In this document: positions 1 through 64,000 of the stretch, piece by piece | How positions within the stretch are numbered: the first letter of the stretch is position 1 | How the letters are laid out: each line of letters begins with the position of its first letter | DNA from: Botryllus schlosseri | Taxonomy: Eukaryota | DNA: 64,000 bases | Assembly: GCA_051294905.1 (NCBI GenBank) | Contig: CM119371.1 | Span: 21,206,001-21,270,000 of the forward strand | Direction: 5' to 3' | Made by a program: the position numbers and the translations under genes | The notes under the pieces: generated by a model | What the model saw: only the letters and a program-made list of their open reading frames with translations | Databases searched by the model: none | What the model was told of the DNA's origin: nothing

Positions 1-1095
1 CTGTGTTTTCTCCAGGGAGTGAACTTGTGTGGTATTCATAAATGATGAAGGCTATATGGTACTAAGCACAGTGAACAGTCTTTCCGTTGGTACCGTAGTT
101 GGTAGCACAGCAAGAACTGGGAATTTATTTTGTTTCCACGACTGCAGGTTATCTTTTCTTCATTGCTTCCACCAAATATTGATATTCTTATGGCAGTGCA
201 CCTGGAGCCTTCAGAACATCATTAACAGCTGAAGAGAATGTGCAAAACAACTCAAATTGTTCACGTCAGCTCCACCCATCCCCTTGACTATGACCAGCAT
301 TTCAACAATCAGCTGATCAATTGTTTACATACTGTCAGAATTGGCCAATGTCATTATTCGTATGAATTATTGTCTCTACTCCCTTTTTGCTTCATTTTCT
401 TGTACTCTATGCCCGCATATTCCTTATCACGGAGGCCCCTCAGTCAGATGACTCCATACATTACTGGTATTTTTCGCTTTGTTGGTACCGAGCCTTGGCT
501 TGTGAGCTTCCTTTCTATACAGACACCAACATCACTATCTACAGGTAAATGTTTACACGCGACTCACCGCAGGGCGATTGCCACTGAAGTCATTGGGGCA
601 TACCGGTGAAATTATGTTTTTCGCATAGGGCTACTGGCCTGTGTGCATTGCAGCTTGGCCATTTATCTTTATAATTTACCGACATTCAGTGAAGACTTTG
701 CGTCTTCTCTGACTCCCTACGACCATGTTGTGACGTCACGAAAATGGCCGATATTTTTTTACCTCCAGTGGCCGATACCGATATTTCTCTCCAAGTGTGA
801 TATCGACTCGATATTATCGGCGAGCCGATAATCGGCCGGGCTCTAATTATGATTACAGTCGCGAAATCGCGCAGCCAATCAGAAATTGTCACTTGCGGTT
901 TCTGGCTTCGTGTTGAGTAGCTCGCATCGCGGCAATTGTTTGCAGATTAAAACAGCGATTTCGGCGGCATTGGTGCATTTCCCGGTTTACGTTCGCTAAG
1001 CATTTTTGGAGTACATTGGTGTATATGCCGCAAATAAATCTAGGAACGATATATAACGTCCTATTCGCATTTAATGTATCGACTATGGGCTAGAA

Positions 1096-1356
1096 CAGAG
1101 ATGGCCAACCTTTTTGCTATCCACGGCCGCATTTCGAATACTTGAGCAGCCTACGGCCGCATTCCTGGGCATATTAGACCCCAAATATACATATTAAACT
1201 GTCCTTGCCCATTACCGGCGAACTCCGGATTAAGATACGTTTTCATATCGGCTTATTATAGGCATCAAAATCGATGGCCGCCAGTACATACTAATTGAAT
1301 TACGTGTTGACGGCCGTGCAAATTTTCTTTCCACGACCGCAGGTTGGCCACCCCTG
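1096..1356. mobile_element. hAT-type MITE
   Basis: Ends CAGAGATGGCCAACCT and AGGTTGGCCACCCCTG; TSD GGCTAGAA/GGCTACAA (7 of 8 match). Confidence 0.8.
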
Positions 1357-4300
1357 GGCTACAATTAATTGCAGTTCCATCCACATGCCGCGATTTTATC
1401 AATTGAAATCGACTGTCTACCAAATGATCAGTACTTTAAAATTCGATATTGTTTTTCTCGAAACGAGTACGTCCAGCAATCAAGTTTATCGGAATATAGA
1501 AGGTTCCCTGTTCAAACGAATCGAATAAATTCAGAGTTTGTGCCACCCAGAATCTCGTGATGCATCAATATCTGACAATGGCATGGCATACTGCACGTTA
1601 AAAACGAAAATAATGATAAGGATGAGCTCAGTAATTCTTATACTTATTGTTAATATGACTGTTAATTTATTGACGCATCAACAAATACATGGTAAGTAAT
1701 TAACTGCCCATTTTAATCCCAAAAGCTAGTTTCCATCATTTCTCTGGTAGTGCGTTTCGATCATGAGCACAATTCATAGTGCTCGAGTTCTATGTTGTTA
1801 TTACGCCATTGTCTACCGATTGTTAGAACAATGGCTTCACTGCTGTTAGATTGGAATCTTTGAGCTTTGCTGCGGATGAAATCACCTAATTGGCCGGATG
1901 CAGCCCTTGAGCCGTTTGTTTGACAACACTGATCTATATTGTTACAACATTGACTGCTATCTGTATTCTTAGAAGAGACTTAACATTTTTATAACAATAC
2001 CTATTGGGTTTTATGGAGTATTGCGACCGCGAAAAAGTCGGTAATCGGTCGGTACAGGGGCGATGTTGTTATCACTAGAATAATCGAAACGTACCTAGAG
2101 TCAAGTCCGGTCGGCGAAGTATTGTAGGCTAGCAAATTACCCGTCTTGTTGGTTGAAGACATCTCTCTTCTACTTTGGAAAGAGCATGGGGTGTATATAC
2201 CAATTATACCAGCTGGTGCCTCACTTGCATTGAATCCGAGTAGACATCCACTCTGAAACACTGCGTGCGTACCATTAGAATCCTTTCACTGCGTTTAACA
2301 AGAACTGAGAAGACTAAAGCTAAGATTTTGCCTACAGGACGCAAGATTTGGATCTATTCATAATATGGGTTCTAAACAAATGGTGGCTTCAACTATTCCC
2401 TCAAATTAAGCCAGAATTGCGCTTCGGGGATCCCTCCGCCACAAAACATTTCTAGATTTGCTTTTCCGATAAGGGCATGGGGAGTAGCCTAATTGCGCTT
2501 TAAAACGATCGATTTATGAATAATTTTGGTCAATTCGTCATCGACTATTCTGTTCCAAAGCAACAAAATTGGTGTTCAGAGCAGATAGGTATAAATGTGT
2601 GTAAGCCATGATTTCGCATTTATCATCACACAGAACGCATCACTACCTCTGAGCCAATACAAATTTTCACTGCGATTCAAGTCATTCTGATGTTCCGGTT
2701 TTCCAGTCAAGTCACTAGCATAGGGACACAAATTTTAAGTGACTCCAGTCAAGTCAAGCCATCCGTATTATTCCTATTTAGAAATACATATTAATTGAAT
2801 AGTATATCGAAATAAATCCGGATATTTTCAACTGAAACTCGTCAGGGGGGGGGTAATCGTCAGCAACACGTTGATAATGAAAATGACATTCTATATCCAG
2901 GGTGTCGAACATACAGCCCGCGGGCCATCTCTTGCCGGCCAAACGATTTCATCCGGTCCACGAAGACCTTTTTAAGTAAAGTAAGATAATTGTTACATGC
3001 TTATATCTTTCAGAAAACATGTTACAAACATTTGGGATTTTTTAAAGGACATAATTTTAATAAATATTCCCTCAAGAGCAAGACAGCAAATGCCGAGCAT
3101 GTCAATAGGAGGTCACATTATTACCACCCGACTGCGGGGTTGTGGTTTTACCGCAGTTACCTTTAAGAACAAGCCCGTGACATTATGACACTCAATTACG
3201 AGAGGGCACGCACTGTTTTCAGTTGGAAATCGGCGTATATATCCAAAACACGCTCTAACGAGTTATGAGGTCCATGTCTCTTTTGTTTTTCATTGCATTT
3301 TTGAAAATCTTTAGATAAATGTGTACCAGTTCCACTGCGAATAGAGATCTACACACAATAATTATATTTATGTTGATTGCTAATAACTCATCACCGTGTT
3401 GATAAAATGGTGCAGTTTTATGCTCAGATGGCTTGAGGGTTAATATTACTAGTCTTGTTTTACATGACCCTGGAGCATGCTCCACCCGATCACAAATATT
3501 CCGCTGAAATTTCGCCAGGATGACTACAGGTTATATCGTCGTTTGCGCCACTGTCTCAACTGTTGATATAGGCATTCAACCAGCCAATTATCGTATTTTT
3601 GCCAATTCCATTGTTTGAAAATAAAGGTGTTGCTACTTGATAGAATGAAGCCCCTATTATACGTGATGCTATTTAATACACTGATATATGCTTGATAATA
3701 TACTGTTCATACATTTAAAAAACTTCTGTTTAAATTTTGCAAAAACGTGGTTATATTATGTCGTGTGCGTCAAAACATTTGGCCTGCCATGAAAAATCAT
3801 CTCGTGGGTCACAAATGTCCTTCCTTGAAAGATTGTTTCCATCACACCACAGCCCAGTCGTTTGTTACAATCATTAGGAAGAAATTGGGCGTAATTAGTA
3901 AATCAGGACACGGCGATGGAATGGATGCAGGATTTACAACGTTGTGTCCAACGAAATAAGACTGCCGACATATTTATGTCAGAGAAAGTCGGCGAACGGG
4001 GTGACGATTGAAATCTGGCACTCAGATTCGGAGTATTCGGAAGAGCCGGTAAATCAGACGGTCGACAATGTTGCGAATTCGCACGATTTGGAAGGATTGC
4101 GTATAACGTTTCGTTAGGCACGCCGAAGGAATCATCCTTGTACGTTGGAAATCCAGTATTACAAGGTATATCCACGGTTGAAACTATGTGTTATCATTGA
4201 TGATGATTTCGCTTGTAGTGTTTTGATGTGCCCGAAATAACTGGTGCTACTCCATCAACTACAAATGATATGTATAATGTCTAACTGCTCGATTATTGTA

Positions 4301-4789
4301 GGACTAATCGAATTATCCAGCCTCATTGATAGCAAATAGTGCTCGTGTCTGAAATAATGGAATTCGCTAGGTATATAATTGAATTTAGATCCAACGACTC
4401 GTTTGCAACTTATACTGAAAGGTTGTCAAAGTAGTCGTTGAAGCCACAACTTCAATGTGAATATATGCGGGTTTTGTTTCTGCAATCATAAAACTTGGCT
4501 GATGTCGAATTCATGAACTAAATTTTGTTGTATTGGTCGCGGCAACTTCTCTGTACGTTGGTAAAGTAACTTTGTCACGCAAGCTATTATTAGATATACC
4601 TGAATATGGAATCAACACAGAATTTTACCTTTCAAGTAGCGATGACGGGGGCATAAGATATAGCAGAAGGATTTCGTGGTTAATCGAAGATGGCATCCTA
4701 AATATACCCCGGACGGAGATAGCCGCCAAGTTTGCGGTCAATTCTTTGCTGAAGCAACCGGAGTAGTAGATATAGGCCGATTATAGCCA

Positions 4790-4868
4790 CCAATGAGATT
4801 ACGCCACGTGTCCAGCCACGCCCACTTTCAAATTTAAATTTTCCCGCGTATTGTTTTTATTTTCCCGC
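4790..4868. promoter_or_regulatory. Terminal cluster of transcription-factor-like motifs (mirrored at the right end)
   Basis: CCAAT 4790-4794, CACGTG 4805-4810, CCACGCCC 4816-4823, TTCAAA (CHR reverse) 4827-4832, E2F-type TTTCCCGC at 4840-4847 and 4861-4868. Confidence 0.4.
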
Positions 4869-4949
4869 GTTTTTTTTTTATTTTAATTTTGGATTATGAG
4901 AACGGTTACTCGCCGACAGTTGAACCGAGGACCTCACGACTCACATATG

Positions 4950-5152
4950 AAAACACGCCTTCTCCTGGAATCGAACCGAGAACCTCATGCCTTATATACC
5001 GCAACTGTAACCATTACACTACCGCGCTCGCTGAGAATATGCGTATGTATTGAACCTTTAACCCCGAATGAAAACGGCTCCTCTCCCTGATCCGAACCGA
5101 GGACCTTATGACTTGTAGAACAGAACCGTAACCATTACACTATCGCGCTCGC
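4950..5152 (-). ncRNA. Left-arm mirror of the two tRNA-like Pol III units (5152-5071 and 5031-4950)
   Basis: Reverse complement of 22120-22322. Confidence 0.55.
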
Positions 5153-5585
5153 TGACAATCTCCTTTAGTATTGAAGCTTTTAAAAAAAGGTTGTCTAATA
5201 AGGCACAAGCATTGAAAACACATTTGTTATTTGTGCGACAATCACCATATATTTTTCGGGATATCCACATGATAATGGTCCCTATTGACCTCAGAAAAGG
5301 ATTCAGGTCCATTTTCCGGCCTCAAGAAAGCTACCATTAAATTAGAGATGACTACCGTACGCTTCCGAGCCCGCGCTCTCAATTGTAAGGCTAGGCGACG
5401 AGTGTACCAGTACCATTACAGACGTACAACGAACGATCAATGTAAGTGGATCTGTAAATCATGAGCAATAATAAGCGACGAGTGTGCCATCAACATTATA
5501 GACGTACAAACGAGCATATTCAACTAGCATTGATGCTTTATCGATTTAGCGCGGTATGTGTAGCTGGATGCTAACCAATTCGCAT

Positions 5586-6017
5586 TTAACAATGCGACCC
5601 GCGCACAATTATGTAGCCCGATTTTCGTTGAATATTGACGACCCCAATAAATCGAATGAGCTCTTTTCCGCAGACATCTATGACACAGCTGTCAGTCCAG
5701 TGGACACGAACTTGAGATTCCGTGGGGTTAAATTCCGCATCAAATAAGATCAGAGCGCCTTTTCTCGCTTTCAGGATTTGGACTGATGCGTCCGGCCAAT
5801 GTCGCAACACTACAATATGTGGTAACACGAACCTGTGCTCACGTACAGTTGTTATTTGTAGTGTCATCGTCGCCCGCCAATGCGATAAACTCCCAACGGC
5901 TGACACATTGGTCTTCAATCTAATACCAGCATATTTTTTGTAGGTCGAGAACAAGGGTAATTTAATTGCAACTAAAATGCCTGCGGCTTGTTTTGGCTCA
6001 AGGGTCGAATGCAACAT
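5586..6017 (-). CDS. Intronless 143-aa hypothetical protein near the element end (possible degenerate dUTPase-like fold)
   Basis: ATG-started ORF in a GC-richer subterminal zone with a beta-rich composition; identical protein in the other arm. Confidence 0.45.
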   Translation of the reverse strand: MLHSTLEPKQAAGILVAIKLPLFSTYKKYAGIRLKTNVSAVGSLSHWRATMTLQITTVREHRFVLPHIVVLRHWPDASVQILKARKGALILFDAEFNPTESQVRVHWTDSCVIDVCGKELIRFIGVVNIQRKSGYIIVRGSHC

Positions 6018-7890
6018 ATGAATCCATTCGCGTTACGCACTATAGCCTATTTAGGATGATGAGCCAAAACGCGTAGGCGAGGACATGGAGATAATAACTA
6101 GCCTATATATTTAGAACAAATCAAGCATTGATTTCACGATAACGTATTCGTTATAACGTCATAAAAATTTAGCGAGTTTTATAAGCTGCTTATCCTCAAT
6201 AACCAATTTGCGGAAATTAGTGAAGAAGTGGATTGTACAGATTCTTAGAACTGCACGACAATCTGGTTATAGATTTGCTGATGCTACCTGCTGCCAGCAT
6301 CATAACCAAGCAACCTTTACCTACCCGTCAGCTAATGTCTTACTATGTAAAACATGCATTCTGCACGTTCTTCCGTGTAGACGAACGTAATTTACCGATG
6401 TCCTAAATATTCAATTAATTCGGTTACTTTGTGTGGCAGCTCATAATTTGAAATCAGCAACGACTTCATTACATTACAAGTCTTACAGTTTTCGTTACTT
6501 CTTGCTCGTTTCTTTACTGCAAAAAGCGTTTATATTCAACTCGTCGCATTTTAGATTGCTTCGAGTCGTGGCGGTAGTTATGAATAAGTTAATATTGTGC
6601 CTACTGCCCAGTGCACCTATAGATGCGGAATCTACTTAACACGCGCATGGATCGCTTATTTCAAATAAATCGCATAAAGTAATAAACGTGCTGGAGTTGT
6701 CAATCTAAAATCACATTCATGACACGAAATGAGTCATCGCCATTTTGAATTTATGATATGTTTATAAACTACATTTGAAAATGCGTGGGCCCCGAAGTCA
6801 GGTTATTGCAACAGCTATAAAAAAAAGTAACATAGTGAGTTTAATTAGGTCGATAAAATATTATATATTTTTCGATTACATTTCATCCATATCTACAAAT
6901 ATATCTTGATGCTATCGTGAGCCACTAAAATGTTCTCCGCATGCGATCCGCTAACCGTAGTTTGCTCATCCCTGGTTTTAATCGTAATCTTTCGAGTAAG
7001 TTCTGTTGGTAGGCAAGCCCTACCAGAATATATTTTGATAAAGGCAAGAGTAAATCGTTATCGAGCACCTTTCGTTATCAACTTCTTCAGTAACTCAAAA
7101 TCGGTGACCGATCGCGACCTCTCGGAATAAATGAACAACTGGCAATATGAACAGGACATGAAGCTACGATGTCCGATAATTCTTTTCAATTAAAGTAGAA
7201 GTATAGCCATTTCCGACCGAGTAAAACGTTACTCGGCATTGCGCTCTCGATAGTAGTGAGAAATGATATTCGTTTACTTTCGATAATATCCAACATACGG
7301 ACTCATGTCGAGGGCAATTTTTAGAACTCTAATATCGCATAGCCTAACTTTGCAATATTTTTCGATTTATTTAGTCATGTTTTCCTTGCGATAGCCATTC
7401 AGCATCGCGAAAATTCATAGTACAATTTAGAATAAACTGCTAACTTTATCAAGGTCTTTGAAAAGTACTTTTCAACATTTAACTATCATAACATAGTAAA
7501 CTTCTACTCAAGTACGAGAAGTAGCGATTGTAAGGTGATTAGAAAATAAGTATTACGGGCCCAGTTTTGTCTAAAACCTAAATCGCAACACGTTATCTGA
7601 TCCATTCCGAATGACGAGATTAAATATCCCTGAAAAATGAATAATATTCATAATATTCACATTGCTATACATAAAATTTGCTCTGACATTGCCCATAGTG
7701 ACCATTTAGAATTGGATAGTAAAGGAGTCGAAATTTCTTCGATGCGCCTAGTGCACTAATTCGAGTGCTGAAATCCGAATCGAAAAATTTGTTATAATGA
7801 TTCGAGTCGAGTAGTAAAATTTAATTAGCGAGCACTGAAATTACAGTAATATAGTTATCACCGATACGAAATTTGGTAGCCATTTCCCCG

Positions 7891-8320
7891 GAATAGTAAT
7901 CAGTCCGAAACATTATGATAAATAGATAAGGTTGAAGAAATATAAAAATATCATCAATGGTGTATGTATTATGAAACTGGAAATATTGTATTTGCGGTAG
8001 CACGCAATTGGTTTCCAATTCGTAATTTCAACCGCATCGGCAGTTTTTTCATAAAAATAACTAAACAAATACTTTGATACTAATTTCAAAATAACGCAAA
8101 TCTCTTAATGAATGTCCCTTGAATAGTAATCAATCCAAAACATTATCATGCAAGGTCCGAGAAACATAAAAATATCATTAATGTGGTATGCATTGTGAAA
8201 CAGGCAATATTTTCTTTGCGGTGACCAGGGAATACGTTCTAATTCGTAATTTCAACCCCATCATCATTCTCTCATAATAATGAATTAGCAAATCCTTGGA
8301 TCCTAATTTTCAAAGTAGCT
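7891..8320. repeat. Diverged tandem duplication (~230-bp unit) just upstream of the Bcl-2 ORF
   Basis: GAATAGTAATCA..CC.AAACATTAT at 7891 and 8121; both units share AAAATATCAT, TTTGCGGT and AATTCGTAATTTCAACC blocks. Confidence 0.75.
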
Positions 8321-8362
8321 TAGATATCTGAATGAGCTCTGACTCGCTGTTATCTTCACACC

Positions 8363-9277
8363 ATGGAATTATTACGAGTATCACCATCGCTCACTGAAGA
8401 AAGGGATGAAATTTTATCCGGGGCATATTCCTTGGCCAGGAATTTTATCATGTACGAACTAGACGGGCCGAGCGTTAAAGCAAATACGAAAGCGGAGGCA
8501 ACCTTACGGCGAGTTAGTGATGAAATGTTCGAGCGACATCGAACTGTCGTAAACGCAATCTCTAAACGTCTCCGATACAGTATTGTTGAAGTCGACGAAA
8601 AATATGAAGAATATTCTGCGGAAGAGCGGATGTTCCTGATGATAGCTGACGAAATTTTTAAAGATACCCAAGAGAATTGGGGTCGGATCGTATCTGTGTT
8701 CGTGCTCGGTAGCATTCTTGCTCGCAAAAACGAGGATGAGCATCACGGTGATAATATAGAAGGTATCATACAGTCAGTCGGGAATTACATTGGTAGTAGA
8801 AGGCGAAAGTGGATAGCGGAAAATGGAGGATGGGTAAGCGATTTTACATGGCCTGATAAGGATTTGGCAATTATCATTTAGCTTGAGGTACTGTGTATCT
8901 GCTCTCGAGAGTCCATACCACCTATCGATAATGAAACTTAGCTTGCACTTCACAATTCGGTTTTCAATTTACATTTTGTCATAAGGCACAGTACTTTACA
9001 TTCCAAGCGCTGCGAACTTTGAATTACCTAGCAAGTACGGTAACTTTCCTCTGCAAGATTAGGAAGGCTTACATTCTTTTGTTTGTTTCAGGACAGTTTT
9101 GTAGGATTTTTTGATAACGCAGCTTTCGATGATAGTAAAGTTTGGAAGAGGCTCATGCTTGTTGGAATTGGACTGACGTCTATTGCAATGGCAATAACAA
9201 GATCATGGATAGTCCTTTGCCGTACATCATGTAATGTTTTTTTAAATAATATATTTCTTCACCGTTTAATTACATAA
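8363..9277 (+). CDS. Bcl-2 family protein, Mcl-1/A1-like, intact copy; 2 exons (8363-8833, 9092-9277), 218 aa
   Basis: BH3-like EATLRRVSDEM, BH1 ENWGRIVSVFVLG, BH2 WIAENGGW|DSFVGFF split by a phase-0 GT-AG intron at the typical Bcl-2 position, and a C-terminal hydrophobic anchor LMLVGIGLTSIAMAI. Confidence 0.93.
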
Positions 9278-9461
9278 ATTTTACTGTAGGACGGATGCAG
9301 TTTCTTCTGAGATTACATTAAAGATTGCTCCATAAAACCGTCTTTATCTGGAACATTTTCATTTTTCAAATTTATACAGCTACGTAAGGAAATTGCTAGG
9401 TTACCTAGAAAACGCCGCAGGTCAAATTTGATCCAATTCCGACCATAGTAGCGACAAGGAG

Positions 9462-12181
9462 TTATGACAGCTCAAAATGATCCATCTTTCGAAGCCAAAT
9501 ATCGTTGGTTCTCCACGACCAAATATCGTGTTCTATAAATATTGTGTATATGGAACAGATATAAATGTTGCTATTTTGTTGTTATTTGCGAAGAATACTT
9601 TGCTCAGTAATTAATTTCACGGGGATTCTAAACCTCAATACATACAAGTGAGCAAAGTTACATTAACCTGCGTTAACCTGTAGTGTTATGTAACTACCTA
9701 CAATTCTATCAAGACGTAGCGAACACGACAAGTAATATGGAGTGAAGGAATAAGGGCGCGAAATTCCAATGTATAGATGCATATTTAGGCGGAAATATCG
9801 TCTTACCGGACGAATGCAATTGTTTCCTTAAAGTTTTCCTGTCTACGCCATTCAAGCGCGGTAAGATCAGTTTGAGTTGGCGACATTCAGGATGATATTT
9901 CAAGAAGCTCTGAATGATAGTCACATATTTCTCGTCGATTCTTGTTCTATCGCTGTCACTGAGGTCGAATACCTTTAGCTGTTCATTGAATAATTGAATA
10001 TTAGGAGGTTTAGGTCAATTTCATAAACGAAATCTGAACTAAATTGCTTTATTGAGAACCATGAGAGAGCAGAAAGAACTTACTGTAGTGCATCGCTTGC
10101 CCATCTCTTCACTAAGATTCCTGATTTGCATGGAAAGCATCTTGCAATTACTCAGGTTGAATTCTTCAACGCGGGTTTTGTGCAGGATTTCAGTTACTGT
10201 TTTGTAGCAGGAGGAAATGTCGGGATTTCTACTCAAATCCAGCGAATGCAACTAAAACACAGTGTGATGTTCAGATATTTTACGACGCTACAAACCACTC
10301 AGTTGCTGTAATAATAATATTTATCGACGACAGAGCAATATTATCAATTTCTCCGCCTCATCGCAAAACTGGTGTAATACAGAAAATAATGAACGTCTAT
10401 AGGATATCGAAGAAACGGCGGAAACTAGCATTAATATGAATGAGCGATGGAAAATCTTTCACTCATAAGCAAGGACACTTTCATCAGCAGACGTGATCAG
10501 GAATGCCTTATTGATGATAAATTCGCTCGCTAAATGCAATGCCATGCCTGACGTTGCTTGGAACTCGCATTAGTTGCAAACTATGCTTGATTATTTCACT
10601 AGTAAGAAAACAAAACAGATCTAGCTAAAATGGATCACCTCATGATTACCGAGACCATTGTTCAACGACGTTAATGAATGTTCATCCAATTCGCAAGCTG
10701 AAAGTCGAACTGCCTTCGTGTTATGCCTTTTCGCGAAACGTCCGATTTCTTGCAATCCTACCGGTTCCAAATCCGTATTGTAACTTAGATCGAGTTTATC
10801 AACCTACAAAATACAGCAAATTATTCTGAAAACGACACACAAAATTGCGGAAACGAGTGGCTACCTCGATTTCACCAAAACATTCAAAAGCATGAATTTC
10901 CTCCGGTGTGAGGTCGCATCCTTTCATCACAAGAGTAACCGCTCTGTCTTTACAAAATAAGGGCGGCAGTGCAGCCATACACTCTTCATCCAGACGATTA
11001 TAACTGATGTCGAGATATTGGAGCTAAACGAATATGGGAAACTGACAACCTACGACCAGAATTAATCGGGGATGAAGACAAACATTACAAACTTATAACA
11101 GAGAAATGTTGATTAGCCAGTCACGTCATAATAGATTGGCGAAATGTTCTGAGATTAAAATAGAATTTCTGTGATTCGTCTCAAATGGACTCTTTGCAAG
11201 CAGTCATAAAGAATGTGACTATTGACTACTACTGAACAACAATCACTCAAGACAAGATCCATATACCTTACTGTTTTTGACCTGCATGGCGACGAAATCC
11301 TTAGACTGCAAGTGCGAGTTCACAAGTGACAATTAGGTTAGATCGCTTGAAATAATAGTCCCGAGTTGCGTAAAGTTGATGTTTTCTCCGTAGCTGAGAT
11401 CGAGTTTTTGCAATTTAACCTATGGGAATGAGGTAATAAAAGTCTCATATCGAAAGGATTTATACTAGATTAGTGTCCGGATATTTTCATCGCCAATACC
11501 TGATGCTGTCTGATAAGTTGACTCAAAACGATCAGAAAATCGTTAGATCCGCTACTTTCTTCCAGGTTAAGTTCCGTCGAGCCACACTTCTTCATCAACT
11601 CGCAGATGGCTGGCAGGAGTTTGTCAATGCCATCGTGGGCTGTGACGCTGACTTTTTTTATTTGGACCTGGACGAGTGCAAAACTTTCCCCCATAAAACA
11701 GTAATTGAGGTGATGAATAATTAAACCCTCATCAACTCTCACTAGTCTAGTATGACTATTGCGATAAATGGCTACACCGGTGCGCGATTGAGCATTGTTC
11801 GGTACGATACCTTCAATTCACGCGTAGTAACAATATTAATATGAAACAATGCGGTCATGATGAAGGTTTTTTTTAAAGCCCGCTATGTATATTATACGGA
11901 TAAACATGCTTAAATTGAACGTGGGTTTATAATGCTCAGTGACTGTGAGCGGTATGTGTAAATGTGTTTACCTCAAATTCAAATTCGCGAATTTGGTCCA
12001 ATATCATCTTTACAAGGTTTTCATTGAGATGGCATTGGCGGAATTCTAACTCGTACATGCGAGATTTCTCCATGAGACCATTCACGATATTCTTTACATC
12101 CAATTCAGTCGTAGTTTTATGATAGATCCCACAAGGAATTTCAACTTCATCATGATCCATAAGTATTGATTGATGGTACAT
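9462..12181 (-). pseudogene. Mirror copy of the LRR gene with a premature stop
   Basis: Exons mirror the right-arm gene (12181-11972, 11667-11500, 11419-11267, 11023-10865, 10803-10639, 10251-10084, 9978-9807, 9532-9462). Codon TAT at 14738-14740 is TAA at 11335-11333. Confidence 0.8.
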
Positions 12182-13891
12182 CCTGTTATCACCTTTAGCA
12201 TATGTGAATCATAAATAATTCATGATCAGGAAATAAAATTAATATTAATTCTAATCAACCTCCTATGTGATTTTTGTGTCGGACTATTTCAATATTTCGA
12301 TAAGTCGGATAAAATGATGATACGTGACATATATACTCAAGCAAGAAACCGCTCCAGTACCAACACCACCGCGTATGCCAATAACATATGACTGAATCAT
12401 GGTAGTTTGCAGAGTTTAGTCAGCCATTGTACAGTTTATGCGCTATGAGAATATCGAGTTAATCCAATTACACCATCATAAAATTTATTCAAGAGTCAAA
12501 ATTATATTATTTTTCAGTATTGTATGGCCGAAATTATTAGAAATAAACATCCAAAAAGTTTAAGCTTCGGTTTTTACTTTATGAGGATAATTTTATATAC
12601 TTTATTATAGTCATGGTAGGGTGCTTGTAATAACGAAGGTGTTTTTAACAACAAGCTATCAATAACTTCACAAATGACACAAGCTAATTGATAAATTTTG
12701 AAATTGCCTGTAAGATATTGAGCTAATTATCAGAGTCGACGGCGATAGAACTATTTTACTTGAGTAATATTTATCGCTACATAAATATCGTTATGCCTTT
12801 GATACGATGTAAATAGTTATCTCGTGCGGCGTCCGTTGCGTGTCGTCACCCTTCGTACACCGTCGAGGAATAAGCTACCCGGTGCCGTTGACTTGTGATT
12901 ATTTGTCGTAGACTTAAGTTGTGATATTGCAAATTTTGAGGTTCTAAGATGGGTCCGTTCGGGTAAAAAGGAGCCCACGAATGCAATAAAGAGACAATTC
13001 TGAGGATGCCGCCCGCCCCTATTTAATCCCTTTTATTGCCCCGAACCCCGAGCGGGGCGGGCGGCATCCTCAGAATTGTCTCTTTATTGCATTCGTGGGC
13101 TCCTTTTTACCCGAACGGACCCATCTTAGAACCTCAAAATTTGCAATATCACAACTTAAGTCTACGACAAATAATCACAAGTCAACGGCACCGGGTAGCT
13201 TATTCCTCGACGGTGTACGAAGGGTGACGACACGCAACGGACGCCGCACGAGATAACTATTTACATCGTATCAAAGGCATAACGATATTTATGTAGCGAT
13301 AAATATTACTCAAGTAAAATAGTTTTATCGCCGTCGACTCTGATAATTAGCTCAATATCTTACAGGCAATTTCAAAATTTATCAATTAGCTTGTGTCATT
13401 TGTGAAGTTATTGATAGCTTGTTGTTAAAAACACCTTCGTTATTACAAGCACCCTACCATGACTATAATAAAGTATATAAAATTATCCTCATAAAGTAAA
13501 AACCGAAGCTTAAACTTTTTGGATGTTTATTTCTAATAATTTCGGCCATACAATACTGAAAAATAATATAATTTTGACTCTTGAATAAATTTTATGATGG
13601 TGTAATTGGATTAACTCGATATTCTCATAGCGCATAAACTGTACAATGGCTGACTAAACTCTGCAAACTACCATGATTCAGTCATATGTTATTGGCATAC
13701 GTGGTGGTGTTGGTACTGGAGCGGTTTCTTGCTTGAGTATATATGTCACGTATCATCATTTTATCCGACTTATCGAAATATTGAAATAGTCCGACACAAA
13801 AATCACATAGGAGGTTGATTAGAATTAATATTAATTTTATTTCCTGATCATGAATTATTTATGATTCACATATGCTAAAGGTGATAACAGG

Positions 13892-16611
13892 ATGTACCAT
13901 CAATCAATACTTATGGATCATGATGAAGTTGAAATTCCTTGTGGGATCTATCATAAAACTACGACTGAATTGGATGTAAAGAATATCGTGAATGGTCTCA
14001 TGGAGAAATCTCGCATGTACGAGTTAGAATTCCGCCAATGCCATCTCAATGAAAACCTTGTAAAGATGATATTGGACCAAATTCGCGAATTTGAATTTGA
14101 GGTAAACACATTTACACATACCGCTCACAGTCACTGAGCATTATAAACCCACGTTCAATTTAAGCATGTTTATCCGTATAATATACATAGCGGGCTTTAA
14201 AAAAAACCTTCATCATGACCGCATTGTTTCATATTAATATTGTTACTACGCGTGAATTGAAGGTATCGTACCGAACAATGCTCAATCGCGCACCGGTGTA
14301 GCCATTTATCGCAATAGTCATACTAGACTAGTGAGAGTTGATGAGGGTTTAATTATTCATCACCTCAATTACTGTTTTATGGGGGAAAGTTTTGCACTCG
14401 TCCAGGTCCAAATAAAAAAAGTCAGCGTCACAGCCCACGATGGCATTGACAAACTCCTGCCAGCCATCTGCGAGTTGATGAAGAAGTGTGGCTCGACGGA
14501 ACTTAACCTGGAAGAAAGTAGCGGATCTAACGATTTTCTGATCGTTTTGAGTCAACTTATCAGACAGCATCAGGTATTGGCGATGAAAATATCCGGACAC
14601 TAATCTAGTATAAATCCTTTCGATATGAGACTTTTATTACCTCATTCCCATAGGTTAAATTGCAAAAACTCGATCTCAGCTACGGAGAAAACATCAACTT
14701 TACGCAACTCGGGACTATTATTTCAAGCGATCTAACCTATTTGTCACTTGTGAACTCGCACTTGCAGTCTAAGGATTTCGTCGCCATGCAGGTCAAAAAC
14801 AGTAAGGTATATGGATCTTGTCTTGAGTGATTGTTGTTCAGTAGTAGTCAATAGTCACATTCTTTATGACTGCTTGCAAAGAGTCCATTTGAGACGAATC
14901 ACAGAAATTCTATTTTAATCTCAGAACATTTCGCCAATCTATTATGACGTGACTGGCTAATCAACATTTCTCTGTTATAAGTTTGTAATGTTTGTCTTCA
15001 TCCCCGATTAATTCTGGTCGTAGGTTGTCAGTTTCCCATATTCGTTTAGCTCCAATATCTCGACATCAGTTATAATCGTCTGGATGAAGAGTGTATGGCT
15101 GCACTGCCGCCCTTATTTTGTAAAGACAGAGCGGTTACTCTTGTGATGAAAGGATGCGACCTCACACCGGAGGAAATTCATGCTTTTGAATGTTTTGGTG
15201 AAATCGAGGTAGCCACTCGTTTCCGCAATTTTGTGTGTCGTTTTCAGAATAATTTGCTGTATTTTGTAGGTTGATAAACTCGATCTAAGTTACAATACGG
15301 ATTTGGAACCGGTAGGATTGCAAGAAATCGGACGTTTCGCGAAAAGGCATAACACGAAGGCAGTTCGACTTTCAGCTTGCGAATTGGATGAACATTCATT
15401 AACGTCGTTGAACAATGGTCTCGGTAATCATGAGGTGATCCATTTTAGCTAGATCTGTTTTGTTTTCTTACTAGTGAAATAATCAAGCATAGTTTGCAAC
15501 TAATGCGAGTTCCAAGCAACGTCAGGCATGGCATTGCATTTAGCGAGCGAATTTATCATCAATAAGGCATTCCTGATCACGTCTGCTGATGAAAGTGTCC
15601 TTGCTTATGAGTGAAAGATTTTCCATCGCTCATTCATATCAATGCTAGTTTCCGCCGTTTCTTCGATATCCTATAGACGTTCATTATTTTCTGTATTACA
15701 CCAGTTTTGCGATGAGGCGGAGAAATTGATAATATTGCTCTGTCGTCGATAAATATTATTATTACAGCAACTGAGTGGTTTGTAGCGTCGTAAAATATCT
15801 GAACATCACACTGTGTTTTAGCTGCATTCGCTGGATTTGAGTAGAAATCCCGACATTTCCTCCTGCTACAAAACAGTAACTGAAATCCTGCACAAAACCC
15901 GCGTTGAAGAATTCAACCTGAGTAATTGCAAGATGCTTTCCATGCAAATCAGGAATCTTAGTGAAGAGATGGGCAAGCGATGCACTACAGTAAGTTCTTT
16001 CTGCTCTCTCATGGTTCTCAATAAAGCAATTTAGTTCAGATTTCGTTTATGAAATTGACCTAAACCTCCTAATATTCAATTATTCAATGAACAGCTAAAG
16101 GTATTCGACCTCAGTGACAGCGATAGAACAAGAATCGACGAGAAATATGTGACTATCATTCAGAGCTTCTTGAAATATCATCCTGAATGTCGCCAACTCA
16201 AACTGATCTTACCGCGCTTGAATGGCGTAGACAGGAAAACTTTAAGGAAACAATTGCATTCGTCCGGTAAGACGATATTTCCGCCTAAATATGCATCTAT
16301 ACATTGGAATTTCGCGCCCTTATTCCTTCACTCCACATTACTTGTCGTGTTCGCTACGTCTTGATAGAATTGTAGGTAGTTACATAACACTACAGGTTAA
16401 CGCAGGTTAATGTAACTTTGCTCACTTGTATGTATTGAGGTTTAGAATCCCCGTGAAATTAATTACTGAGCAAAGTATTCTTCGCAAATAACAACAAAAT
16501 AGCAACATTTATATCTGTTCCATATACACAATATTTATAGAACACGATATTTGGTCGTGGAGAACCAACGATATTTGGCTTCGAAAGATGGATCATTTTG
16601 AGCTGTCATAA
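13892..16611 (+). CDS. Ribonuclease-inhibitor/NLR-type leucine-rich-repeat protein, open copy, about 421 aa
   Basis: GT-AG exons 13892-14101, 14406-14573, 14654-14806, 15050-15208, 15270-15434, 15822-15989, 16095-16266 and a tentative last exon 16541-16611. The internal exons are phase 0, 153-168 nt, and most start with an LRR motif (VKLQKLDLSYG, LQYLDISYNRL, VDKLDLSYN, LHSLDLSRN, LKVFDLSDS). The true start codon is uncertain. Confidence 0.82.
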
Positions 16612-17319
16612 CTCCTTGTCGCTACTATGGTCGGAATTGGATCAAATTTGACCTGCGGCGTTTTCTAGGTAACCTAGCAATTTCCTTACGTAGCTGTATA
16701 AATTTGAAAAATGAAAATGTTCCAGATAAAGACGGTTTTATGGAGCAATCTTTAATGTAATCTCAGAAGAAACTGCATCCGTCCTACAGTAAAATTTATG
16801 TAATTAAACGGTGAAGAAATATATTATTTAAAAAAACATTACATGATGTACGGCAAAGGACTATCCATGATCTTGTTATTGCCATTGCAATAGACGTCAG
16901 TCCAATTCCAACAAGCATGAGCCTCTTCCAAACTTTACTATCATCGAAAGCTGCGTTATCAAAAAATCCTACAAAACTGTCCTGAAACAAACAAAAGAAT
17001 GTAAGCCTTCCTAATCTTGCAGAGGAAAGTTACCGTACTTGCTAGGTAATTCAAAGTTCGCAGCGCTTGGAATGTAAAGTACTGTGCCTTATGACAAAAT
17101 GTAAATTGAAAACCGAATTGTGAAGTGCAAGCTAAGTTTCATTATCGATAGGTGGTATGGACTCTCGAGAGCAGATACACAGTACCTCAAGCTAAATGAT
17201 AATTGCCAAATCCTTATCAGGCCATGTAAAATCGCTTACCCATCCTCCATTTTCCGCTATCCACTTTCGCCTTCTACTACCAATGTAATTCCCGACTGAC
17301 TGTATGATACCTTCTATAT

Positions 17320-18510
17320 CAGGGGTGGGCAAACTTTTGAGCTCGCGGGCCGCATTCAACATCTGAATCCATTTGCGGGCCGCACTATATAAAATTGGGA
17401 TCATAAACCCAATTGCAATATTGGTATTTGAGGACAGGGAGATAATATATGTGCCAAACATTATTGCTTTTGATGATATCGTATACGCGTCAGTAACATA
17501 GTGGCGAGATTGTATAGGCTGGTCGACCTCAATAACCAATTTGTCAAAACTTTCGAGATGAAAGTCGGTTGTCCCGATTCTTAGAACAGGATTTAAATTT
17601 AAATCTGTGAGCACTGAGCAGCGATCTGTTCATAGATTTACTAATTCGATCCAATTTTGGTTCAGTTCCAGGACACACAATACTGACAGCATCGTAACCA
17701 TGTTAGCTTCAAACACGCTTCTACTATGTGTAGATAAAATATGAATACCCCAATTCTACGCATACAGAAAACGAATCGTACTAATTTGTACTAATCGTTT
17801 TTTATAAGCATATCACTTAAATAATTAAAACTGGAGTGCTGGCCAATATGAAATCACACTCGTGAATCGAATTATGTCAATCTCGTATAGGATTTCTGTG
17901 ATGTTTAGCAGTTGGAACCTTTCAAACTTCGTGGGCCTTGAAATCGGGCTGTCGCTGCTGCCCCAGAAATTAAACATAAAAATATCATAGGAAGTATTTA
18001 ACCTTAGAACAGTGGTTCTCAAACTTCTTAAGACACGCCCCCCTTACGATGGTGAAAGTTTGGCACCCCCCTTATCGTCATATCACAAAACGCAACCAGG
18101 ATGCTAGCAAACCTAACGGATAGTTTGATGGCATGGAAGGTTACGACCGTGGATGAGAGATTTTTAAAAATGAAATTCAGACTATATACAGAGCAATAAC
18201 CAAGAATTGTATGTAAATCGCGCGGAGCGCGAATTTTTTTTAGTTGAGCTCAGCTTCGCACCCCCTTCAGATGCTTTCACGCCACCAAGGGGGGGGGGTG
18301 CCTCCCCCCAGTTTGAGAACCACTGCCTTAGAATTATCATGGTGAAATATATTAAGAAAAAGTTTAATAAAGTCCCTGCATTATTTCGATTTTAAGTAGG
18401 CCTACGCATTTTATCAATATTTAAAAAAAAATTCATTAAACTCTCGCGGGCCGCACAGAACGGTGTTGCGGGCCGCATGCGGCCCGCGGGCCGTAGTTTG
18501 CCCACCCCTG
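17320..18510. mobile_element. Non-autonomous hAT element inserted in the Bcl-2 exon
   Basis: 16-bp TIR CAGGGGTGGGCAAACT; perfect 8-bp TSD TTCTATAT (17312-17319 and 18511-18518); empty site present in the left arm (8754-8761). Confidence 0.95.
18010..18325. mobile_element. hAT MITE nested in the previous element
   Basis: TIR CAGTGGTTCTCAAACT; perfect TSD CCTTAGAA (18002-18009 and 18326-18333). Confidence 0.93.
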
Positions 18511-21254
18511 TTCTATATTATCACCGTGATGCTCATCCTCGTTTTTGCGAGCAAGAATGCTACCGAGCACGAACACAGATACGATCCGACCCCAATTCTC
18601 TTGGGTATCTTTAAAAATTTCGTCAGCTATCATCAGGAACATCCGCTCTTCCGCAGAATATTCTTCATATTTTTCGTCGACTTCAACAATACTGTATCGG
18701 AGACGTTTAGAGATTGCGTTTACGACAGTTCGATGTCGCTCGAACATTTCATCACTAACTCGCCGTAAGGTTGCCTCCGCTTTCGTATTTGCTTTAACGC
18801 TCGGCCCGTCTAGTTCGTACATGATAAAATTCCTGGCCAAGGAATATGCCCCGGATAAAATTTCATCCCTTTCTTCAGTGAGCGATGGTGATACTCGTAA
18901 TAATTCCATGGTGTGAAGATAACAGCGAGTCAGAGCTCATTCAGATATCTAAGCTACTTTGAAAATTAGGATCCAAGGATTTGCTAATTCATTATTATGA
19001 GAGAATGATGATGGGGTTGAAATTACGAATTAGAACGTATTCCCTGGTCACCGCAAAGAAAATATTGCCTGTTTCACAATGCATACCACATTAATGATAT
19101 TTTTATGTTTCTCGGACCTTGCATGATAATGTTTTGGATTAATTACTATTCAAGGGACATTCATTAAGAGATTTGCGTTATTTTGAAATTAGTATCAAAG
19201 TATTTGTTTAGTTATTTTTATGAAAAAACTGCCGATGCGGTTGAAATTACGAATTGGAAACCAATTGCGTGCTACCGCAAATACAATATTTCCAGTTTCA
19301 TAATACATACACCATTGATGATATTTTTATATTTCTTCAACCTTATCTATTTATCATAATGTTTCGGACTGATTACTATTCCGGGGAAATGGCTACCAAA
19401 TTTCGTATCGGTGATAACTATATTACTGTAATTTCAGTGCTCGCTAATTAAATTTTACTACTCGACTCGAATCATTATAACAAATTTTTCGATTCGGATT
19501 TCAGCACTCGAATTAGTGCACTAGGCGCATCGAAGAAATTTCGACTCCTTTACTATCCAATTCTAAATGGTCACTATGGGCAATGTCAGAGCAAATTTTA
19601 TGTATAGCAATGTGAATATTATGAATATTATTCATTTTTCAGGGATATTTAATCTCGTCATTCGGAATGGATCAGATAACGTGTTGCGATTTAGGTTTTA
19701 GACAAAACTGGGCCCGTAATACTTATTTTCTAATCACCTTACAATCGCTACTTCTCGTACTTGAGTAGAAGTTTACTATGTTATGATAGTTAAATGTTGA
19801 AAAGTACTTTTCAAAGACCTTGATAAAGTTAGCAGTTTATTCTAAATTGTACTATGAATTTTCGCGATGCTGAATGGCTATCGCAAGGAAAACATGACTA
19901 AATAAATCGAAAAATATTGCAAAGTTAGGCTATGCGATATTAGAGTTCTAAAAATTGCCCTCGACATGAGTCCGTATGTTGGATATTATCGAAAGTAAAC
20001 GAATATCATTTCTCACTACTATCGAGAGCGCAATGCCGAGTAACGTTTTACTCGGTCGGAAATGGCTATACTTCTACTTTAATTGAAAGGAATTATCGGA
20101 CATCGTAGCTTCATGTCCTGTTCATATTGCCAGTTGTTCATTTATTCCGAGAGGTCGCGATCGGTCACCGATTTTGAGTTACTGAAGAAGTTGATAACGA
20201 AAGGTGCTCGATAACGATTTACTCTTGCCTTTATCAAAATATATTCTGGTAGGGCTTGCCTACCAACAGAACTTACTCGAAAGATTACGATTAAAACCAG
20301 GGATGAGCAAACTACGGTTAGCGGATCGCATGCGGAGAACATTTTAGTGGCTCACGATAGCATCAAGATATATTTGTAGATATGGATGAAATGTAATCGA
20401 AAAATATATAATATTTTATCGACCTAATTAAACTCACTATGTTACTTTTTTTTATAGCTGTTGCAATAACCTGACTTCGGGGCCCACGCATTTTCAAATG
20501 TAGTTTATAAACATATCATAAATTCAAAATGGCGATGACTCATTTCGTGTCATGAATGTGATTTTAGATTGACAACTCCAGCACGTTTATTACTTTATGC
20601 GATTTATTTGAAATAAGCGATCCATGCGCGTGTTAAGTAGATTCCGCATCTATAGGTGCACTGGGCAGTAGGCACAATATTAACTTATTCATAACTACCG
20701 CCACGACTCGAAGCAATCTAAAATGCGACGAGTTGAATATAAACGCTTTTTGCAGTAAAGAAACGAGCAAGAAGTAACGAAAACTGTAAGACTTGTAATG
20801 TAATGAAGTCGTTGCTGATTTCAAATTATGAGCTGCCACACAAAGTAACCGAATTAATTGAATATTTAGGACATCGGTAAATTACGTTCGTCTACACGGA
20901 AGAACGTGCAGAATGCATGTTTTACATAGTAAGACATTAGCTGACGGGTAGGTAAAGGTTGCTTGGTTATGATGCTGGCAGCAGGTAGCATCAGCAAATC
21001 TATAACCAGATTGTCGTGCAGTTCTAAGAATCTGTACAATCCACTTCTTCACTAATTTCCGCAAATTGGTTATTGAGGATAAGCAGCTTATAAAACTCGC
21101 TAAATTTTTATGACGTTATAACGAATACGTTATCGTGAAATCAATGCTTGATTTGTTCTAAATATATAGGCTAGTTATTATCTCCATGTCCTCGCCTACG
21201 CGTTTTGGCTCATCATCCTAAATAGGCTATAGTGCGTAACGCGAATGGATTCAT

Positions 21255-21686
21255 ATGTTGCATTCGACCCTTGAGCCAAAACAAGCCGCAGGCATTTTAG
21301 TTGCAATTAAATTACCCTTGTTCTCGACCTACAAAAAATATGCTGGTATTAGATTGAAGACCAATGTGTCAGCCGTTGGGAGTTTATCGCATTGGCGGGC
21401 GACGATGACACTACAAATAACAACTGTACGTGAGCACAGGTTCGTGTTACCACATATTGTAGTGTTGCGACATTGGCCGGACGCATCAGTCCAAATCCTG
21501 AAAGCGAGAAAAGGCGCTCTGATCTTATTTGATGCGGAATTTAACCCCACGGAATCTCAAGTTCGTGTCCACTGGACTGACAGCTGTGTCATAGATGTCT
21601 GCGGAAAAGAGCTCATTCGATTTATTGGGGTCGTCAATATTCAACGAAAATCGGGCTACATAATTGTGCGCGGGTCGCATTGTTAA
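21255..21686 (+). CDS. Mirror copy of the 143-aa hypothetical protein
   Basis: Translation identical to 5586-6017. Confidence 0.45.
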   Translation: MLHSTLEPKQAAGILVAIKLPLFSTYKKYAGIRLKTNVSAVGSLSHWRATMTLQITTVREHRFVLPHIVVLRHWPDASVQILKARKGALILFDAEFNPTESQVRVHWTDSCVIDVCGKELIRFIGVVNIQRKSGYIIVRGSHC

Positions 21687-22119
21687 ATGCGAATTGGTTA
21701 GCATCCAGCTACACATACCGCGCTAAATCGATAAAGCATCAATGCTAGTTGAATATGCTCGTTTGTACGTCTATAATGTTGATGGCACACTCGTCGCTTA
21801 TTATTGCTCATGATTTACAGATCCACTTACATTGATCGTTCGTTGTACGTCTGTAATGGTACTGGTACACTCGTCGCCTAGCCTTACAATTGAGAGCGCG
21901 GGCTCGGAAGCGTACGGTAGTCATCTCTAATTTAATGGTAGCTTTCTTGAGGCCGGAAAATGGACCTGAATCCTTTTCTGAGGTCAATAGGGACCATTAT
22001 CATGTGGATATCCCGAAAAATATATGGTGATTGTCGCACAAATAACAAATGTGTTTTCAATGCTTGTGCCTTATTAGACAACCTTTTTTTAAAAGCTTCA
22101 ATACTAAAGGAGATTGTCA

Positions 22120-22201
22120 GCGAGCGCGATAGTGTAATGGTTACGGTTCTGTTCTACAAGTCATAAGGTCCTCGGTTCGGATCAGGGAGAGGAGCCGTTT
22201 T
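22120..22201 (+). ncRNA. Second, more diverged tRNA-like Pol III unit
   Basis: A box TAGTGTAATGG 22130-22140, B-like GGTTCGGATCA 22174-22184, TTTT 22198-22201. Lies 121 bp from the next unit. Confidence 0.5.
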
Positions 22202-22240
22202 CATTCGGGGTTAAAGGTTCAATACATACGCATATTCTCA

Positions 22241-22322
22241 GCGAGCGCGGTAGTGTAATGGTTACAGTTGCGGTATATAAGGCATGAGGTTCTCGGTTCG
22301 ATTCCAGGAGAAGGCGTGTTTT
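22241..22322 (+). ncRNA. tRNA-like Pol III unit (A box, B box, T4 terminator)
   Basis: A box TAGTGTAATGG 22251-22261, B box GGTTCGATTCC 22295-22305 (44-nt offset, as in tRNA genes), TTTT 22319-22322. No proper acceptor stem. Confidence 0.6.
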
Positions 22323-23111
22323 CATATGTGAGTCGTGAGGTCCTCGGTTCAACTGTCGGCGAGTAACCGTTCTCATAATCCACTGATATTCGAGACAAAA
22401 AATAAAAAAAGAAATACGTCAATTCTCGGCGAGAATCCGTTCTCATAATCCATTAAAAATCGAGCAAAATTAAAATAAAAAAAAAACGCGGGAAAATAAA
22501 AACAATACGCGGGAAAATTTAAATTTGAAAGTGGGCGTGGCTGGACACGTGGCGTAATCTCATTGGTGGCTATAATCGGCCTATATCTACTACTAACCGG
22601 GAACTTTCAATATTGTGATTAACCTCGCTCGCTGCAAAGGAGGAAAACTTCAAGAACTCAAAAATTGGGATATCCTGGCGAAATATTCTTTTGATGTTCC
22701 CGTACTGCAGCGAAGCGGGTGTAGAGAGATTTATGGTCAATATATAGGCGTTTTATTTTGCTACAGACTATACGGATTAGTTGACTTTTACAGTTACTTT
22801 TCACTGTCCATATCTATTCCATTTAGATTAATTGACGTTAAATAATTTTCATTGAGCGTTGATATACCATCAGTATACTCTTTAATGCACTAATACAATT
22901 CGGTAACATTTATCAACTGAATATCCTACTGTTTCAAAACCAACTCGCTTCTATTGAACCCCTATTTACCATTATTGAGTAGCATACATTACAGCCCGAC
23001 ACAAGCACAAATGTAAGGCCGAAAATACTGTACCGCATGAGGGCTCTCACACATGAAGCAGAACTTAAAAAAGTCATGCTCGCTATCCTCGTTGGTCGGA
23101 ACTATGTACAT

Positions 23112-24547
23112 CAGGGGTCACCAACCTTTTTGCAACCGAGGGCTACATTTGCGTAATGATTGAAGCGGCGGGCTACTATTTACTCTCGCCGTTTACCCAT
23201 ACCACACTGAATTTCCGCTTTGATATTCATAGCACTGGGCCGGACTGGACATAACGTTATCTGTTTCTATAGCAGTCAGTGGGAAGCCTGTACTCTGGTA
23301 CTTGACACTGCAATTCTGAGTGAGTGTTCCAGATGTGCATTAATTAAGCGTGTTTTGTGTTTGTTTTTGATGAAGTTCATGTCCGAAAAGGCTGATTCAC
23401 AACGATAGGTTGAACCATAGACACTTGCAACCTTCATAGCTGCTGCGCAAAGTGCGCATTAGGGCTGTTCAAAAATAACTTTTTGTTCTGGATTCCAGCC
23501 ATTCAGTAATTAAATTGTCAGGTTACCCTAAAAAACGCTCGGATTATCCACCAATCAAGGTTAATCCGAGAAATATCAACGAAAAACTCCAATAACCCCG
23601 CTTCTACTAGTTGGAATTGAGTCAAATTTGTTTTGCATCGTCTCTGAAGACAACTCAACAATTTCATGGGGTTGACAGAAAAATTTGATTTTTTTATTGT
23701 AATTTCCTGTTTAAATTAAAAAATTTAATTGGATCTGCGGAGCCCTATGCTTGTTAGAATTAAACCAAATTTGGTGTGAAGCGTTTTTTATGGTAACCTG
23801 ACAATTTGATAACTGAACGACTGGAATCCAAAAAAAAAAAAGTTATTTTTGAACAGCTCTAGTGCGCATACACCACTCTACTTTTCCGTATCAATAACAA
23901 TGCACCAAACGTTTGCTGCAGACTGACGTGGGGGTCATTTTGCACTGTTACAATTTCAATCTCCAACTGTTCAGCATGACAAGATTTCATTATACCGGAC
24001 AGCAGCAACGATTACAGAAAGTTAGAAACATGGTATATTAAACTGCGTTGAGTGTAACAGAAACAAGCTGTGCCAAAAGATGCAATACGTATTGGGTATT
24101 AAGATATTGAAAATCTGCTAGTACTGCACGGCTATCTGACTCCGAATAGTAATATTGTTTACTACTTTGGCATTGTCCTGGACGTCGAGCTATCATAGCG
24201 GAACCCCCCGCCATTTCAAGAAGACCGTGGACGGCATGCCGTCATGTCGCCTGTATAGACAATGCGCCGTGTCTGGAATTTCTGGTGATTCTATCACATA
24301 CATCTATGTATTATTAATTGTAATTGAAGATATTTTCAAGTGTTTATATATGTAAGTTACATGTTAGCGTGTTTTAAACAAGAATAACTGAACCAATCAA
24401 TCTATATATTTAAAAGCTCACTGGTAATAATCTGACGAATATTGGTAAATGCTGCTATTCCACCTATTTTTAGAATGCGCTCGCGGGCTACTCATCTAGT
24501 CCTCGCGGGCTACCTGGGGCCCGCGGGCACCGGGTTGGTGACCCCTG
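23112..24547. mobile_element. Non-autonomous hAT element
   Basis: TIR CAGGGGTCACCAACC; perfect TSD ATGTACAT (23104-23111 and 24548-24555). Confidence 0.92.
23460..23861. mobile_element. Nested long-TIR MITE (hAT-type, 8-bp TSD)
   Basis: TAGGGCTGTTCAAAAATAAC...GTTATTTTTGAACAGCTCTA, imperfect TIR of about 80 bp; TSD GTGCGCAT on both sides. Confidence 0.9.
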
Positions 24548-27500
24548 ATGTACATAAAATGTGAACCATCAGAGAAGTAAGACATATTTTCACATCTTCA
24601 CCGCGATCCACTTTTATAAAACGTGAAGAGAAGATTTATAATAATAATGATATTATAAAATTTGTGAATATCGTCAGCAAATAGGCCCCAAGTTGGAATT
24701 GGCTTTATGGATCGATGGATCATTGATGCATCAAATTACAATTTGCATCCATTCGATGCCTGGGAAACTTTTGCAGTTAAATCTTATCTAAACTATAATA
24801 CCTCATGATCCGGTGCGAAGTCCCGTGTATGATTCTACTTCTGAATTTAAACTGATCGACCAACGACGCGAATTGATTTCGAGCGGGTAATGCAAAGCCA
24901 TCACCTGGCAACACTGCTTGGTACGCAAGTCAATGAATAATATCGAAATCCCATTATTGTTTGCACAGCAGCCACGACAAAGCACCATTTCCGAATTTCA
25001 AAAATATTTTACAACATGATCAAACATTGAATATCAATGATATAGTTTGATCTAACCGATATTTTTACTACTGAGAAGGCTGTAAAGGAGTGGTCACAAA
25101 GGGTGTAAATTTGGGTCGCCATCACAGCACAGAGGTCACATGAAATGTATGTGATTTTTGCTGAATTTCTTTCAATAGAGTTATTTCGAGAGCTACTTGT
25201 ATGTACAGACTTCAATATACCATTGAATGGTATATTCATATGTTAATGAACACATAGTATAGAATTGGAAAGAACATTGTATATCAACAATCGTATCACA
25301 AAATATGACGTCACCAGCATGAAATTTCGAAAAATCGGAGCGAAGATGGTGCTGAAGCTCAATGTACCAATTTTAGCTGGTACACAACCTTCCTCTTCAT
25401 GCACAGACCTGAATGGCGTATTTTGGTAAAAGTCGATCCCAAAACATTCAAATAAAAGTGTGAACATACCTATTCCGACAACACGAAATCTGTTACCTCG
25501 ATAACTTTTAGCGCAAACATGATTATCCAACAAATTTTTGCCTCCGGAGGAATTTTGAGTCACGGGCGAGTCTTCGCCGAGCGGCATGCGCGTGTTCTAA
25601 TAAATCTAGAGACATGCTGTTGTATGCAGAGTTGCAAATGTTTTAGTTTTTAAAGGCTTGCTCGCGAAACGCGTGATACTGGACTTGATTCGCTACGGAT
25701 TGAGTGGGTATGTGTGTGGCTGTGAATCATATATAAAAATATCATTTAGTGCTTGATTTTGTATAACTAACCACCAATTTCAATGAAACATAGGCCCAAG
25801 AGGTTACAAATGAATACCCCGCCAAGATGTCATGACTCGCGAAGAAAAAGATTAGAAATTGTTGATGTAGGCATAAAGCCCAATACAAAAGATTTGTGCA
25901 TTGATAGTTGTATGAAGGATAAATGTCACGTGACATCTACCTCGATGGAGCAACTTTGCGTACAATTGGTTGTCTGCATCTTCTCTACTGCATACATGCC
26001 TGTAAAATCGTCGTGTACTGACGTCGCAAATACTTTCAGTTCAATGTGTGACTTCAATTCACGTTGCGTTAAATTGCGTTACGAGATCCCGTTAAAACTT
26101 TTATTCGGACCGCGCTTTGAAAATTTTATGAGCCACAGCCGTAAAGCGAGGTTAGGTAGCCTACTCAGAGCAATGGCACTGTGTAAAATTGCATTCAGGC
26201 AGACGGCTTTGACTTGAAGTAATTATTCGCGCAATGGTAGCAGGGTGCTTATGTTTGTAAAAGTGGAAGAACTTGTGAGTATATTACATCTAAATTCATT
26301 TTTGCCTACTGGATGTATAGAGTTTTATATATGCAAGGTCGTTCGCAGTATCAGTACCCAAGTTTCGTTCGGTTCATTTCATTACTCTGCACAGATTTAC
26401 AGGATGCGTTACTTGGATCATTTGCCTTAAGTCAGATATTAAATGTTATCATCGTTTTATGATAGCAGCGCTGTATAAATGACCACCTCGCGAAACTCGA
26501 TATTGCATATTTATACAGTAGCGTAGTTTGACGCGCTGCCCTACGACTCTTAATCCTACGGAGTCGCGCAAGAAATATAATTAAGCATTTGGTCTTAACA
26601 TACGTTTTGGAATACTACGTTAAAGTGCTTGCTTGCCGTCACTGGGGTGGTGGAACGGGCTGATAGCCTCATTTTCAGCCTCCATCTTTAGTTGTACTCA
26701 CATTTACACCAGAAAAATCTGCCATTCCTGGCACATGAGCTGATTGACTTTCCTGAGCCCTGTCTATATGCCCGCATTGAAACTACCGTAAGATAGCCAC
26801 CTTTATTTGCAAAGAATGGTGAATTTAAATCTTTTACCGTTCCGACCTCAGAGCAACTTTATCTCTATACATAAAATCGATTTATCTCGTTCTACCTCCA
26901 GGGGAGTCCCTGTGGTTTGTAAATTAATTTTTGTCGAAATATCCGTGCGCAATCGCATCTAAGCGACGAAGTTCACGGTACCGAAACAGTGAACTGTTTT
27001 CTTATGTATTTTCGAAAATACGACTTCTTTAGCATCTTCCTTATTGCATCTTGATCTACAGCAAAAATGTCAAACTCAACTTACGTCCCGGGCCAGATTC
27101 AAACCAATCAAATTATTTCAAATTGTTACCTCAAAATTCGTGCCAGCGTTATCATATCAATACTTTATTATCACATATGTGTGCGTGATACTAGATTACG
27201 TTGTATTACAAATCATAGGGGTTCGATTCTACAGTTAAACCCCTATTCGAAAACAATCGATTTAACAAAAGTGCGATGATTGGCAGGTTGAATATAGTTA
27301 CGACCCGCTAGAAAAGTCGCCCTAACCACGATATAAGCAGGCATGCTTCCTTGTTTTAGTCATAATCTGGCTCTCGCCCTGAGTTAGGTATGCACTGTGA
27401 GTAATACAAGAGATATAACTGCTATACGCACACGCTGGAATTTTATTCATCAGTATTAATTCGCGATTCGTGTTTATGTGGAGGCCGGGGATCATTTGAT

Positions 27501-29795
27501 TCAAAATTGATACGGAGGTGCGACAGCATATATTTGAATCATAATTTTGTTGATATTTCTCATTCTCAATGTAGCCTGTATAGAGCGGTATCGATTGGCC
27601 TTTTCGCTTCTGAGAAGAACTACTTCTCGGAATTGACTGTCAATGTCAGTGACAGTGACTTGGCTCCTAATGGTGACCGGAGTGCAACCATATTACCGCT
27701 ATCTAATCATTATAATACGGCCTTAAAACATTAGTCCACATTTGTTACCTCGAAGGACAATTTTATGGAAGTATGTCTTGCTAAAAACCTAAGCAGTTGA
27801 TAGAACTGTGTTGGATAACACAAGTATTTTTCAATTTTCCGATCTATACTCAGAATTGATTCATAGCGATCCGCCAGCCGTATGTTTTACACCCCTTTTG
27901 TACAGTGTACATCACTGAGATTTCCGAATTCGGCCTTATAATATCTATCATTCAATTAAGAACAGCATCTATCATCATAAGATCGCCGCTAGATGTCTGT
28001 ACAGGGAAATGTTTGATGTCACGTTCGTAACGCAAACAAATGTAAAATATCTACGATAAAGCAAATATTTAACTGAATATTAGTTGTAAAAATCTCATGT
28101 ATTCTATCGATGACCAGCGAAATTCTGCGGTCGGCGTGCCTGCATTCCCAAATTAGTTCCTTTCTTAGCAGCGATATCCATTCGGTTTTAAAACAGGTAA
28201 TCGCAGTTCATTGAAATGCATGAATTCTCCGTTTTCACAACTTTGTAAAAATCTGGTTGGTTGTATATCATAGATCTCATGCTACGCAACTGGTACCACT
28301 CAACCACTGGCATGACACATGAATAGTTGAGATTGTTGCTTATTACGTCGCTACGGTTGTCAAAGAACGCCTCTCTACCGAATGAATTACATGTGTAACA
28401 GTAGTTGGAATAAATTACATTTTTAACAGTTATTTTAATTGTAATTTGATATTTTTAGCCTTAATTGTAATTGTAATGTAATTGAAGCATGAAAGAGATT
28501 AATTTTAATTGTAATTTAGCTGGTTTATTGTAATTGATTCAACTCTGCTGTATATATCTGTGGTAGGTAGTCCGTGGAGGGCCAACAAAAGATCCGCTGT
28601 TCTCAGCTGGGCATTTGAGGCGAGAGAACATTTTGTAATTTTTCATCCATCGGTTCCACAACTCGCCTGTAGGAGATGTAAATGGCATTTTCAAGAGAAT
28701 AGGGTACGATTTTAAACCCAACCCCCTCTTCCCTGCGTCCGGCGCTGAACAGTGCTGCACATATCCTTAAACAACGGTCTTCGCAATTCTGTTACTTATT
28801 GCATGCAACAAATTAAGACGTGTCCTCATCAATGTATATTTTTTAAATCTTTTGTGGAACCTCTGAGAATGATTCGTGGAACCGCTGGTGTTTCTTGGAA
28901 CACTAGTTAGGTATATATTACTGACCTACCGATAGAAACGCAACTCGCGTCGAAACGCTTGGGCAAGCAGCATCTCTGATTGCTGAGCATTCTCAAAATA
29001 GCGTAATTGATACTGCTATGGCTCGCAACACGAGTGCTGGAATTCAATATATATTGATCTTAATTAAATGCTAGTGTCGCATTGATTCCAAATATACAAA
29101 TTAATGTCTGGTCAGGCCGATGGATCTACCTTAAAAGAACCTAAAGAGTCTTTAAATTGCAATTGTTCCAAACAATTGCTTGAATAATTAGTCAATGTTA
29201 TGTTAATGGTGTTGAGTGCTGCCATTGTTAGAACAATGCCGATTTTCAGACATTAAGAAAGTTTTAGGGGTGGTTTCATTGCCCTGGCCTGATTTTAATT
29301 TCAATTTTCTGTGCGACAGTAGCTTTCGATTGAGCCTGATGATATTAAATTTCAGCGCTCGGGGCGACAGCTATAGCGTTACCAATTGCACTACATTTAG
29401 ATTGCCCAGCAATTGGTGAAACTGCTTGCCAAAGTGCAGCCGCCGCCAGCTGTATCCGTTGGTTTGTATTATATAGGTTAAATACCACTGGTCTAGTTTA
29501 AATATGGTTGGTTATTTATAGATCATACGTATAATGCAATCAAAATCAATGTTACTCGGCCATTACCGCTACTTACTAATTTCCTAACATAGTTTATTCG
29601 TGTGAAAGCGAACAGGGTTAAGGTTAGTCGTAGTGTAGTACAAGCCTGATTCTGATGCAGTCCACACTTACTACATCCACAACACAAAGGCACACCATTA
29701 AAGCGGTAAGTATATTCCAGCATGATACAGAAGGATTTTGTCAGTTGAAAAGCATGAATACGATAAGTAGTATTTATGTTTTAGTTTCTCGTAAC

Positions 29796-30308
29796 AAGGA
29801 CTGTGGGATCGGAGTCAGAGTTTGCTTTAACTTTCTCCGGAGGTAGATGGAGACTGGGTCAGAAAATGTTTGTAACAATTTTTGTAGTCGGAGTTAGAGA
29901 TGCGGAAACACTTACTAGCTAGAGTCCGAGTTGGAGTTTTTGTAAATGCTCTGACTCCGACTACAACTCGAACCGCGTTAATATTGCAGAAACTGTTCTC
30001 GAATGCTACTAAAAAGTGCCATTGCAGGTACAAAAACTTATCAAATTAATATTGTACGATTTCCACAAGCAACAAGCTACATTAAAACATTTTTTGCTAA
30101 GTTGAAAAAAGGGGTAAAAATATCAACTAAAATGTAATAAATGTATAATTTGCTGAGTATATGTACAAGAATAGGTGAGTCGGAATTGGAGCTCTGCGTA
30201 TAAAATGTGACGCGCCAGAGCTGGAGTGGGCGTGTTTTCACTTTTAGTCGGAGTCGGTATATTAAAAAATTGGTGTCGGTGGTGAAATAAACACACTCCA
30301 CATTGCTG
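29796..30308. mobile_element. Decayed MITE with GGAGTCGG subterminal repeats
   Basis: Degenerate ends, repeated GGAGTC/GACTCC motifs, possible TSD CTCGTAAC/ATCGTAAG (6 of 8 match). Confidence 0.45.
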
Positions 30309-31116
30309 ATCGTAAGCTATAGCCCTGATAAGTAAGTTGGTCTAGTATAGTGAAGTCGTATCAAGCAGTGTCAATGCATTCACTTTATGCAACATTATAT
30401 TTCATAATTACACCATGCATGCCGATAACTCGAATAGGGTACGGCGTTGAAAAAAGTATAAAAAAAAATCCGGCTCAGGGTTTACGTTATGTTGGCTTAC
30501 GAAATAATTTTTGAATTTTATAGGAAATTTTATCTAAAATTATTTTCACTCGACAATGTTTTTGCTTCGGGGTCGTGTTACTCATTTTGAAGATGCTTTG
30601 CGGCCCCAGACAAAAGTCTCGCGGAGCTCAAAGGACAGCAAACGCAAGTTTGAGAGTCACGAACTTTCCCAGGCCTGATATGTAATCATGAAATACTTGG
30701 TGGACCCGATTCCTGAAACGATTTTTTTTTTATTCGCGTAATTATCCATCTATACAAAGTTTAGACCGAATTCAATATAAACTTAAACTTTAATGTATAT
30801 AGACCAAAAACTGTATTTATTGAATTTAATAGCGTAATGTTCTTCAATAGCTGTTAGATGAATGAGACGCCTATGGTCGATCAAAGTTATTATCATGTAA
30901 GAACGAAAACTATGCCCGGGCCAGCCATCATGCCATTTGTTGCCCGCCGCTACTGCATATGGTCATATTTAAATTCAATTATTTATATATCGGTATGAGT
31001 GATCGAATATGATTACCGCGACCTGGCATTCGGTAAATTATGGCTTTTTTGTTCATACCAGATTGCAGTATAATATACTTGGTCGCATTAAAACTCAGAT
31101 CATCGTATTGCTTTAG

Positions 31117-34100
31117 GTGTATGAAGCTGGTCACACAGTCATTACTACGGAAGATTGTGATGGAAAACTCTGTTTGGACCGTTATGCTTTCGACAACTTT
31201 CTGGAGAAATCCAATATTGGTGATAAAGCTTTTAGCATAATTTCGATATCCGGACCTGCACGACAGGGAAAGTCTTTCTTGATGAATCTCATACTACGTT
31301 ACTTCGACAGAGAGGAGGTATTTTATAGTTGATGATTAAATATCCGTATCATTTCCGCAGTAGACAATGGTCATTGAATGAATATAGTTTGCAAAAAAAC
31401 TTCCAACACATGCAATTCTTCACGTCTGTACATTCTCGGCAAGTTTGATCGAATGTTACTACATTACAAGGATTCCAAATCGAATCGGATCAGGACAACA
31501 CCCTACTGTTATTTCAGCGGTGCAACTTACAACTACTATTGGCCACCGTGCTTTGTGTTTGCCGTTAATGCAAGAGCCAAAATGCAGTCACCCATAGATT
31601 TCCCTGCCCGCATGTACCATTTACAACCTTATTTTAAAGTCACAGGTTGGTGAGCTTATCATTTGACAAGGAGCAATTACACCAATCATTCAATTATTTC
31701 AGGGTTCCATACCCATGCAGAGGAAACCCTTACCGGTAATGGACATTAGCGAGAATGCCATCACCGAGAATGTTCATTACTAAGAATGGATATCACCGAG
31801 AAAGGCCGATCCCAAGAATCTAACTTACTGGGACGGTGCTAGTCGAGAAATTTATACCTGATGAACATCGAATGTGAAACGCCCTAATGCACGTATACAC
31901 GACCTGATCATATGCATACCATGGCTGCATTGCATACATTGCATTCTCGGTAATATCCATTCTCGGTAATATACGTTCTCTGTGGTGTTCATTCTCGGTA
32001 TTGCCAATTCTCGGTGGTGTAGATGGTCAGTAATGGCATTCTTGGTATTGGCCGGACACATACTTTCAGAACCTGGTTCAAGCAAATAAATCATTCCCTC
32101 GTTTCTTGAATGCAATAGTGAATAGAGTGTATACATATATGTTATGTGCCCTAAAACACTTTGTTTGAAGCATGTTTTATACAACTAAACAAAAACTGGT
32201 TTGTTTTCTCAACTATTTCATAATTGTATAAAGCACTGTATTTCAATCTATTTGAGATTCATTTGCGAATGTTTCCTCCGCATAAACCAACCGACGGTTA
32301 TATTACACAAAGAAAATGAAGATTCTTAACACACACGTTAGAACAGTGGTTCTCAACCCTTTTATCCCGCAGATTCCCTGTGGACCCTCACGGACCCCCG
32401 TGGACCGCCAAGTAAATATTTTCTAATTTAGACGTATTACCGCGCAAGCGTCATCTTTCTTGTGCAAATATAACTGTATAGGCGCTCGGTTATAACCAGC
32501 AGCAAATGACTTTTTTTGATAATAACATCAAACTATTTACGGACAAATTGAGTAGACTTTTATTATTTGAAAGTGAATTCTCTAGCTGCATTTCTTTAAT
32601 ACGTGGTCACGTCTTGCAATTTCGCGCCTTCGATTTGATACGAACGAATGCCGAAAATCAATTTTCACCAAAATAGGTTGTTGTTAATGTAATAATAACA
32701 GGAAACGCTTCCTATGACACCTTTAAGTATGAACGCGAAATACATGGCTGTAGCGGTCGGTGCAACGACTTGTTGCAAGACACGCTGGCATAGTGCTTGA
32801 TTGGCGTCTACGCTACGGCTACAGTTCCTGTTATGTGCACGAAATCGATTTACTAATGACCGCTCTGAGTATTCTTGCAATCCTGACCACACGGTTGTGG
32901 TTCCGAAGCGCGGCCTATTTATGTTTTCTCGCATGACGAAATAGGGACAGCTCTTACAATGGCAATATCACCAAATTAGGGAAACAGATTTTTTATTGAA
33001 CATATACCGTCCAGCCTAGTTACTTCTAAATAGCAGCTCATCGTGGAGTGATTCTGAAATAGCGGTTATGTATATCACAGGTGAAAATAGTATTTTAAAT
33101 TATTTCGAAGTCATCTGTCACTAGGGTTGCATTTAAAACAAACGGTGTTTAACACACATTTTGCTTTTTTTCAAAAAAGCATTGGTTTAAAACACCGTTT
33201 AGATTCTTAACGGTGTTTTAAAACACTGTCTTTAAAACATGTTCTAAACTTTGTTTTAAATGCAACCCTACTTAGTATATGAGAGCCAGGTACATACATG
33301 CTACGCGCCTCGACCTGCCTCCTGTGTTTCACATTACACACAATATGTGCCGTGAATGTCTATACCACCTGTTTCGCCTTCTAGCTCAATCGAACATAAA
33401 AGTTCATAGCAGGTAAATGATCTTTAGAGGGAAAGATTTAACTTCACATACTTGTTGCAAATTTGAGTATAAACTGATGGTATTTATTATTTATTGCAGT
33501 AAGTATTCTCGGGTCATTCGAATTCATTAAAACGAAATTATCATAATCCTTGATAGAACGAAAGGAAGTCAATATTCTGTCATTTGTCATGTGTGTATAG
33601 GTTCAGACATGCATATCATCAACTACACCCGCTTTTCAACTAAACGTTTGTCTGTCTGTCTGTTTTTGTTTGAGGCATTCATGGTGTGTTTCGACTACTA
33701 TGGTCATTTACGACGGACCCATTCCCCAATTTTTTTCCCGTAACGGTCGACTTGTAGCCGGGCCCACTTCTAGGCTTTTACAAGACACCACTGACACGGA
33801 TGATATGGCGAAGAGGAGTGTAGACGAACCTCTAAAACTTATAGGTAGGAATTCCGGTGTCGACCTCGGTGGGACCAAATGTTCTTGTACATAATGAAAA
33901 TACTGCTTTCAAAAGCACGTTCATGATAAACGTTTATTGAAAATAAAATAACTTTTCGGGTGTCACTTTTCCAGAGCTACCGGCACGATGATGGAAATCG
34001 GACAGAGTTGATTGAATCCCAAACCAAATGGAGAATTTAAACGCAATATTGTCTAATTTATCGATAACATAAATGGAGCAAGCCCCGATCTACGGCTATA

Positions 34101-37100
34101 TCCTGCTATTTAAATCACGTGCCCACCATATACTGATGCATTGTGGGTAATCAGCTAAATGATTTAGTTGGTGTCGCATTTAAAACAAAAATCAATTTCA
34201 AAAAAGCATGTTTAAAACCAGCCTTAGTTTAAAACATGTTTTTATTGTTTCTTTTAGGCCATGACGTCGCCAATAATCAAATGTGACGTCACAGTCAAAT
34301 TGCATTGGCAAAATAACGAAACGACGACATTGACGAAATATCTACATACTATAGCTGTTGAACCGACTATTTTGAGGTTTACACTATCGCATATCGTATA
34401 CGTCGGCTATATCGGGTGGTAATATTCAGTAGGCTAATGCAGCATGTTTGTTGGAAAGTATTTACACAATTTTGGCATAATTTTACCACTTAAAAAGTTT
34501 TTTTTTAAAGTGCCTTCGTTTAAAACGCTATGTTCTAAGCAACCATGTGCTTTAAATGAAGCCCTGGATTTACTACAGGATCTTATGGAAAAGCGGATAC
34601 TGTTTGAATATATTTTATTCGTGATAGGCTTGTAGTATTCTATACGAATAGGAATAACTAGATTTATTTTATTAGCCCAATATCTATATAGTGTTCGTAT
34701 TCGCGTATTAAGTTGTTAAGTGGAGCTCAATATGTCGCAAATAGTCCGTTCAAATGGCTGTCTTCACTGTGCAGTGTGCATATAGATGCAGTAAACAGCG
34801 AACAAAGATCTGCAGAATTGAATTTAAGCAGCAAAAGTAACGACAGTAGTGATCAACATTCAACCGTCATTCGTACAGCGTCAATATATCAGAAGCGATA
34901 GAAACGGTCGACATTACAAATTTTAGGTACCCAACAAACGGCAAGCGAGAGCCGTTGCAGCAGTTTCTAATGAGAAACGCCATTGCACAGCATTGACAGC
35001 TGCAGTAGTTATTCGTGACGGCAGCTACTGTGCAGGTAGTCTAACTCTCCTCAAAAAGCTATTCAACGTTTTTTTATTCAGACTCGCCGTAGAGTGGAAT
35101 AAATTAAAAAAGAGCAGGCTGCTTACAGCCAGAATAAGGGCATGCCAGATGGAGATAAAAACTTAGATGAAGTCATGAATAATCCTATGGAAGATTTGTT
35201 TCACGAGTTAATATAACAAAATGGAGCGGTTTGCCGAGTAGGCTGTTGCATGGCAAAAAAGCTTCGAACTTGTGAAATCCGAGTCAAATCCGAAAGAATT
35301 GCGATAATTTTCTAAAACGTTGCAGTATAGTATTTCTCTAAAAAGGCGTGAAATTTTATGTGTTAAAAATTTTAACATGCTTTTCTATGTCCAAATGTAA
35401 CAATATCGTTATTTTGTAAGTGTTTACATCATTTTACAACGCTCGGTGGCTCTATTGCTATAGTCTCCTATACGTCCCATAATGTCTAACAACGTTTGAA
35501 CTATGTTCCGCCAATCGTACGTGATTTATTAAAGTTTGGGTCCACTTGAATTTAATTAGTGAAAGTAATAGCGTGTCAACCGCTTACGACATGGGCAAAA
35601 TTTGGCAGTGTGTGGTGGAATTACGTCAAGACTCCTCCAAGAAAATATTTTCGGCATTTTAAAAACACTGTATTTTTTATTAAGTTGTAAAATTATGACG
35701 TAATATTGAAGATACTTTGCAAAAAAAAAAACATGTTGTATCAGCCTACGGATAATTATCGCCCAATATATCCGACGTTTACGATATGGGATGGTTGGAA
35801 CCCTCAATATAGTCGGTTCAATAGTAAATAGATATTTCGTGAAAGCAGCTATATTTACCCCATATTCTCAATTGTCAATGCCAATCCAATATGACATCAC
35901 AATTGATTATCCGTGACGTCATGACTTGTAAAATTCGAATACATGTTTTAGACAAGGCACTTGTTTCAAACATGTTTGTTTTAAATGCAAACCTGATTGT
36001 AATTAGGTAATGTAAAACATAGTTGGCGTTGCATTCATCGTATTTTACGCTGCGTAATTGATAGTCAAACGTTTGTTATCGCACCTTGTAATAAATAACC
36101 AATTACTTTACCAGTGGCACGTACACAATCAAAAGACTACCGATGACGGAAAATACAAGATGAACGCATTCAGAGTAGATTCAACTCCAGCCTGTGTAAC
36201 AACGGGAATTAGACTCTACAACCACACATTTGAAGTAAAGTACAATAAAAAGCCGGTATGTTGACCTATTAAACTATGTTTTATTTCGGTCCGGGGATAT
36301 TTTTTGACAGGCACAACCATCAAGAAGGTCTGGGATGAATACAGAACACTAACGGCTTCGGGTATATTGGAGTATAACGTATTAACAAAATAAAAGATGT
36401 GGAAAGTTCAAATCTGCACCTTTTATTGTTGTGAATTCCAAACTGGGGTACGCATGCGAGATGATTGACAATTATTTAAAGATGACTCACAGTCGTCATG
36501 ATATCAACAATGTTGGTCGCACAGAGCAAGGGCTTCATTAATATTTTTCTGGACGATCAACGGCGCCTCGTCCGTAAAGCATCTGAGTCATTGTCCCACC
36601 AATGACATGGGGATATTCTCTGTGTTATCGATTGTAAATTTCATTGCCGACGCATATACATTCTTGCCCACAACTGTTCTCCAGCAGTCACTCACGGCAA
36701 AAAAGTAGCGGTTTAATTTCTTCATTCATATAACTCAGCGAAATGACTGAGCAACTCTTCAGTAACCTAGTTTTTTTCTCATATACATGTGATTAAACAA
36801 GGATATGTGCTTCTAAAATTTTTATCGGCATAGTATTCTTCAGTGTTGGGATCAAGTCACTACCTTCAAGTCACGAGTCATTTCGAGTCATTGCACGTTT
36901 TGACTCGAGTAAAATCAAGTCAATGGACTTTCGAAAGCGACTCGAGTCAGTCAAGTCACTCGATTTTCGAAGGAGTCTCGAGTCAAGTCGAGTCAAGTCA
37001 AGTCAAGTCACAAGTCACAAGTCACAAGTCACAAGTCACAAGTCACAAGTCACAAGTCACAAGTCACAAGTCACAAGTCACAAGTCACAAGTCAAGTAAA

Positions 37101-40100
37101 AATTCAAATCAAGTTGCCTTTTCGGAGCATTTTGCTAGCTGTCTGTAATGAGTGGTCACTGGTCATTAGGGTTGTCCAAAATTTGACAAATCTTGCAAAT
37201 CGTCCGTTGTAATGTCTTATTCTATATATTATTGATAAAAAACGGCACTGGGCCTAAATGAAGCTCACAGGAAGGCCATTAGGATTTCGTACAAAGCGTT
37301 TGAAATTAGCTGCCGAAGAATGGGCGCGTCACCGACCATATAACGACGAGAAGACTAATCACGAGACCATGGCTCTTGGTTGGCTAAACGGCTATGCTTC
37401 AATGACCACGACAGCAGCAGCTTCTGATCAGGTAATCAAGGCGTCTGCTACCGGCGGCGATTGTGAAATCGCATAGTATGTAGGGTGACAGATAATGATT
37501 TAGGATTGATTCAGGGTATGTTGAGGTACGAAATATATGATGAACAAACAGCAGCTGCTTCACAAAAACGTCTAAATCAGCGGTTCCTAACATTTTTTCA
37601 ATCATAGCCATCTTTTGAAGCTCCACACCGATCATCGCCTCCCAAATATTGGGAACCGAAAAATTGGTGTACAAACTGAGATCACCGGCGAGTTGACTGA
37701 TAGAAAAAGGTCAACTTATCAGCTCGACCTCGAAATTACACTTTTACAGCTAAATTTCGTGGGTTGACTGGATAAAATTCATTTCTCAAACTTGACTCCA
37801 ATCAGAAGCGTAACAGCACTTCGTCATGGGCCCTATAGGGTGATAAACAAAACCCCAGACCCCCTCAGCTAGTGGGCCTTTTGTCGCTACATGTTAGCTA
37901 CACCCTGTTCCATGTAGCTTACTGTTTGGTGAGTCACCTATTTTGCCTAAACGTGCGAAACGCGACAAATTTCTAGAATTCATGTTTGAATCGGTCAATA
38001 TAGTCGGGAATTGCATATATTTTGCAAGCAATTTTTTATCTTCTCTCTGCTCACGTAATCAGATTACCGGTAGAGCTTAGTGTGAGGTGTTGAAAATGGT
38101 AGGAGCCCTGAATAATAATTGAAAATCTTCGGGTGGACCCGTTGTTATATTGACTTCGTTGCATGATGCTTTTTCGTGACCTCCTATATCTGCTATGATG
38201 CCAAAATATATGGAAATCACCAAAATGTACCAAACTGAAAGACGGAATGATTTCAAATTGGTATTTCTTAACTGGCAAAAAATTTTTCTCTGTGGGATGG
38301 CATTTGTCCTGTAGGGTTCAGATCGCCAGGACAGGAACATCCAAAGCTAGCCATTGAGGCGCATATAAACAATTAAACATTCATGCATAATGTATATATA
38401 TCGAAGTTTCCAGTCAGCACAGCGGCATTCCTTTTGGCGAAGGTGTTCTCGCTGCTGATCGTTCTGGCATGCTTCTCGGAGTCGTATGTTACATGGCCTA
38501 TAACTTCATATGTCTTGGTGCGTCGTGGCGCAGTAACCGCCGATGCCGAAGTCTCCATTTCCTTGAATCATGCGTATTTTTGTTTGGGGAAGGGAACCCT
38601 ACCCCCTAATGAAGCTATATGACAATATTAAATCGCGTGCATCATTAAGGACTTTGACAACACTTGCAAGTGGACACAATTTGATGTGAGCATCTAATAA
38701 GTACCAAGCATAACCCGCTGATTCAGCCGATCCTGGTAGCATTCTGAACTTCAACTATGAGCTAGGCCTACTACAACATGAACCCAATAAGATCACACAT
38801 ATTATAGTGTGGTTTTTAAGCCCTATATTTGTATTCAATAATGATATATCCTTTCTGAAACTAGGAATCCATCGCCACTGGCATGAGAGCATATGCTTTC
38901 CCTAGTTGAAAACAATGCAGATAGGCGACGGCGGTTTCCTTCACAATAAAGCGGTCATGCTTTGGACGTTTTTTGAAGCAGCTGTTGTTTGCTCATCATG
39001 TATTTCGTACCTCAACATACGCCGAATCAATCCTAATTCATTATCTGTCAACCTACATACAATGCGATTTCACAATCGCCAACTGTAGCATACTCCTTGA
39101 TTCCCTAATCAGCAAGCTTTTGCTGTCGTGGTCATTGAAGCATAGCTGATTAGCCAGTTGCGATCAGTGGTTTCGTGATTACTCGTCATCTCGCCGTTGC
39201 ATAGTCGGTGCACGCCCCTTTTTCAGCAGCTACTTTCAAACGCTTTGCACGAAATCTTAACGGCCTTCTTGTGAGCTTCTTTTAGGCCTAGTGTCGTTTT
39301 TTTACCAATAAACTATATAAAAAGACATTACAACGGAGGATTTGTGAGATTTATCAAATTTTGGACAACCCAAGTGGTCATTGATTCTCAACCGATGAAC
39401 GAATATAGAGTTAAACGCTCACATATACGTAGAACTGTTAAACTACGTAAGTAATTGCATAGCCTTAGTTATAGTTACCAGCCAAAATTGGAGAAACGAA
39501 TTCATAAGATGCAATACACTATGAATTTACATGTTGATATCATACAATTCAAGCCTTCGCCAATGTATGAGGAGTATATAAATCATATGCGAGTTCAATT
39601 TAAATAAAACAAGATGTTTTGCTAAGGTAAGAACAGAAATGGATATTTTGCTATTAAAATACTTTACTATTAACTTACGGCAACGTGAGCTGTGGGCTTC
39701 GATCTCTGCGTTTGTGGTCTATTTATTTGTGGAATTGAACCAAATTTTGTGTGTAGGCCTAAATTAGGTAACCTAACAATTTTATCAAGTAGTCAGCACA
39801 ATTTGAGAAAAAAAGTCATTTTTGAATAGCCCTATTGTGCATGTTACTGAGCCTCGATTGTGATATCACAACAAAATGCAATGACTTCAAATCATGCCTC
39901 TCTACTTCTAACTTACTTCAAATTTACTCGATTTGTGACTTGATTGGTGACATCTCTTGACTTAACATGGGTCACCTCCTAAATTCGATGGACATGACAT
40001 GACTGGAGAAAAAATGTGCATTGACTCGTGATGACTTGTGACTAGATAGTGAATTGTTCCCAGCCCTGCTGGTAATCATGTCGTATTATCATTTTAGGGA

Positions 40101-43100
40101 CGTCTGAGCATAGTCTTTTATTGAAATTATGTTTAGATGGTGATCATCCTTATGGACACGCAAGGGATATTTGGTGGGAATTTGAAAAAAAGGGATGACA
40201 CTTTCTTGTTGACGCTCACAACGCTAATGAGCTCAGTACAAATATGCAATACTTCAAGGGATGTTAATATGGCTCTATTTGATGCATTGGACGTAAGTCA
40301 TATATCTTCATCGGTCGATATTTACAACCTTGCTTTCTATTGTAATGAGAAGTAAATTCAAAATTTACTGATTTTTTCCCTGGTTAGTGCATGAGGAAGT
40401 AATGGTGAATTTTCTACTGTAATGTGCCTATAATGGTGTTGATTGTGTTTCGTACACTGTAGTAACTATATGCTAGCTAGCTATTACAGGAATGATCAAC
40501 CATATTTTTTCTCAATGATATATAGCGACTGTTTTATAGACAAGGACAAATGTCGACCACGCCAACAACTAAGAAATCATAGCATGATTCTATTCAGTAA
40601 CATCTCGCTGAAGCATTGAGGTTCAATTATGTTCACATGTTCACATATAACTCGGTTTAACAGAACTATTATCTAGTAGCACTAGTACTAATTACGAGAA
40701 AGTCGTCATGCTTCGTCAAACTCTGGCTGTGAAGTCATAATTGTGGCAGCTACGGAAAACAAAAAAGTTCGCGTTTTTTGGCGGATGAATATGTATGGGG
40801 CTGGGGACTTTGCACCAAAATACGCTATACTTCAGGCATCTCTAAAATGGTAATCACGGCAGATCAGTTCTCTCCGCGTGTTCTTTATTGTTATTATTTC
40901 GTTTTGCATCAGTCACACCCTTTGTTACACCCTCTTTTCAAAAAACATCTAATTATCCCTTTCAAAGACTTCCTCTTTTTCAATCCGCCTGCAATCAGCA
41001 TTGTTTCCATCTCACGGCCGAAATAGTCCATAGGCCTATACACCACTCCGATAGCTCTACAGGGGCTGTGACTGGGAGATGGACCTATATAAATATAAAC
41101 ATAGTATATATATATATCAAGTTATTCATAGCGAGAAATATGATTTTACAAGTTGGACCACCAAAAGTGCCTATTCCTGGCCAGATCGATATGTAAAGTC
41201 GTGATCCCGTAATCCCGAAGGCTGACTAGTATTCATTTAGATCAGTGACTCCCAACCGCCGCTCTGAGAACCGCATGAGGCTCCCAGCTAGCCTTCTTGC
41301 GGCTCCCAATGACATTCGAAAATCCCACTGAAAATTAAAATATCAATTTATAGCAAAAAAATAAATGCGCATTTAAAAATTACCCTTGCTTGGCTTGAGT
41401 CCGGAGTTTTAAATGAGAGGTGGATACAAATTCCTTTGCTTTCGAGTAACGATTCTCTCCTCGGCAACGATTTCGTTCTCAACTCATGCCAAAAAGTATA
41501 TTCACTCTCAAATGCATTCGGATCGGCACTCAAATTTAAATCAGCTCACCACCAGACATAAGTGCAGTTGGTGTTACAACACATTTTCCAATGGTATCCA
41601 ACCCATCGAACCAATGGATCATTTGATGCATACAACAGGCTTATCAGCAACTATATTGATGCGTTCGACCGCCGCATTGACGGAATGAATGCTTTCTTGC
41701 TCATGATGAAAATGTTTACAAATCATATTACATTTAATGTGGACACTGCCCCTATAGTAATTTTGAACTTGAATCGCTAGATATTCAGTCATATATCGAA
41801 AATTACTTGGATTTTGGAGTCAAGTTTCAGATGGAAAGTATTTCAACTTGATAGCCAATGTCTAGAAAAACGATTCTCTATTCTAGTCAATATATGTTTG
41901 TGAAACCCTTTTTAGGAAAATAGTCAGAATAAAAAATCAATATCGCAATCGATTTACCGATGACCATCTCAAGCACCAATTCTCTTCAATTACGCCTCGC
42001 TTTGACACACTTCTTGAAGCCAAGGCCAAGCCAAGGCCAAGTCGGATATTAACTTGATTTCTGTATTTTTTCATTATAGTGTTGATATTCATTGTTACGT
42101 GTTTCCATTCTTTATAATTGTTGCTGTACCTAATGAGTATATTCGTGCGGCTCAAAATGTTCTCTGAAATTTGAAATGCGGCTCCGACACCAAAAAAATG
42201 ACGCATTTTAATTTTTGAACGGCTGACTTTCAGTCAAATCTTATGCTGTTCTCTGAACTGCAGTCAGACTAATCTCATTTTTCAATCTTACTATACTTAC
42301 TATACGCACAGAAATCGCGAATGGTGATGTTATGAATAGCTACTCGAAATCGTGATGGTTGCGGGAATCACTTTCGTCATTAGTTATAGTTTGAGTCACA
42401 TATTACGATAAAATATTTATTCTTTCTCAGTCCATGTCATTGGATCCGCCGGTAAAGTAGATGGGCCGACTGTTTTCATAAATTATGGCATGTTATAAAT
42501 GATGATTCATCTTTGATTGGGTGAATTTTTATTAGTGACTTTGTGTCATGCTGGTAATTCTTGACCTCTGATCAGGATTTTCGGTATAGTGGAATCGCCT
42601 AAACGTACCAGACATATTTTCCTCCGTGATGCACTCACCATTCTAGGCGTATCATTCTCCTCTGCTGTTCGCATCTGTGCTATGGGGATCAGAGTACAAA
42701 GGGTGCTACCACATTAAAATCGAAAATATGATGCTGCATAGAATCGCGACTGGCGCGAACAAAATTTCAAGATTAAATAAAATATTTTAAATATTCGACT
42801 GTCAATTCATGAATCCAAGTTACAATGTCAACTGCCAGCAACACAATACAATAATCGAGTTAGGTTTGACGGCCGCACATATTTCTCTCTACGGCCGCAG
42901 GTTGGCCACGCGTGACAAAAGATATCCATTTTTTATGTCTCTAAATCGTAAATGGAAAGCAAAATGACAAACTATATCCCCATTTGTCATATATCCAGAT
43001 TTATAACCATAAACAACATTGTTTTGCCATCATCATGCCTTCAAGCTTGAATAACCAAGTATACATTGAGTCGAAATTCGCTGGCAGGAAGGCCGCATGA

Positions 43101-46100
43101 AATACCACCGTGAGTTCTTGGCTGATAGTGGTGTGCGAGCATAACACGGCGACATAATGAGTTATTTACCAACTGAATAAATGTAGCATTACTACAGCCT
43201 ACCTCATATTATAAGCTTGTCAAAAAAACAGCTAGACATGATTCGGTCGCCACTGCAATCGAACGCAGTCGTTACTGTAGCATTAGCTAGTCACAGCATG
43301 ATTTTATAATAACTAAAAAGCAGCGACTAGCCCAAAATACTTGCCACAAAATCTAAGTCACCTACAATACAGAGAAGGGCAATCGCAAATACACCGCGGT
43401 ATCTGAGTAATGAGCATTATGGTTTCAAAACGGGAGGGGTCTGGTTGAAATGAAAACAATAGCAGATGCATTTTTTGCGAGCGTCGACCTGCTCGATCTC
43501 GCAAGTGTTTTGTACCAGATGCGGCTGCTAGTTCAGAGATGGAAGCGGGCCGGGTGAGCCGGACCCGAACCCGGCCCGAACCCGACAAGTTCAGCCCGAA
43601 CCCGGCCCGAACCCGACGGTAAAGTTTTGAGCCCGTTTCGGCCCGAAACCTAGTTCAAATAGCAATTTTCAACTGTTGCGAGCAAATAAGCTGATATACG
43701 ATTCAAATTTCGAGCTTTTCAACGCTTTCAATGCTCTCACTTCGTTTTCTTTCGATAGCAATCTTGCATATGGCAAGAGAACTTAATATGTCTGAATGAG
43801 AATACGCTGAAAACAGCCCCACTGTTAACTTAGTTCCACCATCCTTTTTGCAAAATGTGGACTGTATTAAATGGTTCAATATTAAACTAAATTAAAGCAA
43901 TAAAGGAATGAAATTGGCCAAGATGAGAAAAAATAGTGTGTTCAAAATACAAGTCAACTGTCATCCATACAAAGGGCGTTGCATTCACACGTTATACGAA
44001 GAATTGATTATTTCAATAGCCTCAACAGTTACTGGATACAGTCGGGTTCGTCTCTCAATTTGTAAATGGGTAATTAACAATATGAAGTTATTGTTTCGCG
44101 TTATTCTGAAGTTCTGTACCACAAATCACTTGTTCAAATAAATGGGTAATGTATGGCATCTTATCAATTCGTTCTCAATCAATTCTCTATCCTCTATTTT
44201 GGCTGGTGACTATCAACGTAGTTTACCAGTTATACGTATATGTGAGCGATACAGCGCCTGCTTGCGTGTATATTCAACTCTATATTCGTTTAGCGGTTCA
44301 GAATCAGGGACCACTCAATATGTATTTCAGACAGCTAGCAAAATGCAATGATGCAATCATGCCTCATACTTCGAAATGGCAACTTGACTTGAATTGTGAC
44401 TTGACTCGTGACTTGACTTGACTTGACTCGACTTGACTCGAGTCACCTTTGAAAATCGATTGACTTGACTTGACTCGAGTCAAAATGCGCAATAACTCGA
44501 AATGACTCGTGACTCGAAGGAAGTGACTTGATCCCAACACTGCTATATAACAATACTACCGCTGTCACATAGCCTAATACAATATAAGTTAGTTTCCGTA
44601 TAGACCTAAAGCAATTCACCATGGACGACAAAATCACTATGGCGCATCTAAAAGCTTTCTTTAATAAATATTAACACCGCCGTAACACATCTATCGATCA
44701 ATTCTGCTGTGCCACAACGGAAGCCGTCGTCTATACCTGCTTCTAGCTGTTCAGTTCATCATGCCTCATCGAAATTAAAAAACTAAACTGGTAGTAATCC
44801 AGGCTCCAGCATGGTAATCCATCCATCCGTAAGTCATGTTTTCGTCACAATGTGGCCTGAACAATGATCAATGTCTGGCGTATTTGGGACACTTGTTTAC
44901 TATTTAGCTGACATTGTTTCATTATTCAATCATAGTCTTCGGGCCGTCTTATAATGAAGTTTATCTGGGTTCGTACTTCGTATAAAATTTATTCACAGAT
45001 ATTGCCATACTTATACGTGATACGGTATTGGTGTATCTTATATGTAGTTGTGCCACTTTCGAACAAAATTGCAAATCAAATGCTTTTCGTAGTGACTATT
45101 CGGCCCGATTCAATCCCGATAATTTTTATAACTTTGGGCCCGAACCCGGCCCGAGCCCGGCCCGAACCCGGCCCGAACCCGAAAAGCCCGGCCCGACTTC
45201 CATCTCTGTGCTAGTTACAGTAGGTCCCGAACGGATATTCATGCATGATCACATATGTGGTCGAGCGTGACAGGTTACCAGCCCATGGGTCATGCCAATC
45301 GATAATTTGATGGATGCTGCTTTAAAGAAACTTCTATTTGCCGATTATCGTTCAGACCGCCATTAGCTACGGAGAATTGGCAGCCAATGAAGACAGATTC
45401 TTGAAAGTAAGAATTATAAATGGAAATCGCTATTTTGTTGAATAAAATTTATTTTCAAATACTTTTTCAAGCTCCAAGATCTATTCTTCCTCCTGAGAGA
45501 CCAGAAGAAGAATCGCCAAATATATTTCGATCATTTAATGATGAATGAGGAATTGTCAGACGAAAATAAAGTCATTCGTGACAAAATAAGGAAAACCTTC
45601 ACGCATGTGGATCTTTTTTGTTTACCGCCACCAGGAGATATTGTTGAAGATTTGAGTCAAGAAGTCATTGAGATCAAGATGGAAGGTACTAGTAATCCGA
45701 CAGTTTTCTGTCAGTATCATTCATGATATGCAGTGAATGCTAGGAACATCTGTCTTTAGAAAACCATATTATTCAAAAGTGTATTATTTATTCGAAATTC
45801 CGTCGCGTATCGATTTCGCGTGAAGTTCTCGATCGAAATCGAAATTCATGAAACGGATACATCGCATACCTCTACCAAAATCTAGATCAGCATTGATCGC
45901 TATAGGCTATACTCGTTGGCAAGTCATTCAGTTTATATTCGAAATGTATCGACCCTTGTATGACTCTTTGAGTTTTTGAAGAGTATGTTGAGCGTCGACA
46001 CTTAGGAAACGGATATATTCTTTTTTTCAAAATGAAACGAAATTCACCTGAAAAAGTATTGTAATACAATGAATATCTAAAAACTAGGCTACTACTAAAT

Positions 46101-49100
46101 CCAATAACACTGATGAATGATGCAAAGGAAATTTTTGCGTTAGAGATATATCTTGTGCAATGGAGTGTATGCGATTGAATCAACAGACATTGTCGATTCG
46201 ACGGAGATGCTGAATATTTGGCTCGATTCGAATCAATATAATCGATCGAAATTTACATCATTTCATTATATACTCCCTCTGAATGAAATACCAATCAATT
46301 TGCACAATAAGCAGCTATACAATCTTGCGTAATGAAATAAAAAAATTATTATTCATGCTAACTGCATCGAAAATATAGTATAACTTTGTCTGGAGCTGAA
46401 ATTTTTCCCCTCGTGGCAATAGTATAAAAAAGTATGGCTTAGAATGGATTAATAATCTGTTTTTTTTTCAACCTAAGGGAATTATTTGTTCAGGTGGGTT
46501 TGATTTTGAGATTTTTTAAGTCGTCATCGTTTGGGTAAGGTCGTCGTCTTGGGTAGGCGCAATCCCAGCAATGACGACCTACGGGAAAGACATGTTGTCG
46601 TTACGCATTGGGATTTTTACCTAAACAAATTCCGTTTCCATATATTTGACCACAATAATTCCAACTAGATCCACTACATAAATCATATACTGCGCCTTAA
46701 AATGGGTAGAAACGTTTTTGACCGCCTTAGGCACCCATAACTTAAGCAGATGGTACGCGAGCACTGCATAGAACCTCGAAATAATACGTGGGTGGAAAAA
46801 AGGTGGGGAACCGCTAGATTAAGACAATGAGTTCAGTGCTAACATAATTTAGCTGCTTCTATGCAATGTCTTGTCAATTAGAAAAGCATCTTTGAACTCG
46901 ATATATTCACCCGCAATTACTAGTTATAACTGCTAGAGAGGGAGAATAATCCTAACCGCCAGGCCAACCATGAGATCATTCTTGAAATTTCTATTCCACA
47001 TAGCTAGTTTGATTCATACGACATGAAAAATCGATCCATTGAATTATGGATTTTTTGATCCCCTGCCTACCTATGGCAACTCACATATTATGGGAAAAAA
47101 AGTTTATTGACACATTGTTACATCTTAGAAATTCACAAGAAGTTTCTGGAGGCCGTTCAAGCATTTCTGACGTCGACTATCAGTCCCATTGAAAGATTGA
47201 AGCCGAAACTTAACAATGGCGAGGATCCAATTAAATTGAGAGATCTGTTGAAGCTGTTGATACTCTGCGACGATATGTTTAAGAAGATCAACATTGGTGA
47301 ACGTATTGATCCAGGAAAGATCATTGAGGTAAGGAGGTGAAATTGAAGGGTGTAAAACAGGGCCGGCCAACCCGTGGCCCGCGGGCCAAATGTGGCCCGC
47401 GAGAAGGTTTTGAGTGGCCCGCAAGGTAATTTGCGAAATTTCTAATATTATCAAAATCGATTGCACAGATTGTGAACTTGCAAGGCCAACCAAAAATTTG
47501 ATTAGTGTGGCCGCAGCACTTGAGATGTGATGACTAAAATATCAGTTCCGACGCATACAATAAAGCAGAATAATCTGCGATGGATTTATCTAAATTAAAA
47601 TTTGTCTACAAGATTCGTGTAACATAGTCACTCGATTTCTTGCTTTTAATATTGTTTCCCCTTTGTGAAAATGAAAGAACTTCTATGTATCGGATTGAGT
47701 CTAACTATAGTCGCGATTACGAGACAAAGTGTCCTTCAACATATGCGACCTGCGTCCATATGTCACAAGACGAAAGCCTCATGAAACGTTATAAAAATAT
47801 TCGCAATATGTGTGATGATAATTTATTTGTTACGGCAACTTGATTATACCTGAAGTAACATATATTCAAGATGATATTGAGCAGTACTATCAGTATCAGT
47901 GTATAAATATTTTCATCATTTCAAAACACCACAAAACTGTGATGCAATGAAAAGATAGGAAGGTGTTGAAACGACCTGGAGTAGTCATTGAAATCAGACA
48001 CCCACCTTGGCCCAGGATAAGTAGAGAAGAGGCATGCACACTGACTGAAAAGTAAAGCAAATAATATAAAGGCAGGCGACAAAATGAGGTGGCTTGTGGC
48101 GGAAGCCGAGATCGATATGTTTGGCAGTCGTCCGGTAATCCTGACGGATGACTAGTATTTATTAAGAAGAAATTGCTTGTGTTTTGACTTGAATGCGGAC
48201 ATGCTCGACGACAGTCGGATAGCCGGCGAGATGCTGTTCAACAATTGTCTAACTAAATGATTTGTATTGGCTGATCGCGCAATACCAACGGTGCGGTCGA
48301 CGCAATTTGAAAGTTTCGTTTGCTCGTCATCCCAGAAAGTCATAAAAGAAATTACTTTATCCATATGTTATGTATGATTTTTGATTGACAACTCAAGCAA
48401 GTTTATTACTTTGAGTTTGGTACATGAAGAAACCAATTCTTGCGTGTGCTACGTATACATTCGTCTTCATTTTGTTTACTTATGTACAACACATTCATAA
48501 CTTTGGTCACAACTTATTCATACTGAATTGTTCAATGCCATCTAAAAATCGAAACGTTGAAGATGAATGCTCCAATATTATTAAAGAGACTAATAAGTAT
48601 TTTCGTCCATGCGTCGGAGGTAATGTGATATGTATCACTGATGAAAATAACGAATCGGTTGCAGCAATTTAAAACGTACTATAAGCACAATAACATAATC
48701 TTAGCCACAATTTATCAAATAACGAGCTGCTGAATAAATCAACTGAATAAATTATTTGTTTGAGACAACTTCGAATTATGTTGAGGTAGTCTCACGACAG
48801 AAAGTGAAAACGACTGGATTTAGACAGTAAGCCACTAAGTGTTTTAAAGACAACAAGGTCAGCATTGTGTATGCTGAGTAGGTAAATCGGCTGATCCCAA
48901 ATTCCTAATATTGACAAATATGTTATTCAGGATTAACAGCTTGAAAAATCTCGTTCACGTTTTAGACGCGTGTGCGTTTGCATCAAATCAAACTTTGATA
49001 TATTTTAAATATGTATAATTATTTCATCAGCTACAGCTTCGAGCTATCACGGATTCCAAAGACGTAATGAAGGGTTCACTTCTCTGAGGACATGAATATG

Positions 49101-52100
49101 TAGCAGGACAGAGTCCTTGCTGCTGTTAACACGACACAGATGACCATATGCTTCCCTCGCAAGTTGAGGCAAAATGCATCAGCCGGCTTAAAAAAGGATT
49201 GATGTCTGTAAATCTAAATTCTGTTCTCGAGTCATCAAAGACACATCGGATAAAATATTTGTACGAGCTGTCAGGACGTATGAGCAATCTCCGAAAGGAG
49301 TCGGTAATATTAAAATAAATTATAAATTCTCCCTATGGTTACACCAAGTCGTTATTATACAGTAAAGTAATGGTGAAAGGAAAATGCATACGATAAACAG
49401 GACGTATTCGTACAAACTACGGTGAATCATGGACCGTAGTGGGATTGGATATCCAGCCGGACTTTTTCAGTTTTGGCAATAGTCGGAGCCGGAGCCATAG
49501 CCGGTGCCATAGCCGGATCAGTACTTTTTTGATACGAACAAAATCTTTATCGATAAGCATGACATTTTTTAATTAAATAACTACCAACTACACGCTAGCA
49601 ACCGCCAAGCCAGTGCGAAAATAAACGAGCAATATTTATAAATTCACGGAACCACTGTACCGTACCACATTTATGTCCAGTCATCACAACAGTCATTCCC
49701 TGATGAGGCAATTTTCCCTCCAATATTCTACCAGCATAGTGTTGTATATGGTGTCGACACAAGCAAATCTCACGCCTCAGTGAAATTGAAACACGTCACA
49801 ATTGCCATTTGTCTACAGGCAATTTGACGGTCATTTTTGACAGGCTTGACGAACATTAAATTTGGTAAAACGGGTATCAATCGATGGCTGACTCTGCACT
49901 GATTACGAAAATATAAATTTTATTCCGCTCGTGGCCCTGGAACCTCCACAATTAGCCTCGAATTTTTCATTGTTATGGAGATTGGCATTGTGACGAAACA
50001 ATGCTGCCTGGATAAACAAGACCGCATGTCAGGAGCAAATGAGTCCTGGTCCTGGTGGGGAATGAAGGCTCGGAATAAATCTGAAATGGGGAATGAATAC
50101 AAAAAGGTTGGGAACCACTGTCCTAGATAGTTATGAAATTACAAATAACAACCTAAAACTGGGGTCATCGACCTTTTTGCAACCAAGACCTACTTCTTGG
50201 GTACTGATTAAAGCGACGGGCTACTATTCACTCCCGCCGTTTACCCGTACCAGACTGAATTTTAATTTTGATATTCATATATCATATATAGCGCTGGGAA
50301 GGGATCACATTGCGGTAAGACTTCTAAGACAGTCTTGTAAAATCAAAACATGTCATTTCAAGTAGCTAGTTATTAACATTTTACAAGAAATCATGATTTT
50401 TTGCACTATGTTTGTATACATGGCCCAAGCAGTACTTCGTCCGCTCATACAGCCATCCCCCCACCTCCCCAAAAGACGTTGCTTTTGGGTCCCAATATGA
50501 TCATAAACCCTCCTTGCCAACGTTTTGCTACAACCAGTACTGCACGTTTTACTTTCATATGGTGCCTGTGAATAACTGTAAGTAGTAGCGCAGGGCTCAA
50601 AAAAATTTCATATTCAGATTGGAAATTTTGTCTAAAATATTGGTAATTGCATATATCGCTATTAATTTTTCAACGTTTCTCATACCACGTGATAAGATTT
50701 ACAGGCAGAGCTGAAGGAGTTGGTGACTTTGGATAATGATAAAAAACGTATCACTATTCCGCGCCAAGGACAATTGGCAATTATTGGTTTCTGTCAACAT
50801 GCATCACTCATTTTCAACTTTTTCTGGTGGTTGCTTGACTCAAGGAGTGCTGAGTCTGATTATACACTCCGCGCGGCTGTAGAGTGCGGTTTTATTGGGT
50901 AACACACTTCGCGAAGTCGCATGTTGGCTGAACGAAGTAGCTGATTGGTGGTACAAAAGCTGAACACGGCTTTTAACAGTAAATTCATATTTATTGACTC
51001 GAAGAACTTTTCGCGTGCCTCTTATCAAGAGCAACCGGCACGATAGAGGACACAGAAAAGAGATGGATTCAAAACCAAATGGCGAATTGTGACGCAATAA
51101 TGAAAATTTATAAATAACATGAATGGAAATTCAACCATAGCAACAATGCGGCGTATATAGCAACAATCAACTTCAAGAAGTAGTGCCCGTGAGGAATAAC
51201 ATACAAATACAATGAGACAATGCAGCAACACAGAAAAAAATTGTACAGAAATACGGACGAATAGCTAATCAACAACAACTAGTGTGAGATTTTAAGATTA
51301 TACAAAAATTCTTTCTGGCGACCAAGGACCGGGTTGTTGAGTTTGATGAAAGTGGATTTTAAAGCTGTTAAATGAAATATGGTTCTACCCTTGGATAAAA
51401 CTGAAAATATGTCGTCTGAATAGTTTGAGGCGCAAGACGGGTTGTCGATCAAATGCTGGCCAATTGAAGAACTGCATGCCAACACTTGACTGTACGATTG
51501 GGATTTTTATGCGTGTTTCTGTTTACATTGCTGAGTGATATTTTCAGAATCGGGAGACTGCGATGCCGATCTTATCCCATTAGGAACATGCTGTTTGATA
51601 CGCTCTAGCAAGCGTTGGGATGTGCGTCCCACGTACAATTCGCCATTTGGTTTTGAATCCATCTCTGTTCTGTATCCTTTATCGTGCCGGTTGCTCTTGA
51701 TAAGAGGCACGCGAAAAGTTCTTCGAGTCAATAAATATGAATTTACTGTTAAAAGCTGAACGAAGTCTTGGTATTGGTTGACCGTCGCTGAAATGCCAAA
51801 GTTGTTTTATAAATAACGAGTAATCTTTTGTGTTTGCGCTAAGGGTCCCCATACCAAAAAGTAAACATTTGAGTACAGTAAATCATGTGAAGCGCGAAGG
51901 AAATTTGAAGTTCTCATTGATTTACGAGTTAGCAAGCTCTAGTGGGGTAATAGATAGGATTGTACACCAACATCGCAAAAATATGTATGTGGTACGAGCT
52001 ACAATCATTTGTAAATTACTTGTTATTGTGATTTAAAGAAGCTAATTCAATCAATCACTACATTTATATAGTACACTCTAAATTCGAATGCGTGCGGAGG

Positions 52101-55100
52101 AACGCAAAATTACATGCCAAATCCGGTTTTTTTTTTAACTACCACACAACGTGCTGGAGCCGATGTGTGCCTGGCTATCCTGTGTTTTGTGGTGGTGTGT
52201 TCATGCTGACTTGCGCAGAGCTCGAAATTAATACCAGCCATCCATGAATTTTTACTCAGCTTAGGCTCAAAAAAGATTTTATTGCAACGAAAGATGAATA
52301 CAGAACATTCATTTGCAGACGAAAATGTGTGAATTTCTAGCTTGCACAATTAAAAAAATTTAAGCTTTTCCAAATAGAAATAAGAACTACAGCTACAAAG
52401 TTGTCATAAATTAGATTCTAATTAGAGCAAAGAAACGTTGCACTAATTGGTGTAGAATTAGAATTATAGCAACACAGTTGTTTTCGCAAATTGATTCTAA
52501 TTAGAGAGAAGAAGCATTTCACAAATTGGTGTAGCAATAGAATTATAGCGACACAGTTGCAACCACAAATCACATTTGAATCAGAGCAAAGAAACAATTA
52601 CAATCCTAGCGACACGGTTGTTTTCACAAATTAGTTTCTAATTGGAGCAAAGAAACATTTCACAAATTGGTATGGAATTAGAATTATAGCGACACAGTTG
52701 CAACCACAAATTACATTTGAATCAAAGCAAAGAAACATTTCACAAATTGGGATCGAATTAGAATCATAGCGACATAGTTGTCATCACAAATTAGATTCTA
52801 ATTGGAGCAAAAAACATTTCAAAAATTGGAGTAGAATTACAATCATAGCAACACAGTTGTTTTCACAAATTAGATTCAAATTAGAGCAAAGAAACATTTC
52901 ACAAATTGGGGTAGAATTACAATCATAGCAACACAGTTGTTTTCATAAATTAGATTCTAATTAGTGCAAAAAACATTTCCCAAATTGGAGTAAAATTAAA
53001 GTCATAGCAACACAGTTGTTATCACAAATTAGATTCTAATTAGTGCAAAAAACATTTCATAAATTGGAGTAGAGTTAGAATCATAGCGACACAATTGTTA
53101 TCACAAATTAGATTCTAATTAGAGCAAAAAACATTTCAAAAATAGGAGTAGAATTACAATCATAGCAACACAGTTATTTTCACAAATTAGACTCTAATTA
53201 ACGCAAAAATATCTCCCAAATTTGAGTAGAATTAGAATCATAGCGACACAGTTGTTATCACAAATTAGATTCTAATTAGAGCAAAAAAACATTTCAAAAA
53301 TTGGAGTAGAATTAGAATTATGGTAACACAGTTGTTTTCACAAATTAGATTCTAATTAGATCCAAAAAATATTTCCCAAATTGGAGTAGAATTATAATTA
53401 TGGTATAGCGACACAGTTGTTATCACAAATTAGATTCGAATCAGAGCAAAGTAACATTTGAAAAATTGAAGTAGAATCAGAATAATTACTGCAGTATATT
53501 TTCTGAATTAGACTAGAATCCAATTAGAGGTAGTTTTTATTTCAAATTAGAGCAGAATTGGAAATATAGCTATACGGTAGTTGTTTTCTAAATTAGATTC
53601 GATTGAGAGCAAAGAAACATTTCACAAATTAGAGTAGCATCATAATTTATAGCTACACAGCTTTTTCCAAATTAGAGTAGAATTAGATTTGTAGCTCGTT
53701 TTTTTTTCGAAATTAGAGTGGGATCAGAATTATAGTAACAGTTTTTTTCAAATTATAGAGTAGAATTAGAACTATAGCTACACTGTTTTTTCCAAATTAA
53801 AGTACAATTAGAATTATAGGTTCAGTTGTTTTCACAAATTAGATTCGAATGAGAGAGACGAAGCACTTCACGAATTAAAGTAGAATTATAATTATAGCTA
53901 GTTTTCTTTTCAAAATTAGAGCATCATCAGAATTTTAGCTACACATTTTTTTCACTCTAATTAGACAACTAGACTAGTACTAGAATTGTATAGTTGTCCA
54001 AGTCAGCAAACGAAATCAAAATAATTACTGGGATTTCTGAAATCTGCTCATAAAACAGAGAAGCTTGTTTAATTGAAACCCAAATTTTTGTCTTCAATCA
54101 GGACATACTGTAAAATTGAGAGTATCTGGAAAACTTTTGGATATGTGGGGTCACAAACATAATAGAGAAGATCCAGCACCATCTCAAATGGTGTCGCTTT
54201 ATTGTGAGACGATCCCTTTATGCGGAAGCCATTCGCCACGATCCATGACTGCAGGTCACCATTTTCATGGTGCGCTAGTACGAGATGTCGAGGACTCAGC
54301 TTTGTGGCCGTTAATTCGACTGAATGGGCCTGGAATTGAAAGAAATATGTTAAGTAAAATTATATTGCCAATAATCCATGTGTGAATTGAAAGCACAAGA
54401 TTTAGATAATGTAGAAATGCCTTTATGGGACTTCTGCATAATGAATATTGAATAAAAATAGAGCGGAATAGGTCAATATAGGTTTTTGTCAATATGGTTT
54501 AACAAGCTTAACTCATGGAAACAAGTGATAGCAAATTCTGTCGTCACGATATGCTGTCTAGTCGTTGACATGTATGGGTTTTTTCCACATAATCATAAGT
54601 TTACTAACCTTTAATGATCCATTCAGATTTGATCAGTATACCATCATACAGGTTCCTTTTGGAACGGCACTCAAGTATTATGTTCACATTCACTGATTCT
54701 ATGCACTATATCCATGGTAGCCATCCTCATGGTCTCGAAGTCAGGAAAACCAAAAATTACATTAGCAGCAGAAATGATTTTCCATGGTTTGGGACAAAAA
54801 CGAATTTGCACCAGCTCTTTCTAACTTAGATTTAGCCTTATCAAAAAGAATGATGTAATTGAAAAGCATTTATTAAACATTTATTTTTGGAGACCTTTTT
54901 CAGTTCGAGTGTTTATTGCACCGCCATAACGTAAACAGCGTCAATCAAAACATAGGCCCACCATATTTTCAGCACCCAAAAACAATTGTGCCACATTTTG
55001 GCGGCACACATCTGAGCTCAACAGACCCGGAATTAGAACACATGTTTGTGGCGCAACTTGGAAATTAACAGACCCCCGAATTAGAACCAACTCAACATGC

Positions 55101-58100
55101 GTTATGGTACTTCTATGTTCATTGTTCACACAGTACCAGGTTAAGGAAGCAGCAAATCCTACAACTCACCTGATAAAGCGTTATCGCTTATCGCGTTATC
55201 GCGTTATCCTGTTGTGATTCTCTTTTCAGTTACTGCATTTCGTAACTCCATCAGGAGTATAACCGCAGCGGGTTCTTTTCCCTACAAATAAATATAAATA
55301 ATGTAGAAGATTTGGTTGAAGGACATTCCACTTATTGCATTCCGGTTGATATGAAGGCAAGAGTTCTGACACAACAATATTTGAAGGGGCACTGCGCTCT
55401 AAAAATGATGTGGTCTCAAATTGAAGGTAAAAACGAACAAAAATTTTTGACCGCGGCCACTCCTTCAGAACGCCACCGTAATGGAGGTGCAATTTATTTA
55501 AATTTCTACAAGACCAGCTGCCCCGGCTACTTAACCCGTTACATGGCACGATATCTTCACCGTCGCACTTGCTCGACGCGATTAGGCAGTCACGCAGAGA
55601 AAGAATTTTAGATAGTTGTCAGCCGATGTTATGAAGGAAATGTGTCTAAGTTTCGTTCTCTGTGTGACCGCCTTATCGCGTCGAGCAAGTGCGACGATGA
55701 AGACATCGTGCCATGTAACGGGTTAAGCAGCCGCGGCAGCTGGTCTTGTAGAAATTTAAATAAATTGCAGCTCCATTACGGTGGCGTTCTGAAGGAAATG
55801 GGTGCGGCCAAAAATTTTTGGTCGTTTTTACCTTCAATTTGAGACCACATCATTTTTAGAGCGCAGTGCCCCTTTAATATATAAAATTGCAACAAAAATA
55901 AACAGGATTATCCCAATTAATAAATTCATTCTAGAATAGTTAAATAATACTAACCTCTTCATCTGTCTCTAGCTCTACTCCAAATATTTCGTCATGAGTA
56001 GGAAGTATTTCGCTTCGACACTCCTCGGAACGAATAATTTGAAACCCCGCTCTGATCTATTACAAAGGCAAAGTGTTACTATAAAAGCAGCTATGTAGTG
56101 AGCTAAGCATGCACATTGTACACACACTTCTATGTGTTATATAGAGGGAACTTGATATGAATATAATAAGATTTATTTCACTGGATAATATTAACAATAA
56201 TTATTATAATAGGTTCATGAATGAAATGTCATGTTTTCAACCAATGAAAATGTCATGTAATTGGAAAAACAAGTGAGTCAACTGCAAAGCAAGATCTATA
56301 TAACTTGGTCAAGAATTCTAGTTGTAAACCCATATTGCATCAAGTTAGAGGATTAACTGACATTCTGAAACTCAGTTTCGATGCTACTGCAAGTTGATCT
56401 AAAAGGCAATCTACCAATATTTCTCACACTGCTGCTTGCTGTAAGAACCCTCTTGACAACATACCGGTAATCATAACCAATCGCATGTTGATATTCTTGA
56501 ACGAATTACCTTCAATTATTAAAGCAATGTGTTCTCTCGTAATGCCGTACGCAATCAACATCTTCTTTATTCCTTCCGCTATGATGAGATTAGCGACACG
56601 TTCATCCACATCCACAAAGTCACTGTACTGCGACCTGTCGCTCCATTTAAATTTGACCCTTTGACCGTGACTGACTTCCCGCCGTTACCAAGAGATGTCA
56701 AGCGAGAATGAGAGAGAGAGAGAGAGAGAGGGATAGCAATAGAGAAATATAGAGATGTTTATTCAGTCAACAGTCAAAAGCAGAATGCACTGATAATAGC
56801 TAGGTAACACTAACGATTACTAAACAACGTACTTCAAAATTACATGGTGATGACAATGATTGATTGATTGATTGATTTCTTCATTGCTATACTGCTGATA
56901 TATCAATGATCAATGATGAGGAAACGCAATACAATGGAAGTCATAGTCAAGTCAGACAATCATGTGGTTGTAACAATGCTATATATAATTGGGTTGAAAT
57001 GATCAATTTCTTCTGCCAGTTTGGTAGGTAAATAAAATGAGAAGAGAAACGTTCACAAAACCTAGTAAATGCAAGAAAGCGACACACTAAAATAATGGAG
57101 CGACATTGATGAAACAGCAGTCCACTTCATGGCTCCTGAGCAATGTGCCCTTTTAGGTACGCATGTGTGCAATTGATTTGAGCTGACACGGTCTCTGCTC
57201 ACATAAATTATAAGTTGCGCACAAAAAATCCGAAGAGATGACCTTTTTTTAGTGGTTACGCACTGTTGTCCAAGGGACCGCGCAGTGAATAGGTGAGCGC
57301 TTGCTGCAGACTCGTCAAAATTAGAGGTAACATTGCTTCTGAGCTATATGTAAACGGGGCTAAAAGCACGCATTACCTACACGAGAGTCGTTATTACCGT
57401 TCAACATCTATTATAGAAATGCTGCATCATTTGAGAATCTATATCTTGCTCCCCTGCAAATAACCCAGCAAACGGAGCCCAGGGTCATTGGGTTTACCGA
57501 TGACGTCATGATCGGCACACGAGTGTACCGTACCTTACCCTGGATGATCTGGTCATTTACCAGTGACATTACGATTACATTTCAGCAGCGTTTCCAGCGT
57601 CGACCTCACAATCCCTCTCAATCTTACTGATCTCACAACTCGTGCGGGGACTTACCGGACTATTAAAATGTATACGTAAACTCTTTCATAGTGATCAAAG
57701 CCGGCGACAGATGATAAGATGAGAGCAGAAGCACATATTTCGTAACTTTATCTGATGAAGTGTGGACTTGCACATATTATGACACCACTTCGGCGAAAGA
57801 TTTGGGTCGACTTGATGTGTTTGTCCCATATTGCATCTTTGAATGCACAATTTTGTGTCTAAATCGATGCTTTCGATTTAGAGTGTAGCTCACTGGTAAA
57901 CGCTGCTATTCGATCCATTATTAGAACAGTTTTGCGGGCTATAAATCTGGTGCTCGCAGGCACCGCGTTGGTGACCCCTGACCTGACAGAATGTGCGGAT
58001 TTACCATAACTATCAATCAAAGTATGCAAAACTACAAAATACACCAAAGAAATTTATCGTTACGAGTAATCGAGTCATTACTCTTCTGCTCTTTTGTGCA

Positions 58101-58196
58101 TATAGTAATATAGGTTTATTATTACAGGCAAATGAAAGAGTTGCGTACGAAGACAAGTACGAACAAGCGTATAACGAATTTTCTGAGAAAATACAG
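31117..58196 (+). CDS. Divergent atlastin/guanylate-binding-protein (GB1/RHD3) large GTPase, multi-exon, 3' part not found in the window
   Basis: Frame-compatible GT-AG exons: 31117-31317 (P-loop SGPARQGKSFL), 36115-36255 (G2 VTTGI), 40137-40292 (G3 LMDTQG, SSVQICN), 45356-45406 (YGELA), 45472-45685 (G4 FLLRD, CLPPPG), 47129-47328 and 58128-58196. A candidate upstream exon at 29655-29705 has a GTAAGT donor. Confidence 0.9.
31735..32060. mobile_element. Foldback-like MITE with ACCGAGAATG / CATTCTCGGT subrepeats
   Basis: Arrays of the same ~10-mer in opposite orientation at the two ends; boundaries approximate. Confidence 0.55.
36841..37095 (+). repeat. End of a TCAAGTCA-rich transposon with a (CACAAGT)n array at about 37010-37093
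   Basis: Starts CAGTGTTGGGATCAAGTCAC; the same end occurs inverted at about 44340-44542; about 12 heptamer copies. Confidence 0.8.
37167..39373. mobile_element. Non-autonomous DNA transposon with ~300-bp imperfect TIRs
   Basis: TAGGGTTGTCCAAAATTTGA... mirrors ...TCAAATTTTGGACAACCCAA; TSD CTGGTCAT/GTGGTCAT (7 of 8 match). Confidence 0.85.
43534..45208. mobile_element. Non-autonomous hAT element with CCCGAACCCGG subterminal repeats
   Basis: TIR CAGAGATGGAAG; perfect TSD TGCTAGTT (43526-43533 and 45209-45216). Confidence 0.92.
50968..51755 (-). mobile_element. Penelope-like retroelement 3' fragment (GIY-YIG endonuclease pseudogene) with inverted ~120-bp segment
   Basis: LYVGRTSQRLLERIKQH and SSIGQHLIDNPSC...STFIKLNNPVLGRQ in shifted frames; 50968-51090 is the inverted copy of about 51635-51755. 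Confidence 0.85.
52380..53960. repeat. ~79-80-bp AT-rich satellite/minisatellite array
   Basis: Unit AAATTAGATTCTAATTAGAGCAAAGAAACATTTCACAAATTGGAGTAGAATTAGAATCATAGCGACACAGTTGTTTTCAC recurs at 52788, 52867, 52947 and 53026 and degenerates rightwards. Confidence 0.95.
55385..55873. mobile_element. Foldback MITE with TTAA target and AGG termini (Kolobok/T2-type)
   Basis: ~230-bp arms AGGGGCACTGCGCTCTAAAAATG... in inverted orientation with a short spacer; flanks TTGA and TTAA. Confidence 0.8.
56710..56730. repeat. (GA)n microsatellite
   Basis: About 10 GA units. Confidence 0.9.
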
Positions 58197-58599
58197 GTCA
58201 GAATATTACAAATCTGTTCATAAATTATAAAAGCTTGCAACACAATTAGAAGGAAACATCCACTAATTGAATTTCTAACCACGAACCATTGCTCGCAATC
58301 AACCATTGGATGATGCAATTTACATATCTACTTTATCTTTGAATACATTTTTGGATGCATGATATTTTTGAATTTTTTGAGATCAGAAACCATCATTCCA
58401 AGATTCATTGCGTCTGACACGAAACCTGGACCTTACATGCTCAAATACAATCCAATTCGTTATTGGTACGCAACAATATATCGATAGATATATTGACGAA
58501 GAGGACGCGAATAAGACCTATAATTGAGATTTTAAGAGTGTCCCGCTATATGGTGTATCGTTCGGACCCTATAAAGTTCACAACCTTAAGTCCCGCCAT

Positions 58600-61500
58600 G
58601 TTGCGGTCGCTGAAATGGCTATATGATTCTCTGTAAGCTGTTTTCCATTCAACTTACAACGCCGCAAAGTCCTATCACTTTACTGATGTAAATATACGCG
58701 ATCTTGAAGTACGGTAGAAACGGTATATTGATCGAAGTTCCAATTGATCAGATTTCCTTATATCCAAATTATAATGTTACACAGCAGTAGCACGAATAAG
58801 ATATTGTCCCAATAAGATCGTTAGCTACAGTGGGGGAACGTCCGATGGGCCAATTACTTTTGATACACCCAGTACCCCAATCACAGCTATATCCAGAATC
58901 TTCCCTCAGATCAGACAAGAAAGTGTCAAGAATACGCCATCTTGCGTATACAAGTATGGCTCCAAAATTATGGAACCCCTTAAGATTACCATAAAATGCC
59001 CGCAGTAACACCCCCCCCCCCAAAAAAAAGTTATCAAATTACAAAGAACTTTTTGCAAATTAAGTAAAATATTAGTCCATTGTGGCTTGCCGTCGGTTGA
59101 ATCACCGCTAAATTCATCTGTAGCCAGAAGCACGACGAATTTGTGGATAGTTCGATAGTACGGTCAGCGATACGTATCCTGGCCTTTCGCGTAAGTCCAT
59201 CCGACGAACTCGAAACCGAGTGTGAGATTCCCAATTTCCGAATTCCCAAGACTTTTGCGGAAAGTCATCATCATGAATAATAACAATATATTTCGACTAA
59301 CTTCTGCAGCGAGAAGCATTGGATAGGTCGTTCCAAAAACTGCACATCACTGATTCTTTTTCCTCACCCATCAACCATCACAGTCCAAAAAGGATCCGCT
59401 TTGTACAATGCACTGCCTTTCTTCACAACATAAACGTTCGACTTCGATGAATATGCGAGACGTTCTATTTCTTCATGAAATAATTCACTTTGCAAGTTTT
59501 TAAAGATGGTCATTCCTGCCTTTGATAACCTTTCAAGAGCGAGAGAACTGTTTATCTTCGCTGATAGCACAGCTGCAGTCATTTCCATCCTTGGAATTGA
59601 AACTTGTTTCAATGGTGCAGCTCTCGATTTTGACATAATGAGAGTGCAATAAGACTTTCCTTTATCATTCGCCAATTGGAGATATGAATAACATTGTCCG
59701 TATTTATACTCGCATGCGTCTGAAAAATGACGAAGCGTTTAACGTTGACAAATTCATCAGATTTCACACACCTTCCGATTTGAACCTTATCCAAATTTGC
59801 ATCAACATGATGGCTCACATTGGCACCGTCGTTACTAGGAGCTCTGTCCATCACATTTTCAATGTTATCCTGTACACTACTCGGTGTCGACTTCCGCATT
59901 CCATTAATTAGTCTTTGCATGTCTCGTTGATGCTGAGCCAACAGGTCGTTGATTTTCTGCTCGTACACCCGTTTCATTTGTTCAACCAGCAGGACAGCTT
60001 CTCTTTCATGAGAGTTCAAATCTTCTAGTACAGCGAACCTATTCCGTCTTTGAGCGGGCTGAGTCGACTTTACTGGTCGTTGCACTCATCCAAATAATCC
60101 TTTGCGTCGTAGCCAGTCTGTGTAACATGATCTTGTATATCCTCGAATGAACAAGAAAATGCTTTCGATTCCTCTTGCCTACGACGAGGCTCAAGATCAC
60201 TCCAAAAATCTTGCAATACAGCAAACGCTCATTGCATGTCCAAATATTCTTTGGAAACATAATCCTGATTGTCCCTATACTCTATCAGGCCATTCAAACA
60301 TTTGCACTCTAGAAATAACCATTTGACACGGAAGTAAAACTCTTGTTTCATGTTTCCAAAAACTTGAGAGGTTCCTTTAGTTCTCCTGCCCGATATCACG
60401 GTGTGGCCATGCTTGTAATCCTCGGCAATGAGTTACGTTATCCTCACCCACCAAAGTAGAATTCCTCGAATCAACATCATTGCGGCCAATGCCAGAATCC
60501 TTAGCAGATTTCTTCCTTTTTTACCAGGATTCAATATGAAAACTAGAGTACACCAACGTACTGTTGTCTTGCACAGAACTGTGTCCCTATTTCAAACATC
60601 AGCATGAAAGAAGCAAGACCTATTACCGGCACCAATCCACACAATATGGAATTGTCCTGTCCTTCTATACCGGTACTCATCCTGTGTTACTATTCCGCTT
60701 CCGGCCGTTCAGTGTATTCCAATACTCCCCCACCAGACCTTTATCTGTATATACTGTTTCGATCGCTGAATTGCCTTAATAATTCTGTATAAGCAGGCCG
60801 TGTTATTTTTGGCATATGCCAAAACTGCCAAAAATAGCTTATTTTTGGCATTTTTCAATTTTTATTTTTGGCAGTTTTGGCATCGACCTCTAAATAGATA
60901 TTTTCAGACTCGAATTAGTCATAAAAACGCTTTATTTGGGTCAGTTTATCAATAGAGACCAAAAAATGTGCAGCTTCCACTTATAATAAGTACCAACAAA
61001 CAATAAGAAGAAGAAAAAACCTAGCGATTACATAGGTTAATAATATCAAACAAAACCACAAAATGTGCAGTATCCATTCGGAATCGGTGCCAATAAAGCA
61101 AAAAGAATGAGAAGCCTAACAAACACGCTCAACTCCTGATTGTTACAGCTGTTGAATAGACTTAAATTGTTTGCACTGTAACAGTGCTTCCAAACTCAGG
61201 TCAGCAAAGTTTCTCCTGAATTAATTTTTCGTCCAACGAATCTGGGAAATATCGGCTTCAACAGTAGCCGTTGAGGGAAAGAATGTTGCCAGTCCTCCAC
61301 AAAAGGTTTTCAAAGCTTCAAAATTTCGTAGGGCAGAACCGGCTTCCAAGCATCATGAAAAGAGATCACTGCGCTAGTGCCATCGATCTCATCGCGGAAA
61401 TAATTTTCTTCCCGATACTTTTCCAGGAGTTCCCTGTGTTGTGTCTCAACACATTCTATTTTGTAGCGCGACCAACCCATCTCCATCAGTCTACCGATAT

Positions 61501-62523
61501 ATTTTAGCAGGACTTTTGTCACGTCAGATGGCTTTAATATTACCAACTCACATGGAAGAGTCCTGGGAAGGTTAGCTTGTTTAAGAACATTAACGCAACA
61601 AGACTGTCTGGCGAAACGAGACTGCAGCTCAGAAATAGCCGGACTGTTTATTGTGTCACAATGCTCAACTCGATCACAATGCAAAAATCTTAGTTGAATT
61701 TGGGGGTTCCAGATGCATGAGCAGAATACAATTTATATTTTAGTAATCAGTACAGCGGCAGATTTCCATTGATACCCGTTTTATCAAATTTAGCGCTCGG
61801 CAAGCCGGTTAAAAATGGCCGTAAAATTGCCTTTGGACAAATGGAAAGTGTGACGTAAACCAAATGCAGTTAGCCGTTCAATCTCGCTGTGCCCACACCA
61901 TTTAGGACACCATGCTTTCTCCCCTAATGGGTGGGCTTGGCCCATAGAGTAAAAAACCTGCCCTTCACACTTGTAATGCGGTCCTGTTAACACAACACCA
62001 TGAAAGAAATACACTATTGGCAGATTGTGTTATTTTTGGCATATGCCAAAAATTAGTTATTTTTGGCATTTTCAAATTTTTATTTTTGGCAGTTTTGGCA
62101 TCTGGCTCCCGAAATGCCAAAAATAACACGGCCTGTGTATAAGCCATCTTTCCTTCAACTTACAGCGCCGCAACGTCCTACAAGTTTCCCGATGTAAATA
62201 TACGGGATCTGGAAGTACGGTAGAAACAGTATATTGCTTGGAGTTCCAATTGATCGAATTTCCTTATATCCAAATTATAATACGACACAACAGTAGCACG
62301 AATAAGATATTGTCCCAATAAGATCGGTATAGATACAGTGGGGGAACGTCCGGTGGGCCAATTACTATTGATACAAACAGTATCTTAATCACAGCTATAT
62401 CCAGAATCTTCCCTTAGACCAGACCAGGATGTTTCATAAAGCATACGTCATCTAGCGAATACAAGTATATGGCTCCTAAATTATTAAATCCCCTAAGATT
62501 AACATGAAATGCCCACAGTAGCA
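58600..62523 (-). mobile_element. Decayed, internally deleted BEL/Pao LTR retrotransposon
   Basis: Minus-strand fragments FSDAC..YG and LIMSKSRAAPLKQVSIPRMEMTAAVL (Pao RNase H region), and DGLTRKARI / RTIHKFVVLL (C-terminus). Direct repeats at about 58640-59010 and 62148-62523 start TGTTAC/TGCTAC on the minus strand. A G-tract PPT abuts 59010. The left limit is approximate. Confidence 0.8.
60794..62135 (-). mobile_element. Deleted hAT transposon with transposase C-terminal remnant, inserted in the retrotransposon LTR
   Basis: TIR CAGGCCGTGTTATTTTTGGCAT; perfect TSD TGTATAAG; minus-strand FCGGLATFFPSTATVEADISQIRWTK*..LSLEALLQCKQ resembles the hAT dimerisation region. Confidence 0.88.
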
Positions 62524-62963
62524 CGCCATTCATTCAGCAAAAATGGCTATTGTACATATGGTATGGAGATATCTTCAGTGGTGATCAAAGCAGTCCAGAT
62601 AGCTACTCATGGAGAAGTAGAAGTAGCCACGCAAAAACCTACTCACATACGGGAAGAAGTAGTACTTTGAAAATTAACCCAAAACTACTTGAAATAGAAG
62701 TAGAACTTACGAAATTTAAATCGACTCAAGTAGGTCAGTAAGTAGTGGTTGAAACAGTCGTACTTCGTTCGCTTAGTTAGACCATTATTTCCCTAACTTT
62801 TTACATAACGCCCATCTGGACAGAAAATGAGGGAGAAATGCCCCATAAACCCCCTCATACTCCCGACAATTTTTGTTCATAGCATATTGCACAGTCACTA
62901 CACTATCGAGTACACTTTTTGTGTTGATATAATTTATTGGCATCCCGATATACATATGTACGC

Positions 62964-63908
62964 CAGGGGTGTCAAACATATGGCCCGCCGACCGTATCCG
63001 GTCCGCGAAGCCATTCTGACTATAAAATGCTTATCAAATACAGCACATTTGTAACAAATGTTGAGATGTTTGAAAGATATAATTGTATTAAATATTCCCC
63101 AAGACAGAAAATGTCGAATATGTTCGCAGGCCAAAACATAATCACCTGACTGCGGCGTTTTGGTTTTACTCTGGTAACCACTTGGAACAAGTCTGAGACA
63201 TTGACATGAAATTCCGAGAGAGATAAAAGTGCACGTTGAGTTTTGTGGTAACATGGAAGAAAAAGTAGTTATTCGCAGAAGTGAAAACGCTAAAGTTGGA
63301 CCTTTATCTGTATAGGCTACATGAAGAATATATTAGTTAGACAAATATAATTCATGTATCTATGGTCGCACTGCTGTGTCGATTCCGATTTAAAAGGTCC
63401 CCGGAATCTAGTGATACACGAATCGTGATTGAATATGTGAGCCAAATTCTAACGTCCTCGTTTACCGATGACTCTCTTGTATTCCTCGTAACTGACACAG
63501 AGGGTTAACGCCAGATTACGACTATTATTGAAGGAGCATAGAAGTAGGCTATGCCGAATGAAATCGTCGTTACCTCCATTGAGAAAGCGGATGATAACTG
63601 TATTCAATTGGCTCGTTATTGTATATTTATCAAATCCATTGTTTGCGTATAAAGTTGTCGCTACTGGCTAGAATAATATCCATGTCAACTGCGATGCAGC
63701 AACATACTATTTTAATAGCATTGAGCCACGGTTCATAATTATAATTACGGTTTATAATTAAAATTATCTATATGTGCCTAATAATATAGTATTCAGATAA
63801 AAATAAAAGGCACAAAGTAACATTTTGAAATCCGTTCACTGGTGTGGCCCGCGGGCAATTTGGAAATTTTAATCCGGCACACGATGTAATTTAAGTTTGA
63901 CACCCCTG
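62964..63908. mobile_element. Non-autonomous hAT element
   Basis: TIR CAGGGGTGTCAAAC; TSD ATGTACGC/GTGTACGC (7 of 8 match). Confidence 0.88.
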
Positions 63909-64000
63909 GTGTACGCTATCTCAGGTTCACGTTTTTGCATGGATTCTATATATGTATCGACTTTCACTTAAAGAAAAAGGGCAAATAATAACATGAAACT

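Follow-up and report, generated by a model that had tools for sequence, protein, structure and literature searches.

The window analysed here is a stretch of 64,000 nucleotides from Botryllus schlosseri (GCA_051294905.1 CM119371.1:21206001-21270000), and positions 4762-22594 within it form a 17.8-kb inverted duplication whose arms are 100% identical and separated by 34 nt. The left arm (4762-13019, 8258 nt) is followed by an asymmetric spacer (13020-13053) and a right arm of 9541 nt (13054-22594) that carries two insertions of its own, and the arms pair, at 100% complementarity throughout, in three blocks of 4266, 3872 and 130 nt. One of the insertions is 1191 nt long, and the other adds ~82 bases to the subterminal region of the right arm only (22383-22464), by gain of repeat units. 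The initial annotation had described the element as all palindrome, which holds for the complementary arms but not for the asymmetric 34-nt spacer and the two additions in the right arm. The element starts with AGTAGTAG and ends with CTACTACT. Its left junction reads ...gaagcAACCGG/AGTAGTAGATATAGG and is independently supported by a contig from a DNA run that bridges 4300-4791; the right junction reads ...CCTATATCTACTACT/AACCGGgaacttt. From the two junction sequences it follows that the ends are sharp, with a 6-bp direct repeat on either side, as had been claimed. This target-site duplication (TSD), AACCGG, lies at 4756-4761 and 22595-22600, and the chance of such a match is 1 in 4096.

The larger insertion (17320-18510) has CAGGGGTGGGCAAAC inverted ends and is bordered on both sides by the 8-bp TSD TTCTATAT, as in a non-autonomous MITE of hAT type; the superfamily name is the one that we take to go with a TSD of this length. 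Full-length relatives at 81-92% identity are present genome-wide, one of them inside an autonomous Polinton copy on contig 11. In the window the MITE splits exon 1 of a Bcl-2 gene in the right arm. The presence of a 1.2-kb insertion in one of two arms that are otherwise 100% identical would require either that it was inserted very recently or that homogenisation skips large heterologies.

Each half of the element carries a predicted cell-death-blocking gene of the Bcl-2 family that looks to be in working order. Exon 1 of the left-arm copy (8363-8833, plus strand) comprises 157 codons with an ACCATGG start, the BH1 motif NWGR and the BH2 motif GGW, and is followed by a GTAAGC donor at 8834. The acceptor (...tttcag) ends at 9091, and exon 2 (9092-9277, plus strand) encodes the remainder of BH2, a hydrophobic tail and the stop, the window copy having one extra T and a longer tail. 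The intron is of the GT-AG type. Mirrored coordinates place exon 2 of the right arm at 16796-16981 (minus strand), and exon 1 (17240-18909, minus strand) is divided by the MITE into 18511-18909 and 17240-17319, with a genomic match that covers residues 1-143 only. The earlier assignment to the Bcl-2 family is borne out by a PF00452 score of 77.1 bits (cut-off 31.4) and by the NWGR and GGW motifs, which align with those of solved pro-survival members. All of the 60 PDB relatives shown are pro-survival, including Bcl2L10, A1, Bcl-2, Mcl-1 and Bcl-xL. The exon is found at no fewer than 150 genomic places, and among the matches listed 112 of 150 form 56 inward-facing pairs, compared with just 4 outward-facing pairs of neighbours and 1 with both members on the same strand. 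All 21 exons sampled were free of indels and stops, and the median dN/dS was 0.29 (21 copies, 190 pairs, dS up to 0.5), for copies chosen from the matches listed as open; 14 of the 150 listed matches carry a stop. These values indicate that the exon has been kept open and under purifying selection across deeply diverged palindrome lineages. The GT-AG intron of the Bcl-2 gene makes it plausible that the cargo came from a host, though homologues of Bcl2 and IAP are already reported as accessory genes in the account of adintoviruses in PMC8502044.

The second cargo gene has several exons of ~55 aa that resemble RI-type leucine-rich repeats, at 9709-12208 (minus strand) in the left arm and, mirrored at 100% arm identity, at 13865-16364 (plus strand) in the right arm. 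An LxxLDLSxN pattern can be spotted by eye in these exons. Three of them gave Pfam matches below threshold (LRR_1, 18.5 bits vs 20.6; LRR_6, ~13 vs 23.4), and a homologue search for the gene found none. The exons are open in 6 of 9 copies, and their within-family dN/dS of 0.32 is not discriminating, as control ORFs, including antisense ones, range from 0.28 to 1.35. The LRR label of the initial annotation is a weak one, with Pfam matches below thresholds only.

No ORF of at least 220 aa was found in the window, and tblastx of the window arm against autonomous elements gave nothing substantial outside the termini. On these grounds viral core genes are absent from the element, as had been proposed, and the two analyses gave no polymerase, rve integrase, packaging ATPase, protease or capsid gene. 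The termini themselves belong to a module common to autonomous Polintons (4762-5285). Arm positions 1-524 match the left end of the autonomous element L039 at 85% identity, and the right end of L039 matches positions 1-424 only. From the tip inwards the module consists of an (AGT)2 end, a hypervariable stretch of 10 nt, a conserved ~70 nt (GATTATAG..CCAATGAG..CACGTG..GCCACGCCCAC..TTTAAAT) and subterminal repeats of 21-bp and 121-bp. AGTAGT was present at every terminus aligned, with the number of AGT units differing by one between the ends in 2 pairs, and the hypervariable 10 nt after it are the same at the two ends within each copy (9/9 copies). Searches with the terminal pattern and with a conserved 33-mer returned at least 48 and at least 65 matches, respectively, vs 0 in the control in both cases. 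Perfect 6-bp TSDs flank 10 of 12 element pairs and are copy-specific (AACCGG, TACATG, CTCGTG, AAAGCA, TACTCT, AATAGA, AAGGCC, AATGTG, AAGATC and CCCCTG); in the remaining 2 pairs 5 of 6 bases match. The description of Maverick hallmarks in PMC8097293 gives an (AGT)2//(ACT)2 end motif, 6-bp TSDs and a size of ~17 kb, and the Polinton-type ends and TSD length that had been suggested for the window element agree with these published features.

Two elements of 18-20 kb on contig 11 have their first ~520 bp in common with the window element at 85% identity. They carry genes for a protein-primed polymerase, an rve-chromodomain integrase and an A32 ATPase, together with a BIR/IAP gene. Profile scores for the autonomous partner were 47.8 bits for rve, 34.5 for the chromodomain, 27.7 for Pox_A32 (cut-off 22.8) and 68.7 for BIR. 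In Atlas its 1244-aa ORF is similar to PF03175 clusters, at 0.97, and it has at least 676 relatives at E<=1e-30, with PF03175 above cut-off in 6 of the 20 scanned; there is also a weak protease match (E 0.04), and for the capsid protein an Atlas lead to DJR-like clusters only. The related termini together with the pPolB, rve integrase and A32 ATPase genes make the contig 11 elements candidate helpers, and thus the autonomous Polintons with similar ends that the initial annotation had envisaged. Both copies of the helper lineage found (n=2) are interrupted, one by a MITE and the other by damage to its right terminus and by shortening of the polymerase frame.

When the first 299 bp of the element were searched against the genome at least 59 places matched, most of them arranged as inverted pairs at a distance of 15-20 kb; since scoring covered only some of the candidates, counts for the whole genome are minimum values. 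Near-complete palindromes were found in 8 of 10 fetched pairs, with an arm identity of 98.6-99.9%. Eight other fetched copies, on other chromosomes, match the window's 8.3-kb arm over its whole length at 96-98% and are palindromes themselves, and the same architecture is seen at nine separate loci on eight contigs. Shared termini and further palindromic copies with different TSDs, both anticipated earlier, are therefore present in the genome. The palindromic elements measured 14.9-20.1 kb (n=13; mean 16,842 ± 1,531 bp), and for intact vertebrate Mavericks the size given in PMC8097293 is 16,862 ± 1,678 bp. Four other copies also contain the 34-nt spacer, which is identical on contig 4, has 1 change on contig 8, is flipped and has 2 changes on contig 6, and is kept on contig 5. 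This recurrence indicates that the palindrome had one origin, after which it moved as a whole to many sites in the chromosomes. No empty insertion site was found in the assembly, where the left flank of the window element is unique.

The two arms evolve in concert in every copy, since each copy's arms are closest to one another (sisters in 9/9 copies, support 1.0). Arm-to-arm differences are 0.05-0.6% within copies vs 1.3-4.3% between copies, values that are MAFFT-based and slightly inflated, with 5 'differences' for the window arms that are identical by direct comparison. Arm identity may derive only from ordinary intrachromosomal gene conversion after insertion, with the palindrome as a passenger that has no role in replication, and we regard this as a serious possibility, if somewhat short of an even chance. 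Private substitutions common to both arms of each copy are what in-place conversion is expected to give, large arm-specific insertions and deletions would persist if conversion tracts cannot cross big heterologies, and in 4 of 9 copies the differences cluster in the outer ~400 nt, as if conversion weakens towards the arm ends. However, the palindromic layout with inward-facing Bcl-2 genes recurs across lineages with a Bcl-2 dS of up to 0.5 and falls into several discrete classes of spacing, which argues that the layout is transmitted or regenerated through transposition and is not merely tolerated. The hypervariable 10-mer, alike at both ends and different between close copies, also fits end-to-end copying during replication. 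Gene conversion of this kind would concern arm maintenance only, and is compatible with the remainder of the main explanation.

It is improbable that the Bcl-2/LRR cassette represents a family of host genes, spread via Polinton ends and now maintained by host-level selection. The mostly intact Bcl-2 exon under purifying selection, and the introns in both cargo genes, like those of host genes, would be in keeping with such an amplification. Against it, the copies are dispersed, number in the hundreds and look polymorphic, their TSDs are copy-specific, MITEs have inserted into coding exons, and one gene copy per pair is freely lost, as in the window. The autonomous element likewise bears an anti-apoptotic accessory gene (BIR), and adintoviruses have their reported Bcl2 and IAP homologues (PMC8502044).

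It is very unlikely that the element is instead a cut-and-paste DNA transposon, of foldback type or otherwise, that has no relation to Polintons and has long inverted repeats with AG...CT ends by coincidence. Drosophila Foldback (FB) elements have very long terminal inverted repeats, the hallmark of this type, with arms made of short tandem repeats, and most copies are without a transposase of their own. The window element is like them in its very long terminal inverted repeats and in having no transposase, and it encodes no Polinton protein, but its arms are unique sequence that bears genes, with only small subterminal arrays of 21-bp and 121-bp units. Moreover, homology to both ends of the elements that encode pPolB, rve integrase and A32 ATPase extends over its terminal 424-524 nt, and the (AGT)2 motif and 6-bp TSD are those of the Maverick ends described in PMC8097293. 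An assembly artefact, with a false palindrome created at the site of an ordinary Polinton by a chimeric fold-back read or by wrong resolution of the graph, is hardly credible: 100% identical arms around a tiny spacer are the pattern of such chimeras, and none of the read-derived contigs listed spans the element, but the architecture recurs at nine loci on eight contigs with a spacer conserved between loci, a MITE with a TSD of its own and further indels are confined to single arms, 56 inward-facing Bcl-2 pairs are found genome-wide among the matches listed, and the flanks of the element are both unique and TSD-bearing.

We consider it highly probable that the window element is a non-autonomous, snap-back derivative of a Polinton/Maverick and one copy of a family of such elements. 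As the polymerase, integrase and ATPase genes missing here are present in the contig 11 relatives, it is a non-autonomous derivative and not a Polinton in the strict sense. The initial annotation had proposed a snap-back, helper-dependent Polinton derivative; its derivation from Polintons is supported by the ends, TSDs, palindromic copies and autonomous relatives, and we infer the helper dependence and the snap-back origin. The element shares (AGT)2//(ACT)2 ends, 6-bp TSDs, a size of ~17 kb and the homologous terminal module with Polintons/Mavericks (polintoviruses, adintoviruses; features as described in PMC8097293), and anti-apoptotic accessory genes (Bcl2, IAP) with the adintoviruses of PMC8502044. 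Unlike Polintons/Mavericks, it is without a gene for polymerase, integrase, ATPase, protease or capsid. Its inverted repeat is the whole element, at >8 kb per arm, whereas the range given in PMC8097293 is 46-1,447 bp, and its cargo genes bear introns, in contrast to the Maverick core genes that are described there as intronless.

Each arm consists of a Polinton left-end module of ~520 bp and then ~7.7 kb of accessory DNA with the Bcl-2 and LRR-like genes, mirrored around the 34-nt spacer. The element may have arisen when one genome end was copied by snap-back (strand switch), an event that would have given a single-terminus fragment two good ends and roughly the length of a virus genome. The arm matches 524 nt of the autonomous left end and only the 424-nt TIR at the right, and a single conserved 34-nt turn-around is common to the copies, as expected of such an origin. 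Replication would proceed from the ends by the protein-primed polymerase of the helper, with the repeated AGT allowing jump-back initiation, and insertion would be performed by the helper's integrase. The displaced single strand could fold into a full hairpin, and the arms and both termini may be kept alike by mismatch correction in this hairpin or by ordinary arm-to-arm chromosomal gene conversion. The Bcl-2 product might delay the death of the cell that hosts replication of the element. The window element would also be mobilised in trans, packaged and expressed.

Incomplete particles of adenovirus, a linear DNA virus with protein-primed replication, contain snap-back defective genomes in which one genome end is present in long inverted repetition. 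The window element is like these in that both arms are the same (left) end of a parental-type genome, its total length is near that of a full genome, and it would rely on a helper for all proteins. Such genomes are dead-end by-products of one infection, whereas the window family is integrated, with many germ-line copies, diversified lineages and selected genes of its own. Sex-chromosome palindromes are large chromosomal palindromes with arm-to-arm gene conversion, and in the window family too an arm identity of 99.4-100% is kept while copies diverge by 1.3-4.3%. Unlike these palindromes, the window-type units are mobile and 15-20 kb in size, with transposon ends, TSDs and a spacer of only 34 nt. 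The palindromic element may be a dependent satellite of a full, virus-like Polinton.

The repeat finder resolved the arms of the window element (4762-13019 and 13054-22594) into three blocks, each 100% complementary, with 34 nt between the arms. The element begins with AGTAGTAG... and ends with ...CTACTACT, and AACCGG adjoins both termini, so that the initial annotation of a sharp-ended inverted duplication bracketed by this hexamer was borne out by the repeat finder and by reading of both ends. Its description as all-palindromic holds for the fully complementary arms but needs qualification, as the mirror is broken by the 34-nt spacer (between 13019 and 13054), by a hAT-like MITE of 1191 nt in the right arm (17320-18510; inverted ends CAGGGGTGGGCAAAC, own 8-bp duplication TTCTATAT) and by ~82 extra bases at 22383-22464. 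The MITE interrupts exon 1 of the right-arm Bcl-2 gene and is a member of a multi-copy non-autonomous family. This family is large (6266 first-look candidates; full-length relatives 81-92% identical), and another member lies within an autonomous Polinton copy on contig 11 (7787210-7788407), where it explains one indel between the two autonomous copies. Throughout the window, every ORF found by the scan was shorter than 220 aa.

The 121-bp subterminal repeats, two units at 4947-5180 with their mirror at 22092-22325, are common to the autonomous elements and display, by eye, tRNA-like box motifs (GGTTCGA...); no RNA genes were called by ARAGORN (tRNA) or Rfam, either in the arm or in these repeats. 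When the element and one copy of the target-site duplication were removed by eye, 86 + 81 codons (4503-4761 and 22600-22842) read as one continuous open frame across the insertion site, and therefore a coding exon may have been the target of the insertion. Pfam matched neither half of this frame, and the flank occurs only once in the genome. Elsewhere in the window, a 269-nt inverted repeat with 75% complementarity (49733-50001 and 61648-61916, arms 11.6 kb apart) possibly marks the ends of another, older element.

The assembly searched comprises 495 Mb in 219 contigs, and every count across it is a minimum. With the element's first 299 bp as query, at least 59 matches were obtained (scoring covered 40 of 72 candidates), and most of them formed inverted pairs spaced by 15-20 kb. 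The terminal pattern matched 48 times versus 0 for its control, and a conserved 33-mer, allowing up to three mismatches, 65 times versus 0. Ten inverted pairs were retrieved for comparison with the window element. Eight were near-complete palindromes with an arm identity of 98.6-99.9%, sharing the entire 8.3-kb arm with the window at 96-98%; the other two had short inverted repeats of ~330-430 bp around a unique interior. The 6-bp target duplications were perfect in 10 of 12 pairs and matched at 5 of 6 bases in the remaining two, and they differed at every site (both autonomous copies and a contig 10 pair spanning 55 kb are among the 12). Two pairs had an extra AGT unit at one end. The expectation of other palindromic copies with the same ends and site-specific duplications was thereby confirmed. 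The left junction was also bridged by a contig from a DNA run, which may be the assembly's own sample. Judged from these sequences, the palindrome is neither an assembly artefact nor unique. No paralogous empty site was found in the assembly, because the left flank is unique there.

The spacer itself recurs: it is unchanged in the contig 4 copy, has one change in the contig 8 copy, lies in the opposite orientation, with two changes, in the contig 6 copy and is kept beside a one-sided deletion in the contig 5 copy. This indicates that the palindrome arose once and was then transposed as a whole. Two larger arrangements carry matching termini. A 28.7-kb unit on contig 9 (13231902-13260562) has four Bcl-2 copies in the order +,-,+,- and suggests a doubled palindrome (a dimer) lacking full internal ends. 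On contig 10 (4929843-4985111), termini 55 kb apart are flanked by a perfect duplication, AATGTG, and 3.4 kb inward from either terminus there is a Bcl-2 copy; the unit represents either a giant form of the element or a copy enlarged by nested insertions. In addition, runs under seven organism labels contain 37-66% of the arm's sampled 31-mers (window 4762-13053), corresponding to relatives ~1-3% diverged, as close as paralogues within the B. schlosseri genome. This leaves two readings, a very close relationship of the labelled species or movement of the palindrome family between them.

According to published work, intact vertebrate Mavericks have (AGT)2//(ACT)2 ends, perfect 6-bp duplications, a size of 16,862 +/- 1,678 bp and inverted repeats spanning 46-1,447 bp (PMC8097293). 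The palindromes resemble them in ends, in 6-bp duplications and in size, which was 16,842 +/- 1,531 bp for 13 palindromic elements. Autonomous Polintons with related ends were also found, as anticipated: the two elements with short TIRs, both on contig 11 and, indels aside, 99.5% alike, have ends 85% identical to those of the window element. Among their ORFs are those for an rve integrase core (47.8 bits) accompanied by a chromodomain (34.5 bits), for a Pox_A32-type ATPase (27.7 bits) and for a BIR/IAP protein (68.7 bits), plus one of 1244 aa. In L040, the BIR/IAP gene lies in the right accessory region (7951-8565, + strand) and the 1244-aa ORF on the - strand (2194-5928). The apoptosis inhibitors of helper and palindrome would thus belong to two different classes, BIR/IAP and Bcl-2.

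The 1244-aa ORF, P0001, had no direct Pfam match, whole or in pieces, and none by phmmer against the PDB or by tblastn against phages. Its assignment as a polymerase is made instead via the Atlas, where it resembles PF03175 clusters at 0.97, and via its homologues. It has 676 relatives at E<=1e-30; among 20 scanned, taken from the 150 best as full-length single-stretch alignments, PF03175 was above the cut-off in 6 and below it in one more. Polymerase-type motifs were seen by eye. Around residues 800-900 there is, by eye, an inserted stretch resembling a Vsr-type endonuclease, and the homologue P0004 has a weak Vsr match (20.5 bits, cut-off 27). A genome-wide profile search with PF03175 gave no match, and its control likewise matched nowhere; the corresponding search with PF00665 was dominated by retrotransposon integrases. 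A 155-aa ORF of the autonomous element has a weak adenovirus-protease match (E 0.04), and the adjacent 426-aa ORF, a capsid candidate, resembles clusters in which 15-24% of members have a double-jelly-roll-like domain; its single-sequence fold reached a pLDDT of only 30.6. The order integrase, small ORFs, 426-aa ORF and protease candidate parallels the integrase-to-protease module described in PMC8097293. From gene content and order, the contig 11 elements are therefore identified as autonomous-type Polintons.

At 85% identity, only the first 524 nt of the window element match the left end of the autonomous elements, versus 424 nt for the right end, and thus the palindrome looks like the doubling of a left end. 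The terminal 33-mer was absent from the viral and metagenome contigs searched.

We compared 18 arms from 9 copies in a tree of 5461 ungapped columns. Both arms of every copy were sisters with a support of 1.0. Arms of one copy differed by 0.05-0.6%, versus 1.3-4.3% between copies, and the former values are slightly inflated by the alignment, which gives 5 differences for the window arms that are identical by the repeat finder. Each copy has dozens of private substitutions present on both arms, and this pattern requires arm-to-arm copying. The outer 500 bp were the most divergent between copies (9.5%, versus 1.4-4.2% in the other 500-bp windows measured). Directly after AGTAGT there is a hypervariable 10-mer that differs between close relatives and is the same at both ends in 9 of 9 copies; the following ~70 nt are nearly invariant, autonomous elements included.

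Each arm carries two genes. The left-arm Bcl-2 gene starts in a good context (ACCATGG, 8360-8366); exon 1 has 157 codons, ending ...GGW at a GTAAGC donor, and is followed by a 258-nt intron that contains a pyrimidine tract and closes with a CAG acceptor, and by exon 2, which encodes the remainder of BH2 plus a hydrophobic tail. The proposed Bcl-2 identity was upheld by Pfam (77.1 bits), and all 60 of the solved relatives listed are pro-survival members. The second proposed cargo gene (~9709-12208, - strand) has exons of ~55 aa with a LxxLDLSxN-type pattern, and the LRR label is reasonable but unproven, as LRR profiles scored below threshold. Neither the LRR-like exon nor the Bcl-2 exon had a homologue in the large protein collection searched, and no Bcl-2 was found in the viral contigs searched. 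Adintoviruses are noted to have Bcl2 and IAP homologues (PMC8502044). The introns of the cargo genes nevertheless suggest that host genomic DNA was at one time their source. Two RNA runs of other organism labels placed 0 reads, and a contig run of doubtful RNA type covers introns and spacers equally, with no splice joint.

For the Bcl-2 exon, scoring of 150 of 425 candidates gave at least 150 genomic matches, with protein identities of 75-100%. Among these listed matches, 112 are arranged as 56 pairs that point inward (+ then -), compared with only 4 outward-pointing neighbour pairs and 1 pair sharing a strand. A stop codon was present in 14 of the 150. Inner distances of the pairs fall in discrete classes, from 3.0 to ~14 kb. 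A distant pair on contig 1 (28.03 Mb; 76% protein identity) is itself a palindrome with arms >7.6 kb and 99.8% arm identity, known here from its arms rather than its termini, and has only the Bcl-2 region in common with the window arm. Twenty-one exons, all picked from matches listed as open, were colinear and free of indels and stops, and dN/dS had a median of 0.29 (range 0.14-0.74; 190 pairs with dS>0.05, dS up to 0.5). These values and the colinear open exons indicate that Bcl-2 has been kept functional while the elements diversified. For the LRR-like exons, the within-family dN/dS of 0.32 (6 of 9 copies usable) compares with 0.28-1.35 in control frames, and so it is no evidence either way.

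Taken together, the data show a mirror molecule, helper-less, two-ended and of genome length, whose insertions have Maverick-type ends and duplications, whose arms are homogenised and whose Bcl-2 gene is under selection. We propose that the ~85 conserved terminal bases would serve as protein-primed replication origin and integrase site, with polymerase and integrase both supplied by autonomous elements. The AGT repeat would permit jump-back initiation, as discussed for Mavericks in PMC8097293. The palindrome may have been born when displacement synthesis on a left-end fragment switched strands. Arms and ends could then be equalised in a displaced-strand hairpin or via chromosomal gene conversion; for the arm interior the two stand about level, and for the termini replication-coupled copying is favoured. 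The size match with full elements suggests a packaging limit, and the Bcl-2 product, like the helper's IAP, may keep the cell alive while the element replicates.

Neither non-autonomous Polintons nor accessory genes against apoptosis are new as ideas. The literature searched, which did not include Repbase or most subscription journals, contained no account of Polinton derivatives that are palindromic over the whole element. What appears new relative to this literature is a family, and a wider superfamily, of concertedly evolving whole-element palindromes without any core gene and with selected cargo.

The current view of Polintons/Mavericks is that they are viruses with a second existence as transposons, and to our knowledge their life cycle has hardly been observed. 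Tentatively, and with more doubt than confidence, we suggest that the palindromes may not be debris but a helper-dependent satellite, or "accessory segment", of Polinton viruses: capsid-length mirror molecules with the helper's replication and integration ends, an anti-death Bcl-2 and possibly an immune-interfering LRR, selected, and equalised in arms and termini each cycle via a full-length hairpin intermediate. If true, Polintons would have defective-interfering or satellite partners, even bipartite genomes, fixed in the germ line. A large and evolving population that lacks core genes and retains only ~520 bp of Polinton end reveals the cis needs of replication and integration, namely the ~85 conserved terminal bases and the AGT repeat. 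Its genome-length size suggests a packaging constraint and therefore that virions exist, and the selected Bcl-2, together with the helper's IAP, suggests that controlling the death of host cells is a central requirement of these elements. The 8-kb arms evolving in concert around a 34-nt spacer also offer a compact natural system for studying the survival of perfect palindromes in animal chromosomes.

Follow-up and report, generated by a model that had tools for sequence, protein, structure and literature searches.

A Bcl-2 gene of Botryllus schlosseri was probably captured once, as DNA, by a Polinton and spread in helper-dependent palindromes, and the protein that it encodes is likely pro-survival. 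We are highly confident of the origin and the carriers taken together, i.e., that the Bcl-2 cargo was captured as DNA from the host's own gene and that its carriers are palindromic satellites, polymerase-less Polintons, and complete Polintons. As a rule, the capture and streamlining of host survival genes by DNA viruses are deduced from final products, the donors having vanished long ago. In the present case, the donor, intron-bearing intermediates, and an intron-free form occur in one genome, which makes the route, the order of the losses, and the function testable.

In the window, which is the whole 64,000-nt stretch of DNA that was analyzed, the cargo gene lies in a palindromic element with the following features.

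4756..4761 (+): left target-site duplication AACCGG, 6 bp
4762..22594 (no strand): palindromic non-autonomous Polinton/Maverick derivative, 17,833 bp, with AGTAGTAG...CTACTACT ends and without core genes, delimited from the sequence
4762..5285 (+): terminal ~420–520 bp, 83–85% like the terminal repeats of two gene-bearing C11 Polintons
5586..5867 (−): ORF of 93 aa without a Pfam match; its mirror copy ends at 21686 (+)
13020..13053 (no strand): asymmetric palindrome center of 34 nt, similar in three other copies
16796..18909 (−): mirror Bcl-2 gene of the right arm, with exon 1 interrupted
17320..18510 (no strand): non-coding insertion of 1191 bp, which we take to be hAT-like, in the right-arm Bcl-2 copy, with the 8-bp duplication TTCTATAT
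18010..18325 (no strand): nested element of 316 bp inside the 17320..18510 insertion, with the 8-bp duplication CCTTAGAA
22595..22600 (+): right target-site duplication AACCGG, 6 bp

The hallmarks of Polintons/Mavericks are AGT-type termini, long terminal repeats, and a 6-bp duplication, and the window element has all of them. Its ends read AGTAGT and are 83–85% like those of a gene-bearing Polinton over 370–524 bp. The two C11 Polintons that share these ends carry integrase (rve-chromo), A32 ATPase, BIR, and polymerase genes and no Bcl-2 gene. The polymerase of the C11 partner has motifs A–C, and a PDB search with the Polinton polymerase returned 0 matches; the capsid and protease genes of the gene-bearing Polintons, which had no Pfam match, are presumed to be such from their position. 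In the window element itself, no polymerase B, integrase, ATPase, or capsid gene was found among the ORFs, with Pfam, or by searching, and the longest ORF of the entire window is 181 aa. The element is a non-autonomous Polinton derivative and not an autonomous Polinton/Maverick. The initial annotation had regarded the gene as cargo of a Polinton-type element, and the ends, the 6-bp duplication, and the likeness of the terminal repeats to those of gene-bearing Polintons bear this out. The 93-aa ORF recurs with 54–58% identity in the polymerase-less elements and in the second palindrome lineage.

The two arms of the palindrome differ at 8 positions (99.9% identity), as might be expected if the structure were an assembly or chimeric-read artefact. 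We rejected this reading, which is scarcely credible given that equal 6-bp duplications lie at both ends of the palindrome, that 24 further arm pairs occur on many contigs, and that the center is shared. Moreover, only one arm has the insertion with its own 8-bp duplication, which, together with the element nested in it, rules out a fold-back artefact. Elsewhere in the window, we observed nested inverted repeats (37127–39448 with 44216–44542), a tandem array of ~79-bp units (52351–53914), a hairpin of ~500 bp (55381–55877), and a fragment of a Pao retrotransposon peptidase (59364–59738).

The cargo gene of the left arm (8363–9277) and the host-derived sequences that flank it are arranged as follows.

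8265..8362 (+): upstream homology to host intron 1 (its 3′ end), with the acceptor AG lost (0/500 shuffles reach its score)
8363..8833 (+): exon 1 of the Bcl-2 cargo, corresponding to host exon 2, from helix 1 through BH3, BH1, and BH2 to NGGW (Pfam, AF2 model, fold match)
8834..9091 (+): phase-0 GT-AG intron, 258 bp, homologous to host intron 2 (sequence, 0/500 shuffles)
9092..9277 (+): exon 2 of the cargo, corresponding to host exon 3, with the hydrophobic tail and then read-through into the former 3′ UTR (alignment to host gene)
9278..9330 (+): continued host 3′ UTR homology (alignment)

The spliced product has 218 aa. Exon 1 matched the Pfam Bcl-2 profile (PF00452) with an E-value of 1.1e-21 and 77.7 bits (cut-off 31.4), the motifs are LRRVSDE (BH3), NWGR (BH1), and WIAENGGW (BH2), and the C-terminal tail is hydrophobic, with a mean Kyte-Doolittle value of 1.59 over 19 aa. 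The intron is bounded by GTAAGC and TTTCAG and directly follows the NGGW codons. A phase-0 intron within BH2 is a feature of the multi-motif Bcl-2 family, and the cargo intron has the position of the host intron, which is spliced in RNA. All 60 fetched loci had GT and AG in the corresponding position, with intron lengths of 58–260 bp, so the intron is not a chance feature. The Pfam match, the motifs, and these loci agree with the two-exon structure initially annotated, in which BH3, BH1, BH2, and a tail are present and the intron comes directly after NGGW.

The AF2 model of exon 1 alone had a pLDDT of 87.5 when a 128-row alignment was used instead of 12 close sequences only (pLDDT 45.6). Its best fold match in the PDB was zebrafish Nrz (6fbx; TM 0.78), and it also fitted the BAX and BOK folds with similar scores. 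In the PDB sequence search, BCL2L10 came first, then A1 and Bcl-2, with Mcl-1 behind, and all 60 of the 60 matches listed were pro-survival proteins, in which the PDB is rich; with the Styela protein as the query, Bcl-xL and BCL2L10 were best. These matches place the cargo, with fair confidence, in the putative pro-survival group. The initial label “Mcl-1-like” is unproven, since BCL2L10/Nrz was best in both sequence and fold, followed by A1, Bcl-2, Bcl-xL, and Mcl-1. A word-index protein search with the cargo as the query gave no match, and no relative was found in IMG/VR.

Two details of the window copy are specific to parts of the family. The SD in BH3, which the initial annotation had noted in place of the usual GD, is present in the window copy and in 25 of the 35 loci of its lineage. 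It is not a general trait but a young variant of a subfamily; GD occurs in the host gene, in 8 of 8 printed polymerase-less copies, and, in the other palindrome lineage, at 24 of 25 loci. Relative to most members of its lineage, the window copy has 11 aa more in the tail (218 vs. 207 aa), with 25 extra residues past the usual end; the host stop codon TAA aligns to TCA in the window lineage, which accounts for the longer tail.

To find the origin of the cargo, a profile search of 1.84 billion proteins was made, and names were looked up for the best 10 of 150 matches; the best named relative among these 10 was Styela clava bcl-2-like protein 2. In B. schlosseri, a locus on C14 matched this S. 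clava protein with 180 bits, compared with ≤ 157 bits for the listed element copies. The Bcl-2 gene at this locus has three exons. RNA shows splicing of both introns, which measure 404 and 184 bp, with 116 and 69 junction reads, respectively, in run X18 and further splicing in run X23. The 30 kb around it contained no Polinton gene and no inverted repeat. The cargo is 73% identical to this gene and 48% identical to the S. clava protein. The expressed three-exon gene is likely the parent of the cargo, and of the two origins considered at the outset, a parent locus or horizontal transfer, these identities favor the host's own gene over a distant taxon. A short stretch upstream of the host gene (L157:9700–9790) was also matched by RNA reads in their thousands; these have template-switch adapters, and the stretch is probably a transcribed repeat.

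The alignment of cargo and host gene begins inside intron 1, continues across intron 2, and extends into the 3′ UTR, and for each of these parts 0/500 shuffles reached the score. The homology in intron 1, intron 2, and the 3′ UTR indicates capture as genomic DNA, as the initial annotation had proposed. For the intron of one second-lineage copy, the similarity to the host intron was not significant (59/500 shuffles reached the score). No match to host exon 1 was found in the palindrome arm (68/100 shuffles reached its score), and the cargo is without the 39 N-terminal residues of the host protein. The new ATG is in an ACCATGG context at a host Lys codon, and this start site is common to all forms, which points to one capture.

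We scored at least 150 Bcl-2 cargo matches of 417 candidates, with identities of 77–100% and stops in 8 of the 150; this is a lower bound, and the ranking by score favors intact copies. The matches of a genome-wide PF00452 profile search were dominated by element copies. With at least 150 copies in addition to the separate C14 gene, the window gene is not the sole host orthologue. In the fetched set, 58 of 60 loci were intact (one locus was fetched twice), and BH1 NWGR was kept in most copies. These 60 loci included 24 inverted pairs with arms 99.3–100% alike, and in 20 of the 24 the two arms resembled each other more than they did the most similar element elsewhere. At the other end pairs, exact 6-bp duplications were found in seven of nine by script and in one more by eye, and one pair had a mismatch. 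The palindromes fall into two main lineages. We observed that these lineages bear the ends of different helper families, which suggests end swapping, and that two Bcl-2 palindromes stand in tandem at G000:C9:13231902-13260562 and at C10:21036721-21057643. More elements with the same ends were seen at L097-L100, some with a frameshifted Bcl-2 gene or retroelement insertions, and a C2H2 zinc-finger ORF of 488 aa lies between ends of the same terminal family at L095:4062-5525.

Ten of the 12 unpaired Bcl-2 loci that were fetched were polymerase-less Polintons of 14–15 kb, in which the intron-bearing gene lies between BIR and ATPase and is followed by integrase and capsid genes; at the other two, no Polinton gene was found nearby. 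The comparison set was 20 stretches lying upstream of capsid genes for which no Bcl-2 had been flagged, and the BIR-ATPase slot held a polymerase, recognized by protein search and motifs, in 20/20 and Bcl-2 in 0/20. The flanks of the polymerase-less cassette are 97% identical to the complete sisters without Bcl-2, and the cassette ends at the Bcl-2 stop codon, whereas both palindrome lineages have in common a further ~470 bp on the 3′ side, which includes host UTR. In the tree, the polymerase-less Bcl-2 is sister to one palindrome lineage (support 84) and nested among the palindrome lineages. Judging from these sequence relationships, the cassette likely moved from a palindrome to a Polinton backbone. 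An alternative is that the gene was under selection solely during its time in gene-bearing Polintons, and that the palindromes are repeated, passive offshoots in which the ends amplified a silent passenger. The existence of gene-bearing carriers agrees with it, but the end of the cassette at the stop codon, its flanks, and its nested position all speak against it, and we consider it unlikely.

Complete Polintons of another family carry a single-exon Bcl-2 gene of 164 aa without the membrane anchor and with an altered BH3 (NE/TE). It was found in 11 of 12 stretches beside a capsid gene, and in the twelfth case just past the stretch; in a sister family of complete Polintons, it was found in 0/3 members. 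This form has 13 copies, with full core gene sets where examined, and three examined elements had full-length polymerase frames with motifs A–C. In the host-rooted tree, the single-exon form branches first (support 74), and the lineage order has tree supports of only 74 and 84. The intron is present in the host and all other lineages, so it was lost or cut in the single-exon form. For the 9-residue tail of this form, no test of exon or intron derivation was significant (83 to 887 of 1000 shuffles). Downstream of the single-exon gene, at L160:6178-7438 (G000:C2) and in the sisters L163 and L165-L174, we noticed a 125-aa Cys-rich ORF, tRNA-Ala(TGC), an intronless ubiquitin-conjugating E2 gene (Pfam 1.5e-47), and tRNA-Pro(TGG). 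Both tRNA genes were present in 9 of 12 loci of two related Polinton families, and tRNA-Ala alone in 3. Three Polinton families have a single-BIR gene close to their left end (L092:7958-8563, L094:6103-6708, and the majority of gene-bearing elements), and Polinton capsids fall into at least four groups across the genome (99 matches, 34–100% identity).

We then considered the age of the capture and the selection on the cargo. The dS of the cargo to the host gene was 1.1–1.5, so the capture is old; the insertions are young. The initial idea of an early stage of viral Bcl-2 acquisition does not hold in time, but in structure it does, as an intron-free form exists in complete elements. After duplicates and copies with stops were left out, a codon model of 55 unique intact exon-1 sequences gave an omega of 0.52 (2dlnL 38), and one of 13 representatives gave 0.43 (2dlnL 45), so the lineage is not in neutral decay. 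The NG86 omega was 0.25–0.48 between lineages and 0.12–0.14 against the host. Within lineages, omega was 0.61, 0.64, and 0.52, a weak signal (2dlnL 6.5, 4.0, and 3.8), and a contrast of singleton and fixed changes had few fixed sites. These values indicate moderate constraint on the lineages and drift after insertion. The near-neutral omega among very close copies (NG86, 0.73) and among polymerase-less copies (1.02) would also fit a passenger that is silent in the palindromes; however, omega is < 1 within each palindrome lineage, and the splice sites persist while the introns shrink to 58 bp.

In the RNA data, no spliced read over the cargo intron was found in 6–13% of the reads of each of runs X18, X21, X22, and X15, a result that likewise fits a silent passenger. 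Cargo-like reads numbered 145, 18, 10, and 0, respectively. Of the 145 in X18, 119 were only 90–95% alike and 6 were ≥ 99% alike, and none crossed the intron; in X18 and X23, coverage of the host gene was good and its splicing was evident. The ~90%-identical X18 reads cover exon 1 only and come from some related copy, and the best fetched copy fits them at 28 of 36 positions. These reads, which no fetched copy fully matches, would be expected if some copies were domesticated survival genes and host-level selection explained the conservation. We regard such a benefit to the host as very improbable, because the copies are young, with intact duplications and arms 99.3–100% alike, and because comparisons between lineages show stronger constraint than comparisons of close copies.

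In the reading that we prefer, a single DNA-level capture spread by helper-dependent palindromes, the palindromes would borrow polymerase and integrase from complete elements via the terminal repeats and would be copied as fold-back hairpins, a proposed mode of copying that would keep the arms alike. Such mobilization by helpers in trans is suggested by dispersed copies with distinct duplications. The cargo protein may bind the BH3 helices of Bax/Bok-type killers at mitochondria and thereby postpone death in cells where the elements are replicating; selection would be at work in cells with active elements, and most inserted copies would be quiet and drifting. This anti-apoptotic role is a prediction that we consider likely, and the BIR gene in the gene-bearing elements points the same way.

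Nr-13-type proteins can also control autophagy or calcium, and the protein might be expressed as something other than a plain survival factor, namely a decoy, a pro-death or addiction module, or a regulator of autophagy or calcium. The loss of the N-terminal exon, the changes in BH3 (SD in the window copy, NE/TE in complete elements), the loss of the anchor in complete elements, and the 93-aa ORF without a Pfam match that travels with the cargo could all be read in this way. So could the absence of Apaf-1 and caspase-9 from ascidians, as given in the accessible part of the source (PMC10959488), which makes the downstream pathway of the cargo uncertain. Against this, the listed PDB sequence matches are all pro-survival proteins, BH1 NWGR is kept in most copies, and a BIR gene adjoins Bcl-2 in gene-bearing elements, so we judge a non-survival role to be quite improbable. 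Ciona has Bax and Bok according to that source (PMC10959488).

The genome holds a series from the three-exon host gene through the intron-bearing satellite and the polymerase-displacing cassette to an intron-free, anchor-free Bcl-2. More tentatively, the satellites may retain, in cis, a survival gene under selection and serve as a staging ground for viral gene capture, with the cells that bear them outliving their neighbors. If this were true of germ or stem cells, it would amount to drive by blocking cell death. The palindromes are also a case of a non-autonomous element family that maintains a gene under selection, and Bcl-2 “expansions” tallied in genomes of this kind may consist of mobile cargo.

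Finally, we compared the cargo with known systems. In the literature outside Repbase and most subscription journals, we found no Bcl-2 palindromic Polintons, no replacement of a polymerase by Bcl-2, and no series of this kind. Snap-back or copy-back defective viral genomes and self-complementary AAV are fully palindromic and helper-dependent and have viral ends; unlike them, the cargo palindromes are integrated, heritable, and 9–20 kb long, and keep a selected host gene. The single-exon form, which lies in elements with full core gene sets where examined, is a candidate viral Bcl-2 (vBcl-2) of a particle-forming virus. Cellular pro-survival proteins fall into the groups Bcl-B/Mcl-1/Bfl-1 and Bcl-2/W/XL in the available text of PMC10959488. 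The cargo resembles such proteins, e.g., S. clava bcl-2-like protein 2 (XP_039252627), in its fold, BH1-3, tail, and intron after GGW, and differs from them in the lost exon 1, the new start codon, the high copy number, and the higher omega.

As far as the accessible parts of the sources go, precedents exist for each ingredient: adintovirus Bcl2, the intron-bearing vNr-13, and intron-bearing Maverick cargo. Homologues of Bcl2 and IAP are accessory genes of adintoviruses (Starrett et al., 2021, PMC8502044), and Bcl-2 and BIR genes occur in animal Polintons there as here, where the form in complete elements is single-exon. The present case differs from what that text describes in that the parental host gene is available, the intron has been retained, and palindromes without core genes contain most of the copies; the identity to the Bcl2 of a Branchiostoma (lancelet) adintovirus (BFVD A0A5H3CWZ2) is 10%, so a separate capture is likely. 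The vNr-13 gene of herpesvirus of turkeys consists of two exons with a single intron and is ~64% identical to the host gene (PMC7199394, in the part available). It is likewise an intron-bearing viral Bcl-2 with two mirror copies in inverted repeats, and Nrz is the best fold match here; by that account, however, it is a full-length gene of tested function in an autonomous herpesvirus, without satellite amplification. Nematode Mavericks carry intron-bearing cargo (wasp/msft-1 and krma; Widen et al., 10.1101/2022.07.12.499685, accessible portion), so that, with vNr-13, an intron in a viral or cargo gene is not new; there as here, Mavericks carry host-type genes with introns. The nematode genes in that portion encode proteases and kinases and have passed from one species to another in elements that are mostly complete, whereas the cargo described here is a death regulator from the same host, carried in palindromes or in place of the polymerase.
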